Assembly (NCBI GenBank): GCA_964610885.1 | Contig: CAZSWR010000004.1 | Location: forward strand, 16,200-80,199 | Length of the DNA stretch: 64,000 nt | Direction of reading: 5' to 3' | From: an uncultured Hyphomicrobiales bacterium | Lineage (GTDB): Bacteria; Bacteroidota; Ignavibacteria; Kapaibacteriales; UBA2268 | Shown: positions 1-64,000 of the stretch, piece after piece | Layout: each line of letters starts with the position of its first letter | Numbering within the stretch: the stretch's first letter is position 1 | Translations under genes and position numbers: made by a program | Notes under the pieces: model-generated | Told to the model about the DNA's origin: nothing | Databases searched by the model: none | Seen by the model: only the letters and a program-made list of their open reading frames with translations

Positions 1-173
1 ATGTAGTCTTTTGATTTTTCGCAAATTTCGCCTGATTTCTCTGCAATGTCTGCGCGAAGCTCGCGCCCGCTTTTCGGTGCGAAAAGAAGTGCTGTGATGG
101 CGCCGACTGCGCCGCCAATGAGCGCACCGAACAGAAAACCTTTCGAGTAGCCGTCGTTTGATTGATTATTCAT
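1..173 (-). CDS. YtxH domain-containing protein (partial; C-terminus runs off the left edge)
   Basis: Hand translation from the reverse-strand ATG at 173-171 gives MNNQSNDGYSKGFLFGALIGGAVGAITALLFAPKSGRELRADIAEKSGEICEKSKDY. A Gly/Ala-rich helix followed by APKSGxELR is typical of YtxH-like proteins. The ORF is too short for the ORF track. Confidence 0.55.
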   Translation of the reverse strand, partial: MNNQSNDGYSKGFLFGALIGGAVGAITALLFAPKSGRELRADIAEKSGEICEKSKDY

Positions 174-192
174 GATTGTTCCTCCTGTAATA

Positions 193-735
193 TTACCAAT
201 TATTTGGTATGGTTAAGGGTTTATTTTGAGCCGTTAATATCAATTCAGCGAGTTCGCGCGCAGCTCCGTTTCCGCCTGCCTGCGAACATATATAATGAAC
301 GATTGACTTTACTAATTCGTGTGCATTGGACGGGCATACTGCCAATCCGGCAAGCTCCATTGCTGGAATATCGTTAATATCGTCGCCGAGGAAAGCCATA
401 TTTTCCAGAGGAATTCCAGAATTTTCAGAAAGTTCGCGCATCGATGCGGCTTTCTGGCGGGCGCCGAGCACTACGTGTTCGATCTTGAGTTTGTTGGCGC
501 GAGCCGTTACGATTGGTGAGTTTTCGCTCGTCATGATCGCCGGCTGAATGCCGTTGAGCCGCAGCAGGTCGATGCCCATTCCGTCCCGAATCGAAAAGCA
601 CTTCAATTCCTCCCCGTTTCGCGAGTAATAGACCTTCGCATCGGTCAGTGTGCCGTCCACGTCCATGACAAGCATTTTGACTTGCCTTAGTTTGCCGTAT
701 AGTTCCTCTTTGTTCATTTCTTTCTTTGGATTCAT
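193..735 (-). CDS. kdsC: 3-deoxy-D-manno-octulosonate 8-phosphate phosphatase (HAD superfamily, KdsC type)
   Basis: 180-aa ORF with HAD motif I (MDVDGTLTD) and a late GDDINDIP motif. Size and overall pattern match KdsC. Confidence 0.8.
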   Translation of the reverse strand: MNPKKEMNKEELYGKLRQVKMLVMDVDGTLTDAKVYYSRNGEELKCFSIRDGMGIDLLRLNGIQPAIMTSENSPIVTARANKLKIEHVVLGARQKAASMRELSENSGIPLENMAFLGDDINDIPAMELAGLAVCPSNAHELVKSIVHYICSQAGGNGAARELAELILTAQNKPLTIPNNW

Positions 736-737
736 TA

Positions 738-2027
738 TTAAATACTATTATTTTCAGTTTCATTTTTATATGGGATGTCGATCAAAAACGTCGAACCTTT
801 GCCCGGAGCCGTGTCCTTGATGAAAATTTTCCCTTCGTGGTATTCCTCGATAATCCTTTTGCAAAGGCTTAGCCCGAGGCCCCAACCGCGTTTCTTGGTC
901 GTGAATCCGGGATGGAACACTTGCCGTTTTTGCTTGCCGGTCATGCCCTTGCCGTTGTCCGCCACGGTGATCACGATTTTCTTGCCCGTGTGGTAACGCA
1001 TGTCGATGACGATTCTGCCTTCTTTGGTTTCAATTGATTCTGCTGCGTTTTTCAGCAGGTTTTCGATTACCCACTGGAACAGGTCTAAGTTGATTTCGCT
1101 GCGGACATCTTTTTTGATATTCCGAACGATTTCCACTTTCCGCCCCAGATGTGGCAACCTCTTTTCGAAGTATTGGCATACGTTTTCGATTGTTTCGGAG
1201 ATGTTTTCAATCTTCATCTCGGGCATCGAGCCGATCTTGGAGAATCGGCGGGCAATGATATTGAGCCGGCCCACGTCGTTCCCCATTTCGTCGATTGTGT
1301 TTTGGACCAATTCGGGATCGTCTTTGTTGAATTTCAAAATTTCCATCCATGCCATCATGCTCGAAAGCGGAGTGCCGAGCTGGTGCGCGGCCTCCTTGGC
1401 CATGCCCACCCAGACCTTGGACTCCTCGCTGCGGCGGATGTTGCTGAATGCCAAATAGCCTATCAGCACAAAAGTCGCCACGACGATTATTTCGACGTAG
1501 GGGAAGAGTTGCAATTTATCTACCAAGGACGAATGCGTGTAGAAGAACATGGCCAACACGCGGCCGGACGAATCCTGAAGCGTAATCGGCTCGTAGTTCT
1601 TCCGCATCCGTTTTATGTATTCGAGCAGATACGCTTTCTGCTCGCTGTCGGTCATGTTCGAGTCCAAATCGATGTTCAAAGTAGTAGCTTTGTAGCTGAC
1701 GCGCCCGCTGGCATCCGCCGATTTGATGGGTTGGCCCTCCTTGTCCGTATTGATAAGGGGGAAAGTGATTGTCGGAGGAATTTTTTGGGACAGGAACAAA
1801 AGGTCTTCGACGTTCGCATCCGCCGTATAGTACTTGCGGTATATATCGGCATAGAAACGGACGGTATTTTGGTCTCGGCGAATCAATTCATCGACGAGAA
1901 TATTCGTGTAGAAAACCGATGTGATGACGATGAAGAATGCAGAAAACACCAACAAGAGCTTTATCTGCCACTTCGATATCGAAAAGAAGAACATTTTGCC
2001 GGAGCGAGGAATCGGCTTCGAAGACAT
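738..2027 (-). CDS. Sensor histidine kinase
   Basis: 429 aa with two TM segments around a periplasmic region. It has an H-box (EAAHQLGTPLSSM) and an HATPase_c G-box region (DNGKGM...GWGLGLSLCKRIIE...GKGSTF). Confidence 0.85.
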   Translation of the reverse strand: MSSKPIPRSGKMFFFSISKWQIKLLLVFSAFFIVITSVFYTNILVDELIRRDQNTVRFYADIYRKYYTADANVEDLLFLSQKIPPTITFPLINTDKEGQPIKSADASGRVSYKATTLNIDLDSNMTDSEQKAYLLEYIKRMRKNYEPITLQDSSGRVLAMFFYTHSSLVDKLQLFPYVEIIVVATFVLIGYLAFSNIRRSEESKVWVGMAKEAAHQLGTPLSSMMAWMEILKFNKDDPELVQNTIDEMGNDVGRLNIIARRFSKIGSMPEMKIENISETIENVCQYFEKRLPHLGRKVEIVRNIKKDVRSEINLDLFQWVIENLLKNAAESIETKEGRIVIDMRYHTGKKIVITVADNGKGMTGKQKRQVFHPGFTTKKRGWGLGLSLCKRIIEEYHEGKIFIKDTAPGKGSTFLIDIPYKNETENNSI

Positions 2028-2130
2028 ACTCTACCCTATTCAAATCATACTCAATACTCTATCTCTCAAGAGTAACAACTATCAATAATCAAGCCCTTTC
2101 CAAAGAAACTCACATCAAATCTTAATAAAA

Positions 2131-2547
2131 TTAGAAAACAATCACGGGCGGTTTTTCGGCAATCTCGCGATTGTACAGCGCCACTTCGATTTGCATTTTC
2201 AGTTGGCGAGTGTCGTATGGTTTCAGCATCACGTAGATTGGCGAGTTGAAATCAGCCTTGCGGAAGGATTTGATTTCGTCGTGGGCCGTGATGAATACAA
2301 TTGGAATATCCTTTTTCGATTGGATCAATTTGGCAGTTTGAATGCCGGAGAACAAACTATCGGCCAGATCGACATCGATCATTATCAGGTCCACGTCGTG
2401 GTTCCCCACGAAAGCGATTGCGGTCGTAGCGTTTTGCCTCACGGCGGCTTCGTAGCCCAATTCTTCGATAGTTTCTTGGGTCAGCGATGCTACGGCTGTC
2501 ATATCGTCCACGAGCAATATCAGTGGTTTGTCGTTTGCGTCGTTCAT
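2131..2547 (-). CDS. Stand-alone response regulator receiver protein (CheY-like)
   Basis: 138 aa with LILLVDD, the phospho-acceptor context LIMIDVDL and a conserved Lys region (MLKPY). No output domain is present. Confidence 0.85.
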   Translation of the reverse strand: MNDANDKPLILLVDDMTAVASLTQETIEELGYEAAVRQNATTAIAFVGNHDVDLIMIDVDLADSLFSGIQTAKLIQSKKDIPIVFITAHDEIKSFRKADFNSPIYVMLKPYDTRQLKMQIEVALYNREIAEKPPVIVF

Positions 2548-2575
2548 TATTTTACTTTCAATATTTTCAAATTTA

Positions 2576-4045
2576 TTAAACCTTTTCCAAGGCCCAATTA
2601 AACACTCTCAGGTATTCCAAAGCGGATTTCGAGGAGGAGAAATCCTCGGCCATGGCATTCCGGCGGATAATATTCCAGTGGTATTCGGAATTGTATATCG
2701 AGAGTGCTCGGCGCATTGCGTAGGCCATATCGTCTGCGTTGTAGTTGTAGAACAAATAACCGGTTCCTTGGCTCTGTTCGGGATTGTACTCGCTCACTGT
2801 GTCGGCCAAACCGCCTGTTTGGCGAACGATTGGGATCGTGCCGTATTTCATTGCATAGAGCTGGGTCAGACCGCAAGGCTCGAAGCGCGAGGGCATTATC
2901 AGGAAATCGGAGGCTGCAATAATTTTGTGTGAAAGCGCATTGTTGTAGCCAATGGTTATAAATGCTTTCGTAGGATATTTCCAAGCCAGATACCGGAAAT
3001 AATCCTCATACTTGCTCTCGCCGGAGCCAAGCAAAACGAATCGCATCTGGTTGGTTTCGATGTGCCATTCCAATTTGTTCATCAGCAGGTCTATCCCTTT
3101 TTGCTCAGCAAGCCGAGAGACCATGCCGACGAGCGGCATTTCGATATTGTCGAAATCCTCCGATAGGCCGTGTTCGCGCAGGAAACTGATTTTATTGTTG
3201 TATTTCAGGTCCAATGTGTCGCGAGTATATTTTGTATAAATCAGGTCGTCGTGTTCGGGGCTCCACTCGTTGTAATAGACGCCATTCAAAATTCCCAGAA
3301 GGTCGCCACCACGGTAATTCAGCACGTCTTGCATGCCTTCGCTGTAATATGGCATACGTATTTCTTGGGCGTATGTGGGGCTGACAGTTGTGATTTTGTC
3401 GGCAAACATAATGCCGGCCTTCATCGCATTGACCATGCCGTGGTGTTCGAACCAAGATCCGGAATAGAACTGCCCAAGGCCAAACGCGGAGTAGTCCATG
3501 GCCCGCGACGGATCGAACCAGCCCTGATACGCCAAGTTGTGAATAGTATAGACGCCTGCGGTATGGGCGAAGCGGTAATCTTGCCGATAGTAGCTCTTGA
3601 GGAATGGCATTGTGAAGGCAGCGTGGTAATCGTGGGCATGAATAATATCCGGGCGAAAATTGAGGGCTTTCGCGGCCTCGAATACGGCGCGGCTGAAGAA
3701 GATGAAACGGCGGTCGTTGTCGGCAAATTCGTTGGGGTCGCCATAGATGCCGTGGCGATTGAAATAATCATTGTTTTCGATAAGATAGACAGGCACGTTC
3801 GATCCGGGAATCGTCCCGTACCACAGGTGCGCAAATTCTGTCCAATGGCCCATGGGCACATATAGCACGAGGTAGGTCGGCCGGAAGCCATAGCCGGAGA
3901 TGTCGATGTCCCGATACTTGGGCATGATGACCACAGTGCTTTGCCCGTATTTGTCCCATTCCATCGGTAGCGATGCAGCAACGTCTGCCAGCCCGCCCGC
4001 CTTCGCGAATGGTGTAACCTCTGCCGATGCCAATAATATATTCAT
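2576..4045 (-). CDS. glgA: Glycogen synthase (ADP-glucose type)
   Basis: 489 aa. The N-terminus MNILLASAEVTPFAKAGGLADVAASLP carries the GlgA KxGGL signature, and the C-terminal GT1 fold includes PSRFEPCGLTQLYAMKYGT. Confidence 0.9.
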   Translation of the reverse strand: MNILLASAEVTPFAKAGGLADVAASLPMEWDKYGQSTVVIMPKYRDIDISGYGFRPTYLVLYVPMGHWTEFAHLWYGTIPGSNVPVYLIENNDYFNRHGIYGDPNEFADNDRRFIFFSRAVFEAAKALNFRPDIIHAHDYHAAFTMPFLKSYYRQDYRFAHTAGVYTIHNLAYQGWFDPSRAMDYSAFGLGQFYSGSWFEHHGMVNAMKAGIMFADKITTVSPTYAQEIRMPYYSEGMQDVLNYRGGDLLGILNGVYYNEWSPEHDDLIYTKYTRDTLDLKYNNKISFLREHGLSEDFDNIEMPLVGMVSRLAEQKGIDLLMNKLEWHIETNQMRFVLLGSGESKYEDYFRYLAWKYPTKAFITIGYNNALSHKIIAASDFLIMPSRFEPCGLTQLYAMKYGTIPIVRQTGGLADTVSEYNPEQSQGTGYLFYNYNADDMAYAMRRALSIYNSEYHWNIIRRNAMAEDFSSSKSALEYLRVFNWALEKV

Positions 4046-4134
4046 AAACGCCTTCTTCCATTTCTATCCGTTTAACAGGTGCTCCTGTTTTGATTTTTGA
4101 GGAAATGATCCCAAATTCATCATCAAACAGGAAC

Positions 4135-4959
4135 TCAACAATAGAATGTTCGATAATTGTTAAGACTCATTTGCGCCGTTTTTATGTTATTCACATCGTC
4201 GAAAAGAGCAAAAACAGTCGAACCGCTACCGCTCATCAAAGCAAAAACCGCGCCCGCTTCGTAGAGTTTTTTCTTAATCATTCCAATCTCGGGATGCTTT
4301 GCGAAAACGGGCAACTCGAAATCATTGACCAAGCAATCTTTCAGCATATCGGACGAGGCCACCGGGCCAATCAAGCATTTTTTGAAATCAATTTCCGGCC
4401 TGCCGAAACCCTCTTGTGCCAGGCTTTGGTACGCCCAAGCAGTGGACACATGAATATCGGGAAAGACCAAAAGCACAGAGTAAGGCAGAGCGAATTGGAA
4501 GTAGTCCAACACCTCGCCGCGCCCACAGGCCACGGCCGCCCCTTCGGAAAGGAAAAATGGCACGTCGCTGCCCAATTGCAATCCAATGGCGCGAAGCTCT
4601 TCGGCCGGGGCGCCAATGCCCCACATTTCGTTCAGGGCCAACAGGACAGATGCAGCATCGGAACTGCCACCGCCCAGCCCGCCTCCGTGGGGAATGTTTT
4701 TAATTATACTGATCGAGGCTCCTGAATCGATGTTGAACCTCTCGCGAAGCAACTCAGCCGCCCGATACGCCAGATTGGACTCCTGAGGGATTCCAAGGTC
4801 GGGCCGAGTTTGGCAGCTGATACCGGCGGACGGAAGGATTTCGATTTCATCTGCGAGAGGAATCCTGACGAAGACAGTATTAATATCGTGGTATCCGTCC
4901 GGCCTTCGCCGCATGACTTGCAATCCAAGATTTAGCTTTGCATGGGCCTTTGCGATCAT
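4135..4959 (-). CDS. ispE: 4-diphosphocytidyl-2-C-methyl-D-erythritol kinase
   Basis: 274 aa with KAHAKLNLGLQV at the N-terminus and the GHMP kinase motif PHGGGLGGGSSDAA. Confidence 0.9.
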   Translation of the reverse strand: MIAKAHAKLNLGLQVMRRRPDGYHDINTVFVRIPLADEIEILPSAGISCQTRPDLGIPQESNLAYRAAELLRERFNIDSGASISIIKNIPHGGGLGGGSSDAASVLLALNEMWGIGAPAEELRAIGLQLGSDVPFFLSEGAAVACGRGEVLDYFQFALPYSVLLVFPDIHVSTAWAYQSLAQEGFGRPEIDFKKCLIGPVASSDMLKDCLVNDFELPVFAKHPEIGMIKKKLYEAGAVFALMSGSGSTVFALFDDVNNIKTAQMSLNNYRTFYC

Positions 4960-5933
4960 TTGCTCTTCTTTGCCTTCTTCGATTTCGATTTTTTCTTTTC
5001 TTTTATTGCCGCCTTCTTGACGTCGATCAGTTTGTATGTCAAATTAATATAGTGCTTGCCTCTTTCCTCGTTGCCTTTTCCGGCCTTCACGACAATTTTC
5101 TGTTCCATCGTGTTCTTCATGAAAATGGGCACTTGCAGCTCGGTACCGATGATGACACGGTTCCATGAATTGTAATAAGACATTGTGTTCATATTCTTCA
5201 ACTTAAGGCTCCCCTGCCCTGCCTTGATGAACTCATAGACGTGGCATTTGTAGCCGAGCGTGTCCAAACGGTCTTTCATTCGGAAAAGGGAAGAAAACGT
5301 TACCAGTGGCGGCGGAGCGCCATTCTCGGGCACTTCTTCGACAGATTTCACCAGCCAGGACTCTTCGATGGCTTTGATGGATTCGCCGAGGTCGGGAATC
5401 AGTATCTGTTGGAAAGCACCGCCGGAGTTCAATGCAAATTTCTTGGGATTGTCGTAGTAATACGAATACTTTTTCCCAAGTGAATCAATTTCCATATAGA
5501 TACGCCTGCCGATCCATGGATTCTCGTCCGTTTGGATGCCGGGTTCGTTCCCGGAGAATATGATGGCGTTCATTACCGGATACGTCAGCGTCAGGTAATA
5601 ATGGCCATTCGAGCCAATCGAATCGCAAATCACTCGAAGTTCTTCGAGCCTCGTCTTCCGCAGTTGTGGCTGGGCGCCCAAAGAAATACTATCGAAAGCA
5701 AGGATGCTATAGACAAGCGTATCGCCAGGAATGAAATGGTACCTCACCTGTATTGTATCGAGCTTGGCCGGTACTTCGGGCAGGTTGGTCATGCTTTCTC
5801 GGACGATTCTCTCCAAACTGTCCTGAATATTGATCGATGGATTGAACCTATCAGTTGTATCGATAAGCAACTGCGCTTTGGCAACGAAAACAGTCGCAAA
5901 GATAAATACAGCAATTATTTTCAGCATTCTCAT
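4956..5933 (-). CDS. Hypothetical secreted protein with a poly-Lys C-terminal tail
   Basis: 325 aa with a signal peptide (MRMLKIIAVFIFATVFVAKAQ) and the tail KKAAIKEKKKSKSKKAKKSK. There is a 4-nt ATGA overlap with the ispE start. I recognise no family. Confidence 0.6.
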   Translation of the reverse strand: MRMLKIIAVFIFATVFVAKAQLLIDTTDRFNPSINIQDSLERIVRESMTNLPEVPAKLDTIQVRYHFIPGDTLVYSILAFDSISLGAQPQLRKTRLEELRVICDSIGSNGHYYLTLTYPVMNAIIFSGNEPGIQTDENPWIGRRIYMEIDSLGKKYSYYYDNPKKFALNSGGAFQQILIPDLGESIKAIEESWLVKSVEEVPENGAPPPLVTFSSLFRMKDRLDTLGYKCHVYEFIKAGQGSLKLKNMNTMSYYNSWNRVIIGTELQVPIFMKNTMEQKIVVKAGKGNEERGKHYINLTYKLIDVKKAAIKEKKKSKSKKAKKSK

Positions 5934-5942
5934 GTATTATTT

Positions 5943-6689
5943 TTATATGAGTTTAACAATTTTTTTAAGCGAAAGTATCTCGTTCCTCGTCAGGTGCCGG
6001 TATTCGCCGCGAGCAAGCCCCGAGGCTGTCAGCCCGGCGAACGATTTGCGGTCCAGCTTGCGCACTTCGTAGCCCAACGCCTCGAACATACGGCGCACCT
6101 CGCGGTTCCGACCCTCGCGCAACGTAATATATGCAACGCTGCGGTCGTCCGGCATGACTGCCAGTTCGACGGGTTCGGCGCGGCCGTCCTCAAGTTCCAC
6201 GCCCGACGCCAGTTTCTTAATGTCTTCGATCTTCATTTCCCTGTCAAGCCCCACTTTGTATGTGCGTTCGATTTGGTAGGCCGGATGAGTCAGCCTGTGG
6301 GCCAGGTCTCCATCGTTCGTAACCAGAATCACTCCGGTCGTATTCCTGTCCAAGCGGCCGACGGTGAACAGGCGGACGCGCGTTTTGACGAGTTCGATGA
6401 CAGTTTTCCGCCCGAATTCATCTTTCGATGACGTAATGGTATCTTTGGGCTTGTTAATCAATATATATTTGAAATGCTGAACGTGCGTGATCGGATCGCC
6501 ATCGACAGTAACTAAATTGGCTTTCGAGATCTTTGTCCCCAGCTCGGTTACTGTTTTCCCATCCACTTTCACACGGCCATCGGCGATAAGTTCGTCGGCC
6601 TTGCGGCGCGAGGCGATTCCTGCGTCGGCAATAAATTTGTTCAGTCTGATGGTTTGTTCGGTTTCGGTTTGTTTAGGCTTTGTTTTCAT
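5943..6689 (-). CDS. rluB: RsuA/RluB-family pseudouridine synthase with N-terminal S4 domain
   Basis: An S4-like segment (IRLNKFIADAGIASRRKADELI) and the catalytic motif GRLDRNTTGVILVTNDG. The start is placed at the internal ATG 6689 (MKTKPKQ), which removes a hydrophobic 15-aa extension. Confidence 0.85.
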   Translation of the reverse strand: MKTKPKQTETEQTIRLNKFIADAGIASRRKADELIADGRVKVDGKTVTELGTKISKANLVTVDGDPITHVQHFKYILINKPKDTITSSKDEFGRKTVIELVKTRVRLFTVGRLDRNTTGVILVTNDGDLAHRLTHPAYQIERTYKVGLDREMKIEDIKKLASGVELEDGRAEPVELAVMPDDRSVAYITLREGRNREVRRMFEALGYEVRKLDRKSFAGLTASGLARGEYRHLTRNEILSLKKIVKLI

Positions 6690-7307
6690 CAACAGTCCTT
6701 TAGTAAAAAAACAAAAATAAGCATTTTGCAGCATTTAGGCAATCAAATTTCAGTCAGGATGCTGCGGCCCGGAGATTCTAAAATAATGGAAAATTATTTC
6801 TGTACATCTATCCGTTCGCCATTGCTCTACCCTTGGAACAAATAGGTTGCAGTCGCCACCGATTTGCAGAGCCAAAATTGATGAATTTTCATTTAATTAC
6901 GCCAATTTAACAGTGCAAGACAACAATTCACAAGGCCAATGGATGTAACAAATAAACACTATTTGTGTTATTAATAGACGTGACATGTAAACTTGAAGAA
7001 ATAGCGGTCATTCCCGGTGGAGGAGGTTATAAATTACTACTACCTCAATCTATTCTTTACTCCACACAAGGAATGACCCTTTATTAGTTTAAGGAAAAAT
7101 GAATTCATCATCATCTTTCCTCATCGTTATTGCGCTACTCTTTTAGAAATCAAGTGGCAGGCGCCACCTAACACAAGACTCCGGCTTTTTCACCGATCCA
7201 ACTGTCTCGAGAACAAGGGGGATTGGCTTCAGATTCCGGTATGGCCGGATATGAGAATCCCGGTGAAGAATTTCTCCGGGATATATCAATTCCAAATCGG
7301 ATCGAAA

Positions 7308-7613
7308 TTATTGCTGTTTCGAAACGATTGCATTTTTTTCAAATTTCACTTTCACGCCCTCGGCGATTTGGATGGTGAATACATTCCCATCGATATCGAT
7401 GATAGTGCCATGGATGCCCGACGATGTGATCACGCGATCGCCTTTGCCCAAGCTATTGAGCATTGATTGATGCTCTTTTTGGCGTTTTTGTTGGGGGCGA
7501 ATCATCAGGAAGTACATAATCAGGATGATCGATCCAAACATTACGAGTGTCATCATCATTCCGCCGGAATCCTGCCCGCCGGCCGGGCTCATTGCTAAAA
7601 AGTTTTGAAACAT
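7308..7613 (-). CDS. yajC: Preprotein translocase subunit YajC
   Basis: 101 aa with a single TM, then MIRPQQKRQKEHQSML and GDRVITSSGIHGTI, the typical YajC layout. Confidence 0.85.
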   Translation of the reverse strand: MFQNFLAMSPAGGQDSGGMMMTLVMFGSIILIMYFLMIRPQQKRQKEHQSMLNSLGKGDRVITSSGIHGTIIDIDGNVFTIQIAEGVKVKFEKNAIVSKQQ

Positions 7614-7632
7614 AGGTAAACCTTTGATTAAT

Positions 7633-8805
7633 TTATTCTATAAAACCATTAATTTTCGTTAGAATCTCTTTCTTCCATTCTTTGAACTCTCCCGAGATAA
7701 TCTTCTCGCGAGCAGAGCGGACCAACCAGTGGTAGAAAGCAATATTGTGTTCGGTGGCAATCTCGAGCGCCAGAATCTCTCCGGCGATGAAGAGATGCCT
7801 CAGGTAGCCAAGCGAATAGTTCCTCGAGGCGAACGAATCGATTTCCGGGTCGATCACGTCGTGCGAGAGTCTATACTTATTATTCCGTATGTTAATCTTC
7901 CCGCGGGAAGTGAATAGCTGGCCGTTTCGGGCGTTTCGTGTTGGCAGCACGCAATCGAACATATCGATTCCGCGGTCGATGCACTCCAAGATGTTTTCGG
8001 GAGTGCCGACGCCCATCAGGTAGCGCGGTTTGTCTTCCGGCAATTTATTCGTCGAAATATCGACAATGCCGTACATCATTTCCGCCGGTTCGCCCACAGA
8101 CAGCCCGCCAATTGCGTAGCCATCGAAATCAATTTCTTTGAGCCTCTCCAAGTAGTCCAAACGAAGCTCGGGGAACATACTGCCCTGAGCAATGCCGAAC
8201 AGAAATTGCCGGTGCCCCCAGAGCGGCTCGCTTTGCGCGAATGCTTCTTTGCATCGTTTGGCCCAGCGCGCCGAAAGGTCCATCGATTTCTTGGCTTGCT
8301 CGAACGTGCAGGGGTACGGAGTGCATTCGTCGAGGACCATAACGATGTCGGATCCGAGTATTCGTTGGTATTCGACGACGTTTTCGGGCGAGAAGAAATG
8401 CTTCGAACCGTCGATATGCGAGCGGAAATAGGCGCCTTCCTCTTTGATTTTGCGCAATTCGTGCAGCGAAAAGATCTGGTAGCCGCCGCTATCGGTGAGT
8501 ATTGCTTTGTCCCAACCGATGAACTTATGCAGTCCGCCAAATTCTGTAATAACTTCTTTCCCGGGCCGCAGGTATAAATGGTACGTATTGCCAAGGATTA
8601 TCGGCGTGCTCATGCTATTCAGTTCGCGGGGGGATATTGCCTTGACTGCGCCCTGAGTGCCGACAGGCATGAAAACAGGCGTTTGGATCGTACCATGGTC
8701 TGTATGCAACAAGCCTGCCCGCGCCTTGGTGCCCGAAGCATTGTGTTCCAACTCGAAGAATTTTTCTGTATTATTTTGGCCTTGCAATACTATTACCCAA
8801 ATCAA
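7633..8805 (-). CDS. tgt: tRNA-guanine transglycosylase (queuine tRNA-ribosyltransferase)
   Basis: 390 aa with TPVFMPVGTQGAVK, LTDSGGYQ and LMGVGTPENILECIDRGIDMFDCVLPTRNARNG. The exact start is uncertain. Confidence 0.9.
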   Translation of the reverse strand: MIWVIVLQGQNNTEKFFELEHNASGTKARAGLLHTDHGTIQTPVFMPVGTQGAVKAISPRELNSMSTPIILGNTYHLYLRPGKEVITEFGGLHKFIGWDKAILTDSGGYQIFSLHELRKIKEEGAYFRSHIDGSKHFFSPENVVEYQRILGSDIVMVLDECTPYPCTFEQAKKSMDLSARWAKRCKEAFAQSEPLWGHRQFLFGIAQGSMFPELRLDYLERLKEIDFDGYAIGGLSVGEPAEMMYGIVDISTNKLPEDKPRYLMGVGTPENILECIDRGIDMFDCVLPTRNARNGQLFTSRGKINIRNNKYRLSHDVIDPEIDSFASRNYSLGYLRHLFIAGEILALEIATEHNIAFYHWLVRSAREKIISGEFKEWKKEILTKINGFIE

Positions 8806-8906
8806 TCAACAATATCCGACATTACAAAAATACATAATTAATCGATAATAACCGCAATAAGGTTATCGATTAAAAAATGAACTTACTCCGCCACTCGTGC
8901 AACGAA

Positions 8907-9893
8907 TCACTTCACCTGTTCGGCGATCAATTCGGCAATGCGGAGCGCTTCGCTGGCCTCTTCGGCGCTAACGGCCACAGGCGTACCGCTCAGGATTGTA
9001 TCGCGGAATGCGATCTGTTCCTCGGCGATAGCGTTAACGTTTTCCACGCGCGGTTTGAAATAACCGATTTTTTGGTTTTGCACTCCGGCGTCCAACATGC
9101 CAAGCATCGTCGCCGGGACGGAGTCCGATGGTCCAGTCTCGCCTTCGCGGAGCAGCTTGAAGACTTCAACTTCTTGCTTCCCGAAATCGATCGAAATGTA
9201 AGCATTCTTTTGGAAGATGCGCATCTTCCTCATTGGCCGTGCGGAAATCCTCGAAGCGGTCAGGTTCGCCACGGCTCCATTTTTGAAATTTATGCGAGCG
9301 TTGGCGATGTCGGTGGTTTCCGTCAGCACGGCCACGCCGTTTGCCGAGATACTCTCGACAGGCGATTTGGCCAACCAGAGGGCAATGTCGATGTCGTGTA
9401 TCATCAAATCGTGGATGACCGAAACGTCGATGGCGCGCGGTTTGAATTGACTCAATCGATGGGCCTCGATGAACAGAGGCGAAATGCCCAAGTTCTTGAT
9501 AGCAGCAATCGACGGATTGAAACGCTCCACGTGGCCCACCTGTACGGTTACGCCCTTTTGGCGGGCGGCGCTGATCAGTTTTTGGGCTTCGCTATAGGTT
9601 TGTGTTATCGGTTTTTCGATTAGGCAGTGAATCCCTCGTTCGATGGCCTTCATCGCGACCTCGAAATGCAAAGTGGTCGGAACGGCTATCGTTACGGCAT
9701 TAGCACTTGAAAACGCTTCGTCCAGAGTGGCGAAGGCTTTCGTGCCAATCTCTTTTGCTATTGTATTTGCCCTTTCGGCATCTTCATCATAAACGCCAGC
9801 GAGGGCTTCGCCGGCCAAATTGCTCCACAGCCGAGCGTGTATCGATCCGAGGTGGCCCACGCCGATGACTGATACTTTGAATTGTTCGCTCAT
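8907..9893 (-). CDS. Gfo/Idh/MocA-family NAD(P)-dependent oxidoreductase
   Basis: 328 aa with an N-terminal Rossmann motif (VSVIGVGHLGSIHA) and the EKP motif (CLIEKPIT). Confidence 0.8.
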   Translation of the reverse strand: MSEQFKVSVIGVGHLGSIHARLWSNLAGEALAGVYDEDAERANTIAKEIGTKAFATLDEAFSSANAVTIAVPTTLHFEVAMKAIERGIHCLIEKPITQTYSEAQKLISAARQKGVTVQVGHVERFNPSIAAIKNLGISPLFIEAHRLSQFKPRAIDVSVIHDLMIHDIDIALWLAKSPVESISANGVAVLTETTDIANARINFKNGAVANLTASRISARPMRKMRIFQKNAYISIDFGKQEVEVFKLLREGETGPSDSVPATMLGMLDAGVQNQKIGYFKPRVENVNAIAEEQIAFRDTILSGTPVAVSAEEASEALRIAELIAEQVK

Positions 9894-10061
9894 AATCTTT
9901 GCTCTATAATTAAAAACATTTATCTCGAAACATGGAGGCTTGCCTTTTGATTGAATTGCCTCCGGTCCATTGCCAAACGATCAATGAAACAGCAATCGAT
10001 CCGATTTCAAAAATACACCAAATAAACGATAAATAATTGAAATATTTATACACTTTCTCTC

Positions 10062-10100
10062 AAAAAAAATCCCCCACCGTTTGGATACAGCAGGGGATTA
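10062..10100 (-). terminator. Rho-independent terminator after the 965-aa T9SS cargo gene
   Basis: On the minus strand, an AATCCCC ... GGGGATT stem is followed by a T8 run, about 35 nt after the stop at 10133. Confidence 0.7.
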
Positions 10101-10132
10101 TTGTTATATAAGGCTATTTGCTTCGGCGAGTA

Positions 10133-13030
10133 TTATTTGGTTACGATAACCGGCACTTGGACGAGAGTACCGCCCACGTTTGCCACGACGAAGTATTTGC
10201 CAGAAGCGAGGGCTGATGCGTTGAACTCTGCGCTGACAGAGCTGCCCGGTGCAACAACCGAATTATATACATCGGCCACTTTCATGCCTGTTAAGTCGAT
10301 CACATAGACGTTGACGTTCTTTGTGGAGTAACCGGCAAGGTTCATCGTGATGACAGATTTTTCCGAAAGCGGGTTCGGGGATGCTTTCATCGAGAAAAGC
10401 CCATCGGGTGTGGTGCCTTCGTTGACGTCGTTGACGCCAGTTTTCGATTTGAGCAAAATCTGGAGCGAAGGCGTGTTCTTTGCGTTCGATGTAATGATCA
10501 TATTAGCATTGTAAGTGTCATTTTCGCGGTTGTTCTTGGCTGTAAGAGTCAAGTTGTGGCTCTTTCCTTTTTCGATGGTGATCGGGAAGCTGGTTCCTTC
10601 AGCATAATCGAATACGCCACGAGAATCGTTGAAATCGACCATTGTAATAATCAGAGGTTCGTTTCCTGTGCTGCTGATTTTGAGTGTTTGCGTTGCTTGA
10701 ACTTTCGGTGTCATTGTCCCGAAATCCACTTCGGCTACGTCAGTGGCAATCTGCGGGCCTGTACCCGTTGATTTCACGTCGGCCAGCATGAGGATATCGA
10801 ATGTGGGCGAGTTTTTAGCATTGGATGTGAAGCGAAGCGTTGCATCCATCGAACCGGAGTTCTTGGCTACGAATTGGACAGTAACTTCCATCGATTGCTC
10901 GGGTTGGAGAGTGATTGCATCGGCGAACGAAGGAATAAGGTCGAAAAGGTTCGCATAGGTGCCGACTGTTTCATATTTAGAAATCACGAGCGGTTCTGTG
11001 CCGGAATTGGTGATTTTTACTTTCTGTGTTTCTGTTTGTCCGATTTCCATATCGAGGAAAGTAACATCTTTGACGTCGGAGATAATTCTCGGGCCGACTT
11101 CGCCCAGAGGATCTAGCCAGCTAAGGATGCGGTCGAGGAAGTCTGTGCGGGTTTGCTCTGTGGACATACCCTCGACGCCGACAGTTGTATAGACAAGTTT
11201 GCCATTGCCGATTTTTTTATGAATGCCGAGGTATTGGTCTTCGTCGGTGTTCATGTAGCAGAAGGGAACTGCTTGGGAACCATCGCGCGGAGCCATGGGG
11301 CATGTGTAGAATGTTGCGGCACTCCATTCGCTGTTTAACTGAGTAGCGTTCACATACATTCCAGAACCGATAATATCGCCATCCATGCCGTTGACTTCAT
11401 AAGAAGAAAAGCTTAGGTATCCATTATCAGTATAGGCCAATGAATAGAAAGGAGCACCGCCATCGGGCGTACTCGTCGTATCGACGCCAATATAGCTCTC
11501 ATAGAAATCGACGATATCAGAATTATCACTCCTAAGCCCCATCCAATGGTCAAGCCACGAAGAAATCCATACTTTCTTGCCTGCGGTCAGCATATCCTTC
11601 ACCATTGTAATTATTTCGGTTGTATAACCTCCATTCATGAACAAAGAATATCCCACTGGGCCTGTTGCAGAATTGCCAATTAATCCATCTGAATAGAAAA
11701 CTGCGCAATCATAGTTATTAGTCGGGAATTTGGTAAGTGTAATTTCATTCAATGGAATTACAGCAGTTTCCTTTTGATACGATTCGTTAAAATTGGCAAT
11801 TGAATAAGCATGGTACATGTCATTGTAAATTCCATCGTAATAATTACTCACAAGCGATGTACCTGTGAAAACAGCCAATTTGATCTTGTTCGTCATAAAA
11901 TAGTCGCTATGCGATGTCGGCAGCGGGAAGGCATTGTCCAGCCCGACGGGATAAACACCAAGCGTGAGGGCCGCATAGCCGGCTGCTTCCCCGGGAGTGA
12001 GGACAATATTCACGTCAACAGTGCCTTTCGAAGGAATTGTTACAAGGTTGCTGCTAAGCTCAGCTTTCCACGTTTCGGGAAGGCTTCCGCCCATATAAAC
12101 TTTGCAAGTCATCTCGAAGTTATTATCGTTGCGGATTGTTACCTTTTTGGTGAAGACTTGGTTGCGTTCGATCAGGTTGTACGACGATTCTTGTGGGATC
12201 GATGCGCTAACCCTCGGGATAGACGTTACGCCCGAAAGCGACGGCATCGTGCTGACGGCGGCTTGCAAAACTTCCTTCGTGGTTGTGTCCTGAACGTAAA
12301 CCACTGCATAGAGCATTGTCGGATACCATTCGGGGTTCATAAAAGTTGCGTACGATTTGGCAACGAGGCCATTTGCAGCACCATTAATCAGAACAGAGCC
12401 ATCATCGGTATTGCCCATAAAATTGCGGGCGACGAAATAGAAGTTCTTCTCGCCGTTCGATCCGGCTTGGTTGTACCAGTGGTATGCTTCGCAAAGGACC
12501 ACGAAGAGGCGTTTGTTCGAGAATGCAGCCGAACTTTTCACCGATGCGTCCACGCGGACACTATCGCCATCCAAATACAAAGCACTTGTGACTTCATAAG
12601 TGGTCTTGCCTGTACCTTTTGCCGTTGAAATAGTGTTTTTCATGGTTGTCTGGTTGCTCCAAGTGCCAACCTTGTTGCCACCGGCAATAAAGTGTTCGTA
12701 AGCAGTTGGGCTACTTGTATTGAAACGGTTAGCAATGATGCTTCTCTCCTTGGCGGGAAGGCCGGAGTAAATTGCATCAGCAAAGTAATTATTGTCGTTG
12801 TCTTGATATGCCAAGTGATAAACGATCGGAATCACTGGATTCGCAGCGGACAAGTTCTGAATGAAATAGGTCATATTGCCAGGATTCATGGAAGCGGCGA
12901 CGCTACTCGACGTATTCGTAAAGTATTCAGCCAGAATACTCTTAGTGATATTCTGGGCAGATGCCCCAATCACTGAGAAGAGCAACGCAAAACTGAACAC
13001 TGCGGTGCTAATGAGACGATTAAACTTCAT
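10133..13030 (-). CDS. Large secreted protein with Ig-like repeat modules and a T9SS C-terminal sorting domain
   Basis: The start is set at ATG 13030 (MKFNRLISTAVFSFALLFSVIGASAQ signal peptide). Repeated modules of the VDFG/ITNSGTEPL type resemble choice-of-anchor-D or HYDIN-like folds. The last ~85 aa (SPNPLSEKSVITMNL...GKYFVVANVGGTLVQVPVIVTK) look like a type-A T9SS CTD. Confidence 0.8.
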   Translation of the reverse strand: MKFNRLISTAVFSFALLFSVIGASAQNITKSILAEYFTNTSSSVAASMNPGNMTYFIQNLSAANPVIPIVYHLAYQDNDNNYFADAIYSGLPAKERSIIANRFNTSSPTAYEHFIAGGNKVGTWSNQTTMKNTISTAKGTGKTTYEVTSALYLDGDSVRVDASVKSSAAFSNKRLFVVLCEAYHWYNQAGSNGEKNFYFVARNFMGNTDDGSVLINGAANGLVAKSYATFMNPEWYPTMLYAVVYVQDTTTKEVLQAAVSTMPSLSGVTSIPRVSASIPQESSYNLIERNQVFTKKVTIRNDNNFEMTCKVYMGGSLPETWKAELSSNLVTIPSKGTVDVNIVLTPGEAAGYAALTLGVYPVGLDNAFPLPTSHSDYFMTNKIKLAVFTGTSLVSNYYDGIYNDMYHAYSIANFNESYQKETAVIPLNEITLTKFPTNNYDCAVFYSDGLIGNSATGPVGYSLFMNGGYTTEIITMVKDMLTAGKKVWISSWLDHWMGLRSDNSDIVDFYESYIGVDTTSTPDGGAPFYSLAYTDNGYLSFSSYEVNGMDGDIIGSGMYVNATQLNSEWSAATFYTCPMAPRDGSQAVPFCYMNTDEDQYLGIHKKIGNGKLVYTTVGVEGMSTEQTRTDFLDRILSWLDPLGEVGPRIISDVKDVTFLDMEIGQTETQKVKITNSGTEPLVISKYETVGTYANLFDLIPSFADAITLQPEQSMEVTVQFVAKNSGSMDATLRFTSNAKNSPTFDILMLADVKSTGTGPQIATDVAEVDFGTMTPKVQATQTLKISSTGNEPLIITMVDFNDSRGVFDYAEGTSFPITIEKGKSHNLTLTAKNNRENDTYNANMIITSNAKNTPSLQILLKSKTGVNDVNEGTTPDGLFSMKASPNPLSEKSVITMNLAGYSTKNVNVYVIDLTGMKVADVYNSVVAPGSSVSAEFNASALASGKYFVVANVGGTLVQVPVIVTK

Positions 13031-13262
13031 AATACAACTCCGAATAATAATATAACACTTTGATTTATCGAAAAATATATAAAAATTCCATTGCATTTGC
13101 AGTAATGCACTTTCGTTAATAGTAATTTAATTAAAAAATAATGAATTGCCAAAGAATTTCAACACCTGGCAGGAGGAATATTTAGTTTGAAATTCGTAGT
13201 CTTCATGCTTTTTTTTACTGCCCCTTTTCTTGGAGCCTGTTGGAATAGTATAGTTCGGCCAT

Positions 13263-13393
13263 GGGGATGTCTCAAAAGTCCAAAAAACTGTTTTTTGTCA
13301 TGTTGAACGGAGTGAAACATCCATATTCAGCAATGACTTATGAATGGCATAGATTCTTCACTACGTTCAGAATGACACTTTTGAGACAGCCCC
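13263..13393 (+). repeat. Long-hairpin intergenic repeat, family 1, copy 1
   Basis: Outer arms are GGGGATGTCTCAAAAGT and ACTTTTGAGACAGCCCC. Inner arms are GTCATGTTGAACGGAGTGAA and TTCACTACGTTCAGAATGAC. Closely similar copies lie at 54157..54287 and 61686..61817. Confidence 0.85.
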
Positions 13394-13660
13394 TTCGATA
13401 AAAGCCATATCTCCATTGTTATCAATGTTTAAGCACAAACCGTTTTAGCCCCCTTTGAAAAAGCAGGGTTGGGGGAGTTGTCGATTTTTCAATGAGTTAC
13501 TGCAACTTTGGCAATGGGCAAGCCCCACTGCTTACAGAAAATACTTTTTCAACAGGCTGCTAGAATTATTACTACGCAGCATCGTCAAGAAATAAATAAT
13601 TATTATATTGCATTCTTTTCATTATAAAACTATTACGAATTTTTAGAATATTTAATAATT

Positions 13661-14101
13661 ATGAGAGCAGTTGTACAAAGAGTAAGCCGGGCTTGTGTCG
13701 AAATCGAAGGCGAGGTTACCCGAGCAATCGGAAAGGGATTGTGCGTATTCATTGCAATCACAGACACAGACACACACGAAAAGACTGATTGGATGATTAA
13801 TAAATTGATCAATCTGCGAATATTCGAGGACGGAGACGGCAAGATGAACCTTTCGGCAAACGATACCGGTGGGGAAATACTCCTCGTCTCGAACTTCACG
13901 CTCTATGGCGATGCAGAAAGAGGATACCGCCCGAGTTTCAGCAAATCCTCGCGCCCGGAATTCGCCGAACCTTTCTATGACGAGTTCGTCCGAAGGCTCC
14001 GCGAAAGGCACCAGCACAAAGTTGCAACGGGCAGCTTCGGCGCGATGATGGACATCAGCTTAGTGAACGACGGGCCGGTTACGGTAATAATTGAAAAATA
14101 G
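13661..14101 (+). CDS. dtd: D-aminoacyl-tRNA deacylase
   Basis: 146 aa with MRAVVQRV at the N-terminus and the SNFTLYGD and NDGPVT motifs. Confidence 0.9.
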   Translation: MRAVVQRVSRACVEIEGEVTRAIGKGLCVFIAITDTDTHEKTDWMINKLINLRIFEDGDGKMNLSANDTGGEILLVSNFTLYGDAERGYRPSFSKSSRPEFAEPFYDEFVRRLRERHQHKVATGSFGAMMDISLVNDGPVTVIIEK

Positions 14102-14285
14102 GTGGCGACTGCCCCTTTATTCTTTTTTGGGCAGCGCAATGAAGAATGTAAAAATGAAACAGAATTCATTTCCCCTTATATTAGAATTCTCTGCCCCATA
14201 TATTTGACATTCTTTGCATAAATTTTATGCAACAAATCTCTGTTTATTATGTTATGAATTGTAAGTAAGTATTGAAAAGGCAGAT

Positions 14286-17200
14286 ATGAAGCAATTGCGC
14301 TACTTAATAATCACGATGATGATGTTTTCAATGGCCGGCGAGTGTTTGGCTCAGGTCTTTTCATTAACGAATGTCAATTATTCAAATTTCCCAATCGTTA
14401 GCTCGCAATTCATTGCGCTCGACGAAATGAATAATCCATACCAAAACCTCAACGAGAATGATTTCAGAATCATTGAGAATAATATCACAATTCCTTCAAC
14501 GGATGTAACCGTTAACTGCATCGAATCGACTATTGTCCCGCCGGTGGACGTCGTGCTGGCAATCGACCAGAGCAACTCCATGACGGAAACCGCACCCGAT
14601 GGCTTGCAACGCTGGGATTGGGTGGTCGAAGGGGCGACAAGTTTCGTCAATACTGTCGATTTCGTGAATGCCCCATCGTCGAGGATTGCCGTGGTTTCTT
14701 TCGGAACGTATTCATACCTTCGATGCGGATTCTCGGCGAATAAATCTGTGATATGCGATTCAATACTTCGGACCTCTGTGGGCGGCGGGACGAGCTACCG
14801 AATGGTTCTTTTGGACAGGAATATTGGCGCAATTTCCTTGCTCGCCTCTAGGACCAGCGGCAACCGGAGGATTGTCGTTTTCCTCACCGACGGCCAGCCC
14901 CAAGACCAAACCCCAACTCAGGAAATCATAAACCTGATGCTCGAAAATGGCATTCAATTCTATGCGATCACTCTCGGGACCGAAATGACCGCTGATTTGC
15001 AGCAAATCGCTTCGCAGACCGGCGGCAAATCGTTCAGCGCGAACACTTTGGCCGATGTGAGGGGAATTTATAATTACATTGCGCTCGATATCCAACGTAC
15101 ACAAACATGCACAATCTCATGGAAATCGGCCTACCCATGCACGAATCCAGAATTGAATCGGAAGGTAGATGTCCAATTCGCAAGGAGCGCTAAAACTTTC
15201 AGCCTTTCTTATACGCTCCCTTTGAGCGCATTGTTTAGCATCAAAAAGAGTACAAACACTGCTTATTTCGGCAATCCTGCGCCGGGCGGATTCTCCGACG
15301 TCGAGGTTACTTTCACGCCCGAGACCGAGGACTACTACGTGCCTGCGGGCGGAGTAAGAATCGAACCGAGCAACTATTTCCAGATTACCGATTACGACGT
15401 GGGCGGCACTAATAAAACCCCTCCCCTGACTTTGCCGAAAGGAATAACTCGGCGAATGAATCTTAGATTCACTCAATCAGGCTCGATGACGTATCGCCAA
15501 GCAGTCCTCACTCTCGACGGGGCGCCCTGCCCGGCCAGAATAGATTTGAAGGGCGGGCTTTCGCGCGTGGTCCTCATCGAACCGGACACGGCACAAATTT
15601 TCTCATCATGCGAGCCGATCGATATCGAGTGGATCGGCACCGATGTAACTTCCGTACTGAACCTGTATTACAGCATTGACGAAAAAAAAACGTGGCTGCC
15701 AATAGCAAAAAGTATTACCGGAACAAATAAATACACATGGACCAATCCACCGCAGAATCGTGAAATCTATATTATGATCAGCCGGAACAGCGAACTTGGA
15801 TGCTTTTGGGTGCGCCAAATGGGTAGCACCGGCAAGGACATTGTAAACCAAATCACCTTCAATAAGGACACCACAGCCGTAACGCTCACCGGATACTATA
15901 CCGACAGCATCCGCGCCGGCGATACGACGATCAACAGCGTTGGAATAAAAGACTTTTTCTTGGCCCAATACAATACCGATGGGAACTTGGTTTGGATTCA
16001 ATCTGCAGGTAGCCGTTTGGACGATTCGTCCTCCTGCGTGATAATCGATACTTCAGACAACATATATATCGCCGGGTCGCTCTGCTCGGGTGTGAAAATT
16101 GGAGCAATGACCTACACCCTTCCCGACGCAACCGGGCAGTACTGCTTCGTGGCGAAGTATTCTCCGGCCGGCAAAGTAGAAGCAGTTTATGTGTTGGGGT
16201 CAAAATATACAATCGACCAATTCGAAGCTCATGGGCAACGCCTTAGTTTCGACCCCAAAACAAAGCAAATCACTCTCTATGGAATCTATAAGGGCGCTTA
16301 TAAAGACCTGAACAATTCTTTGCCCAAGGCTTTAGTGTTCAAGCCATTTACTGCAACGTTTGATACGGAACTGATGCCGAATATCATTCAGACCTATTCG
16401 GGCAGCTTTCCTGCCGCCAATCTTTCGGTCTCCGATGCTAACAGCAACACGTATTTGTCAGGAAATTTCTCCGGCACAGTGAATCAATGCTCATCAACGC
16501 TTGTATCGGCGGGAAACACAGACATTTATTTACGAAAATCGGGCGTAATCCCAGGTTCGTCCGATACACTTTCGTATGCAGTCCAAAGCCGTCAGCCAAA
16601 GCTGACTTTCTCATCAAACTCGATCGACTTCAACACGAGAATAACCGGAGCCTTGGCGGATACGACGCTTATCGCCGGTTTGTGCAATACGGATTCAATT
16701 CCTGTAACAATTGTTTCTGCATCAGTAAGCGCCTCCGAAAGCGGAGTTTTTTCCCTTGGCAGCAGTCTGGCTGGGCTTGTAATCAATCCCGGCGAGTGCA
16801 TTGATTTGCCTGTGGCCTTCAATCCGACTCATGTAGGTTCGTTCAGCGGAACAATCGGAATAGTTGTCGATTGCCCACAAGGAAAGACTTATTCGATAAG
16901 CCTGCGTGGGGCCGCGGTATGCAATTTGTTCACTTTGAGCAGCTACGATTTCGATCAAACCGGCATTGGCGACCAGCAGCAATCCGGCCGAATTGCCTTG
17001 ATTACCAACCACAACCCAGACCCCGTGGAAGTGCTTGTTTCAATTTCGGGCGACATGTCGGATTTTGTATCCACGTTGGCAGCCGGTTCGTTTATGCTCG
17101 AACCCGAAGGCAGTTTGTACTCGGATTTCACTTTCTCGCCCCAATCGGCAGGAAACAAATCCTTATTGCTGTCCTACACGTTCAATGTCGGCTGTCCGGC

Positions 17201-18869
17201 AAATTCGGCCATCATCACCGGAATCGGCGTCCAGACGGACGTATCCGTTACGAACGCAACGTTCGGAAAGCACAGGCTGCTCACATCTTCAAAGAAAAAG
17301 ATTTATGTCGAAAACAAATCAGCAATCGACCGTTCGGTTTTGACTATTGATTTTGAGCCAAGCGCGAAAAATGCTTTTTCATATACGAAACCGAATCTGC
17401 CATGGGTGATTAAAGCCAACACCAAAGATTCCATTGAAATAAGTTTCGTCCCGACCGAAGAGATTTTGTATTCCAACAGGCTGCTATTCACGGTCGAGGG
17501 CCAATCCTCACCAATTTCGTCGGCTCTGACAGGCGAAGGGATTCTTCCCCAAATTTCCCTGCGCTACGAGTGTTCCGAGCCGATCAAGCGCGGCACTATG
17601 GCCACGTCGAGGATCTACATCTACAATCCTTCTGCCTCCAGCGACCTAAAGGTGGAAAGTATTGACCTTGCGTCCACAGTAAATTACCACTTCCCTGCGC
17701 CGCTGCCGATGCCGACCACGATTCGCTCGGGCGAGGAAACATTCTTTGATGTGATTTTCGCACCGCAAGCGAGCGGTATGATCGAAAATACTATTACTGT
17801 CAATTCCGACGCCGCCCCCGGGCCGGACGAAGCGCCAATCGTGCCGACTGCATTGAAATATGCTTGCGAAGCGACCGGCGAAGACATTCCGGCATCCTTC
17901 GATTTCGATGGAGCAATAATTTGCTCGAGGTCTATTCTGAGTAAATCAATTAAAAACAATAGCACTTCCCAAAGCCTAACAATTGATAAAGCAACGATTA
18001 GCGGGCCCGGGCAGAGCCACTTCGCTTTTGTCAGCTCGCTGCCCATCGAAGTGCCTGCCAACGAAAGCAGAGAACTTTCGATTGCTTTCTCGCCCGACGA
18101 AGAAATGGATTATTCGGCAGAACTGACTCTCGGCTCCGGCAGCACCGCGCTGGGCACTGTACCCCTGAGCGGCCACGGAGTGGGCCTCCGGCTCTATTTC
18201 GAGCTTGATACGCTCAGATTCACCCCCGGGCAAACCGTCTCGCTCAGCGTCTTTGGCCGGTACTCCGAACTTCGCGAGCCACCTGTGTCGCTTGGCTCCA
18301 TGATTGATTATAACCGAAACACTCTCGTTTTGCGCCAAGGAGCCATCAGAAACGGCAATTTGGCCGGGATTGTGTGGAGCCAGCAAGGATGGCAGCCCGC
18401 CACAATAACCGGAACGGGCAATTTCCCGAATGAGTACTCTGGGCTGCTATTCACTGCCGATTTCGCTTCGTACCTGGGCGATTCCATTTCGTCGTTTGTC
18501 GGCGTGCGCCCCATATACGAGGACTGCTCGGCCGGATTAACAGATTCGGCATTCACAAAGATAACCGGAGTATGCTTCTCGGAGGGTCGTTTCGTGGAAG
18601 TTGGCGCAGCTGGCTTCGGCTTGGAGAGTTTGCCCAATCCATTGCGCAACAACACGAAGCTCAACTACAGCCTGCCATTCGATATGAACGTAGAGATTAG
18701 TATATATAATTCAATCGGTTCGAGAGTGATGCAATTGGCAAATGGATATTCTTCCAAAGGAGTTTCAAGCATTCTCTTCCCTGCGGAGGAACTGAGCGCG
18801 GGGCTGTATTTGGTTCGGATGATCGGCGGAGGGCAGGCGTCGTCGATCCAAGTTATTATCGAAAAATAA
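14286..18869 (+). CDS. Giant vWA-domain surface protein with a T9SS C-terminal sorting domain
   Basis: 1527 aa with a signal peptide. The N-terminal vWA has MIDAS residues (AIDQSNSM ... GGGTSY ... FLTDGQP). A propeller-like region follows, then several Ig-like modules (pattern FG...V...ITN.G..P). The C-terminal ~80 aa (LPNPLRNNTKLNYSL...GLYLVRMIGGGQASSIQVIIEK) fit a T9SS CTD. Confidence 0.85.
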   Translation: MKQLRYLIITMMMFSMAGECLAQVFSLTNVNYSNFPIVSSQFIALDEMNNPYQNLNENDFRIIENNITIPSTDVTVNCIESTIVPPVDVVLAIDQSNSMTETAPDGLQRWDWVVEGATSFVNTVDFVNAPSSRIAVVSFGTYSYLRCGFSANKSVICDSILRTSVGGGTSYRMVLLDRNIGAISLLASRTSGNRRIVVFLTDGQPQDQTPTQEIINLMLENGIQFYAITLGTEMTADLQQIASQTGGKSFSANTLADVRGIYNYIALDIQRTQTCTISWKSAYPCTNPELNRKVDVQFARSAKTFSLSYTLPLSALFSIKKSTNTAYFGNPAPGGFSDVEVTFTPETEDYYVPAGGVRIEPSNYFQITDYDVGGTNKTPPLTLPKGITRRMNLRFTQSGSMTYRQAVLTLDGAPCPARIDLKGGLSRVVLIEPDTAQIFSSCEPIDIEWIGTDVTSVLNLYYSIDEKKTWLPIAKSITGTNKYTWTNPPQNREIYIMISRNSELGCFWVRQMGSTGKDIVNQITFNKDTTAVTLTGYYTDSIRAGDTTINSVGIKDFFLAQYNTDGNLVWIQSAGSRLDDSSSCVIIDTSDNIYIAGSLCSGVKIGAMTYTLPDATGQYCFVAKYSPAGKVEAVYVLGSKYTIDQFEAHGQRLSFDPKTKQITLYGIYKGAYKDLNNSLPKALVFKPFTATFDTELMPNIIQTYSGSFPAANLSVSDANSNTYLSGNFSGTVNQCSSTLVSAGNTDIYLRKSGVIPGSSDTLSYAVQSRQPKLTFSSNSIDFNTRITGALADTTLIAGLCNTDSIPVTIVSASVSASESGVFSLGSSLAGLVINPGECIDLPVAFNPTHVGSFSGTIGIVVDCPQGKTYSISLRGAAVCNLFTLSSYDFDQTGIGDQQQSGRIALITNHNPDPVEVLVSISGDMSDFVSTLAAGSFMLEPEGSLYSDFTFSPQSAGNKSLLLSYTFNVGCPANSAIITGIGVQTDVSVTNATFGKHRLLTSSKKKIYVENKSAIDRSVLTIDFEPSAKNAFSYTKPNLPWVIKANTKDSIEISFVPTEEILYSNRLLFTVEGQSSPISSALTGEGILPQISLRYECSEPIKRGTMATSRIYIYNPSASSDLKVESIDLASTVNYHFPAPLPMPTTIRSGEETFFDVIFAPQASGMIENTITVNSDAAPGPDEAPIVPTALKYACEATGEDIPASFDFDGAIICSRSILSKSIKNNSTSQSLTIDKATISGPGQSHFAFVSSLPIEVPANESRELSIAFSPDEEMDYSAELTLGSGSTALGTVPLSGHGVGLRLYFELDTLRFTPGQTVSLSVFGRYSELREPPVSLGSMIDYNRNTLVLRQGAIRNGNLAGIVWSQQGWQPATITGTGNFPNEYSGLLFTADFASYLGDSISSFVGVRPIYEDCSAGLTDSAFTKITGVCFSEGRFVEVGAAGFGLESLPNPLRNNTKLNYSLPFDMNVEISIYNSIGSRVMQLANGYSSKGVSSILFPAEELSAGLYLVRMIGGGQASSIQVIIEK

Positions 18870-19046
18870 AATCCTATAATACATATTTTGTAAGATACGG
18901 TACTATTAGTTTTTATATAGATTTGATTCATTTGCAAATAATATAATATTTGTTTTTTGCGACAGAGCTTACTTTTCGTGTTTGTGAATGAGCAAAAATA
19001 ATGTTAAATTGTTAATTTATAATTAACTGTTTAGCAGTGATTGACA

Positions 19047-20003
19047 ATGGATTTTCAAAAATCATTAGCATCGAAACTCGGGGGCTACTTCGATTCGGTC
19101 ATAGCAGAGCATCAGGAAAAGCATAAATCATCACCGGAATCCTTCCCGGGGCTGGAAATGCTCAAGGACAGGCTGAACCACTACATTGATATGTGCATCG
19201 ATGATTGCAACGCTATCAAGGGTCAGGTGAACGATCCCGATTCCATCGATTTGCTAATTGATATTATCAAATCTGTATCAGAACTTATTCTCGAAATCGG
19301 ATACGCTCACGGCAAACACGAGCAAATCACTCGCGATTCGCTGCTACACGTACTTCTTTCTGCATTCTCGCGCGCCGGTTGCCCCGAACTGAGCCTGCCG
19401 GATAGAATCATTATCAATTCAATCCCTGACTACGCATTGCAACAATCTGTCAACAAATTGGCCTCATACTTCGCTCAGAGCTTGGTCAAATCCGTTGTAG
19501 TCAATTGGACCCCGAAAATCGGCCACGTGTTGCTAATCGGCTGGGTTAAATACATCGTAACCCGCATGTATAACCGCGCTAACGATTTCTTCGCCCAAAC
19601 ATTCGAGATTAGCCCCGAAAAGAGTGCTTTCTTCACCGAACCCCAAGGCCAGCAATCCAAGGATATTGTCTTGGAGAAAATGAAGATCCAGCTTCTGATG
19701 AACCTAATGAAAAGCGATGGCGAGATTGCTCCCGAAGAATACGAGTATATCGAGCTCATGCTTAGCAATTCAATTCTGCCGGAGGCCGAAAGGGATGAAT
19801 TGCTGTCGCAGGCCAACACGCTCGACCAGTGCTCAATTGATTTCAAACTCCTTTCGTCCATCGCAGAGGATCCCATTCTGATGATGCTCGACCTGTACGC
19901 GCTTGCGAAACGTGACGGCAAAATTCACGAAATGGAAAAGAAATACCTGGAAGAGGTTGGCAGCAAACTCGGCATTTCCGAGCGTGTTATGCTATACTTC
20001 TAA
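19047..20003 (+). CDS. Hypothetical all-alpha protein with a TerB-like C-terminal region
   Basis: The start is taken at ATG 19047, since the track start at 19041 is TTG. In the C-terminal ~110 aa, MKSDGEIAPEEYEYIELML ... LAKRDGKIHEMEKKYLEEVGSKLGIS resembles the paired D-G-x-I-x-x-x-E helices of TerB/DjlA-N-like domains. This rests on my recollection only. Confidence 0.45.
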   Translation: MDFQKSLASKLGGYFDSVIAEHQEKHKSSPESFPGLEMLKDRLNHYIDMCIDDCNAIKGQVNDPDSIDLLIDIIKSVSELILEIGYAHGKHEQITRDSLLHVLLSAFSRAGCPELSLPDRIIINSIPDYALQQSVNKLASYFAQSLVKSVVVNWTPKIGHVLLIGWVKYIVTRMYNRANDFFAQTFEISPEKSAFFTEPQGQQSKDIVLEKMKIQLLMNLMKSDGEIAPEEYEYIELMLSNSILPEAERDELLSQANTLDQCSIDFKLLSSIAEDPILMMLDLYALAKRDGKIHEMEKKYLEEVGSKLGISERVMLYF

Positions 20004-20130
20004 CAGCTTGGCATTTAAACCCCTTTGGCGATTATTTTGTCAATATGTGTATAAGGAATATTTTCCACACACGAAACCTTTCTTTAGTTAAATTCGTATT
20101 AATGGTTTTGACAACTTTTGCAGGATACAA

Positions 20131-20802
20131 ATGAAGCGATTCCTCACTTGCTCCTCGTTGTTAATAGTGCTCTTGGGGCTGGCAGCCCACGCAGCCAGTT
20201 TCGAGGTTGGCATTTTTGGCGGGCCGACGATGCCCAGTAATGAATTTGGCAAAGCTGTCTTCGGCAATGAACAGTTCTTATCCTATGGCTCGACTCCCGT
20301 AGGCTTCCATGCCGGCGCCGAATGCAAAATCCGTTTGGACGAGAGAATCCGTCTGTTCGGCGATATTTCAATTCACAAGATTCCCAATACGAACAATTCT
20401 TATGTACCGATTAGGCAAAACGGAATTCAAATTGCAGGCGTTGAAGATGCAATTTACACGGTTCCGTACAACGTATCGCAAGTTTTAGTTCCGATCACCG
20501 TTGGCGTCGAGTATTTTTTCCTAAGGTTCGAAAGTTTTGACTTTTTTATCGCACTCGGAGCCAGCGTGAACTATTTTTCGAATGATATCTCTCTTGATAA
20601 TATTAACAAATGGTACCATGAATTCGTCGAAGACGGCATCCGCATGGGCGCTTCGGGCGGGCTTGGTGCAAATATAAAAATCAGTTCATCGACCGCGATC
20701 GAAATCAAGGGCAAGTACAATTGCTCCAATATTGTGGCTAAAAGCCCCGAAACCACTCGCAATTATTTCACGGTTTCGGCCGGCTTATTGTTTGGAATCT
20801 AA
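20131..20802 (+). CDS. Outer-membrane beta-barrel protein (small porin-like), paralog 1
   Basis: 223 aa with a signal peptide, an alternating hydrophobic pattern, an aromatic-rich C-terminal strand (YFTVSAGLLFGI) and the N-terminal motif FEVGIFGGPTMPSN shared with the next gene. Confidence 0.65.
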   Translation: MKRFLTCSSLLIVLLGLAAHAASFEVGIFGGPTMPSNEFGKAVFGNEQFLSYGSTPVGFHAGAECKIRLDERIRLFGDISIHKIPNTNNSYVPIRQNGIQIAGVEDAIYTVPYNVSQVLVPITVGVEYFFLRFESFDFFIALGASVNYFSNDISLDNINKWYHEFVEDGIRMGASGGLGANIKISSSTAIEIKGKYNCSNIVAKSPETTRNYFTVSAGLLFGI

Positions 20803-20829
20803 ATACTTTAATTATAAAAGGGTTGTAAC

Positions 20830-21507
20830 ATGAAAAAAGTTCTAATTATTGTCGCGCTTGCGATTCTTTCAGCCGCGAATGCCTATGCGCTGCCAGGCTT
20901 TGACATCGGTATCTTTGGCGGGCTTTCCACTCCGAACGACAAGATTCCAAACGTTTATACTTTGAAGGACAAAAATGTGGGATCGATGGTATTCGATGGC
21001 GCCATGAGCGGCTTCCATATCGGTGCCAAGGTTCGCATTGGCCTTTCTGACAATCTTTCTTTCGTCGGTAGCCTCGCTTGGCACCATTTGCCCGAAACGC
21101 AAACCTTTTATACGAGTAACCTGCAAACCCAAACATTTGGCTTAAAGAAATTATTCGCTCCTGAAGAAATTCCCGCACTGAATTCAAAGCAGGAGATAAT
21201 TCCGTTCACTGTCGGGCTGAACTACAAATTCTTGAATGCGAAAGTAGTCAACGGGTATTTCGTCGGCGATTTGGCGTACAACTATTTCTCGAATAAATTG
21301 GACGTTCCTGCGGCTGTGGACGCTTTGGTAAGCGCCTCGAAGACTTATGGCCGCGTTGGCGCAGGCCTTGGCGCGGGATTCGATCTGAACCTCGTGGTGA
21401 TGAAAATCGGCCTTGAGGGCAAATACAACTTCACAAACCTTATCGGCAAGGAAGACGGCGAAGACGCCAAGAACTTCTTCTCGCTCTCGCTTTGTTTATA
21501 TCTGTAA
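20830..21507 (+). CDS. Outer-membrane beta-barrel protein (small porin-like), paralog 2
   Basis: 225 aa with a signal peptide, FDIGIFGGLSTPND, FHIGAKVRIGL (FHAGAECKIRL in paralog 1) and the ending FFSLSLCLYL. Confidence 0.65.
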   Translation: MKKVLIIVALAILSAANAYALPGFDIGIFGGLSTPNDKIPNVYTLKDKNVGSMVFDGAMSGFHIGAKVRIGLSDNLSFVGSLAWHHLPETQTFYTSNLQTQTFGLKKLFAPEEIPALNSKQEIIPFTVGLNYKFLNAKVVNGYFVGDLAYNYFSNKLDVPAAVDALVSASKTYGRVGAGLGAGFDLNLVVMKIGLEGKYNFTNLIGKEDGEDAKNFFSLSLCLYL

Positions 21508-21532
21508 GCTAAGAATATAATAATATTTCATC

Positions 21533-21568
21533 AGGATAAACGAATTCATTTTCGTTTATCCTTTTTTT
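21533..21568 (+). terminator. Rho-independent terminator after the OMP paralog pair
   Basis: An AGGATAAACGA / TCGTTTATCCT stem (11 bp) is followed by a T7 run. Confidence 0.85.
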
Positions 21569-21941
21569 ATCCTACTCAATGTTTATCAGGTGGCAGATAA
21601 TTATTTAGTGTATCATTTCTATTCTTGCCTATTCGCCATATCTTGCAACAGATTTCCCAGCTGTGTCTGTTTTCGATTACAGATCGCACTATCGAGCGAA
21701 CAATATAGTCAGCATTTTCCATGCAATGTTTATTGATTTTATTGTTTTTGGGATATTTTTATTTTCCATTAAAATATTTGTAATATTCAAACGAAAATAT
21801 TAATTATTGAATCATTGATAATTAATATTCACTATCTCTACCAAATAATAAACTTTTACAACGAATTATTATGGTAATATTGCATTGGCAAATCATGGCC
21901 AATGTGATTTAAATAATATTTAACTTATTTAAGGAGTAGTT

Positions 21942-22376
21942 ATGAAATGCGAAGCATTTGACCAAGACATTGAAAACACCTTTAGCCAGTATGGAAAGTT
22001 AGGTGTGAAAGTTGATTTGCTTATGGCACGCGACAGACCTTCTGTAACACCACCGTACGATTGGATTGATGTGATGGTCGAAACGGCACCTGTTATCGCG
22101 CAACCATCTCCGCAAGCGGACACATGGCACTATGGAGGTCTAATTTCAAAGACAACTTCACCTGTCCCTCTTGGAATTAGAGTAATCAACAAGGATAAGC
22201 TCATTGGGTCTGAGAATGCAGCCAAAAAACTTCCTCCGGGATTTGATTTGCAAACTGCTAATTGCGAACTGAGCTGGCACGTAAATAATACGGATAAAGA
22301 ACCGACATATTCATTCTACCACGATAAGGCTCATCATTCAATCGGAGCCTACACTGGTACAATTATCAAAGAATAA
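21942..22376 (+). CDS. Hypothetical protein (orphan in an AT-rich spacer)
   Basis: 144 aa preceded by a strong AAGGAG Shine-Dalgarno 6 nt upstream and followed by its own terminator. It has no signal peptide and I recognise no family. Confidence 0.5.
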   Translation: MKCEAFDQDIENTFSQYGKLGVKVDLLMARDRPSVTPPYDWIDVMVETAPVIAQPSPQADTWHYGGLISKTTSPVPLGIRVINKDKLIGSENAAKKLPPGFDLQTANCELSWHVNNTDKEPTYSFYHDKAHHSIGAYTGTIIKE

Positions 22377-22406
22377 TTTCATTTCTATGTTTGTGTATCC
22401 ATATTT

Positions 22407-22440
22407 GCCTCTTGAAGAATTTTCTTCAGGAGGCTTTTTA
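22407..22440 (+). terminator. Rho-independent terminator after the orphan gene
   Basis: A GCCTCTTGAAGA / TCTTCAGGAGGC imperfect stem is followed by TTTTTA. Confidence 0.65.
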
Positions 22441-22616
22441 TTGATTACATGATGACAAAATATTATTTTATATTATCTGTTCTATGCAGAATTTTGGTAC
22501 AATAAAATATTCACACATAAATTATTTTGAATAATTCTCTCTTGAGCTAATCGAAAAGACAAACACAGCCTGCCCATTATTCAAATGGGTGGGCTGTGTT
22601 ATATGCAAGCACATAT

Positions 22617-22654
22617 AAAAAAAGGCAGCATACATTAAGTTGCTGCCTTTTTTG
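22617..22654 (-). terminator. Rho-independent (bidirectionally shaped) terminator after the aspartase fusion gene
   Basis: An AAAGGCAGCA / TGCTGCCTTT 10-bp stem is flanked by A6 on one side and T6 on the other, 20 nt beyond the stop at 22674. Confidence 0.8.
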
Positions 22655-22673
22655 AATTGTCTACGATGATTGT

Positions 22674-24542
22674 TTAGCGGTTGAAGCTCGGCATTATCAT
22701 GTTCTCGGGCAACAACAACCAATCGAGTTTCTCTTTGGTGAGGTATTTTTTCTTCAATACCAATTCATATATGCTTGCATTGGTTTCGAGCGCTTCCTTG
22801 GCGAGCAATGTACATTTTTCGTAGCCAAGGACGGGATTGAGTGCAGTAACCAAGCCGATACTGTTCTCGACCAATTCGCGGCAGCGTTTTTCGTTGGCGG
22901 TGATGCCATCGATGCAGCGATATTTAAGCGTTTGCATACCGTTTTTGAGCATTTCCATGGATTCCAAGATGCTTTGGGCAATCACTGGTTCCATAACGTT
23001 CAATTCGAGCTGGCCGGCTTCGGCTGCGAGAGTAACCGTCAGGTCGTTACCGATAACTTTGAAAGCGATTTGATTCACTACTTCGGGGATGACAGGGTTC
23101 ACCTTGCCGGGCATGATCGACGAACCGGGTTGCATTGGCGGCAGGTTGATTTCGCCCAAACCGGTACGCGGGCCGGAGCTGAGCAAGCGCAAATCGTTGC
23201 AGATTTTCGACAGCTTGACGGCCAAGCGCTTCACTGCCGAAGAGAAGATAACGAAAGCACCGGTGTCTTGGGTGGCTTCGACCAGGTTGGAGGCCAAGCG
23301 AACAGGCAGCCCGGTGATTTCCCACAGATGGTTCACGCAGCGGGCGCTATAGCGCGGGTCGGCATTGATACCGGTTCCGATTGCGGTTCCGCCCATATTC
23401 ACCTCGAGGAAGAGGCGCGAGTTTTGCTCGAGGCGTTGGATTTCCTCTTCGAGCGTTACGGCGTATGCTTCGAAAGCCTGGCCCAAGGTCATTGGCACGG
23501 CGTCTTGGAGCTGTGTGCGGCCCATTTTGATAATGTGCGAGAACTCGTTGGCTTTTGTGCGGAACGAAGCAATGAGTTCGGTCAGGATGGAAATAACTTT
23601 TTGGTTCGAATAGACGAGGCCGATTTTGAGTGCGGTCGGATAGGCATCGTTCGTCGATTGCGAAAGGTTCACGTGGTTGTTCGGGTGGCAGAATTCATAT
23701 TCGCCGCGGTTGTGCCCGAGGATTTCGAGCGCGCGGTTGGCGATGACTTCGTTTGCGTTCATGTTCGTCGATGTCCCGGCGCCGCCTTGGATCATATCGA
23801 CTACAAAGTGAGTGTGCCATTTGCCGTTAATGATTTCGTCGCAAGCCTGAACGATTGCGTTCGTAACGTCGGGTTGGAGAAGTCCGAGATCGAAGTTTGC
23901 CTTTGCGGCAGCTTTTTTAACTTGGGCTAGGGCAACTATCAGGTCGGGATAGTGGTTAATCGACACGCCCGAGATATTGAAGTTTTCCAATCCGCGGAGG
24001 GTTTGGACGCCGTAGTAGTATTCGTTCGGCACGTCGCGTTCGCCCAAGAGGTCGTGTTCGCGGCGCACACCGCCCGAAAGGTATTGCACGGCTGCATCAA
24101 CCACTTGGTTGGTGGTGTTGCGCATGCGGCGGGAGATGACGTGGGAGATCCGCGAAAGGATTTTCATACCGACTTCGGGGTGGTCCTTCATTGCGGCTTT
24201 GAAATTGTCACGGTTGATGATATAGATAACAGATTCCTCGAGCACTCGGCCGGAAGTGGAGTGCGGATATTCGTCGAGCAAAGCGCCTTCGCCCATGAAA
24301 TCATTTTTTGTGAAGAATCCGATTCTTTTTTCTTGCTCGAACGGCGTGAGCAGGAAAAGCTCGACCGAGCCGCTCATAATCAGATAGAGACTGGTGCGGG
24401 GCGAGTTCTGCTGGAAGAGTATGGTATCCTTTTTATATACTTTTTTTTCTAAGTATTCAGCGAATAGAACCAATTCTTTCGAATCAAGGTCTTTGAAGAG
24501 TTCGATCTCTTTCAGAAAAGCTTCTGTCTTTGCCTTGTCCAT
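22674..24542 (-). CDS. aspA: Cyclic-nucleotide-binding-like domain fused to aspartate ammonia-lyase (class II fumarase/aspartase family)
   Basis: 622 aa. The first ~150 aa have a CAP_ED-like pattern (FKDLDSKELVLFAEYLEKKVYKKDTILFQQ ... FMGEGALLD). From about residue 160 the protein reads REHDLLGERDVPNEYYYGVQTLRGLENF, the usual aspartase N-terminus. The family signature GSSIMPGKVNPVIPE is present. Confidence 0.85.
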   Translation of the reverse strand: MDKAKTEAFLKEIELFKDLDSKELVLFAEYLEKKVYKKDTILFQQNSPRTSLYLIMSGSVELFLLTPFEQEKRIGFFTKNDFMGEGALLDEYPHSTSGRVLEESVIYIINRDNFKAAMKDHPEVGMKILSRISHVISRRMRNTTNQVVDAAVQYLSGGVRREHDLLGERDVPNEYYYGVQTLRGLENFNISGVSINHYPDLIVALAQVKKAAAKANFDLGLLQPDVTNAIVQACDEIINGKWHTHFVVDMIQGGAGTSTNMNANEVIANRALEILGHNRGEYEFCHPNNHVNLSQSTNDAYPTALKIGLVYSNQKVISILTELIASFRTKANEFSHIIKMGRTQLQDAVPMTLGQAFEAYAVTLEEEIQRLEQNSRLFLEVNMGGTAIGTGINADPRYSARCVNHLWEITGLPVRLASNLVEATQDTGAFVIFSSAVKRLAVKLSKICNDLRLLSSGPRTGLGEINLPPMQPGSSIMPGKVNPVIPEVVNQIAFKVIGNDLTVTLAAEAGQLELNVMEPVIAQSILESMEMLKNGMQTLKYRCIDGITANEKRCRELVENSIGLVTALNPVLGYEKCTLLAKEALETNASIYELVLKKKYLTKEKLDWLLLPENMIMPSFNR

Positions 24543-24663
24543 ATTTTTACCTCATTATTTTTGATCATTGTATCTAACACACGCGCGGATGCACTTGAAG
24601 GGCAACCGCATAGTTAATTTTCCTATAGACGTATTTGTCCGTATCGCATTTTCTATCAAGCAA

Positions 24664-25395
24664 TTAGAATTTTCGTTCGATGAATTGCGGAATCACCGAG
24701 TTCCATGTATTATAGTTGTGGCCCCATTCCGGCCCCCAGATGTCCACCTGGTGCGGAATCCCTTTCGAGGAAAGAATGCCGCCAAGGTGCAAGGCGTTGT
24801 GCGGGTGCTCGCCCTCGCCCGTGCCGGAAACCACGTAGATATGGTGCTTGCTCAGCAGGAACGAAAGCCAATAATTGTCGTTAAGATTGGGCAAGTAATG
24901 TATCGGTGAATTGAAATAGCAATTATTGTCGAAATAGCCTTTCGTGAAATGCTCTATATTGTACGTTCCGCTGGTTGCAATCATTCCGTAGAACACGTCG
25001 GGGCGCCTGAAGAAACTGTTCGCGGCGTGGTATGCGCCGAGCGCAGCGCCGCAAGTGATAATCGGTACGGGGCAACCGCAATCTCCGAAAATAAACGGAA
25101 CCACCTCTTCGACCAAGTAATTATTATATTGCAAATGGCGGAGGGACTTCTCTTCGGGGCTGATGTCGTCGGAAAGCCACGATTGGAAATTAACACTCGG
25201 CACGCAAAACACTTTGCATTTGCCGCGGTCGATCATCGGGGTGAGCGCCTCGATAAGCCCATTCTTTTCGTTTTCTTCGGGGTCGTCTGTGGTCGATGGG
25301 AATAAAAGAATCGCTAAGCCGTAAATGCCATAAGTGAGTATGTCCATGTCCTGACCCAAATTGGTGCTTTTCCATTGAATTCTCTCATGTTTCAT
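24664..25395 (-). CDS. Esterase-family (alpha/beta hydrolase, PF00756-like) protein, possibly lacking the Ser nucleophile
   Basis: 243 aa with the overall esterase-D-like layout. The nucleophile-elbow position reads CGAALGAYHAAN (G-A-A-L-G) instead of G-x-S-x-G. Confidence 0.6.
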   Translation of the reverse strand: MKHERIQWKSTNLGQDMDILTYGIYGLAILLFPSTTDDPEENEKNGLIEALTPMIDRGKCKVFCVPSVNFQSWLSDDISPEEKSLRHLQYNNYLVEEVVPFIFGDCGCPVPIITCGAALGAYHAANSFFRRPDVFYGMIATSGTYNIEHFTKGYFDNNCYFNSPIHYLPNLNDNYWLSFLLSKHHIYVVSGTGEGEHPHNALHLGGILSSKGIPHQVDIWGPEWGHNYNTWNSVIPQFIERKF

Positions 25396-25629
25396 ATTCG
25401 CCCCAAGAAATCGTTAAAAACTTATTTCAAAATAGCATCTACGTACAAGATTAAAATTAGTTCAAAATTATTTTAAAACCAAATTCTTATTCGCATTGTG
25501 GCCTGTGTGAATCAATGCTTTTTCGCAAAAGTTCGTTCCGAGCCGAACGAATGTTGGTTCTATAACATTTTGTGTGGGTACTGTAACATATGCCATTTAG
25601 AGTGAGTAGTTAAAATCAAAATGATATTT

Positions 25630-25804
25630 TACCGCGTAGCGGTTGTTGTATTGTAGAATATTTTTTAAATTTTTAGACTCATTTCGCGTAGCGAATGTTT
25701 TATATGATTGGTTGATTCATGCGAAGTATTAGACAACAACCGCTACGCGGTATAACTTTCAAGTGGGAATCAACTGCTACAATACAGCAACCGCTCACGC
25801 GGTA
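25630..25804 (+). repeat. Palindrome-array repeat, family 2, copy 1 (MITE/BIME-like, with ~27-bp terminal inverted repeats)
   Basis: The left end is TACCGCGTAGCGGTTGTTGTATTGTAG and the right end is CTACAATACAGCAACCGCTCACGCGGTA. Internal palindromes are TTCGCGTAGCGAA (25683-25695) and AACCGCTACGCGGTA (25738-25752). Related copies lie at 47201..47371 and 62556..62693. Confidence 0.8.
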
Positions 25805-25886
25805 AAAAAAATAATTCTGAAACAAATTTGCTCGGCAACTCGTATAATCAAGCAAGTAAATTGTTGAAATAATTCCCTACAAACAG

Positions 25887-26306
25887 ATGAAAAACCAAGA
25901 TATTATCGACTTCACGAATGCCAATCCGATTTGCTATTTGGCCACCGCCGACGGCAACCAACCGCGAGTCCGAGCAATGGGCTTCTGGTTCGCCGACGAA
26001 ACCGGATTCTATTTCCAAACCGGATCAATTAAAAAACTCGTTACCGAACTTCAAACCAATCCCAAAGCGGAGGCATGTTTCTACAACAACTCGAACGGGG
26101 GCAGAATGCTGCGCATCGAGGGCGAAATGGAATTCCTCGAAGACCACGAGCTGAAAGCAAAAGCTATCAAAGACAGACCCTTCCTGCTCCAATTCGGACT
26201 GACGGCCGAAAGCCCCGAACTGATCATTTTCCGCTTAGCCCACGGCAAGGCCCATTTCTGGACAATGGCAGACAACCGAGGCCCGAAGAATTATATTGAG
26301 TTTTAG
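25887..26306 (+). CDS. Pyridoxamine 5'-phosphate oxidase-family (FMN-binding split-barrel) protein
   Basis: 139 aa. The pattern ICYLATADGNQPRVRAMGFWF ... ACFYN ... LRIEGEMEF is typical of PNPOx-like split-barrel proteins. Confidence 0.7.
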   Translation: MKNQDIIDFTNANPICYLATADGNQPRVRAMGFWFADETGFYFQTGSIKKLVTELQTNPKAEACFYNNSNGGRMLRIEGEMEFLEDHELKAKAIKDRPFLLQFGLTAESPELIIFRLAHGKAHFWTMADNRGPKNYIEF

Positions 26307-26356
26307 GAATATTCTGATTATAAAATTGGAATGTAGAATTGTCGGGGTTCAATGTT

Positions 26357-26400
26357 TTGTAGGGGTTCAAAATTTTGAACCCTTACATTAATTTTGCAAA
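26357..26400 (+). terminator. Palindromic hairpin / probable terminator after the PNPOx-like gene
   Basis: It contains the perfect 20-bp palindrome GGGTTCAAAATTTTGAACCC (26363-26382), extended by TGTAG/CTTACA and followed by the T-rich TTAATTTTG. Confidence 0.55.
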
Positions 26401-26423
26401 TTAAAAAATATTCACTAATTTTG
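26393..26423 (+). promoter_or_regulatory. Candidate Bacteroidetes-type sigmaA promoter (-33 TTTG / -7 TAnnTTTG) for the riboswitch-TBDR transcript
   Basis: TTTG at 26393-26396, a 19-nt spacer, then TAATTTTG at 26416-26423. The riboswitch P1 stem begins about 8 nt downstream. Confidence 0.45.
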
Positions 26424-26430
26424 TGGCAGT

Positions 26431-26516
26431 CCGTTGGAGGTGTTCCGGCGAAATAGCCGGGGCTGAGATGAAACTCCTCGAACCTGATCCGGATAATACC
26501 GGCGTAGGAAACACGG
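26431..26516 (+). promoter_or_regulatory. TPP (THI-box) riboswitch
   Basis: CCGTTGGAGGTG...GGGGCTGAGATGAAACTCCTCGAACCTGATCCGGATAATACCGGCGTAGGAAACACGG matches the conserved CUGAGA ... ACCUGAUCUGGAUAAUGCCAGCGUAGGGAA core of thiM-type TPP riboswitches. P1 closes as CCGU/ACGG. The element lies 110 nt upstream of the receptor ATG. Confidence 0.85.
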
Positions 26517-26627
26517 AGCAATTAATGCTTTTGGCGCCCTGCCCACTATATTGATTCTAACCAGATCAGTTCGTCCGACAACGGGAAAATTAATCGTTAT
26601 GTTAAATTTTCCTTGGTGGATGTACAA

Positions 26628-29021
26628 ATGTACTACAAAAAACTTCTTTCACGCATCGCTATCGCGGCCGCAATTGCCTCGCCCGCCCTGGCGAAGCAAC
26701 CCACGCAAATCGACACAAACCGTGTCGTCGTGGCTCCCAGCATCAACGTTACCACGAACCGCGCAACGCAAGGCATCTCCCCTGTCCCCTTCTCGGACAT
26801 GAACGCGCAGGAGATTAAATTCAACTACACAGTGCAGGACGTCCCCGCGCTAATTTCGGAAATGCCGTCCGTGGTGTTCTATTCGCAAAATGGCAACAAT
26901 ACCGGATACTCGAACCTGACACTGCGCGGCTTCGACCAGCGCCGCATCGCCGTGATGATCAACGGTATCCCGCAAAACGACCCCGAAGACCACAACGTCT
27001 ATTGGGTGGACTTCCCGGACATCACGTCCAGCTTGGACAATATCCAGGTGCAGCGCGGAGCCGGCATGGCCAACTATGGCTCGGCAGCGATTGGCGGCAG
27101 CGTGAACCTGACCACCTCGAACTTCGTCAACAAGCGCGGGTTCACCGCCATGACCGGCGTCGGAGTCCAGGAATTCGGGTACTCGGATCTCATGCAAGCC
27201 ACCACCGGCAAATTCTCGCTCGAGGCGTCCAGCGGCCTGATTAACGACCACGCTTTCTATGGCCGCCTCTCCAAGATCACGACCAACGGCTACAGAGACC
27301 GCTCCGGCAGCACTCTGTACAGCTTCTTCCTCAGCGCTGTCCGATTCGACAAGAACTTCTCCACGCAGATCAACGTCTTCGGCGGCCCGATCACCGATGA
27401 ATTGTGCTACACCGGCCTGCCGAAGTCATACATCGGCTCCACCGAACTCCGCCGCAAGAATCTGTCGTACTTCGCATACGATTCGACCGGCAAGAACGTC
27501 GTTTGGCCGAGCGAGCGCAGGCCACAGGAAAAGGAAGGCTTCTACCAACCGCACTACGAAATATTGAACAACTGGCAAATCTCCGACAATTTGGAGCTGA
27601 AAAGCGCCCTGTTCTATTACTCCGGCGAAGGTTATTACGACAACGACATTTCTTGGCTGTCGGCAAAATTCCTATTCACTAAAGAATTCGGCTGGGACTC
27701 GCCGCAAGGCCCAGTGAACGGCATTTACCGCGCAACAGTCGAGAACAGCCACGGCGGATGGATTCCCCGGCTTATTTGGAAAAACTTGGCAGGAGAAACC
27801 GTCATCGGTGCCGAAATCCGCTCGCACCGGTCGAAGCACTATGGCCAGCTGACCTATTCGGAGAATTATCCAGCCGGTTACGATCCCGATTTCAAGATTT
27901 ATTACTACGAAGGCGGGAAAGACGTGCTGTCGGGATTCCTGCGCCATCGCGCCGAATTCGGAAAATTGGCTCTGAGCGCAGAAGCGCAATTGGTCAACAA
28001 TACGTACCTGATCCAAAACGAGAAACATGGCACTCAATACACGAAATATGCCGTTGGGATTGGAGATTCCGTGGGCAATGGCGGCAAAATCTTCAGCTAC
28101 GATTACTTTTTCTTCAACCCGCGGCTCGGCGCCACCTACAAATTGGACGACAAAACCACGGTTTACTCCCAGATCGCCTACACGTCTCGCGAACCGAGGC
28201 TGCGCCAGCTCTATGCCGCCGAGGATGCCATCTTTGGAATGAAAGATACCTGCACGGCCATGCCTTCGTTTGAATACAAAAATGGCGTGAAGGGCATTTA
28301 CGACTTCTCGAAACCGCTACTGAAACCCGAGAAAATGCTCAATTTTGAATTGGGCGCGAACTATACGGATTCACGTTTCCAATTTGGCGTCAATGCCTAC
28401 TATATGGATTACCGCGACGAACTCGTTAAAAGCGGAATGGTGGACTACTACGGCAATCCAATCGAAGGCAACGCTCCGAAATCGCTGCACGCCGGCGTGG
28501 AATTGCAAGGCTCGGCAAATATTTACACGAAAGGCACGACCAGCGTTTTCTTCGCCGCGAACGCCACTATCTCGCACAATAGAATAGTTGATTACAAATA
28601 CCAGCTGGGCGATGGCGTTGTGGTTTCCTTGGACGACAACCCTGTCGCAGGCTTCCCCGACTTCATGGCGAACCTGAGGCTAACGGCGAACTTCGACCAA
28701 CTCCGCGTTTCGCTCTTCGGCAAATACACAGGCGAGAGCCGCACAGACAATTTCGGAGACATGCTCACGAACAACCAAACGCTTAAATCATTCTTGATCG
28801 CCAACGACAATTACTATGCCGACAACAAATTGGACGCCGCTTTCGTAATGAATGCCGATGTTTCGTACACACTCACGAACGCATTCACCTTCGAGCGCAT
28901 CCGTTTCTTCGCCCAAGCGAATAACATCTTCAACAAGCTCTACGCAGCCGGCGGCGAGGGCAAGGAGTTCTTCGTGGCCGCCGAACGAAACTACTTCTTC
29001 GGCATCGAGGTAGGATTCTGA
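26628..29021 (+). CDS. TonB-dependent outer-membrane receptor (predicted thiamine-related uptake, riboswitch-controlled)
   Basis: The start is set at ATG 26628 (MYYKKLLSRIAIAAAIASPALA signal). The plug domain includes NLTLRGFDQRRIAVMINGIPQND ... IQVQRGAGMANYGSAAIGGSVNL. A long beta-barrel ends in the aromatic C-terminus FFGIEVGF. Confidence 0.9.
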   Translation: MYYKKLLSRIAIAAAIASPALAKQPTQIDTNRVVVAPSINVTTNRATQGISPVPFSDMNAQEIKFNYTVQDVPALISEMPSVVFYSQNGNNTGYSNLTLRGFDQRRIAVMINGIPQNDPEDHNVYWVDFPDITSSLDNIQVQRGAGMANYGSAAIGGSVNLTTSNFVNKRGFTAMTGVGVQEFGYSDLMQATTGKFSLEASSGLINDHAFYGRLSKITTNGYRDRSGSTLYSFFLSAVRFDKNFSTQINVFGGPITDELCYTGLPKSYIGSTELRRKNLSYFAYDSTGKNVVWPSERRPQEKEGFYQPHYEILNNWQISDNLELKSALFYYSGEGYYDNDISWLSAKFLFTKEFGWDSPQGPVNGIYRATVENSHGGWIPRLIWKNLAGETVIGAEIRSHRSKHYGQLTYSENYPAGYDPDFKIYYYEGGKDVLSGFLRHRAEFGKLALSAEAQLVNNTYLIQNEKHGTQYTKYAVGIGDSVGNGGKIFSYDYFFFNPRLGATYKLDDKTTVYSQIAYTSREPRLRQLYAAEDAIFGMKDTCTAMPSFEYKNGVKGIYDFSKPLLKPEKMLNFELGANYTDSRFQFGVNAYYMDYRDELVKSGMVDYYGNPIEGNAPKSLHAGVELQGSANIYTKGTTSVFFAANATISHNRIVDYKYQLGDGVVVSLDDNPVAGFPDFMANLRLTANFDQLRVSLFGKYTGESRTDNFGDMLTNNQTLKSFLIANDNYYADNKLDAAFVMNADVSYTLTNAFTFERIRFFAQANNIFNKLYAAGGEGKEFFVAAERNYFFGIEVGF

Positions 29022-29038
29022 GTTTTTCTAAAGAACAA

Positions 29039-29077
29039 CATCCTCGCCCAAACACAACTAATGGGTTTGGCGAGGAT
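29039..29077. terminator. Hairpin between convergent genes (TBDR and the TonB_C gene)
   Basis: CATCCTCGCCCAAAC ... GTTTGGCGAGGATG forms a stem of about 13 bp with one bulge. It is positioned to serve both convergent transcripts, and the U-tracts are weak. Confidence 0.55.
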
Positions 29078-29171
29078 GATAATTATCGCAACTTGCAATC
29101 CGTGAAGCCCCAAAAGACATAAAAAAACTAATGGTTGGAACCTGGCTAATTATCCCCACAAAGGATTATTA

Positions 29172-30497
29172 TCATTCCGCCCCAAATCGAATAGTAATTT
29201 TCGACGAACTGTCAATCGGTTTGCCATCTTTGTAGGCAGGCCTGAACAGATACTTCTTCGAGGTTTCAAGTGCGATCTGGTTCAGTTTATCTTCGCTGCT
29301 TTTCAGCACTTTGGCAGTTTGTACGTTTCCTTTGGAATCCACAGATACTTCCACCACGACGATACCTTCGGTGCCTTTCAGGCTTTCAGGTTTCTGTGGT
29401 TTTGCGGCCTTCAGCACTTGCGGATTCGCGTTTTCGATATAGAATTCACAATCTGATTTGTTGCCATTCGCGGATGGAGCCATCTCGCTCCGTGCCGATT
29501 CGTTCGATCGCGTCTGCCCGGGCGAAATCGCGTTGACTGTGGAATTCTCCTTGGTGGAGCAATCTGAGTTATCTTTTGACTTTGCGCTACTCGCTTCAAA
29601 CGGAACGGACGAATTCGACGTTGGGCATTCTTTATTTTCTGTGGTATTATTCGCGACTGTTTCCTCGGCGGTTTTGTTGCCCTTCAGCGCGGCAAAAACG
29701 GCAATCACCGCCACCAATACGACTACAGCAGCAATTGCAACAAAGCTTTTTGATGTTTTCCTTTTGATATCTCTTTCGGTTTCTTTCTCGCGGAATTCCA
29801 GCAGTATCATTCCATCGGAACCCGAAGCTCCGGGGAGCTGTTTCCTCAACTTCTCATGCTTCTTTTCGGTCGGGACCAAGATACTTTGCATCGACAAATT
29901 CTCTGGAAAATCGCTTGGAATTTCCGGAGAATTGGTAATGATAATCCGTGTGTTTGAAAGAACAGTAAACATGAGGAATTTTCTGACTCCTAAGCTCTTG
30001 TCCTCGGAATTGTCCACGGTCGGTGCATCGGCGCGAGAGAGGAAATGATAGAGATGTTCGTAAATCGCCCCTTTTCGCGTCTGAATGTCCACGAATACTT
30101 CGTCGGAATGGAACAGATAGCATTTATCGTCAATCTTCCAGACAGCGGCAAATGTATCGCTCGGAAGGCATTCAACTTTCTGCAACAGTTTTTCAAAGAA
30201 TTCATCGCTATCTTTATCAATTCTGTCGCCCTTGTGTTTAGCGGATTCCTCGAAGAATTGCATCGCTCGGCGAGCCGCCGGCTCAATCGATTCGCTACAA
30301 AACATGGCCAGCTCGCCGAATTTGCCCTCGACAACCATTCCAATTGGTTCGTTACCGGATCTCTTCATCGAGGATACGAAGGCCAACCCATCAGGGCAAT
30401 CATGATGGACACTTGCCATTTTCACAGTTTTTGACAGGTTGGTCGGGTCTGAACCCGCCAAATCAATAGCCTTCGATATTTTTTTCTTCACGCTCAT
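29172..30497 (-). CDS. TonB C-terminal-domain protein with a large N-terminal cytoplasmic domain
   Basis: 441 aa with no signal peptide. A ~240-aa soluble N-domain is followed by one TM (FVAIAAVVVLVAVIAVFAAL) and a Ser/Asn/Thr-rich linker. The C-terminal TonB_C-like fold reads GIVVVEVSVDSKGNVQTAKVLKSSEDKLNQIALETSKKYLFRPAYKDGKPI. Confidence 0.75.
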   Translation of the reverse strand: MSVKKKISKAIDLAGSDPTNLSKTVKMASVHHDCPDGLAFVSSMKRSGNEPIGMVVEGKFGELAMFCSESIEPAARRAMQFFEESAKHKGDRIDKDSDEFFEKLLQKVECLPSDTFAAVWKIDDKCYLFHSDEVFVDIQTRKGAIYEHLYHFLSRADAPTVDNSEDKSLGVRKFLMFTVLSNTRIIITNSPEIPSDFPENLSMQSILVPTEKKHEKLRKQLPGASGSDGMILLEFREKETERDIKRKTSKSFVAIAAVVVLVAVIAVFAALKGNKTAEETVANNTTENKECPTSNSSVPFEASSAKSKDNSDCSTKENSTVNAISPGQTRSNESARSEMAPSANGNKSDCEFYIENANPQVLKAAKPQKPESLKGTEGIVVVEVSVDSKGNVQTAKVLKSSEDKLNQIALETSKKYLFRPAYKDGKPIDSSSKITIRFGAE

Positions 30498-30512
30498 ATT
30501 CTGTTCGTTTCC

Positions 30513-32639
30513 TTATTTAATTGGAGTTTCCACAATTATATCGACAGTTCGGCAATAGAAACGGCCTTCGGGTATGTTGTTGTCGTATAATTCTTTCGAG
30601 CTGCCGACGCCAAGGGCTGACGAGTTTGCATGGTTTAGTGCTTTTTTCGCAGACATTGCCCTGTTCTGGCTGAGCTTTTGGTTGTGTTGTGCGTCTCCGG
30701 TTCTGTCGGTGTAGCCCGTGATCGTCATTTTAGAGTCTTTTTGCAATCTTTTTTTGATATGTTCCACGATTTTCTTGTTCCCAGCCTCGATTTCGTATTT
30801 ATTGAAATCGAAAAGAATCAGATTGTACCTGTCGATCTCCACATCGTTCTTTCTCTCTCTTCTTTTTTTGCTGACAGAGAGATATTCCACTGGCAGAAAT
30901 GTTGTAATGGATTTCGCCTGGAGTTGCTTGTCCTGGATTGTAAGCTCAACGTCAATTCTTTCGTCCAAGCTCGGAATTGTGATCTGGTTTTCGTTAAATT
31001 TCCAATCCACTGAGGTAGGCAAATTGGCAGATCCGGCCTGGGAGAAATTCGCTGACGAAAGGCCTTTCTGTTTCGCCTCGATGGTCCACGCCTTAAGCCC
31101 GGCATCTGCATTGGCTTTCGGATAGAATCGGGCAATGGGTGGATTTGCTTTCCTCAGCGTGTCCGAAAGGAAAACCGGTGCGAGAATTTCATATTCTTCG
31201 CTGTATAGCTCCACTCGCCTATTCTCTGCAATTTTGTCCTGCTCGGCTATCGGTGTCGATGCCTTTTCAGGTAGGTTACGTTTCTCCAGTTGCAACCTTG
31301 AGTCATCGATTTGCCAGACATCCGCGAGGTACTTCTTCACTTTCTCGGCTCTCCTCATCGACAATTCTGTGTTGTCTTCCTCGACAGCGATTCCGCTGTT
31401 GCAACCCGTAATTCGCAGTATTGCCGCCGGATGTTCGGTCATGCGGCGCCCCACGATATTCAAAATATGGTAATAAGTCTCCAACGTACTCGATTTCGAC
31501 AGGGATTTTATTTCAAAATTTTTAGCATCGCCGGGCGCCAAGGCAGTATATTTGGTTTGAATCTTGTCAGCATTATCCTCGAAAAAGACGTATGGCAGCA
31601 ATGGTTGCGTCCGGCTCGATATGAACTCCTCGACGAATATTTTCGCGGATTCGGTTTCTTGGCCCAAGCTATCGACGCCGAAAGCATCGATCCTGCCGGA
31701 AAGTGAGTACTTCTTTGCCGAAAAGACTGTGTCGGTGCGGTACGTGTACAGATACTCGGTTTCGACGTTGTCCTGAAGTTTTGTTTCCGATTTGTTGGTT
31801 GGCGCGCCCATGGCAAACCTTGCAATCGGCTCCGAGTTTTCTTTGTAAATAGTATCAATTTTGAAAATATTCTCTTTCCTTTTAATCAAATCCGAAGGCT
31901 CGTACGTCAGCGCCAAACCCAAACGGAGAGTATTAATATTCCATGATACGTCCGAGACCATCGAATTGAAATCGTAATAATAGGTCACTGTGGGCGAGAA
32001 ATAAAGGCTCTTTGCCCTATTCAGAGGCAATCCATAGCTCAAACCAATGATGCCGTATGCATTGAAGAAAGATGAATTGGGGATATCCCCCTCGCTGACG
32101 TTTCTCGTCCGGCCGATCGGATTGTTATTCTGATCGACAAAAGAGCCGTCAGGCCCGAGCAGTCTTTCCTTTTGATCGTAAGTGCTGGACACCTTGAAGG
32201 CCAGCCTCATTCCGAAATTGAGTTTCAAATTCTCGTATGGTTCGTAATAAACCATCGGATCGATGCCTACCTTCGTAAATGTCCCATTCAGGACGTGTTC
32301 GAAGGTGCTGTTGGTAACTGTATTGTTTATTATCACAACAGTCGGTTCTTCGCTCTTCATTTCGCCTGATTGGGTCATAAGGCTGGCGCGAAGCACCAAT
32401 CCGAACTGGCTGCTCATCGGCTTCGTGAGGAATCCGCCAATCGTTAGGCCGTTGCCCGATCCGTCGGTGAACTTCGGGCAACAGTTCGGGATGCCTTGGA
32501 GTTTGCTAAAGTCGGCATTGGTTTGGTCGAATCCATACTCGCCGAAAAGTCCATAAGCAATTCGGGAGTTGTGAGTGTTTTGTGAAAATGCTCCAAGTGT
32601 ACTAAAAAGCATCAAAATAGCGCAAATTGAATATTTCAT
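30513..32639 (-). CDS. OmpA-family outer-membrane protein (N-terminal beta-barrel-like half plus two OmpA_C peptidoglycan-binding modules)
   Basis: 708 aa with the signal peptide MKYSICAILMLFSTLGAFSQ. OmpA_C-like module 1 reads ITGCNSG...LSMRRAEKVKKYL...NRRVELY. Module 2 reads ITGYTDRTGDAQHNQKLSQNRAMSAKKAL. Confidence 0.8.
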   Translation of the reverse strand: MKYSICAILMLFSTLGAFSQNTHNSRIAYGLFGEYGFDQTNADFSKLQGIPNCCPKFTDGSGNGLTIGGFLTKPMSSQFGLVLRASLMTQSGEMKSEEPTVVIINNTVTNSTFEHVLNGTFTKVGIDPMVYYEPYENLKLNFGMRLAFKVSSTYDQKERLLGPDGSFVDQNNNPIGRTRNVSEGDIPNSSFFNAYGIIGLSYGLPLNRAKSLYFSPTVTYYYDFNSMVSDVSWNINTLRLGLALTYEPSDLIKRKENIFKIDTIYKENSEPIARFAMGAPTNKSETKLQDNVETEYLYTYRTDTVFSAKKYSLSGRIDAFGVDSLGQETESAKIFVEEFISSRTQPLLPYVFFEDNADKIQTKYTALAPGDAKNFEIKSLSKSSTLETYYHILNIVGRRMTEHPAAILRITGCNSGIAVEEDNTELSMRRAEKVKKYLADVWQIDDSRLQLEKRNLPEKASTPIAEQDKIAENRRVELYSEEYEILAPVFLSDTLRKANPPIARFYPKANADAGLKAWTIEAKQKGLSSANFSQAGSANLPTSVDWKFNENQITIPSLDERIDVELTIQDKQLQAKSITTFLPVEYLSVSKKRRERKNDVEIDRYNLILFDFNKYEIEAGNKKIVEHIKKRLQKDSKMTITGYTDRTGDAQHNQKLSQNRAMSAKKALNHANSSALGVGSSKELYDNNIPEGRFYCRTVDIIVETPIK

Positions 32640-32654
32640 TGAATTTTTCCTCTA

Positions 32655-35600
32655 TTATTTAATTACTCCAATACGCACACTGCTCACGACGCTTTCCGTC
32701 TTGAACGTACCAAAATACAAGCCCTGAGGGACGTCGCTAAGATCGATCGTGAGCACTCCGTTTTGCACTTTCTCCAATCGGGCAGACTTCACAGTATTGC
32801 CCAACACATCGGTAAGATTGAATTCGGCTTTCCCTTCGTCGGCGTTCGAGTATTCAATTGTAATCGTCTCGCCGGCCGGATTGGGCGTAACGCTGCGCAT
32901 CGCAGAGTGTAACGAACCGTTGACAAACCTCGGGCCGCCCTCCTTGCAAATATCTGCTATGCTCACCCTGCCGTCCTCCACTCCGATCGTGGCCACGGCG
33001 CCAACGGATGAATAATTGGAAAGCACCAAACTCGTGAATTCAGCATTACCAAGCGCAACTACGAACCGAACGTTGGTTAGCGTTTCGCCGGCAGTGCCAG
33101 TGGTGGAAACGGAAGTCAACGTTATCGTTTTAGTACCATTGTTTTCCACTTCGTTCGGGAAATCAAGTGCCTTGAGTATGGTCGAATTATACGAAAGGTC
33201 GAATGTGAATCCGGTTACTCCCGATGCAGACAAATAGTTTTGTTGGCTTAGGATTATCGGTATCCGCACGGTATCGCCCACGAAGGCAGTAGCCGTATCG
33301 GCGCGTAGCGTGGCCGAACATCCAGGCTGGTCCACAATGTTAATCAAACCATTCACTAACGTGATGGCGGCCGCTCCGCCGATTGGCAAAACATTGCGGA
33401 CAGTCAGAACCGTTAGAGTGCCGGGCGCACCGATTGCCCTAAAACTGACATTGGCCAAGACCTCACCGGCGGCTCCATTTGTTGCAATATTATCAAATCG
33501 CAAGTAGCGTAAATTACCCGTTTCCGGATAACTCGTCATGGCGACAGGTTCGGCAACCGATGCGTCGTACAATAATTCAAAGCTGAAAGCTGTTACGCCG
33601 GCAATGCCTAAATCCGAAGCAGCTTGCAATACAATTGGGACTGAAGCAGTCACTCCGGACGCTACCGATACCGAACCAGCCGAGATCGTGGCCGTTCCTG
33701 CCGGTTGCAGCGAGTTAATGCCCTCGCCGTAGAGCCTGACAATCGCCGGGGAGTTCGTTCCGATATAATTAAAATGCAGCGTGCCGGTTGTCCTGCCGAG
33801 TCCGGACGGCAAGAATTTCAAAGTCATCTTGGCCGTGTCGCCGGCGGGTATCGTCATGGAAGGAATAGTTTGAACTGTTGTGAAATCGCTGGCGTTGGGG
33901 CCTTCGTGCGCGATCGAAGTAATCGTTACCGGATTCGGGCTGACGTTTCTAATCGTGAAAGCATTCGCAGTATCCCGAAAATCGCCAAGCTCGACCTGCC
34001 CGAAATCAATTGTCGAACTGATCACTTCGATTTCTCTGGATACTCCATCGCCCGTTATAGTTTGCTTCAATGTGGAATCCGGCGAATAAATATTAATCGT
34101 CGCGGTTTGCACTCCGAGCGCGGCGGGATGGAATCTGAACTCAACCGCGCGAGTCCCTCCGGGTTTGAGTTCAAACGGGGCATTGCCAGACGTGATCGAG
34201 AACGGATTCGTTCCGGCAGCGGTGAAGCTTATCGAATCAATTCTTGTTTTGCTCGTGCCGGTGTTCGTAATGAATGCAGAAACAGTAGAGTCCTTAAATG
34301 TGCTAACGTAAACCTTTCCCATATTGATATCTTTGCTGACGAGAGTGGGCATAATTATCGCGAAAACATTGTCCGAGACGTCCGACTGGAGTTGCACCGG
34401 TGGTTCCAATTTTGCGATCCAGAAATCGCGGCCGCCCCTGTTATTGGAGAAATCGCCATCATTAGACGTAGCAAAACCGGCAATAGCAAAAGAAGCGTCG
34501 TCGTTTTTGATAATGCTCATAGCGCATTCATTTCCGCCGCTGCCGCCGATTGTTTTCTGCCAAACCATGGAGCCGTCTGCGCTTTTCAGCTTCGCAATCC
34601 ACCAATCACTCAGGCCATGGTTGCCGGTTACGTCCCCATCGACCGAATAAGAATAGCCGGCAACGCAAAGAGTGCCATCGCTTTCTTCGACTATCGAAGT
34701 GGCGTTGTCCCTATCGGAGCCGCCAAGAGTTTTCTCCCAAATAAGTGCGCCATCGGTAGATTGTACCTTTAGAATCCAATAATCATTTTGGCCATGGTTG
34801 CCGGTTACGTCCCCATCTGACGAAGCTGAATAGCCGGAAACAATATAATTGCCATCGTTGCTCTCGATAATGGAATTCGCAGTTTCGTTGCCGCTGCCGC
34901 CGTATGACTTCTTCCATACAATCCTGCCATCGGCCGGGTCGAGCTTGGCGATCCAATAATCATAGCCGCCTTTGTTCGCCAAGACATCTCCATCGGCCGA
35001 AGCCGAGGAGCCGGCCACGACGTAGTATCCGTCCTTGCTCTCCATTACCGAATAGGCATAGTCGCTACCGGTGCCGCCCAAGCATTTCGACCAAATAATA
35101 TCACCGTTCGTAGCGTTGAGTTTGGCCACCCAGTAATCGATGCCGCCTTTGTTCCCGCTAACGTTTCCATCGGTCGAATTTGTCCATCCCGATACGATAT
35201 AAGAGTTGTCTTTTCCTTCGGTGATCGAATAAACAGCATCGTCGCCGCTGCCGCCCAGATTTTTCTGCCAAATCATTCCCCCATCGGCATCGAGCTTCAC
35301 GACCCAGCAATCCGTTTTGCCCCAAGACGACGTTATCTGCCCATCTTTCGAGTCGCTTTCGCCAGCGACGACTATTGACCCGTCATCGCATTCGATTATG
35401 GAACGGGCAATGTCGTTTCCGCTGCCGCCGAGCCATTGTTGCCAAATCCTTCCACCATCAGTGGGACTTAGCCTCATCACCCAAAAATCACTTTTCCCTC
35501 TCTTCACCAATACGTCTCCGTCTTGGGAATCTGTGGAACCTGCCACGATGTACGAACCGTCGGCACATTTTGCAATGGACTCCAGATAATCCTCGCCGCT

Positions 35601-38234
35601 GCCGCCGAACGTCTTCTTCCATTGAATACCTGGAACGCCATTCGGCGCAATCAGCGGGACATCCCAGACACGCGCAATATTGGTCGTGTCAGTCAGAGAG
35701 TCCATCGTCACTAATCTATTTTCCACAGGCGACCAGACAGGATCCACACCCGGGACAATAGAAATCAAGCTGTAAGTGTTGGCATCATAGACTTTTGTGG
35801 ATTTGTTATCCGCAATGGCAAAAAACAGGCCTGAGTGATGCCAAGAAAAGACATTATTTATTTTCACAACACCAAATGTTCCAATTCCTCTTGCTATCAG
35901 GTTCATTAGCTCTTTGCCACTTTTGGCATCGAAAATTTTCGTTGGCATATCATTTTCGAAGACACCTTCTTCCCGAATTATTGCAAAAGATGAGCCGTTG
36001 GGGTTCCAAACAATGGTCTTATAATAATAAGAGGATAGGCTCTCAACATTAATTGATTTGAGCATCAAACCGTTAGACGTATTCCAAATCTTCGCAGTCC
36101 CGTCTTCGGAGGTGGTTACCAAAGTGCTCCCGTCGGGATTCCATGCCACTTGTTGGACCCACGAGGGGTGGCTGAGCGTGTGCAGAATGCTCCCTGTATT
36201 GGCATCGAATATTTTCGCCGTGCTGTCGCAGTCGGCAATTGCCAAGCGGTCGTCAATTGGGCTCCAAGCGATGTGCATAATTAACGGTCGAGTTGCCTCA
36301 TTGGCCGGATCCAACTTGCGGAGCAAAGTGCCTGTATTGCCATCCCATACCTGGACCAATCCATTATTTGTTACGTGGGCAATTTTGTTTCCGTCCATAT
36401 TCCACTCCACATTAAATCGGGGATCATGCCATAGATTTTGTCTTGATGTTTCGCCAAGGACAAAAAGCCGTTCGCCAGTTTGTACGTTCCAAATATCGAC
36501 CTCGCCATTTCCCCTGCCTGTGGCCAATCGCGTGCCGTCAGGACTCCAAGACAAACTGGAAATATCAAAAGGATTGGGGCCATCATAGTAATAATAATGA
36601 ATTGAATCTCCAGTGGACGCATTCCACGCTGAAATTATCAAAGGGCTCTCATCGCTAAAACGAGAAATCGAAGCAAGCCGCGTGCCATCAGGACTCCATT
36701 TTGTCTCGTTCATTTGAAGTGGAAATATTTTCGAATTGTAATGAAAATCTGCATTAAATTCGGAGATCAGCGTTGGCGACACCTGTTCCTGCACCCTGAC
36801 CAAGCAATGGCCGCTGGGCGGTTTGGGGATGTTTTTCCAATTCCATTTCATCCCCGATGCCGAATCCGTGAGTAGGCTCCATGTGGAGCCTCCATCTGTC
36901 GAGTACTCAATCCCGACGACATCTTGGGGCAGTATGCCCTCCCACGTAATGATGGAATCGGTTGCAACCACGTAGCTCTCGCCGCCATTCGGCGAGACGA
37001 CTCTCAGCGTGGGCGTTTCGATTTTGTGACCCAGGAATCCTCCCCTCGCATAGATGCTTGCAGGGCAAAGGTCAGTTATCAAATCAATTTTAGTATAAAT
37101 AATGCTGCTGTCCGTGGGAGTATAGGTCAGAGTAATACTTCGTGATTCGCCTTGGTTCAACGAAAAGCTGGAGGGCGAAATCGTGAAATGGTTGTCCGAG
37201 GTGGCGAATCCCGAAACGGTAAAGGCAGAGTTAACAGCCGTTACGGTTAGCGTAGTGTCGTGGCCAACGCCCGGTTTCTTGTTTCGGAAGAAGACACCCG
37301 ACGGAACGATGTCCAAATAGGCGACCGAATTCTCCGGCGGTACGTATGAAAACTTGTCCGAAGCGCCATTTGCCACAAGCCGCGCCTCGCCGTCGTTCCG
37401 CGAGAAGCTACAATTCAAACCACTTTGCCATTCGATGGTGCACGGTTCGATTCCCTGCGCAATGAATTGAATACGTTTATATACTTCCTTTGCCTCGTCG
37501 ATAGTCGTAACGTTTTCGAACCATTCGGCTCCGGTCTGTTCGGACAAATCGCGGAGGATTTTGGGGCAAGGCATATTGAGCGTAACGCAATATACGAAAG
37601 CATTCTGTGCTTGGGCCTGCGCGATGATCGCGGGTATATCCGGCTCGAAGTTCGGTTGGCCATCGGACAGGAAAATGATTACTTTTTTGTATTTGGCTTT
37701 ATTCAATATTTTGAATCCGCCGGTCAGCTGGTCGAGGAATGCCGGCTCGTAATTCGTGCCGTCCTCCCCGGCCATGGCGTTGATTGCGGCCAGAAGCGAT
37801 GCTTTGTCTGATGTGAAGTCTCGGTCAATATAGCTCGATCCGTTGAAACTTGTGATAGCGCATTCGCAAGTGCTTTGCGGCAATCCGTTAATCCAAGCGG
37901 TAGCGGCTCCCTTGGCCATATCGAGGTTTTTGAAACCGCCCAAGTCCCACTCCATCGAACCGGAAACGTCCATTATGAGCAACGAAGAAATCGGGACAGC
38001 CGCGGCCGAAGGGCAAGTAACGTTTAGCACGCTTCTGGCCTTCCAACCTTCGGTAATCGCGAAGTCGGCAGGATTTAAGTTGTTAATTCTTTGGTTGCTG
38101 GCGTCTGTAGCGAAGAATTTCGCTTTGACAGTCGGGAATGCCGAAGCGTCGATGCCGAACATATCCAACGATTGGGATCGGGCGCTAACAATTGTTAATA
38201 GCATCGCGATACAAATGCTCAAGTACTTTTTCAT
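32655..38234 (-). CDS. Giant multidomain T9SS cargo: vWA, PD40/WD40-like blades, 7-repeat propeller, Ig-like modules, two cohesin-like modules, T9SS CTD
   Basis: The start is set at ATG 38234 (MKKYLSICIAMLLTIVSARSQ); the 80-codon upstream extension in the track is AT-rich junk. The vWA MIDAS is IMDVSGSM ... GTNYEPAF ... FLSDGQPN. Repeated WSPDGTRLA-type blades follow, then seven ~58-aa W-x-K-x-x-GGSG...DG...VAG...DGDV...G..D.W..KL repeats. Two cohesin-like modules carry SVPIVLQAASDLGIAGVTAFSFELLYD and VRIPIILSQQNYLSASGVTGFTFDLSYN. The last 86 aa fit a T9SS CTD. Confidence 0.85.
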   Translation of the reverse strand: MKKYLSICIAMLLTIVSARSQSLDMFGIDASAFPTVKAKFFATDASNQRINNLNPADFAITEGWKARSVLNVTCPSAAAVPISSLLIMDVSGSMEWDLGGFKNLDMAKGAATAWINGLPQSTCECAITSFNGSSYIDRDFTSDKASLLAAINAMAGEDGTNYEPAFLDQLTGGFKILNKAKYKKVIIFLSDGQPNFEPDIPAIIAQAQAQNAFVYCVTLNMPCPKILRDLSEQTGAEWFENVTTIDEAKEVYKRIQFIAQGIEPCTIEWQSGLNCSFSRNDGEARLVANGASDKFSYVPPENSVAYLDIVPSGVFFRNKKPGVGHDTTLTVTAVNSAFTVSGFATSDNHFTISPSSFSLNQGESRSITLTYTPTDSSIIYTKIDLITDLCPASIYARGGFLGHKIETPTLRVVSPNGGESYVVATDSIITWEGILPQDVVGIEYSTDGGSTWSLLTDSASGMKWNWKNIPKPPSGHCLVRVQEQVSPTLISEFNADFHYNSKIFPLQMNETKWSPDGTRLASISRFSDESPLIISAWNASTGDSIHYYYYDGPNPFDISSLSWSPDGTRLATGRGNGEVDIWNVQTGERLFVLGETSRQNLWHDPRFNVEWNMDGNKIAHVTNNGLVQVWDGNTGTLLRKLDPANEATRPLIMHIAWSPIDDRLAIADCDSTAKIFDANTGSILHTLSHPSWVQQVAWNPDGSTLVTTSEDGTAKIWNTSNGLMLKSINVESLSSYYYKTIVWNPNGSSFAIIREEGVFENDMPTKIFDAKSGKELMNLIARGIGTFGVVKINNVFSWHHSGLFFAIADNKSTKVYDANTYSLISIVPGVDPVWSPVENRLVTMDSLTDTTNIARVWDVPLIAPNGVPGIQWKKTFGGSGEDYLESIAKCADGSYIVAGSTDSQDGDVLVKRGKSDFWVMRLSPTDGGRIWQQWLGGSGNDIARSIIECDDGSIVVAGESDSKDGQITSSWGKTDCWVVKLDADGGMIWQKNLGGSGDDAVYSITEGKDNSYIVSGWTNSTDGNVSGNKGGIDYWVAKLNATNGDIIWSKCLGGTGSDYAYSVMESKDGYYVVAGSSASADGDVLANKGGYDYWIAKLDPADGRIVWKKSYGGSGNETANSIIESNDGNYIVSGYSASSDGDVTGNHGQNDYWILKVQSTDGALIWEKTLGGSDRDNATSIVEESDGTLCVAGYSYSVDGDVTGNHGLSDWWIAKLKSADGSMVWQKTIGGSGGNECAMSIIKNDDASFAIAGFATSNDGDFSNNRGGRDFWIAKLEPPVQLQSDVSDNVFAIIMPTLVSKDINMGKVYVSTFKDSTVSAFITNTGTSKTRIDSISFTAAGTNPFSITSGNAPFELKPGGTRAVEFRFHPAALGVQTATINIYSPDSTLKQTITGDGVSREIEVISSTIDFGQVELGDFRDTANAFTIRNVSPNPVTITSIAHEGPNASDFTTVQTIPSMTIPAGDTAKMTLKFLPSGLGRTTGTLHFNYIGTNSPAIVRLYGEGINSLQPAGTATISAGSVSVASGVTASVPIVLQAASDLGIAGVTAFSFELLYDASVAEPVAMTSYPETGNLRYLRFDNIATNGAAGEVLANVSFRAIGAPGTLTVLTVRNVLPIGGAAAITLVNGLINIVDQPGCSATLRADTATAFVGDTVRIPIILSQQNYLSASGVTGFTFDLSYNSTILKALDFPNEVENNGTKTITLTSVSTTGTAGETLTNVRFVVALGNAEFTSLVLSNYSSVGAVATIGVEDGRVSIADICKEGGPRFVNGSLHSAMRSVTPNPAGETITIEYSNADEGKAEFNLTDVLGNTVKSARLEKVQNGVLTIDLSDVPQGLYFGTFKTESVVSSVRIGVIK
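34398..35615 (-). repeat. In-frame tandem coding repeat (7 x ~174 nt) inside the giant gene
   Basis: The protein-level units begin IQWKKTFGGSGEDY, IWQQWLGGSGNDI, IWQKNLGGSGDDA, IWSKCLGGTGSDY, VWKKSYGGSGNET, IWEKTLGGSDRDN and VWQKTIGGSGGNE. Coordinates were derived by counting residues back from the stop. Confidence 0.7.
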
Positions 38235-38600
38235 GATGAAACCACAATATATATAAAAATTTTCTATCAGACTACCGGTTAGAGTACAACAAACAGAAGT
38301 AAATACTTTGAAGCAAATTGCAGGTTTGGAATATGAAATATTTCTTTGTATGTAAGAATTGGAAATAGTATTCCATTCTTTGAGTCCTTGGAAAATCCAG
38401 ACCAGCACTTTGGGAGAACGCAATGAAGTTACAAATATATATAAAAAAGGAATAAATACCAAATAGGAATTCAAGCAGCCTATCGTCTTGTACTATTTGG
38501 AATTTGTGGCCGGTGGCCCGAGGGGGCTTTATCCCGCTCCAACAATAATACAACCACATTCTGTGAGTTATCGGCAGGTTTTGATTTGTTCCGCACGACA

Positions 38601-38636
38601 AAAGGGGCTAGGATTGGATCCTTGCCCCTTTTTTTC
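38601..38636 (-). terminator. Rho-independent terminator after the deoxyhypusine-synthase-like gene
   Basis: An AAGGGGC / GCCCCTT stem is flanked by A/T runs. On the minus strand it reads AAAAAAAGGGGCAAGGATCCAATCCTAGCCCCTTTT. It lies about 45 nt beyond the stop at 38680. Confidence 0.7.
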
Positions 38637-38679
38637 ATTAGCATTTATGCTTTTATTTCTTTTTCAGATTTGGCAGAAA

Positions 38680-39702
38680 TTAGAGCGAATCGCAGTATTT
38701 GCGTTCGGTTCTGTTTTTGAAAGCTGCCTTGTGGTATGCGTAGCCGGCGATGAGAGGCATTGCAATTGTTGCCTCGGAGTACACCATTTGTTCGAAAGTG
38801 GTTTCCACTTTGCCCCAAGAGCTTGCTTCCTTGAGGGTCGAGCCGGAGAGGCCGCCGTCGCGTTCGTCGGCAACGGTGATCTGGACGGCATATTTGTGCA
38901 TAGGCGCTTCGACGTCGAGCACTTCGCAGGCCACCACGATGTCTTGTGTGAAGTTTTTGGGCACGCCGCCACCGATCATTAGGATACCCGAATCTTTGGA
39001 TTGCATTTTGATGCGAGTCAGCTCGAGGAAGTCCTTCGCGCTATCGATCGAAACGTGGGATTCGGGATTGTTGAATTGGTGATGCACGAAGCCGAATCCG
39101 GCCGAGCAATCCGAGAAAGCCGGGCAGAAGATAGGTACGCGCTTTTCGTAGCAAGTGCGGACGACGGAACCTTCGCCTTTTTTATTGAGCACGAGCCATT
39201 TGCCCATCTCTTCGATGAACTCGCGCGAGCTGAATGGGCGGTGTTCGAGCGAATTGCAGATCTCGGCGATTGTCATATCGCAGACGCGGAGGTCTTCTTC
39301 GTCGATAAACGTATCGTAGATGCGGTCAACCATTTGTTCGCGAAGCACGTTATCGTCCACGAAGGGCGTACCCTGATAGTGATGGAAACCGAGGGCTTCG
39401 AGGTAGTCCTGGTCGACGATGTTTGCGCCGGTGGAAACGATTGCGTCCACCATATTGTTGCGCACCATGTCCACGACAACGTCTTTGAGGCCGGCGCTGA
39501 AAAGCGAACCGGCGAGAGTAAGAATAACGGTACAATCCTTGTCGGCGACCATTTTTTCGAAAATTGTAGCTGCGCGGTGCAAGTTGCGCGCTTGGAATGC
39601 CATTTTGCCCATTGCATCGACGAGAGGTACGACGTTGTGAGCTTTGATGTCGATGTGTTCGACGAGGCGATTAGGATTCAGAATGTCTTTTTTCTCAGGC
39701 AT
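38680..39702 (-). CDS. Deoxyhypusine synthase family protein (bacterial DHS / homospermidine-synthase-like)
   Basis: 340 aa with TLAGSLFSAGL, STGANIVDQD and the catalytic-lysine context LKEASSWGKVE (eukaryotic DHS has EAVSWGK). Confidence 0.8.
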   Translation of the reverse strand: MPEKKDILNPNRLVEHIDIKAHNVVPLVDAMGKMAFQARNLHRAATIFEKMVADKDCTVILTLAGSLFSAGLKDVVVDMVRNNMVDAIVSTGANIVDQDYLEALGFHHYQGTPFVDDNVLREQMVDRIYDTFIDEEDLRVCDMTIAEICNSLEHRPFSSREFIEEMGKWLVLNKKGEGSVVRTCYEKRVPIFCPAFSDCSAGFGFVHHQFNNPESHVSIDSAKDFLELTRIKMQSKDSGILMIGGGVPKNFTQDIVVACEVLDVEAPMHKYAVQITVADERDGGLSGSTLKEASSWGKVETTFEQMVYSEATIAMPLIAGYAYHKAAFKNRTERKYCDSL

Positions 39703-39846
39703 TTATCTCTCCGAAATAAATAACAAAAAACAAGCATCAGAGGGCTGCTGGAATAAGTTAATTGTATGAGCAGCCCCACGAGCGATATATTCGGCAATGG
39801 CCGAAAAAAAAGCGTCGTGCAAAACATGCATAACGCTTTTTAGTTG

Positions 39847-39942
39847 TTAACGATTACGTTTTTTATGTCTGTTCTTACGCAATCTTTTTTTTCTTTTGTG
39901 AGTAGCCATTTTATGGCGTTTTCTCTTTTTTCCGCAGGGCAT
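39847..39942 (-). CDS. 31-aa Lys/Arg-rich peptide (bS22 / AURKAIP1-COX24-like small ribosomal-type protein)
   Basis: Hand translation of the minus strand gives MPCGKKRKRHKMATHKRKKRLRKNRHKKRNR followed by a stop. It resembles the MPSGKKRKRHKMATHKRKKRLRKNRHKKK-type peptides I recall being annotated in Bacteroidota. It is below the ORF-track cutoff. Confidence 0.6.
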   Translation of the reverse strand: MPCGKKRKRHKMATHKRKKRLRKNRHKKRNR

Positions 39943-40119
39943 AGTAACTCCGGATTAATTTATTAAAAAATACTGGATTAACTACAGAATCCGAATTTTG
40001 TGCTGTGCACATATCGGACGATCAAATCGCGGATGCAGTCCGGCCCAACCCGAAACCGGGTTTGGGGATTATGATAAAGTGTCAAAGAGCCGGACATGAC
40101 CCGAAGAAATTAAGCAGGA

Positions 40120-40416
40120 TTATTCCGCTTGTCCTTGCATTTTGTCGTTTACCTTCGTCAAAAATTCGGGAGAAGGCTTGAAAACCGGAACGTATCTTTT
40201 CTCGAGAGGGACCAAATCGCCAGTCTTGGGATTGCGGGCCATACGGGGTTTTCTGCTTTTATGTTTGAACACGCCAAAGCCGCGCAGTTCAATTCTTTTT
40301 CCATCTGAGATAGCCGAAATGATGCTTGAAAAAACGCCGTCAACCACGGCTTTGGTTTCGATTTTGGTAAGCCCGGTTGATTTTGCGATTTCATCAACAA
40401 TATCTGCTTTTGTCAT
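40120..40416 (-). CDS. hup: HU/IHF-family DNA-binding protein
   Basis: 98 aa with MTKADIVDEIAKSTGLTKIETKAVVD and the arm motif GFGVFKHKSRKPRMARNPKTGDLV. Confidence 0.9.
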   Translation of the reverse strand: MTKADIVDEIAKSTGLTKIETKAVVDGVFSSIISAISDGKRIELRGFGVFKHKSRKPRMARNPKTGDLVPLEKRYVPVFKPSPEFLTKVNDKMQGQAE

Positions 40417-40613
40417 ATTATCCCACCTTAATTTTAAAAAACAAAAAAAGTTTCTAACATGTTTAAGAATTCAAATTTACAAAATTTCCGTGCAAAGAAA
40501 AAAACATTTTTGAAAAATATTTTTCAAGAGCAATTCAGTGTTTGAATTTTACACATAATAGAAGTAATTTAGTAGTTTGAGAAAATTGCATAATTAATGC
40601 AGGGATTTTTGTC

Positions 40614-41456
40614 GTGAACTGGAACCAAGAACTAACACAAGATGACTCAAGCCGTCAGCAGGCTGTCCGCGAGTGCGGTGCTCTACCGCGCCACATCGCT
40701 GTGATTATGGACGGCAATGGCCGTTGGGCCGTCGAAAGGAATTTCTCGCGCTCCGAGGGCCACCGCCAAGGAATCGAGACAGTACGCGAAATCGTCAAGG
40801 CTTCGTCCCAGATCGGCGTCAAATATCTTACTCTTTATGCGTTCTCTGTCGAAAATTGGAAACGCCCCTCGGCCGAGGTTGGCGTCCTGATGAAACTTCT
40901 TGAGCTATACCTGCGTAAGGAAATTGACGAATTGCACAAGAATAACGTCAGGTTTATGACTATTGGCCGGCTGAGTTCGCTCCCGAAAGCCATTCAGAAA
41001 CTTGTTATCAACTCCACCGAAAAGACAAAAAACAATACGGGCCTGACGCTCACTCTCGCCCTCAGCTACAGCGGCCGGTGGGACATCGTCCGGGCAGTGC
41101 AAATGATTGCCCTCGACGTCCGCCGCGGCAAAGTCTCGCCCGAAGATATCAACGAAGAGTTCTTTTCGAACCAATTGCAAACAAACGGTATCCCCGACCC
41201 AGACCTGATGATCCGCACCAGCGGAGAAATGCGGCTTAGCAACTTCTTGCTCTGGGAAATGGCTTACGGCGAAATGTACATCTGCGATAAGTTTTGGCCC
41301 GATTTCTCCCGCGAAGACTTATATAAAGCTATAGAAAATTATGCCGGACGCGAAAGGCGATTTGGCAAAACTTCCGCTCAAATTACTAACGAAGAAGAGA
41401 ATGAAAGTAAAAAATTTTCAATACAAAGAGTCATTAATGCTATCAAAACGAAGTAA
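40614..41456 (+). CDS. uppS: Isoprenyl transferase (undecaprenyl diphosphate synthase)
   Basis: 280 aa starting at GTG, with HIAVIMDGNGRWA, LTLYAFSVENWKRP and RTSGEMRLSNFLLWEMAY. Confidence 0.9.
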   Translation: MNWNQELTQDDSSRQQAVRECGALPRHIAVIMDGNGRWAVERNFSRSEGHRQGIETVREIVKASSQIGVKYLTLYAFSVENWKRPSAEVGVLMKLLELYLRKEIDELHKNNVRFMTIGRLSSLPKAIQKLVINSTEKTKNNTGLTLTLALSYSGRWDIVRAVQMIALDVRRGKVSPEDINEEFFSNQLQTNGIPDPDLMIRTSGEMRLSNFLLWEMAYGEMYICDKFWPDFSREDLYKAIENYAGRERRFGKTSAQITNEEENESKKFSIQRVINAIKTK

Positions 41457-43800
41457 AACAGTACTCCTGCTATTCTTTGCCTTATTTATGGCAAACAATG
41501 CCTTCGGGCAGTATCAGCAAACAAAACTTACTATTGTGGGTATCGACGTGGAAGGAAACCAGTTTTCCGACCCGCAGACCATAATCGCACTGACGGGCTT
41601 AAGGATCGGCGAGCAAATTGTCTATCCGTCCGACAACAAATTGCAGCTCGCAATAAAGGCTCTCTGGAATCGGCACCAATTTTCTGACGTGGACATCGTC
41701 GCCGACAAGATCAACCAAATGGGCGTTTTCCTGCGTATCAAAGTCCGTGAATTTCATCGGCTTAGCTCGATTCGTTTCGATGGAAACTCCAAAATGTCGT
41801 CCGAGAAACTTAAGAAAGAAGTTGGCCTCTTCACCGGAGATATCCTCTCGCCGAACGACATCTATTTGGCCAAAAGGAAACTTCTCAAGCTCTACGCCGG
41901 GGACGGGCTGGCCCACGCCCGTATCGAGGCCAAAACCGAAGCTACCGATACTAATTACTACGACCGGCTGGTTATGACAATCGCCGAAGGATCAGAATTC
42001 TATTGCGAAACCCTTGACTTCGTTGGGAATACGCATTTCACCAGCGGAAAGCTGGCCAGCGCCTTCGACGACACGCATACGAAACATTGGTGGCAATTCT
42101 GGCGTTCGTCCAAGTTCGACCTGAATAAATACAAAAAAGACAAGGAATTACTGATAAAATTCTATCGCGAAAAGGGCTTCATCGATGCCGAAATCCTGAA
42201 GGATACCGTTATCTATGACGAAGAAAAAGGCGAATGCCACATCACGGTCAATGTCCGCGAAGGGAATCCTTATTATATTAGGAATATCACATTCCAAGGC
42301 AATACTGTTTACGCCTCCGACGTGCTCAAGAAACGCTTAGATTTCAAAAAGGGCGACCCTTACGATTCGGAAACATTCAAAATGAACATGAACGGCAACG
42401 CCGAGCAGACCGATGCGCTTTCTGCATATTTGGACAACGGCTACCTGCGCTCCGCCATGATGGCCGAGGAAACCCGAATCCAACCCGATTCGGTCGATAT
42501 TAACGTCCAAGTGCTCGAGGGCGAACGCTTCACGGTTCGAAAGATCGATATAGTCGGGAACCGCGCCACCAAAGACAAAGTGGTCCGCCGCGAACTCTAC
42601 ACACAACCCGGCGATTATTTCTCGCGCTCGGCAATGATCCGCAGCGTCCGTGCGCTCGGCGCATTGAACTTCTTCAATCCCGAAGCGCTCAAACCAGACG
42701 TAAAATTATTAGACAACAACAAAGTCGATCTGATCTACAAGGTCGAGGAACGCTCCACCTCACAGGTGAACGCCTCGGTTGGTTTTGCCGGTTCTTTCGG
42801 TATCACCGGTTCGATTGGCCTATCGTTCAACAATTTCTCGCTCACCGAACCGTTCCTTGGCGGCGCCGGGCAGGTGTTGAACTTCAACTGGGAGTTTGGC
42901 CAGCTGAGCCGCTACCAGACGCTTTCGCTCGGTTTCACAGAACCGTGGTTCATGGACCAACCGACCACACTCGGATTCAACGTTTACAATTCATACATTC
43001 GATACAATTACGAAATGAAACGTACCGGTATTTCCGTAAATATTGGTAGGCGTTTCCACTGGCCGGACGATTACTTCCGTGGGGACTTGACGTTTAGCGC
43101 CCAACGCAACGACGTCGGCGATTACACCTCTTCGATATACTACCGCGCAGGTATAACTAATGAATACTCTGTCGGGCTATCCATCTCCCGCGTCAGTTTG
43201 GACAACATGTTCTTCCCTGCCCACGGCTCGCGTTTCTCGGTTTCGTCGCAATGGGCCATGGGCGCTGCCGGAATCGGTAACACTGATTATATTAAGAATT
43301 CGGCCCGCTTCGACATGGTGCACCCGATTTGGTCCGTCGAGAACAATCCGAAGCTGGTTCTTTACCTGAGCACGAACTGGGGCTATATCACTGGTATCAA
43401 AAGCGATACGACCATCTCCCCTATCGAGTTGTACTACATGGGCGGCAATGGCCTGAGCGGATTCAGCGTTACGCCACTGCGCGGATACGACGACCAAACC
43501 ATCGGCCCTACGGGCGGCGGCCGTGTGATGATTCGCAACACAGCCGAGCTTCGTTTCGTTTTGGCCCAGAACCCAATGCCGATCTACGTTTACGGTTTTG
43601 GCGAGGCGGGCAACGTGTGGAGTTCGATGAAATCTTCGGATCCGTTTTCGCTCAAACGTTCGGCCGGTATTGGTATCCAATTGTTCATGAATCCCATCGG
43701 CCTAATCGGCTTCAGCTATGGCTATGGATTCGATCCGCCAACAGGATCGCTGACGAAATCTGGATGGCGATTCCTTTTCCATTTTGGAAATCAACAGTAA
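41437..43800 (+). CDS. bamA: Outer membrane protein assembly factor BamA
   Basis: It has the signal peptide MLSKRSKTVLLLFFALFMANNAFGQ, POTRA repeats (IVGIDVEGN..., IRFDGN..., LDFVGN..., ITFQGN..., IDIVGN...) and a C-terminal Omp85 barrel. The start is ambiguous: 41401 or 41437, both overlapping the uppS end. Confidence 0.85.
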   Translation: MLSKRSKTVLLLFFALFMANNAFGQYQQTKLTIVGIDVEGNQFSDPQTIIALTGLRIGEQIVYPSDNKLQLAIKALWNRHQFSDVDIVADKINQMGVFLRIKVREFHRLSSIRFDGNSKMSSEKLKKEVGLFTGDILSPNDIYLAKRKLLKLYAGDGLAHARIEAKTEATDTNYYDRLVMTIAEGSEFYCETLDFVGNTHFTSGKLASAFDDTHTKHWWQFWRSSKFDLNKYKKDKELLIKFYREKGFIDAEILKDTVIYDEEKGECHITVNVREGNPYYIRNITFQGNTVYASDVLKKRLDFKKGDPYDSETFKMNMNGNAEQTDALSAYLDNGYLRSAMMAEETRIQPDSVDINVQVLEGERFTVRKIDIVGNRATKDKVVRRELYTQPGDYFSRSAMIRSVRALGALNFFNPEALKPDVKLLDNNKVDLIYKVEERSTSQVNASVGFAGSFGITGSIGLSFNNFSLTEPFLGGAGQVLNFNWEFGQLSRYQTLSLGFTEPWFMDQPTTLGFNVYNSYIRYNYEMKRTGISVNIGRRFHWPDDYFRGDLTFSAQRNDVGDYTSSIYYRAGITNEYSVGLSISRVSLDNMFFPAHGSRFSVSSQWAMGAAGIGNTDYIKNSARFDMVHPIWSVENNPKLVLYLSTNWGYITGIKSDTTISPIELYYMGGNGLSGFSVTPLRGYDDQTIGPTGGGRVMIRNTAELRFVLAQNPMPIYVYGFGEAGNVWSSMKSSDPFSLKRSAGIGIQLFMNPIGLIGFSYGYGFDPPTGSLTKSGWRFLFHFGNQQ

Positions 43801-43867
43801 TTAGTTAATTTTGCTGATTATATAAATTTGACAATCAAGTAAACATTTTTTATCTTAGGAGTTCATT

Positions 43868-44392
43868 ATGTCGAAAATCAAACTGTGCATCATTGCCATC
43901 ACCTGCATGGCACTATTCTCGGGTAAAGCATTTGCTCAAAAAGGCTTCATCGTGGGCGTCGTGGACGTGGAAAACGTCGCCAAACAATTGAAAGAAACCG
44001 AAGACGCCGACAAACTTATCCGCGATATGTCGAAGATTCTGAATGATTCGCTCGTCAAACTTCAGGAAGACTTCCAGAAAAGAGTCGAACAATATCAGAA
44101 ACAACAAGGAATGATGTCGCAAGACCAGAAGACAAAAGAAGAAACTTCGCTCAAAGGCACACAAGACCAATTAGTGCAATTGCGCCAAAGCATGCTCGAC
44201 GAAATCGGCAAAAAACGCGAAGAATTGCTCACACCGATTCGCGCCAAAGTCAAAGATGCTATTGATGCAGTCGCCAAAGACGAAGGCATGAGCCTCGTAC
44301 TCGAAAAGGGCGCAACCAACTCCGTAGTCCTCTATTTCGAGGATAAATACGACATTACTTTCCGCGTGATCGATAGAATCAAACGCAAATAA
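43868..44392 (+). CDS. skp: OmpH/Skp-family periplasmic chaperone, copy 1
   Basis: 174 aa with a signal peptide, a coiled-coil Q/K/E-rich core and the typical position after bamA. Confidence 0.8.
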   Translation: MSKIKLCIIAITCMALFSGKAFAQKGFIVGVVDVENVAKQLKETEDADKLIRDMSKILNDSLVKLQEDFQKRVEQYQKQQGMMSQDQKTKEETSLKGTQDQLVQLRQSMLDEIGKKREELLTPIRAKVKDAIDAVAKDEGMSLVLEKGATNSVVLYFEDKYDITFRVIDRIKRK

Positions 44393-44607
44393 TTGCAAAG
44401 CGAAATCTACGAAGGCAGGGCCAATCGCTCGAGGTGAAATCCCACTGAGGGTTCCGGCGGCAGTGGCCCTGCCAATTCTTTGAGACGCTTGAACTGATTT
44501 TCGGTTCGGCAGGCCGGGCCGAAAATTGTTTCAAATACTCACCACGGAGATAAATGGCAAAAACAGTACTTCGTTACCGGGTATGTTAAAAAATTGAAAA
44601 TCAAAAG

Positions 44608-45378
44608 ATGAAACACACAATCAAATCGCTCATTCTTTGCGCTCTCGTAGCTACTGTTTTCGCGCCCTCTTGGCTTTCTGCCCAAAGGGTTGGCTTCGTT
44701 GCCTCGGACCTGATTCGCGAAAAATTCCCCGATGCCCAACAGGCCGACCAAAGGATTAAATCGGTCGTCGAGGAATGGAAGCGCGAATTGGACGGCATGG
44801 AGAAATCAATCGAATCCGCCGAAGCTGATATACGCAAGAATAGGCTGATTTGGAGCGACGACGAAAAAGCTCTCAAAGACAAAGACCTCGAAACGCTCAA
44901 AGCCCAATATCGGGAATTCTCTCGCAAGAAATTCGAACCGAATGGCGAATACGACGCCACCGTGAAAACCATTATGAAACCCGTCGAAGAAAAGATTTAT
45001 GCCGCCATCCAAGAGGTCTCTGCCGACGAAGGATACGACATTATCTGGGACAAAAGCGTCAGCCCGCTGGTCTATACAAACTTCAAATACGACCTGACCG
45101 TCAAGGTGCTTCGGAAATTGGGCGTGGACGTCAAGAAACTCGAAGAAGAACTTAAAGAAAAAATCGCCAAAGACCCGAGAAATCAGAAAAAAGGCTCGAA
45201 ACAACCGGCAAGCTCCACCCCTGCGCCGGCTCGCTCGCGCGACAGATTGAAGCAAGCTCAAGAAAAGCAAGACCAAGACTTAATGAAGGACTCGAAAAAC
45301 CAGCCTTCGCCCGAAGAACAGAAGAAAAAAGAAGAAGAGCAGAAAAAGCTCGAAGAAATGAAAAAGAACCCTAAATAA
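44608..45378 (+). CDS. skp: OmpH/Skp-family periplasmic chaperone, copy 2, with a Lys/Glu-rich C-terminal extension
   Basis: 256 aa with a signal peptide and an OmpH-like core (IYAAIQEVSADEGYDIIWDK). A ~75-aa low-complexity tail follows (...EEQKKKEEEQKKLEEMKKNPK). Confidence 0.75.
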   Translation: MKHTIKSLILCALVATVFAPSWLSAQRVGFVASDLIREKFPDAQQADQRIKSVVEEWKRELDGMEKSIESAEADIRKNRLIWSDDEKALKDKDLETLKAQYREFSRKKFEPNGEYDATVKTIMKPVEEKIYAAIQEVSADEGYDIIWDKSVSPLVYTNFKYDLTVKVLRKLGVDVKKLEEELKEKIAKDPRNQKKGSKQPASSTPAPARSRDRLKQAQEKQDQDLMKDSKNQPSPEEQKKKEEEQKKLEEMKKNPK

Positions 45379-45386
45379 GCAAAACT

Positions 45387-46442
45387 ATGCCAGTAAAAAT
45401 TTCATATACGTGCGCCGATATCGCAGCCTTTTCGGGCGGCGTGGTCGAGGGCAATCCCAACAAGGTGATAACCGCCCTCGGCAGAATCGAAACCGCAACA
45501 GCGGACGAAATATCATTCTTTGCGAATCCCAAATACGCAAAGCACCTCGAAACCACTCACGCCGGCTGCCTATTCGTGGAGAGGAGTTTCCACTCCGATG
45601 CGCTCGATCAGCATACGGTGCTAATCCGTGTGGACAATCCATACGTTGCATTCGTGATGTTGCTGAAACGCATCGATGCCGGGCGCTCCCGAAAACCTGC
45701 GGGTGTCCACCCCACGGCCATCATCGGCGAAGGCTGCTCGATCGATAGTTCAGCGCACATCGGATCCGGATGCGTCGTGGGATCGGAATGCACAATCGGG
45801 AAAAATGTCGTCATACTCCCCGGAGCGATTATCGAAGACTTCTGCTCGATCGGCGAGGGCACTTTGATTCATTCCGGTGTGGTATTGCGCGAAGACACAC
45901 AGATCGGCACGAATTGCATCATCCACTCCGGCGCAGTAATCGGTGGCGACGGCTTCGGCTTCGTCGAGGACGCAAAAGGCGCTTACCACAAAATTCCTCA
46001 GTTGGGCAACGTCGTTATCGGCGACGACGTCGAGATCGGTTGCAATACGACAGTGGACCGCGCAATGATTGGCTCGACAATTATCGAAAACGGTGTGAAA
46101 ATCGACAACTTAGTGCAAGTGGCCCACAACGTCTGTATCGGCGAAAGCACAGGCATTGCTTCGCAGGCTGGTGTCTCCGGCAGCTCGCACATCGGCAAAC
46201 GAAATCGCTTCGGCGGCCAAGTGGGCGTGGCCGGCCACTTAACAACTGCCGACGACGTTACACTGATGGCCCAATCCGGCGTCGCCAAATCGATCCCGGA
46301 ACCTGGCGTGTACTTCGGCTCGCCTGTTCGCGAACGAATGAAAGCATTCAAGATCGAGGCCGCCATCTCCAATCTGACCGAAACGCTCAGAGAAATTGGC
46401 AGAATGAAAAAAGATATCGAAGAATTAAAAAAGAACGGATAA
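45387..46442 (+). CDS. lpxD: UDP-3-O-acylglucosamine N-acyltransferase
   Basis: 351 aa with an N-terminal LpxD domain and then hexapeptide repeats (IGEGCSI, IGSGCVV, IGKNVVI ...), in the conserved position after skp. Confidence 0.9.
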   Translation: MPVKISYTCADIAAFSGGVVEGNPNKVITALGRIETATADEISFFANPKYAKHLETTHAGCLFVERSFHSDALDQHTVLIRVDNPYVAFVMLLKRIDAGRSRKPAGVHPTAIIGEGCSIDSSAHIGSGCVVGSECTIGKNVVILPGAIIEDFCSIGEGTLIHSGVVLREDTQIGTNCIIHSGAVIGGDGFGFVEDAKGAYHKIPQLGNVVIGDDVEIGCNTTVDRAMIGSTIIENGVKIDNLVQVAHNVCIGESTGIASQAGVSGSSHIGKRNRFGGQVGVAGHLTTADDVTLMAQSGVAKSIPEPGVYFGSPVRERMKAFKIEAAISNLTETLREIGRMKKDIEELKKNG

Positions 46443-46518
46443 CCTCTCGCGATTTCATCCGTTTAGTTTATAGTTTGAAATGTATGTTTGTTTTATCAAT
46501 ATAATTATAGGAGTTTAA

Positions 46519-46992
46519 ATGAAAACCAGAATCGCATCCATCCTTGGCCTCGTGGCCATCCTCTTCGCAGTTAGCTTCGCCCAGGCAGCCAACAAAGAAA
46601 TCAAAATCAAAACCAATGCAGACTGCGACCATTGCAAACAAGCAATCGAAAAAGCTCTCAAAGCAACTGACGGCGTTACAGACGCCACCGTGGACGTCAA
46701 AACCAAAACAGCAACCGTTAAATATGACGACGCAAAGACCAATCCCACAAAGATTAGAAAAGCAATCGTCGCCAGCGGCTACAATGCCGACAAAATGAAA
46801 GCCAAAGCCGCCAAAGCCGGCTGCTCAGACGATAAATGCAAAGACGCAAAGAATTGCAAAGACGCCAAAGCAGAATGCAAAGACAAAAAAGCCGATGCTA
46901 AAACAGATTGCAAAGATGCCAAAGCAACAGGCAAATGCAGCAAATCCTGCAAAGACAAAAAATCATGCGAAAAACCCACAGAAGTGAAATAA
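46519..46992 (+). CDS. Secreted heavy-metal-associated (HMA) domain protein with a Cys/Lys-rich repeat tail
   Basis: 157 aa with a signal peptide. The HMA fold has a CxxC (NADCDHCKQAIEKALKATDGVTDATVDVKTKTATVKYD). The tail reads CSDDKCKDAKNCKDAKAECKDKKADAKTDCKDAKATGKCSKSCKDKKSCEK. Confidence 0.75.
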   Translation: MKTRIASILGLVAILFAVSFAQAANKEIKIKTNADCDHCKQAIEKALKATDGVTDATVDVKTKTATVKYDDAKTNPTKIRKAIVASGYNADKMKAKAAKAGCSDDKCKDAKNCKDAKAECKDKKADAKTDCKDAKATGKCSKSCKDKKSCEKPTEVK

Positions 46993-47019
46993 TCCATCTT
47001 TCATGGGCACAAACACCAA

Positions 47020-47051
47020 AGGCTCGCTTCTATTGAGGCGAGCCTCTTTTT
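47020..47051 (+). terminator. Rho-independent terminator after the HMA gene
   Basis: An AGGCTCGC / GCGAGCCT stem is followed by CTTTTT. Confidence 0.8.
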
Positions 47052-47200
47052 ATGTACAGACAAAGATTGAATTGAGTTAACCATCCGACGACTCTCGGAT
47101 ATTTTTTGATTTTGATTTTGACTTTGGCTCTTCGCTTTTTTGTATTGACACAGTCCAACATACCATAATGAGAGTGTCAGAAAAAATCTGAATTGTATTG

Positions 47201-47371
47201 TACCGCGTAGCGGTTGCTCTATTGTAGCAAAATGTTGACTCTTTTCGAGTGATTTCGCGTAGCGAATGTTCTATTGATTTGTTTGATTTTACCACGTTTA
47301 TACAACAACCGCTACGCGGTACGGCTTGCACGGGAAAACAGCACCTACAGTATAACAACCGCTACGCGGTA
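47201..47371 (+). repeat. Palindrome-array repeat, family 2, copy 2
   Basis: The left end is TACCGCGTAGCGGTTGCTCTATTGTAG and the right end is CTACAGTATAACAACCGCTACGCGGTA. Internal sites are TTCGCGTAGCGAA and AACCGCTACGCGGTA. It is colinear with 25630..25804. Confidence 0.8.
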
Positions 47372-47504
47372 TCAATCCGAAGATATTTCTCTTTATATTT
47401 CATGGGCGCATTACCCTTCCGAAGGTTAATGGCATTTCAACGCGCCACCAATGCCGCTCAAGCGATTTTTCGCATTATCCGGCAAATGGATACGTCTCGT
47501 GGGC

Positions 47505-48929
47505 TTACTTCGTCTGAAAGCTGACTACATAGTCCAAAAGCGGGTATCCGTCGAGCGATTTGAATGCGCTGCCTACCAAGATAAACTCGTACACCTTTTT
47601 CGCTTCGAGCGCCAATCCGAGAACGAGTGTCTTGTTGCCGTCCTCGTATCGGACATTCTTTCCTGCAATCGGGAACTCAGTGCCTTCGCTCATCGAGCGC
47701 CATATAGAAAACCCCTTCCCGACGAGCGGCTTGTCGAAGTGTATCCTCATTTCCTTTGTGCTGCTCTCGGCGGATTCTGTATTGTTTGGAAATGGTTCGA
47801 TCGACGTAACGCGCGGGCATCTGCCAAATGTTTGCTCTGAGGAAACGGATAAGCCTTTGTAGAACTCGATCAGTTCGGGAATAAATGCTTCCAAAGTTGG
47901 ATACTTATCTCTGTTCTTTTCGTAGAAATCGAGTCTTTCGGCAAGTTCCCTGACCCAAATGAATCCGGTACCAATTTGGTATTCGATTTCCGACTTAACG
48001 CACTTGCCCTTGTCCGTATTGTGGCTCTTCAGGTATTGGACGACGCTTGCCCTCACCAATGCTTCGTTCAGCATATATATTGGCATCGGATAGGCCATCC
48101 TTTGCATGGTGAATTTCACTAACTCGAAGACTCTCGAGGCATATGGATCGAAGCTATTCTTGTTCTTCTCATTTATGTCATTAACAAACGAATGACCGAA
48201 TTCGTGAATAAGCGTGGCAAGATAGTCTTCGGCCGAGTATTGCGGCTTCCCAAGGCTATCGAAAGACCAAGTACCCATCACAGCATAGCAATCCTCTGTC
48301 TTGTCTGGATTGATAACCTTCGGGCCATAGTTGCAACCTCCGTTGCCAAGCCCGATGATGATCTTCAGTTTGCCGGAGGGTTTCGTGCCATAGAATCGAA
48401 TAAACCAGTCCACATCCAAACTGTCGTACACCGCCATGAAACGCTCTTCGGCAAGGGCATAGAGCTGCTCGTGCTTCCTAAAAAACTCCTCGCAGCGCGT
48501 ATCCAGAGCAAACTTCTGAAGCAAAGTGGCGTATTGCAATGCGTTTTCGGCACCGCCCCATCTTTGAAATGCCTCGTCTGTGAAGGGCATAATGGGATTC
48601 AAAGATGGCAGAGGTTCCAAGTAGAAAGATATTGCAGCAACGGCATCGTATCCGACTCCGTGTTTCTGCCTCATTTCGTAGGCAAAGCGAACAGCTTCGT
48701 GATCCTTATAAGTGCTGAAAAACTCATTTATATCACGGATATATTCCTTGAAATCGTCATTGTTGTACTCCTGATTGCCGGCTAAACGAAAAACAATGCT
48801 CGACAATTCTGTTCGTGTGTCCACCCTTGGCAGCCCAAGTATCCCACCGGAGGATTGCCCGAAGGACTTTGTGGGCAACATGGAAACAAAAAATACTGCT
48901 AAAACAACAATGAGACTTCTCTGCGCCAT
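47505..48929 (-). CDS. Secreted putative zinc metallopeptidase (HExxH)
   Basis: 474 aa with the signal peptide MAQRSLIVVLAVFFVSMLPTKSFGQ, one HExxH motif (TLIHEFGHSF) and a beta-rich C-terminal domain. I do not recognise the family with certainty. Confidence 0.6.
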   Translation of the reverse strand: MAQRSLIVVLAVFFVSMLPTKSFGQSSGGILGLPRVDTRTELSSIVFRLAGNQEYNNDDFKEYIRDINEFFSTYKDHEAVRFAYEMRQKHGVGYDAVAAISFYLEPLPSLNPIMPFTDEAFQRWGGAENALQYATLLQKFALDTRCEEFFRKHEQLYALAEERFMAVYDSLDVDWFIRFYGTKPSGKLKIIIGLGNGGCNYGPKVINPDKTEDCYAVMGTWSFDSLGKPQYSAEDYLATLIHEFGHSFVNDINEKNKNSFDPYASRVFELVKFTMQRMAYPMPIYMLNEALVRASVVQYLKSHNTDKGKCVKSEIEYQIGTGFIWVRELAERLDFYEKNRDKYPTLEAFIPELIEFYKGLSVSSEQTFGRCPRVTSIEPFPNNTESAESSTKEMRIHFDKPLVGKGFSIWRSMSEGTEFPIAGKNVRYEDGNKTLVLGLALEAKKVYEFILVGSAFKSLDGYPLLDYVVSFQTK

Positions 48930-49266
48930 AATAATTCAGATAATTGATTGAACAAAAACTATAACTATATACACATAAATCTTTGTAAAGTTACCATTTG
49001 AATTAATAAAAGTTGAAGTAAACAATGGCCGGATGCCCTTGTTGGAGAGTGTTGAAAAAACTCCTTAATGTTGGGCACGCCAATTCAAGGTATAGACACG
49101 ATGCTTGAACTCCAGAGTTTCAATACTCATATACTTTTCCATTTCTCAGATGATGATCATTGCTACACAGACTAATTTCCCCGCCTCCCGCAGGTATGAC
49201 CGTTGGGTGGCGGGGAATTTAACTTCTTGGGTCAGGCTCCAGCGCAACAGCGACGAACCACGTGGA

Positions 49267-50514
49267 TTATTTCTTGATCGCCTTCAATAGCTCGGCGAGT
49301 GCAGCTCCGACGGCCCGTTCGCGGTTTATTTTCCGCTCATTGCCGAAGGAATACATTTTTGCGAATGCACCTGTGGGGCCTGCTATTCCGATCCACACCG
49401 TGCCAACCGGTTTTTCGGGCGAACCGCCGTCCGGCCCGGCAATGCCAGTGATCGAAACGGCGAAATCGGTTCCGAGTTCTTTGCGGCAATTGATTGCCAT
49501 TTCGAGCGCAGTTTGTTCGCTCACAGCGCCGTGGGCCGAAAGGGTGGCAGGAGACACACCGAGTTTGTCAATTTTCACGTTGTTATGGTATGCAACAATG
49601 CTTCCCATGAAGTATTTCGAACTGCCGGCCACGTCGGTTAGCGCAGCGCTGAGCATTCCTGCAGTGCACGATTCGGCGGTCGATACGGTTTTGCCGGATT
49701 TGGCCAGCTCCTCGCCGACGGCATTTGCAAGAGTCGATTCGCCCTCGCCGAAAATGAATCGCCCGGCCCGAGAGTATATGTGATCGGCGATTCTGTTGAT
49801 TTCCATGCGGGCCGAGTCCAGATTTGCTGCTTCGACGCCAATGCGCAACTTGACGCCCTGATACGACGGAAGGAAAGCCAGAGTGGCCGCGCCGAGGAAA
49901 GTCTCAGGCTCGCCAATTGTTTCCGCCAGCATCGATTCCGGGCAGCCTGTCGTCTGAATTGTCCTGAACACAGCAACTGAAGTATTTGTATTGCGAAGGA
50001 TTTCTTCGGCGAATGGAAGCACGTGGCGCTCGATTAGGTGTTTCATTTCGTTCGGGACGCCGGGCAGCGAAATTATGTATTTTCCGTCTCGCTCGAACAG
50101 CATTCCCGGGGCGGTTCCGACTGCATTGCGCAAAGGCTTGCACTTGCGCGGAAGCCATGCCTGTTGTTGGTTCCGATCGATAAAATTCACTCCACGATTG
50201 GCCAAGCGGATACGCAAATCCTCGAGTATGTCTTCGACCGGGGCAAGTTCGTCGTCGAAGTACTCGCAAAGGACAGGCTTCGTTATGTCGTCATGCGTCG
50301 GCCCGAGGCCGCCTGTCGTGATAACTATATCGGAAACCGCGAGCAGTCTGTCCAGTTCGGACAGCATCACATGGCGTTCGTCGCCGATGGTCGATTGGGC
50401 AACGACCGCGCAGCCGAGATCGGTCAGTTTCGATGCAATCCATTGAGTGTTGGTGTTGGCCACCTGGCCGATGAGCAGTTCATCGCCAATTGTTAAAACT
50501 GATATTTTTAGCAT
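49267..50514 (-). CDS. cinA: CinA-family protein (MoCF-binding domain plus nicotinamide-nucleotide amidohydrolase PncC domain)
   Basis: The start is at ATG 50514 (MLKISVLTIGDELLIGQVANTN). It has ITTGGLGPTHDDIT and the C-terminal CinA domain TAESCTAGMLSAALT ... GTVWIG. Confidence 0.9.
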   Translation of the reverse strand: MLKISVLTIGDELLIGQVANTNTQWIASKLTDLGCAVVAQSTIGDERHVMLSELDRLLAVSDIVITTGGLGPTHDDITKPVLCEYFDDELAPVEDILEDLRIRLANRGVNFIDRNQQQAWLPRKCKPLRNAVGTAPGMLFERDGKYIISLPGVPNEMKHLIERHVLPFAEEILRNTNTSVAVFRTIQTTGCPESMLAETIGEPETFLGAATLAFLPSYQGVKLRIGVEAANLDSARMEINRIADHIYSRAGRFIFGEGESTLANAVGEELAKSGKTVSTAESCTAGMLSAALTDVAGSSKYFMGSIVAYHNNVKIDKLGVSPATLSAHGAVSEQTALEMAINCRKELGTDFAVSITGIAGPDGGSPEKPVGTVWIGIAGPTGAFAKMYSFGNERKINRERAVGAALAELLKAIKK

Positions 50515-50611
50515 TTCAAGCCTTAAATAATGAACCATACCACATCAATACGATATTGTGCGCTCGGTGTTTCGAGGCATTTGCAATTCGTTGATTTTGT
50601 ATGGATTGAAA

Positions 50612-52612
50612 CTAATTCGTTTCAGTATTTGAATGGATCGGAAGAGTGAATTTGAATTTCGTACCGACTCCCACTTCGCTTTCGGCCCAGATTCGACCGT
50701 TGTTTATGGCCACAAATTCTTTGCAAAGCACCAATCCAAGCCCCGAACTTGGCTCGCCTTCGGTGCCGGGCTTGGAGACTTTATTCGTCAAGGAAAAAAT
50801 GTACTCGAGGCTATCTTTGGCGATACCAATCCCGTTATCGGCCACTTCAAACAATAGTTCGCCATCGTTTGTTTTCTCGGTAGATAGCGAAATAGTCCCT
50901 CCTCGATTTGTGAATTTGATTGCATTTGTCAGAAGGTTCCTCAGCACTGTCAAGGCCATCTGTATATCGATTCGAATGGGAGTATTGCAATGATTCCTGA
51001 CGTCCAGCAAGATATTTTTTTGGTTGGCCATGGAGGCCATTTCTTCGGAAATATTCTCGATCAAGTCATCCGAGTTAGCTATTACAAAATTCGGGACAAT
51101 GATATTCCTTTGGATACGCGACCAAGTGAGCAGATTCTCCAGCAGGTTAAACACGTTTCTTGCGGATTTGTGCAATTCCTTCGATATGGTGGCTCTGTCC
51201 TCATCGGTGAACAGATCCGATTGAGTGTCGAACATCTCGGCAATTTGCAGGAAGCTGCCAATGGGCGAGCGCAGGTCGTGGGCAATGATCGAGAAGAATT
51301 TATCCTTCGTTGCGTTGGACTCCTCGAGCGAGTTTTTCTGAACAGAAATTATAAAGTTCTTATGGTTCAATTCTTGGTTGGCTTTTTTCTGATTTTTGTT
51401 TTTTAAAAACAGAATAACAAAAATCACGAATAGCAGACCCAGTATCGAGACGAACAGCACCAACTGATAGCGAACGGTTGTGCGGCTCCTGTCCAATGCG
51501 ATTTCATTTTTTTCAAGCTCGAACCGGTTCTGGAGGCTTGCCAATTTGGCGCTCAGGTCGCGACTGAAGATTTTATCGTGCGCCACGAATGCTTCGTTGA
51601 GGTAAAAAAGTGATTCCTTGTAACTACCAATTTTTTCGTAGCAAGAACTGAGGATATGCGAGCTATATTTGATATAAACTAAAACTTCGGTCTTCTTCGC
51701 CAGGTCATATGCAACCAAACCGTATCGAATTGCAAGGGAGTATTTGCCAATTTTCTCGTAATAGGCAGAAATATTAATATAGACCAGTGCCAAGTCCGGG
51801 AAATCTCGAGTGCTACGAGTAACTTCAAGAGCTTTTTGCAAGTATCCGTCGGCAATGTCCATCCGGCAGGCAAATGAATTCACAGTGCCGAGCAGCATCA
51901 ATGCAGAAATAGCCAATTCATTGTTTTGCAATGATTTACTAATGTCGAGTGTTTTCTTGGCAAATGTTTCGACCGAATCGAAGAGCAGGCGGAATTCCTG
52001 ATGTTTCGTATAGTATTCGTCGAATACTATATTACCATTGTGGAAAGCATCACGAAGCCCCAAGTTATCGATTTGGGCGTAGAGCAATTCGAGGCAAACA
52101 GCTGCGACACGGTCGTAGGTTCGGCCCTGGCCGAGTTCATTATTTGTCTCAGTGAATACTTTCAGCGCCTCGTCAAGGTATTGGAGGGACATATCGTAGC
52201 GCGCCGAAGCACGGTATATTTCGCCAATTGAACGAAGTATTTCGGCGGATTCGTCTGGTTTGCCGAGCAGTTTGAATATCTTCAAAGCGTCGAACATATA
52301 GTCCAACGCGATATTGTGGTCGCCAAGCAGTTTCCAAGACTTGCCTATGTATTCATTTGCCTTCCCGGAATTGTATTTGCTGCCGAGCGAATCAGCAATT
52401 TTAAGTGCCAATTCTGCGTATTGCAGGGCCATGACGTCGTTATTATTAACCTTTTCGCTGGCAATAACGAGAAGGGTTTCCATTCGCTCGTCGGAGGTTT
52501 GCGGCTGTTTGATTGCTTCGAGCAAACTATCGGTGGGGCCTTTGGCTCGGGCGGTGAGCGTTAGGAATATAAAACAGATAAATAAGAATATTTTGTTCAG
52601 GTTGCTTGTCAT
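50612..52612 (-). CDS. TPR-repeat sensor histidine kinase
   Basis: 666 aa with a signal peptide, about 350 aa of TPR-like repeats and one TM (LVLFVSILGLLFVIFVILFL). It has an H-box (FFSIIAHDLRSPI) and HATPase_c (ADNGIGI ... GLGLVLCKEF). Confidence 0.85.
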   Translation of the reverse strand: MTSNLNKIFLFICFIFLTLTARAKGPTDSLLEAIKQPQTSDERMETLLVIASEKVNNNDVMALQYAELALKIADSLGSKYNSGKANEYIGKSWKLLGDHNIALDYMFDALKIFKLLGKPDESAEILRSIGEIYRASARYDMSLQYLDEALKVFTETNNELGQGRTYDRVAAVCLELLYAQIDNLGLRDAFHNGNIVFDEYYTKHQEFRLLFDSVETFAKKTLDISKSLQNNELAISALMLLGTVNSFACRMDIADGYLQKALEVTRSTRDFPDLALVYINISAYYEKIGKYSLAIRYGLVAYDLAKKTEVLVYIKYSSHILSSCYEKIGSYKESLFYLNEAFVAHDKIFSRDLSAKLASLQNRFELEKNEIALDRSRTTVRYQLVLFVSILGLLFVIFVILFLKNKNQKKANQELNHKNFIISVQKNSLEESNATKDKFFSIIAHDLRSPIGSFLQIAEMFDTQSDLFTDEDRATISKELHKSARNVFNLLENLLTWSRIQRNIIVPNFVIANSDDLIENISEEMASMANQKNILLDVRNHCNTPIRIDIQMALTVLRNLLTNAIKFTNRGGTISLSTEKTNDGELLFEVADNGIGIAKDSLEYIFSLTNKVSKPGTEGEPSSGLGLVLCKEFVAINNGRIWAESEVGVGTKFKFTLPIHSNTETN

Positions 52613-52706
52613 TAATATAATTTGTATGTCAAAAGATTGTTGTTTTCCATTGGTAAATTAAGAAATTTTTTTTTATTTTTATTCTTTTATAAAGAGGGAA
52701 ATTAAA

Positions 52707-54080
52707 ATGTTTTCAACCGTTAAGAGAATTCACTTCGTTGGAATCGGTGGAATCGGCATGAGCGGTATCGCCGAAATCCTCATCAACCAAGGCTTCGAGG
52801 TGAGCGGATCCGATTTGGCCGCTTCGGAAAACACAGAATACCTTGTGCGCTGCGGTGCAAAAGTTTTCATCGGACACGAAGAAAAAAATATAGATAATGC
52901 CGAAGTTGTTGTTTATTCGAGCGCAGTGCGGCCCGAAGCCAATCCCGAAACTGCGGCCGCAATGCGATTGGGCATACCCGTCATGCGCCGCGCCGAAATG
53001 CTGGCAGAGGTTTCTCGTTTGAATTACTGCTTGGCCATTTCCGGCACTCACGGGAAAACCACTACCACGTCCATGCTCGGGCTTGCGATGATCAAAGCCG
53101 GTATCGACCCGACGGTTATCGTTGGCGGGCGCTTGCGCGGACTGGGCGGCTCGAATGCGCGGCTCGGAAATGGCGAATGGACCGTCGTCGAGGCCGACGA
53201 ATACGACCGCTCGTTCCTTCAATTGTTCCCGACCATCGCCATCGTAAACAATATTGATGCCGAACACTTGGATATCTACAAAGATTTCGACGACCTGAAG
53301 GAAACCTTTACCACTTTCGCTAACAAAGTGCCTTTCTATGGGTTCGTTGCCGTGAACCTGGACGACGACGGAAACAAGGAAATACTTGCAGATATATCGA
53401 AAAAAGTAATCACTTATGGCCTGTCGCGCCACGCCGACATTCGCGCAGACCATATTACGTATAACGAACGATGCTCCAAATGCACAGTTTACGAGCGCGG
53501 CAAAGAGCTCGGGATCATGACCGTGAACATCCCGGGCGTCCACAACGTCAGGAATGCACTCGGCGCCGTTACGGTTATGCGCCAGTTAGGTGTCGATTTC
53601 AAGGTTATTGCCGAGGCCATCGAAGAATTTGCCGGCGTGTATCGCCGCTTCGAGTTCAAAGGCGAAAAGGACGGCGTCCTCTTCGTGGACGATTATGCCC
53701 ACCACCCGACCGAGATCCGCGCCACTCTATCCGCCGCCGCGAACGGATGGGACAGACGGATTATCTGCATATTCCAACCCCACACCTACACCCGGACGCG
53801 CGACTTCGCAAGGGATTTCGGACGTAGCTTCGACGATGCCGATTGCCTCGTGGTTACCGACGTCTATCCCGCCCGCGAAAAGCCTATCGAAGGCATTACG
53901 GGCAAAATCATCGCCGACGAAGCCATTAAATCGGGCCACAAGAACGTGGTCTATATCGAGAACAAAGACATGCTCTTCACCGAGGCCTCGAAAATTATCA
54001 AAGAAGGCGATATGGTGATCACGATGGGCGCGGGCGACATCTGGAAACTCGGCGAAATGTTCGTCCCAAAGAAATCGTAA
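52707..54080 (+). CDS. murC: UDP-N-acetylmuramate--L-alanine ligase
   Basis: 457 aa with IHFVGIGGIGMSGIAE and the P-loop ISGTHGKTTTTSM. Confidence 0.9.
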   Translation: MFSTVKRIHFVGIGGIGMSGIAEILINQGFEVSGSDLAASENTEYLVRCGAKVFIGHEEKNIDNAEVVVYSSAVRPEANPETAAAMRLGIPVMRRAEMLAEVSRLNYCLAISGTHGKTTTTSMLGLAMIKAGIDPTVIVGGRLRGLGGSNARLGNGEWTVVEADEYDRSFLQLFPTIAIVNNIDAEHLDIYKDFDDLKETFTTFANKVPFYGFVAVNLDDDGNKEILADISKKVITYGLSRHADIRADHITYNERCSKCTVYERGKELGIMTVNIPGVHNVRNALGAVTVMRQLGVDFKVIAEAIEEFAGVYRRFEFKGEKDGVLFVDDYAHHPTEIRATLSAAANGWDRRIICIFQPHTYTRTRDFARDFGRSFDDADCLVVTDVYPAREKPIEGITGKIIADEAIKSGHKNVVYIENKDMLFTEASKIIKEGDMVITMGAGDIWKLGEMFVPKKS

Positions 54081-54156
54081 GTGGCGTAGGAAACAACAAT
54101 AAGATTCTATATCGTATAGATAGGTCGATCTATTTGAATTTTAAACCTCCCCTTTT

Positions 54157-54287
54157 GGAGCTTTCTCAAAAGTCCGAAAAAAGCTTCTTGTCATGTTGAA
54201 CGAAGTGAAACATCCATATTTTCCAATGACTAATGAATAACAATGGATTCTTCACTTCGTTCAGAATGACACTCGTGAGATAGCCCC
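54157..54287 (+). repeat. Long-hairpin intergenic repeat, family 1, copy 2
   Basis: GGAGCTTTCTCAAAAGTCCGAAAAAAGCTTCTTGTCATGTTGAACGAAGTGAAACATCCAT ... ATGGATTCTTCACTTCGTTCAGAATGACACTCGTGAGATAGCCCC is colinear with copies 1 and 3. Confidence 0.85.
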
Positions 54288-54376
54288 AAAGTAACTATTC
54301 GCGATGCAATTGGTTTCAGGGGTGGTTTGAAATCTATTAAATTCAGCTGCTGAAATTTTCGGGGAGAGTAATTTAA

Positions 54377-55024
54377 ATGATTAACACTATTGACTGGGGA
54401 CTCGTCGAATACCGCGAGGCGTGGGACAGGCAAAAGCAATTGGCAGCAATCGCCACCGAGCGCCGCGGCACGAACACTCTCGTGCTGTGCGAGCATCCGG
54501 CCGTCATCACGGTCGGCCGCTCGGGCAGTGGATCGAACATCGTCGCCCCTGAAGCAATGCTGAGGGCAAACGGCGTCGATACCGTCTTCAATGACCGTGG
54601 CGGAGACGTAACGCTGCACAATCCCGGACAATTGGTTGGATATCCAATATTCGACCTGGCTTCGATGCGGACGGACCTGCATTGGTTCCTTCGCGAAATC
54701 GAGGAGTGCATTATCGAAACGATTGCCGAGTATGGCATTCGCGGCGGCCGAGTGGACGGGTTGACAGGCGTCTGGGTGGAATCCTCCAGGAAAATTTGCG
54801 CAATGGGACTGCACTGCTCCCGCTGGATCACTTCGCACGGCTTCGCGCTCAATGCGAATAACAATCTCGATGAGTTCGGGTTTATTGTACCATGCGGAAT
54901 CGCCGACAAGGGAGTTACTTCGATCGAAAAGGAGACAGGAAGGAAAATCGATATGGCAGAGCTGAAACGAATTGTGCAAGTAAAATTTCAAAACCGATTC
55001 GGCGGGTTCGATTGTGCATCCTAA
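54377..55024 (+). CDS. lipB: Lipoyl(octanoyl) transferase
   Basis: 215 aa with EHPAVITVGR, RGGDVTLHNPGQLVGYPI and KICAMGLH. Confidence 0.9.
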   Translation: MINTIDWGLVEYREAWDRQKQLAAIATERRGTNTLVLCEHPAVITVGRSGSGSNIVAPEAMLRANGVDTVFNDRGGDVTLHNPGQLVGYPIFDLASMRTDLHWFLREIEECIIETIAEYGIRGGRVDGLTGVWVESSRKICAMGLHCSRWITSHGFALNANNNLDEFGFIVPCGIADKGVTSIEKETGRKIDMAELKRIVQVKFQNRFGGFDCAS

Positions 55025-55538
55025 GAAGGCGCAAATATCGCTCCTGCCGGCTTTCTTGGCGGCCGTAATCCTGATCGCTGCGTTCGGCGGAGCGTGCAAT
55101 CCTTTCGCGCCGGGCCTTTCGGACGTGGCCGTCGAAAACGAAATACTGAAAGACCAGCGCTACGTCTCCGGCGTTTTCGACAATTTCCGCTATGCATACA
55201 AGAACAAGGACACCTCGGTTTATGGCAATCTTCTGTCCGACGACTTCACGTTCACTTACTACGACAATGGGCTGCCGCTTTCGTGGGGGCGCGAGCAAGA
55301 CATGCGCTCGACGTTCGGCATGTTCCAGGCGGCGCAGTCTTTGGACGTCATTTGGGACGATGTTTACAAAGAGTTCGGCGATACCTTGGTCAAGGACATC
55401 ACTCGCGGCTTCTATTTGAATATTGTTTTCACACCGACGGACGTTATATATTTGAACGGCAGGGCCACATTTCGGCTACGGCGCGCCAGCACCGCAGAAA
55501 TCTGGAAGATCTCCCAATGGTGGGACGAGCAGGGGTAG
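55014..55538 (+). CDS. Hypothetical lipoprotein
   Basis: 174 aa starting at GTG and overlapping the lipB end by 11 nt. The signal peptide plus a lipobox-like sequence reads LIAAFGGAC. I recognise no family. Confidence 0.55.
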   Translation: MHPKKAQISLLPAFLAAVILIAAFGGACNPFAPGLSDVAVENEILKDQRYVSGVFDNFRYAYKNKDTSVYGNLLSDDFTFTYYDNGLPLSWGREQDMRSTFGMFQAAQSLDVIWDDVYKEFGDTLVKDITRGFYLNIVFTPTDVIYLNGRATFRLRRASTAEIWKISQWWDEQG

Positions 55539-55546
55539 GGGCGTGA

Positions 55547-56530
55547 TCAATAAGCACCAAGAAATTTGTGCCCATTGAAATGGACAAGATGGTCAGGATT
55601 ATCAGCTATCCAAACCTCAGTTTCCCATGCAATATCAATAATCCATTTTTTGAATTCGGTTTTGGTCAAAAAAGCTGTTACGAAAATCAGTTCTGCCGAG
55701 CATTCCTTCAAAAGTTTCTTTAATTCAAAAACTCTTATTTCGCTCATTGGCCCAGAGGTATGAACTGCCTCGATCAAATACAGCCAATTCTTTTTCCGGC
55801 TATAGGCAATAATATCAGGCAACTCTTCGTGGGATAGTTCAAAGAAGCCAATTTGGGATAGCTTCTTTTCTTCTATGTGAAGCATTTTTTTCGATGTATC
55901 ACCTATATAAAACACTTCGCAATCACTGCCAAATCGAGGAAGGAATTGCTCGATAATTTGCTTTTGTAATTGATTATGCTCTCCGGTTGATAATTCTAAA
56001 GCCTTTCCATCTGGTAGCTTTATTGGTATTTTTTCGATTTCTCGTTTCCGAGATAATTGCTCGGAAAGCGAAGGCCTATTCAGGTTGAATTTCGCCAATT
56101 CATCTGACCAACTGTTTGTATTATAGCTAATTATTAGGTTCCTGAAATCAGGATGAATTGAATAACCTCTTGTTGGGTCATTCGTTGCCGAACTATGTTT
56201 GTCGCCGCTATTAATTACGATGTCGGCAACGACAAGTAGTTTCAAATCGTTTCGCCTAATATTATCGTAGGAGCCTGTTGATATGTTTTCTTCGAAGTGC
56301 AGATTCACAAAATTGATAATATCTCTTGTTTTAAGATACTTATGAGACGTTGCACTTTTCCAATCAGAAGTAACCCCAGCTACTGCCAAAAAGCAAACCG
56401 CCATTCGCTCCTGTCCTCTTTCTGTCTTTGAGCCTACTGGAATGCCAACGCTTTCCAATATATCAAGAGCTTGATTAATTAGTTTTCTGATCGGTTCTGA
56501 TTTTTTGCTTTTCGTGATGTAGTTTTTCAT
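55547..56530 (-). CDS. Type II restriction endonuclease (BsuBI/PstI-like by C-terminal motifs)
   Basis: 327 aa immediately downstream of the MTase (1-nt gap). The C-terminal part (NWLYLIEAVHTSGPMS ... DIAWETEVWIADNPDHLVHFNGHKFLGAY) resembles my recollection of the BsuBI/PstI ENase family. The gene is AT-rich relative to its flanks. Confidence 0.65.
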   Translation of the reverse strand: MKNYITKSKKSEPIRKLINQALDILESVGIPVGSKTERGQERMAVCFLAVAGVTSDWKSATSHKYLKTRDIINFVNLHFEENISTGSYDNIRRNDLKLLVVADIVINSGDKHSSATNDPTRGYSIHPDFRNLIISYNTNSWSDELAKFNLNRPSLSEQLSRKREIEKIPIKLPDGKALELSTGEHNQLQKQIIEQFLPRFGSDCEVFYIGDTSKKMLHIEEKKLSQIGFFELSHEELPDIIAYSRKKNWLYLIEAVHTSGPMSEIRVFELKKLLKECSAELIFVTAFLTKTEFKKWIIDIAWETEVWIADNPDHLVHFNGHKFLGAY

Positions 56531-56531
56531 A

Positions 56532-57548
56532 TCAAAACAGAGTTGGTACTATATTAGCAATCATTTTGCTTTCAATTACTTCGTCAATAGTATATAATTC
56601 GTCCATATTGTAACACTCTTTAATAGCAACAGCTAAATGATATGCCAAAAGCGGAGGAACTGCATTTCCAATTTGATAAAACTGTTGAGTCTCATTTCCG
56701 ACAAACTCGAACCAATCTGGAAAAGTTTGTAACCTTGCAGCTTCTCTATGCAATATCCTTCTTCTGCGGCCATCTTTTAGCCGAACCCGATGCATATCCC
56801 CAGTTGCCCCGGCAAGGTTTCTACAGGTTAGAGTACGTGCTGGCCTGTCTGCATACAAATCCCGAGGATTAATGCAAGATGAAGCCTTTTCATAATTAGC
56901 AATATAAGCATCCATGGATTCTGTAAGGAACTTGCTTTCCGGAGGAACAGTGTGCATCAAATCTCCAATAGCCTCGCCCACCGAAACCTTCTGATGGCAT
57001 GGTTTCGGAAAAGCAAACTTTGCTCTGTGCCCGATAACGAACAGACGTTCTCTGTTTTGTGGAACCCCAAAATTTACTGCATTCAAGAGCTTATAATCAA
57101 TTATGTATCCAAGTTTATTGAGTTCTTCAATAATTAACTCGAAATACCATTTATTTGAATACAAAAGTCCTCGGACATTTTCGAACATAAAGACTTTGGG
57201 CCGAAGCTTTTTTACAGCATCAATAAAGATCGGAAAACCATCGCGAGAATCTTTAATGCCTTTCTGGCAACCACCTACACTAAATGGTTGGCAAGGAGGG
57301 CCTCCAATTAAAATTTCTGCATATGGATAATCAAAATCCAGGTCTAATTCTATTGCATGGCAATTACTACCAAGATTATTTTGATAGGTAGCTGAAGCAG
57401 CTTTATCTTTTTCAAAACCAATGGTTTTATAACCAGCTGCCTCAAATCCCAAAGACAATCCACCACAACCAGCAAACAAGTCAAGTACAACTTCTTTTTC
57501 TGTTGTATTCGGTCTTAGGAGACTGTTTATCTTTGTTACAAAATCCAT
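56532..57548 (-). CDS. DNA (cytosine-5)-methyltransferase
   Basis: 338 aa with C5-MTase motif I (DLFAGCGGLSLGF), motif IV (GGPPCQPFS), motif VI (ENVRGL), motif VIII (QNRERLF) and motif X (GNAVPP). Confidence 0.9.
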   Translation of the reverse strand: MDFVTKINSLLRPNTTEKEVVLDLFAGCGGLSLGFEAAGYKTIGFEKDKAASATYQNNLGSNCHAIELDLDFDYPYAEILIGGPPCQPFSVGGCQKGIKDSRDGFPIFIDAVKKLRPKVFMFENVRGLLYSNKWYFELIIEELNKLGYIIDYKLLNAVNFGVPQNRERLFVIGHRAKFAFPKPCHQKVSVGEAIGDLMHTVPPESKFLTESMDAYIANYEKASSCINPRDLYADRPARTLTCRNLAGATGDMHRVRLKDGRRRRILHREAARLQTFPDWFEFVGNETQQFYQIGNAVPPLLAYHLAVAIKECYNMDELYTIDEVIESKMIANIVPTLF

Positions 57549-57646
57549 TCTTTTATTTTCGATTGTGATATTGTTAACGACTCAATAATTTTTCTGTATC
57601 ATACTATTCCAAATAAGATTAGTATATGATTCAGTCCTTCCCCCCA

Positions 57647-58315
57647 TCACTTAATCAGCTTCTCGGCCATTTCCACAATCATTTGCGATTGCTGCTCGAT
57701 CGTGATGTTCGATGTATCTATTTCGATTGCGTCGGAAGCCTTCAGGAGCGGGCTGATCTGGCGTGAGCTGTCGTAGCGGTCGCGTTCGCCGATCTGCGCC
57801 ATGGTCTCCTGCCAATCGGCTTCGATTCCTTTCGAGGCCAGTTCGGCTGTGCGGCGTTTCGCGCGAGCCTCGATCGATGCCACGAGGAAGACTTTCAGTT
57901 CGGCTTGCGGGAAAACGTGCGACCCGATATCGCGCCCGTCCATGACGACGCCTCCGCGCTTGCCGTATTCCCTCTGCATGGCCACCAATGCCTCGCGGAC
58001 GCATCCGACGGCGCTCACGGGCGACACCTTGGCCGTAACCTCCGGCAGGCGTATCGCTTCGCTGACGTCTTCGCCGTTGAGAATGGTTTTCTGACCGTTA
58101 TCCGAAGGTTCCAGCTCGATCGTCAGCCCGTTCATCACCTTGCAGATCTCTTCGTCCGTGAGGGCGATGCCACGGCGCAGGCACTCGAGCGTAACGGCCC
58201 GATACATGGCGCCGGTATCGATATAGATATATCCGAGCCTTTCGGCAACGATTTTGGCGGTAGTTGTTTTGCCTGACCCGGCAGGCCCGTCGATTGCTAT
58301 GATAATTTTTTTCAT
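57647..58315 (-). CDS. cmk: Cytidylate kinase
   Basis: The start is at ATG 58315 (MKKIIIAIDGPAGSGKTTTAKIVAERLGYIYIDTGAMYRA). Confidence 0.9.
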   Translation of the reverse strand: MKKIIIAIDGPAGSGKTTTAKIVAERLGYIYIDTGAMYRAVTLECLRRGIALTDEEICKVMNGLTIELEPSDNGQKTILNGEDVSEAIRLPEVTAKVSPVSAVGCVREALVAMQREYGKRGGVVMDGRDIGSHVFPQAELKVFLVASIEARAKRRTAELASKGIEADWQETMAQIGERDRYDSSRQISPLLKASDAIEIDTSNITIEQQSQMIVEMAEKLIK

Positions 58316-58415
58316 TTTCAAAGGAGTTAATTTAATTTTTATTGATAATTTTGTTTTTTTCAAGCCTTGCATTTTTGGCTTAGGCTTTTTGCAAAATTAC
58401 GAAAAAAGAGGAAAT

Positions 58416-59756
58416 ATGAACTACACAATTATCGGAGCAGCGCGCAGCGGCATGGCTGCTGCCCGATTAGCCAAAAAGCTCGGAGAGGACGTGTTCCTGA
58501 CGGAATTCAAACCGGAAAGCGATTACCACGACTCCGCCGAAGAATTGAAAAAATTGGGCGTGCAGTGCGAATTTGGGGGAAATACAGAGCGCGCGCTCGA
58601 AGCCGATTGCATTATCACGTCGCCGGGCGTGTTGCCGTCCACGTGGATTCTCTCCGAAGCCGACAAACGAGGCATCAAGGTCATCAGCGAACTCGAATTC
58701 GGATCGAAATTCATCAAGAATCCTATCATTGCAATCACCGGAACCAATGGTAAAACCACAACCACAACCCTTACGGCATACATGCTGAACAAGGGCGGGC
58801 GCCACGCCGTAACCGCCGGAAACATCGGCACGCCGATCTGCGACCTCGTGGGCGGGACCGACGAAAGCACGGTCGTAGTGGCCGAAGTGAGCAGTTTCCA
58901 GCTGGACCGCGCCGATAGTTTCGCGCCCCAAGTGGCAATGATTCTGAACATTACGCCGGACCACCTGTACTACCACGGCACGATGGATAATTATTCTTTG
59001 GCAAAGTGGAAAATTTCTTCGCGGCAGTCTCAAAAAGATTTGTTAATTTTGAACGCGGACGATGACGGCATTTCGAAATCCATTCGTCCGGCCAACGCAC
59101 AAATTGCTTGGTTCTCTATGTCGCCCTTGGGGGAAAACGTAAATCGGGGGATTTACAATAAGGGTGGCAAAATGATTCTCAGATTGCAGTGTAAAGAGGA
59201 GGAAATAATGCTATTCGACGAGATCCGCTTGCCGGGTGTCCATAATGCCTACAATTCCATGGCTGCCGTTTTGGCCGTTCGCGCATTCGAGATTCGCAAT
59301 GAAAACATTCGCGACAGCCTTGTGGCGTTCGAAGGCGTGGAACACCGCTTGGAATTCGTTAGGACTCTCGACGGAGTGGACTACGTCAACGATTCCAAAG
59401 CAACCAACGTCAACGCCACTTGGTACGCCCTTTCCAGCTACAAACAGCCTATCGTATGGATCGCCGGCGGGCGCGGGGACAACAACGACTATTCCCAACT
59501 CGATTCGCTCGTAAAGAAAAACGTTAAGTGCATCGTGGCGATGGGCGAAGAGGCCGACGCCATCTTCAACCATTTCTCGTCGATGGTCCGCTGCATCAAG
59601 GTCCACTCGATGGAAGACGCCGTCGATAGCGCCCGCGTCAATGCCGAACCCGGCGACGTCGCGCTCTTCACTCCTGCCTGCAAATCATTCGATATGTTTA
59701 TGAACTACGAACACCGCGGCGAGGTCTTCAAAGAGGTCGTGAACGATTTGATATAA
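58416..59756 (+). CDS. murD: UDP-N-acetylmuramoylalanine--D-glutamate ligase
   Basis: The start is at ATG 58416 (MNYTIIGAARSGMAAARL), which removes an extension that would overlap cmk. The P-loop is ITGTNGKTTTTTL and the Mur ligase C-domain includes DDSKATN. Confidence 0.9.
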   Translation: MNYTIIGAARSGMAAARLAKKLGEDVFLTEFKPESDYHDSAEELKKLGVQCEFGGNTERALEADCIITSPGVLPSTWILSEADKRGIKVISELEFGSKFIKNPIIAITGTNGKTTTTTLTAYMLNKGGRHAVTAGNIGTPICDLVGGTDESTVVVAEVSSFQLDRADSFAPQVAMILNITPDHLYYHGTMDNYSLAKWKISSRQSQKDLLILNADDDGISKSIRPANAQIAWFSMSPLGENVNRGIYNKGGKMILRLQCKEEEIMLFDEIRLPGVHNAYNSMAAVLAVRAFEIRNENIRDSLVAFEGVEHRLEFVRTLDGVDYVNDSKATNVNATWYALSSYKQPIVWIAGGRGDNNDYSQLDSLVKKNVKCIVAMGEEADAIFNHFSSMVRCIKVHSMEDAVDSARVNAEPGDVALFTPACKSFDMFMNYEHRGEVFKEVVNDLI

Positions 59757-59787
59757 TACAAATGGCATAGAAATCATTCTTTTTGCG

Positions 59788-59825
59788 TTCCGCAGGCTCC
59801 ATCTCGGTCTGCGGTTCGTTTTTTA
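59788..59825 (+). terminator. Probable rho-independent terminator after murD
   Basis: A CCGCAG / CTGCGG stem with a 13-nt loop is followed by TTCGTTTTTT. Confidence 0.55.
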
Positions 59826-59867
59826 GTTAAATCACAATTTCTTCCCATCGGAAAACTATTGGCCAAT

Positions 59868-60455
59868 ATGGAAAGAATAATCCTCAAAATACTATTCGGT
59901 TCGGCAATTCCCATCGTTTCGACGCTTGCGTTTTGGTGGGGAATGCTACTGTTTTCCGCGGACGAAACCATCATTTTAATTTCGTCCATTGTCGGACTTG
60001 CTGGCGGGATTGCCTTCGAGCTGCTGCGCGGGCTGACGAAGCGATTCGACGTCTATTCGATGCCCATTGGAATCGCCATCGCAGTTGTTATTTTCTATTG
60101 CTTGGGCATGTTTGGATTCTTTATGGGAGTGCCGGTTTTCCACCTGATTTTGGGCGGGGCCTCGGGGTACTATTGCGCTCGCAGGCGAATGGAGTCCGAA
60201 CCGAGCGCAATGCAACCATCACTGAAGTCCATCGCAACTGTTTCGGCGGCGGCAATGGCGTGCATTTGTTTCGCATCGGCCTGTTTTACCCTATCGAGCG
60301 ATTCCACCCCGTTCGACCTGCGGAATATGCTGCACCTACAATTCAATATTTCCATTCCGATGCTGTGGGGCATAATCGTCTCCGGCGGCATCGCTTTAAT
60401 TGCCATGCAATACTACATAACAAAATTTGTATATAATAAAACACTCTCCGAATAA
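59868..60455 (+). CDS. Hypothetical polytopic membrane protein
   Basis: About 195 aa from ATG 59868 with 5-6 predicted TM helices. The stop lies 3 nt before the ftsW start. I recognise no family. Confidence 0.6.
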   Translation: MERIILKILFGSAIPIVSTLAFWWGMLLFSADETIILISSIVGLAGGIAFELLRGLTKRFDVYSMPIGIAIAVVIFYCLGMFGFFMGVPVFHLILGGASGYYCARRRMESEPSAMQPSLKSIATVSAAAMACICFASACFTLSSDSTPFDLRNMLHLQFNISIPMLWGIIVSGGIALIAMQYYITKFVYNKTLSE

Positions 60456-60458
60456 TAC

Positions 60459-61604
60459 ATGAAAAAACTCAAAGGCCATATTGACTGGTATATACTGATT
60501 CCCGTTGTGGCGCTGATGCTGTTCTCGATTGCATTTGTTTACAGCGCCAGCGCGACCATCGCCGAGGTGCGTTTCGGCTCCAGCGAAAAATTCCTTATGA
60601 ACCATTTGGTGCGCGTGCTTCTGGCTTTCGTCGCAATTTTCGTCTGCATGAAGATCGATTACCACCGCTGGCAACGGTTTTCCTTCCCGATAATAATACT
60701 GGCGTTCATCTCGCTGATTGCCGTGTTCGTCGTCGGCACAAAGATCAACAATGCCTACCGCTGGCTGTACATTGGCCCGCTTAATTTCCAACCATCCGAG
60801 TTGGCGAAATTCGCATTAGTGTTGCACATTTCTTCGCTGCTTGCGGCGCGCCAGGAGCTGATCAAAGACTTCAAACTCGGCCTGATGCCAATACTGTTAT
60901 GGATCGTCTCGGCCTGCGCTTTGATCGCGCTGCAACCGAATTTTTCGACGGCCACATTGATTTTCGTCATCACGCTCATGCTTCTGTTCATCGGCAATAC
61001 TAATGCTTGGCATTTGGTACTGCTTTCCTTGGGCACGATTTTCATTGGTTTGGCCTATGCAATGATGGCGCCATACCGCCGCTACCGTATCTTTTCATTC
61101 TTCGGTATCGACTCTCCCCTATCGGCAAGCGCCAGCGCCGACCCGGAGAACTACCAGGCGCAACAAGCAGTTTTGGCCTTTGGCAACGGGGGCATTTTCG
61201 GCGTTGGGCCGGGCGAAAGCCGCCAGAGCCACCTCTTTTTGCCTGAATCGTTCGGAGACTTCATTTTCTCAATTATCGGAGAGGAATACGGATTGGTCGG
61301 CACGACCATTATCATCTTGGTATTCGCATTCATACTTTTCCGCGGCCTAAAAATCGCGAGGAACGCTCCGGACCTGTTCGGGTATTTCCTCTCGAGCGGC
61401 ATAATCATTACCATCTCTTTGTACGCATTCGTCAGCGCAGCCGTGAATTGCGGCCTGTTGCCCACGACGGGGCTTCCGATGCCATTCGTGAGCTATGGAG
61501 GCACGGCAGTTATTTTCTATGGAGTGGCGATTGGCATCCTACTCAATATTTCGGCTCAGTCCGGCGTCTTCCCGAGGAAGGAACTTAACAATGAAGATGC
61601 TTGA
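60459..61604 (+). CDS. ftsW: FtsW/RodA/SpoVE-family peptidoglycan glycosyltransferase (FtsW by context)
   Basis: 381 aa and polytopic, with NFQPSELAKFALVL, SFGDFIFSIIGEEYGLVG and LPTTGLPMPFVSYGGTA. Confidence 0.85.
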   Translation: MKKLKGHIDWYILIPVVALMLFSIAFVYSASATIAEVRFGSSEKFLMNHLVRVLLAFVAIFVCMKIDYHRWQRFSFPIIILAFISLIAVFVVGTKINNAYRWLYIGPLNFQPSELAKFALVLHISSLLAARQELIKDFKLGLMPILLWIVSACALIALQPNFSTATLIFVITLMLLFIGNTNAWHLVLLSLGTIFIGLAYAMMAPYRRYRIFSFFGIDSPLSASASADPENYQAQQAVLAFGNGGIFGVGPGESRQSHLFLPESFGDFIFSIIGEEYGLVGTTIIILVFAFILFRGLKIARNAPDLFGYFLSSGIIITISLYAFVSAAVNCGLLPTTGLPMPFVSYGGTAVIFYGVAIGILLNISAQSGVFPRKELNNEDA

Positions 61605-61685
61605 AGCAAGCCAATCGGTTATATTTAATAGTTCCATATCATTTTATGCGTGTCGAGTTATTTGAATAAAAACCTACCCGTTAAT

Positions 61686-61817
61686 GGGACTGTCTCAAAA
61701 GCCTGAAAAACTGTTTTTTGTCATATTGAACGAAGTTAAATATCCATTATTAGCAAGGACTTATGAATGACAATGGATTCTTCACTTCGTTCAGAATGAC
61801 GCTTCTGAGACAGTCCC
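61686..61817 (+). repeat. Long-hairpin intergenic repeat, family 1, copy 3
   Basis: GGGACTGTCTCA ... TGAGACAGTCCC form perfect 12-bp outer arms. The inner arms are GTCATATTGAACGAAGTTAAATATCCATT and AATGGATTCTTCACTTCGTTCAGAATGAC. Confidence 0.85.
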
Positions 61818-61917
61818 ATGAAAAATCCTTTGCGTACCAAGCGTTATGGTGTTTATTTCTTTGAACCTTTAGTCACCAATAAAGTAATACTTTCAAACTA
61901 ACCACTTTGAGGATCCG

Positions 61918-62523
61918 ATGAAAAAACTGTTTGTTCTCATCCTTGTAATTTTTGCAATCGCCACGGCCGCCCGCGCCGAAGACTATTTGGACACAATTGC
62001 GCGAAATGTATGCGCTGAAACCAAGAAATTCGATGGCACAGGAGATATCGAATTAAAGCTCGGCGTCATTATGATTAAGTCTTGCGAGCCGTATCGCGAC
62101 AGAATTCTGAAGGATTACAATATCGACATGGGCAAAATAGCGAATGACGATTCCAACGAGGGCCAAGCATTAGGACGGATAGTCGGAACAAAGATGGCTT
62201 TGTATTGCCCGGAATTCTTCCAGCAATTCCTAACCTCCGATGACGAGGAAGATGCCGGTGATGGAGCGCAGCAATCCGTTTCGGGAATGATGATTGCAAT
62301 CACCTATTACGGGCCTTTCCCGGTTATTCAAATCGAAACCAATTCAAACGAAAGGTATAATTTGATTATCCTCGAGGATTTCGATGGCGCGGCAGAATTT
62401 ATTAAAAACAAAGACAAATACTACAAAAAGCCATTGAAGTTTATTTTCACCTATTATCAATTATTCGACAAAGAAACACTCACCAACCAGTCATATAAAG
62501 TACTCAACGGGATCGAAGAGTAA
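61918..62523 (+). CDS. Hypothetical secreted protein
   Basis: 201 aa with the signal peptide MKKLFVLILVIFAIATAARA. I recognise no family. Confidence 0.55.
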   Translation: MKKLFVLILVIFAIATAARAEDYLDTIARNVCAETKKFDGTGDIELKLGVIMIKSCEPYRDRILKDYNIDMGKIANDDSNEGQALGRIVGTKMALYCPEFFQQFLTSDDEEDAGDGAQQSVSGMMIAITYYGPFPVIQIETNSNERYNLIILEDFDGAAEFIKNKDKYYKKPLKFIFTYYQLFDKETLTNQSYKVLNGIEE

Positions 62524-62555
62524 CACATAAGCGCTTCGCCGTGCTTTGGCGAATT

Positions 62556-62693
62556 AATGTTGTTTCTCCAGGCGCGATTTCGTGCGAACGAATGTTCTTT
62601 AAATATGTTTGATACAATCAGCGTTTTTATATAACAACCGCTACGCGGTATGGCTGCATCGGGCTTCTACAATTCAACAACCGCTACGCGGTA
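62556..62693 (+). repeat. Palindrome-array repeat, family 2, copy 3 (5'-truncated; lacks the left terminal inverted repeat)
   Basis: AATGTTG...GATTTCGTGCGAACGAATGTTC...ATAACAACCGCTACGCGGTATGGCTGCATCGGG...CAACAACCGCTACGCGGTA is colinear with the right two-thirds of 47201..47371. Confidence 0.75.
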
Positions 62694-63044
62694 TAAAACA
62701 ATGTATCTTCGCTGTTTTGTGTGGGTGCAATCCGAAATACCATAATAAGCCCACAAGAAAAAGTCGGGATTCCACTAAACAGAGAGCAAACGCCGAAGAG
62801 ATTGTAAGGTTATTACTGCCGAAAGTGGTACTTCCATTTCAAATGGCAGTGACACTCTATCCTCATAAATATTAGATATTTACATTCCCCTACTTGCCAA
62901 GGAAGGGTGCACGAAGGGCGGGGTGGTTTCCACACTTCCGAAGTGTGGCACATCTTCCTGAATAGTCGGTCCGGTTTGGAATCCGCCCTACACGAAGTCA
63001 TCGGATGAGTATTTGACATCGAGAGTATCAATCGGGTGCACAAA

Positions 63045-63090
63045 ATACAAAAAGGCCGCCTCTCTTGACTTAGGCGGCCTTTCTTTTAGA
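63045..63090 (-). terminator. Rho-independent terminator after rpsA
   Basis: An AAAGGCCGCC / GGCGGCCTTT 10-bp stem has T-runs on both sides, 30-70 nt beyond the rpsA stop at 63120. Confidence 0.75.
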
Positions 63091-63119
63091 ATCGGATATG
63101 GAATCCGGTTCAATTTTTT

Positions 63120-64000
63120 TTATTCGGCAGCGGGAGTTTCCTCTGCGGGAGCTGCTGCTTCGGCTGCGGGAGCTTCGGGAGCTGCTTCTGCGGGCGCTGC
63201 TTTTTCTTTTCTGTCCGAATCGACGGAACCAAGGCGTTCGTAGTCTGCGACTTCGGCTGCATCGATTTGCGGCACGTTCGAGTCTTGCGAATACTTATCC
63301 GAATTCGGGACGGGGTGCTTGCCGTTGTAAGCATCGATCAGAGCCTGATCTTTGCCGCGGAGAGCTTCGACGACCGAAAGGACGATTTTCTTGGCATCTT
63401 TGTCGAATTCGACAACTTTCAGCGGAAGCGGATCGCCGATTTGGAAGAAATCGCTGATCACGCGAACCGGTGCGAACGAGAGTTGCGATACGGGAACGAA
63501 TCCGTCCACGCCATCGGGCAGCTCCACGATAACGCCTTTTTCGATAATGCGTTCGATTTTTGCTTCGGTTTCGGCTGTAACTTTGTATTTATCCTCAAAG
63601 AAGTCCCAAGGATTGTCTTTGATTTGTTTGTGTCCGAGTGCGATGCGGCGCTGGTCGGGATCGATCGAAAGGACGATGACATCGAGTTCGTCGCCTTTTT
63701 TGACGAATTCCCCGGGGTGGCGGATTTTCTTCGTCCAAGACAAGTCGCTGATGTGCACGAGTCCATCTACGCCTGGTTCAAGCTCGACGAACACGCCGAA
63801 GTTGGTCAAGTTGCGGACGATACCCAAGTGTTTCGAATCCACGGGGTATTTCTTCATCAGGTCTGACCAAGGATCCGGCTCGAGTTGTTTCATGCCGAGA
63901 GCAAGTTTTTTGTCGGTTTTGTCGATATTCAGGACGGTTGCATCCACGATTTGGCCCATCGAAACCACCTGTGAGGGGTGTTTGATGTGTTGTGTCCAAG
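63120..64000 (-). CDS. rpsA: 30S ribosomal protein S1 (3' part; N-terminus beyond the right edge)
   Basis: Consecutive S1 domains are present (GIVRNLTNFGVFVELEPGVDGLVHISDLSW; IIEKGVIVELPDGVDGFVPVSQLS). The C-terminal tail is Ala/Pro/Glu-rich (KAAPAEAAPEAPAAEAAAPAEETPAAE). The frame stays open to the window end. Confidence 0.85.
   Translation of the reverse strand, partial: WTQHIKHPSQVVSMGQIVDATVLNIDKTDKKLALGMKQLEPDPWSDLMKKYPVDSKHLGIVRNLTNFGVFVELEPGVDGLVHISDLSWTKKIRHPGEFVKKGDELDVIVLSIDPDQRRIALGHKQIKDNPWDFFEDKYKVTAETEAKIERIIEKGVIVELPDGVDGFVPVSQLSFAPVRVISDFFQIGDPLPLKVVEFDKDAKKIVLSVVEALRGKDQALIDAYNGKHPVPNSDKYSQDSNVPQIDAAEVADYERLGSVDSDRKEKAAPAEAAPEAPAAEAAAPAEETPAAE

Follow-up and report, generated by a model that had tools for sequence, protein, structure and literature searches.

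The locus lies in a 64,000-nucleotide (64-kb) stretch of DNA, hereafter the window, and comprises three open reading frames on the minus strand: gene 1 (32655-38234), gene 2 (30513-32639) and gene 3 (29172-30497), which encode proteins of 1859, 708 and 441 residues, respectively, the frame of gene 3 being intact. The length of the gene 1 product is counted from the ATG that opens its signal peptide, MKKYLSICIAMLLTIVSARSQS; the open frame extends upstream of this ATG at 38234, as far as 38474, and orthologue alignments begin at residue 1 of the 38234 start. Both spacers, between genes 1 and 2 and between genes 2 and 3, measure 15 nt and have SD-like motifs rich in purines, and the three coding sequences and their gaps are thus as described in an earlier reading of this DNA (hereafter the original prediction).

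At the 3′ end of the operon we found an intrinsic terminator hairpin with a U-rich tail (29039-29077, minus strand; dG -22.8 kcal/mol, z -3.5). Terminator-like matches inside the operon numbered 8, against 14.7 expected from shuffles, and none was convincing, in agreement with the earlier statement that the sole strong hairpin follows the last gene. Because the hairpin is positioned between gene 3 and a convergent gene for a TonB-dependent receptor (TBDR), it may serve both strands. The receptor gene (26613-29021) encodes a Plug domain and a barrel, and has a TPP riboswitch and a promoter candidate of its own.

A scan for sigma-70 promoters yielded fewer matches than in shuffled sequence, and a Bacteroidota-type pattern was used instead. 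The consensus TTTG-N20-TAtaTTTG is known from the Bacteroides and Flavobacterium literature, and its occurrence at 38432-38463 (minus strand), ∼200 nt 5′ of the gene 1 ATG, provides a candidate promoter. The pattern has just three matches in the 64 kb, a count not above chance (1.6 expected), all of them intergenic and correctly oriented 5′ of genes. The 15-nt spacers, the single candidate promoter and the single strong terminator make genes 1 to 3 look like a single, predicted transcription unit.

The gene 1 product

From the N- to the C-terminus, the gene 1 product consists of a signal peptide, a VWA/MIDAS domain, a WD40 propeller, a seven-repeat propeller, Ig-like modules, two cohesin-like modules and a type A CTD. 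The VWA domain (residues 85-253; 37476-37982, minus strand) was matched by the Pfam families VWA_2 and VWA with 44 and 37 bits, respectively, and its MIDAS motif DxSxS can be read intact in the translation (LIMDVSGSM). The propeller region (34407-36707, minus strand) contains WD40-type blades at residues ∼510-830, followed at residues 868-1276 by seven repeats of ∼58 residues each, counted in the translation, of the pattern GGSGxD...DGDV...DxWIAKL. The membrane-proximal part (32670-34382, minus strand) comprises Ig-like modules of the choice-of-anchor-D/ASH type (residues 1285-1505; choice_anch_D, 82.7 bits), the cohesin region (residues ∼1516-1775; PF00963, 35.3 bits, cut-off 24) and the CTD (residues 1782-1855). 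These domain searches agree with the view of gene 1 as a T9SS-destined VWA giant with propellers, Ig modules and cohesins.

The CTD is of type A (TIGR04183, 29.2 bits, cut-off 23; Por_Secre_tail PF18962, 38 bits, cut-off 27), and no match to the type B sorting domain (CHU_C/TIGR04131) was listed for gene 1. A Sec signal peptide combined with a C-terminal type A sorting domain identifies the protein as T9SS type A cargo. Core T9SS genes (SprA/Sov, PorK-N, PorU/V) were not found within the 64-kb window. Proteins with a CTD are plentiful both in the window and at related loci, which indirectly favours the presence of a T9SS machinery in the genome.

The gene 2 product

The gene 2 product starts with a signal peptide and continues with a predicted outer-membrane (OM) β-barrel (residues 28 to ∼268), a β linker, a first OmpA_C domain (346-482), an Ig-like sandwich (483-590) and a second OmpA_C domain (591-708). 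Pfam located PF00691 in two stretches, and the AF2 model (pLDDT 90.5) contains a small N-terminal barrel and two OmpA_C domains; both concur with the signal peptide, barrel-like N-half and two OmpA_C modules first noted. In Foldseek searches, the top matches were OprF and OmpA C-domains (TM 0.7-0.8) and the barrels of OmpA and Ail; the barrels of OmpT, Pla and OpcA were also retrieved. The strands of the modelled barrel are long (24-29 residues), as in OmpT, Pla and OpcA.

The best-conserved portion of the barrel is its predicted extracellular loops, whose position outside the cell is a prediction from barrel topology. The most conserved barrel element is the predicted loop L1 (residues 45-56, xLxGIPNCCPxF; 32472-32507, minus strand), in which the mean top-residue frequency is 0.67 and P51, C53 and C54 are each conserved at 80-90% or more.

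An OM β-barrel together with an OmpA_C peptidoglycan-binding domain characterizes the OmpA family, and gene 2 shares with OmpA and OprF the small N-terminal barrel and the C-terminal peptidoglycan-binding domain. It differs from these major OM proteins in being twice as large, in the length of its barrel strands, in having two OmpA_C domains together with an additional β linker and Ig-like module, in the conservation of its predicted surface loops and in its systematic pairing with T9SS giants. Two more specific assignments were rejected: the exchanger_TraB model of Myxococcus (NF033763) reached 28.4 bits (cut-off 700) and the PorE model (NF052230) 23 bits (cut-off 600), each in the OmpA_C part only. 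Outside OmpA_C, neither PorP/SprF nor PorE is related to gene 2 in sequence, as judged by Pfam and NCBIfam. The TraA/TraB outer-membrane exchange system of Myxococcus has a large, polymorphic receptor on the surface, whose operon also encodes an OmpA-domain OM protein, its putative anchor. The present locus likewise places a surface giant and an OmpA-domain OM protein in one operon; it differs in secretion route, domains and phylum, OmpA_C being the sole match to TraB.

Pairing of genes 1 and 2 in related genomes

The gene 2 family is multi-copy, with at least 542 relatives in the genome collection. We analysed 87 gene-2 relatives in related MAGs, 80 of the loci being the best-scoring of the at least 542 matches; genes at these loci were called crudely, as longest ORFs. 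In this best-scoring sample, a same-strand gene-1-like gene directly adjoins 48 of the 87 relatives in either order: upstream in 34 cases and downstream in 17, three of them having both; a VWA head is present in 24 of these neighbours. The gaps mostly range from -4 to 67 nt, and stop and start codons of paired genes often overlap (gap of -4 nt). Gene-1-like genes account for 30% of adjacent genes, compared with 0.9% of those at a distance of at least three positions (p=1.6e-58). Accordingly, the adjacency is strongly non-random and recurrent. The N-terminal 470 residues of gene 1 are 38-45% identical to giants adjoining gene-2 relatives at more than 14 loci.

Several cargo classes are found next to gene-2 relatives, namely VWA, delta-60-type propeller and cohesin-only proteins, and several genomes contain multiple paralogous pairs or OmpA-giant-OmpA arrays. 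About 40% of the relatives in the best-scoring sample lack a recognizable adjoining giant. Pairing with a VWA giant was seen for 6/10 closer relatives versus 20/77 others, which is a trend only (Fisher p=0.06). Among the close relatives, L004 is solitary, without a paired giant, and L002 has as its 5′ neighbours a gene of 326 residues and an Ig giant that shows no BLAST similarity to gene 1. This conserved adjacency makes it very probable that the giant and the OmpA protein work together.

The gene 3 product and its distribution

Gene 3 was predicted to encode a single-pass, N-in membrane protein without a signal peptide, consisting of a cytoplasmic domain (residues 1-241), a transmembrane segment (251-271), a linker (272-355) and a TonB_C domain (370-438). 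This arrangement is the one originally proposed, including the unrecognized head of ∼240 residues. The only hydrophobic segment, SFVAIAAVVVLVAVIAVFAAL (residues 251-271), is preceded by 250 cytoplasmic residues, has a positive-inside N-flank (7 K/R vs 1) and contains neither a His nor an SxxxH motif. TonB energy transducers carry the motor-contact motif SxxxH (SHLS) in their N-terminal transmembrane helix (PMC12204202). The linker spans 83 residues, is rich in Ser, Asn, Glu and Thr and, at 4.8% Pro, is not proline-rich as in TonB. The TonB_C domain (29184-29390, minus strand) was matched by PF03544 at residues 374-438 with 48.1 bits (cut-off 24.6), by TIGR01352 with 41 bits and, in the PDB, by TonB2 (2k9k, E 7e-4). 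It is also the sole credible part of the AF2 model, which was computed from a two-sequence alignment (pLDDT 38.9 overall, 70-84 for the TonB_C segment). ExbB/ExbD/TolQ/TolR/MotA-type Pfam domains are absent from sizeable ORFs of the 64-kb window; tonB and exbBD often lie at separate loci (PMC12204202). Gene 3 is probably not a PMF-energized TonB.

The N-terminal domain (residues 1-241; 29775-30497, minus strand) is an orphan. Neither the single sequence nor a profile matched anything in Pfam or the PDB at E≤10; in particular, ZnR-, GYF- and FHA-type domains were not detected by Pfam at this threshold in residues 1-241 of either homologue, and the gene 3 sequence contains no CxxC pairs. An anti-sigma/FecR-like identity, the kind of well-known family match that had been named as evidence against the original prediction, was rejected, with no match in Pfam, the PDB or NCBIfam and no sigma-factor gene among the neighbouring ORFs. 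A PP2C-like (pseudo)phosphatase, an idea that arose from visual reading of the sequence and the order of AF2 secondary-structure elements, was likewise discarded: hhalign of the two-sequence N-domain alignment against PstP (2cm1) and tPphA (2j82) returned a probability of 0.2%. No PP2C proteins for a better profile were found among the collected sequences.

A phmmer search of the N-terminal domain against 1.84 billion representative proteins yielded a sole match, P0002, which is 54% identical to gene 3, aligns without gaps over the 241 columns of the N-domain and likewise has no His in its transmembrane helix. The P0002 gene starts 16 nt after the OmpA gene of the second organism. The C-terminus of that OmpA protein is 90% identical to gene 2, with 38 synonymous versus 10 non-synonymous codon changes. 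We rejected a recombination breakpoint between the OmpA gene and gene 3: DNA identity falls gradually, which, together with the many synonymous changes in the OmpA fragment, points to different constraint and not to a mosaic.

No TonB_C or gene-3-like ORF occurs in the 10 kb on either side of 84 related loci, where ten sampled downstream genes are unrelated housekeeping or mobile genes. Synteny in relatives, on which the original trio was to be judged, therefore holds for genes 1 and 2 and largely fails for gene 3. The conserved unit is a two-gene pair and not a trio; since gene 3 is limited to two organisms, conservation does not extend to the proposed trans-envelope machine of three parts, whereas the conserved adjacency upholds the giant/OmpA partnership that formed part of it.

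Discussion

Holding of T9SS cargo by an OM barrel that is encoded by an adjacent gene and coupled to an OmpA_C peptidoglycan binder has been described; anchors of this kind serve type B cargo, as in PG1035-PorP-PorE of P. gingivalis and SprB-SprF of F. johnsoniae (PMC9143113). The original prediction that no equivalent had been described in T9SS-bearing bacteria overlooked these complexes. As in the PorP/PorE systems, the gene for a T9SS surface protein adjoins that of an OM β-barrel, an OmpA_C module is present (there, it fixes non-mobile complexes to the wall), and a genome may contain several paralogous cargo/anchor gene pairs. In contrast to them, gene 2 bears neither a PorP_SprF nor a PorE signature, fuses the barrel to a peptidoglycan binder with two OmpA_C domains and is paired with a CTD of type A instead of type B; in addition, the known systems belong to Bacteroidia and Flavobacteriia, the pair described here to Ignavibacteria/Kapabacteria.

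We lean, with modest confidence, towards a single operon whose core is a two-gene cassette widespread in Ignavibacteria/Kapabacteria, and in which a T9SS adhesin and its OM/peptidoglycan anchor are joined by gene 3 as a young accessory. Gene 1 would form a very long surface adhesin whose N-terminal, metal-dependent VWA head is held distally on a stalk of propellers, Ig modules and cohesins. By analogy with the PorP/PorE systems, we infer that gene 2 is the cognate envelope anchor, whose small, tall-stranded barrel, with the Cys-Cys loop and other predicted surface loops that are unusually conserved, would hold or position the giant at the surface. Its two periplasmic OmpA_C domains would tie the complex to peptidoglycan. 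Gene 2 may thus be the functional match of a PorP-like barrel and a PorE-like OmpA_C lipoprotein, fused, non-homologous and serving type A cargo. Against an anchor stands the classical attachment of type A cargo to lipopolysaccharide, via PorU (PMC9143113), and not to a protein. For gene 3 we infer, in all its parts, the role of a recent, fast-evolving and lineage-restricted inner-membrane addition to the cassette. Its periplasmic TonB_C domain would most likely dock by strand addition, either to a portion of gene 2 within the periplasm or to another OM protein, and this docking would join the anchored adhesin to the orphan domain in the cytoplasm, as a tether or a signalling route.

The pair might recur for a reason unconnected with anchoring, gene 2 acting either as a dedicated helper in the secretion or assembly of very large T9SS cargo or as a general structural OmpA-like porin that was duplicated along with the cargo genes; under both possibilities, gene 3 would be a young gene unrelated to the pair. 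The occurrence of both gene orders and several cargo classes, the ∼40% of gene-2 relatives without a recognizable neighbouring giant and the multi-copy nature of the family would all suit such a role. The conserved predicted surface loops and the tight coupling (gap of -4 nt), however, favour a specific protein-protein partnership over a generic porin, and two peptidoglycan-binding modules are better suited to a static anchor than to a transient chaperone; we therefore give this explanation little credence. Equally slight is the probability that we attach to a bolder version of the anchor reading, in which the barrel-2xOmpA family would constitute unrecognized dedicated anchors for type A T9SS giants that recognize their cargo through the conserved loops with their vicinal Cys-Cys pair; at this locus, a TonB_C protein with a 240-residue head of novel fold would add an integrin-like link working in either direction.

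The remaining alternatives concern gene 3. An obligate trans-envelope machine of all three products, in which a TonB-like protein energizes or regulates the VWA adhesin via the OmpA-barrel protein, was modelled on Agl-Glt of Myxococcus, where the VWA adhesin CglB works with the OM proteins GltA/B/K/H and the TonB-like proteins GltG/GltJ (PMC9946355, PMC11135422). Common to both systems are a VWA adhesin, an OM barrel and a single-pass protein of the TonB_C type whose cytoplasmic portion is sizeable; the co-directional genes are tightly packed before one terminator, the junction between genes 2 and 3 is retained in the sole known relative, an 83-residue linker could let TonB_C reach OM proteins, and a TolA/TonB-like transducer for PorE-like OM-peptidoglycan tethers has been speculated upon (PMC12204202). 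Yet the analogy is weak. The adhesin is an 1859-residue T9SS cargo and CglB an OM lipoprotein; the head of gene 3 is not of the ZnR/GYF type of GltJ, of the FHA type or of any other known domain family; neither AglRQS/TolQR-type motor genes nor glt-like genes were found in the 64-kb window, and the same holds for genes of the ExbB/ExbD/TolQ/MotA type. The transmembrane helix without His or SxxxH and the low proline content of the linker also speak against energization, and gene 3 is not conserved with the pair: its absence from the 84 other loci, with its N-domain in a single relative among the 1.84 billion representatives, means that the pair works without it almost everywhere. We consider an obligate machine unlikely. 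Still less do we believe that gene 3 is a specialized TonB paralogue for the convergent TBDR, or for TBDRs in general, that is merely co-transcribed with the adhesin pair. Its TonB_C domain is bona fide, tonB is frequently apart from exbBD (PMC12204202), the TBDR gene directly adjoins gene 3 with a terminator region common to both, and the protein resembles canonical TonB and TolA in being N-in and single-pass, with a linker that spans the periplasm and TonB_C as its C-terminal fold. The TBDR gene is, however, convergent and separately regulated, by its own promoter candidate and TPP riboswitch, whereas gene 3 is packed translationally behind the OmpA gene in both organisms. Moreover, a 240-residue cytoplasmic domain in place of a short stub, a Ser/Asn-rich, non-proline linker and the missing SxxxH are atypical of a working TonB.

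If the reading of the pair as adhesin and anchor is true, T9SS cargo with a type A CTD could use gene-linked protein anchors besides attachment to lipopolysaccharide, and the cargo-barrel-peptidoglycan-binder logic known from Porphyromonas and Flavobacterium would reach, in a fused and non-homologous form, a deep-branching sister lineage. It would also provide a simple rule for predicting wall-anchored giant adhesins in uncultured Kapabacteria/Ignavibacteria. Gene 3, which is restricted to two organisms and hence not a general mechanism, is a rare natural combination of TonB_C with an orphan cytoplasmic domain in predicted co-transcription with such an anchor, and could offer a means of testing whether PorE-like tethers communicate with TonB/TolA-like proteins, as has been speculated in the literature.

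Organization of the three genes

The giant-adhesin gene (gene 1, 38234->32655, 1859 aa), the barrel-2xOmpA gene (gene 2, 32639->30513, 708 aa) and the TonB_C gene (gene 3, 30497->29172, 441 aa) lie on the minus strand at the positions originally predicted. Both spacers measured 15 nt, as had been claimed, and contain purine-rich SD-like motifs. The open frame of gene 1 extends to 38474; we chose the ATG at 38234, where a canonical signal peptide starts and where orthologue alignments begin at residue 1. The upstream neighbour, a deoxyhypusine synthase gene (38680-39702), has a GC-rich hairpin and T-run of its own behind it, visible in the sequence. A candidate Bacteroidota-type promoter, TTTG-N20-TAtaTTTG, was matched at 38463-38432 (minus strand); the window contains three matches to this pattern, each upstream of a gene and none within the trio, a number not above chance. 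The strong hairpin reported after the last gene (29039-29077) has a folding energy of -22.8 kcal/mol (z -3.5) and a U-rich tail behind it, and the reported lack of hairpins between the genes agrees with internal terminator-like matches that are weak and fewer than in shuffled sequence. Taken together, the spacers, the promoter candidate, the end hairpin and the weakness of the internal terminator-like matches make a single transcription unit the natural reading of the sequence.

Architecture of gene 1 and gene 2

Profile and structure matches showed the predicted domain content of all three proteins to be accurate throughout. In gene 1, aa 85-253 form a VWA domain whose sequence retains an intact DxSxS MIDAS motif. 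WD40-type blades cover about aa 510-830, and aa 868-1276 consist of seven repeats of ~58 aa each; a pair of choice-of-anchor-D/ASH Ig modules occupies aa 1285-1505. Cohesin (PF00963) was matched at 35 bits, and a T9SS sorting domain of type A (TIGR04183) at 29 bits, above its cut-off of 23.

Gene 2 has two OmpA_C domains by sequence. Its AF2 model, built from a 110-sequence alignment, is confident (pLDDT 90.5) and reveals the order signal peptide, small barrel with several strands of 24-29 residues, beta linker, OmpA_C-1, Ig-like sandwich and OmpA_C-2. Foldseek matched the model to OprF/OmpA C-domains (TM ~0.8) and to the barrels of Ail, OmpA, OmpT, Pla and OpcA. At least 297 full-length matches (34-55% identity) carry the labels Ignavibacteria, Kapaibacterium or Chlorobiota. 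At least 542 relatives occur in the genome collection, frequently with several copies in one genome. The most conserved barrel elements are the predicted extracellular loops L1 (xLPGIPNCCPxF, aa 45-56) and L3 (GTFxD...RxRN). Outer-membrane proteins usually show the opposite pattern; on the inferred loop topology, this conservation fits a conserved surface partner. The nearly invariant 'PNCCP' of the first predicted surface loop (32472-32507, minus strand) contains a vicinal Cys-Cys pair, which is conserved across 110 family members (alignments A2/A3).

Pairing of gene 1 and gene 2 in related genomes

Synteny was analyzed in 84 related loci, 80 of which are the top-scoring subset of gene 2 matches; most are MAG contigs, some mislabelled. 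ORFs were called crudely by a longest-ORF heuristic, and the gene 1 modules and gene 3 of the window served as queries. By BLAST at 1e-5, a criterion that misses divergent giants, 48 of 87 gene-2-family genes have an immediate same-strand neighbour resembling gene 1 modules (34 upstream and 17 downstream, both sides in 3 loci). The gaps are mostly -4 to 67 nt, and 24 of these neighbours carry a VWA head; for the more similar heads, identity is 38-45% across 470 aa. Gene-1-like matches were obtained for 30% of adjacent genes versus 0.9% of genes at least 3 positions away (p=1.6e-58). No gene-3-like or TonB_C-like ORF was found within +/-10 kb of the 84 loci (tblastn 1e-5; phmmer --max E<=10). 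The ten downstream genes sampled there have nothing in common with gene 3 and include a glycosyltransferase, phosphofructokinase, DUF1016/YhcG and glucose dehydrogenase. Given this recurrent adjacency and the absence of gene 3, the conserved unit is the giant/OmpA pair, and its extension to the trio is young and lineage-restricted; a conserved trans-envelope trio is not supported.

Five related loci contain OmpA-giant-OmpA or alternating arrays (L059 3599-11998; L082 3570-12022; L009 9869-18254; L002 1-12130; L073 1-12025), each with one far more divergent OmpA paralogue (26-37% identity). In two different genomes a DUF1016/YhcG-type nuclease-like gene lies between the OmpA gene and the VWA giant (L006 12170-13198; L010 4771-5295), which suggests repeated insertion at this junction.

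Rarity and character of gene 3

Gene 3 contains one hydrophobic segment (aa 251-271); the 7 K/R residues before it and the 1 after it indicate an N-in topology. The protein also has a linker of 83 aa, rich in Ser/Asn/Glu and with 4.8% Pro, and a bona fide TonB_C domain. A word-indexed search of 5.8 billion proteins returned only gene 3 itself and one homologue, P0002 (54% identical), which was also the sole match of the orphan N-domain (aa 1-241) in an exhaustive phmmer search of 1.84 billion representatives. P0002 is located on a 1.7-kb contig from the sample that also holds the window organism (Logan SRR9878565; L001 / L086); two gene 3-bearing species therefore co-occur. An OmpA gene ends 16 nt upstream of P0002, so one related species has retained the gene 2-gene 3 junction. 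Over its last 100 residues this OmpA protein shares 90% identity with gene 2, and the codons differ by 38 synonymous and 10 non-synonymous changes; comparison with the 54% for gene 3 implies that gene 3 evolves much faster.

The N-domain, in which no motif had been recognised, matched nothing in Pfam or PDB even at E<=10. The original prediction had named membership of a known family, such as the anti-sigma factors, as one opposing outcome; no anti-sigma, FecR, ZnR, GYF or FHA signature was found in the head. A degenerate PP2C fold was rejected (hhalign against two solved PP2C sequences, 0.2% probability), and the AF2 model from two sequences was unusable (pLDDT 39).

Other loci in the window

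A second VWA-headed T9SS giant (14286-18869, plus strand, 1527 aa; VWA, Ig modules, Por_Secre_tail) has a head 25% identical to that of gene 1. Downstream of it come genes for a TerB-domain protein (19041-20003) and for two small OMP_b-brl barrels (20131-20802 and 20830-21507, all plus strand); the locus may represent another way of combining a giant with an OM barrel. A third T9SS cargo gene (10133-13096, minus strand, 987 aa; ASH/DUF1573 Ig module and Por_Secre_tail) has no adjoining OmpA-type gene. The class II fumarase/aspartase-type lyase at 22674-24542 (minus strand; Lyase_1 and FumaraseC_C) carries an N-terminal cyclic-nucleotide-binding domain (aa 34-121), an unusual fusion which suggests that a TCA-cycle-type enzyme is under cNMP control. 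A type II R-M pair (55547-57548, minus strand), comprising a BsuBI/PstI-type restriction endonuclease beside a C5 cytosine methylase, sits in the lowest-GC stretch of the window (0.418 at 56-58 kb) and may have been acquired horizontally. The region 40614-45378 (plus strand) is an ordinary envelope-biogenesis cluster in the order uppS, bamA (5 POTRA domains and Omp85), two tandem OmpH/Skp genes (43868-44392 and 44608-45378) and lpxD, with a promoter-pattern match (43783-43813) directly before the first skp.

Proposed function

The model with the best support is a pairing of adhesin and anchor. Gene 1 would be exported through the T9SS and present its VWA head at the distal end, and gene 2 would supply the OM barrel and two peptidoglycan-binding modules; the rival reading for gene 2 is a non-anchoring role. 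Most plausibly, the TonB_C domain of gene 3 would dock on a periplasmic element of the adhesin/anchor complex and link the orphan cytoplasmic domain to it.

The obligate energised trio machine originally proposed competes with this model. Contact of TonB/TolA with the motor is described as requiring an SxxxH motif (PMC12204202). The gene 3 TM helix has no His and therefore lacks this motif, the gene 3 linker, unlike that of TonB, is not Pro-rich, and the 64-kb window contains no ExbB/ExbD/TolQ-type genes; these features argue, though not decisively, against gene 3 being a canonical energised TonB. Gene 3 belongs to the broad class of single-pass proteins with a TonB_C domain, here with an orphan head. 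Alternatively, gene 3 could be a TonB paralogue for the convergent TonB-dependent receptor (26613-29021, plus strand; Plug and barrel). The receptor gene lies just after a TPP (thiamine pyrophosphate) riboswitch (26426-26528, plus strand; Rfam RF00059, 66 bits), itself just preceded by a Bacteroidota-type promoter match (26393-26423, plus strand), and because of the riboswitch the receptor is probably a thiamine-regulated outer-membrane transporter.

For the adhesin/anchor pair there is a precedent: type B T9SS cargo is held by PorP-like barrels from adjacent genes, and PorE-like OmpA_C lipoproteins additionally tether the non-mobile type B cargo to the wall (PMC9143113). In contrast to these anchors, the non-homologous gene 2 would unite the barrel-holder and wall-fixer roles in one protein, and would do so for type A rather than type B cargo. 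A limited literature search found no published description of the cassette in Ignavibacteria/Kapabacteria; the gene 1/gene 2 pair is a variant of a known theme, in which T9SS cargo is combined with a gene-linked OM/PG anchor.
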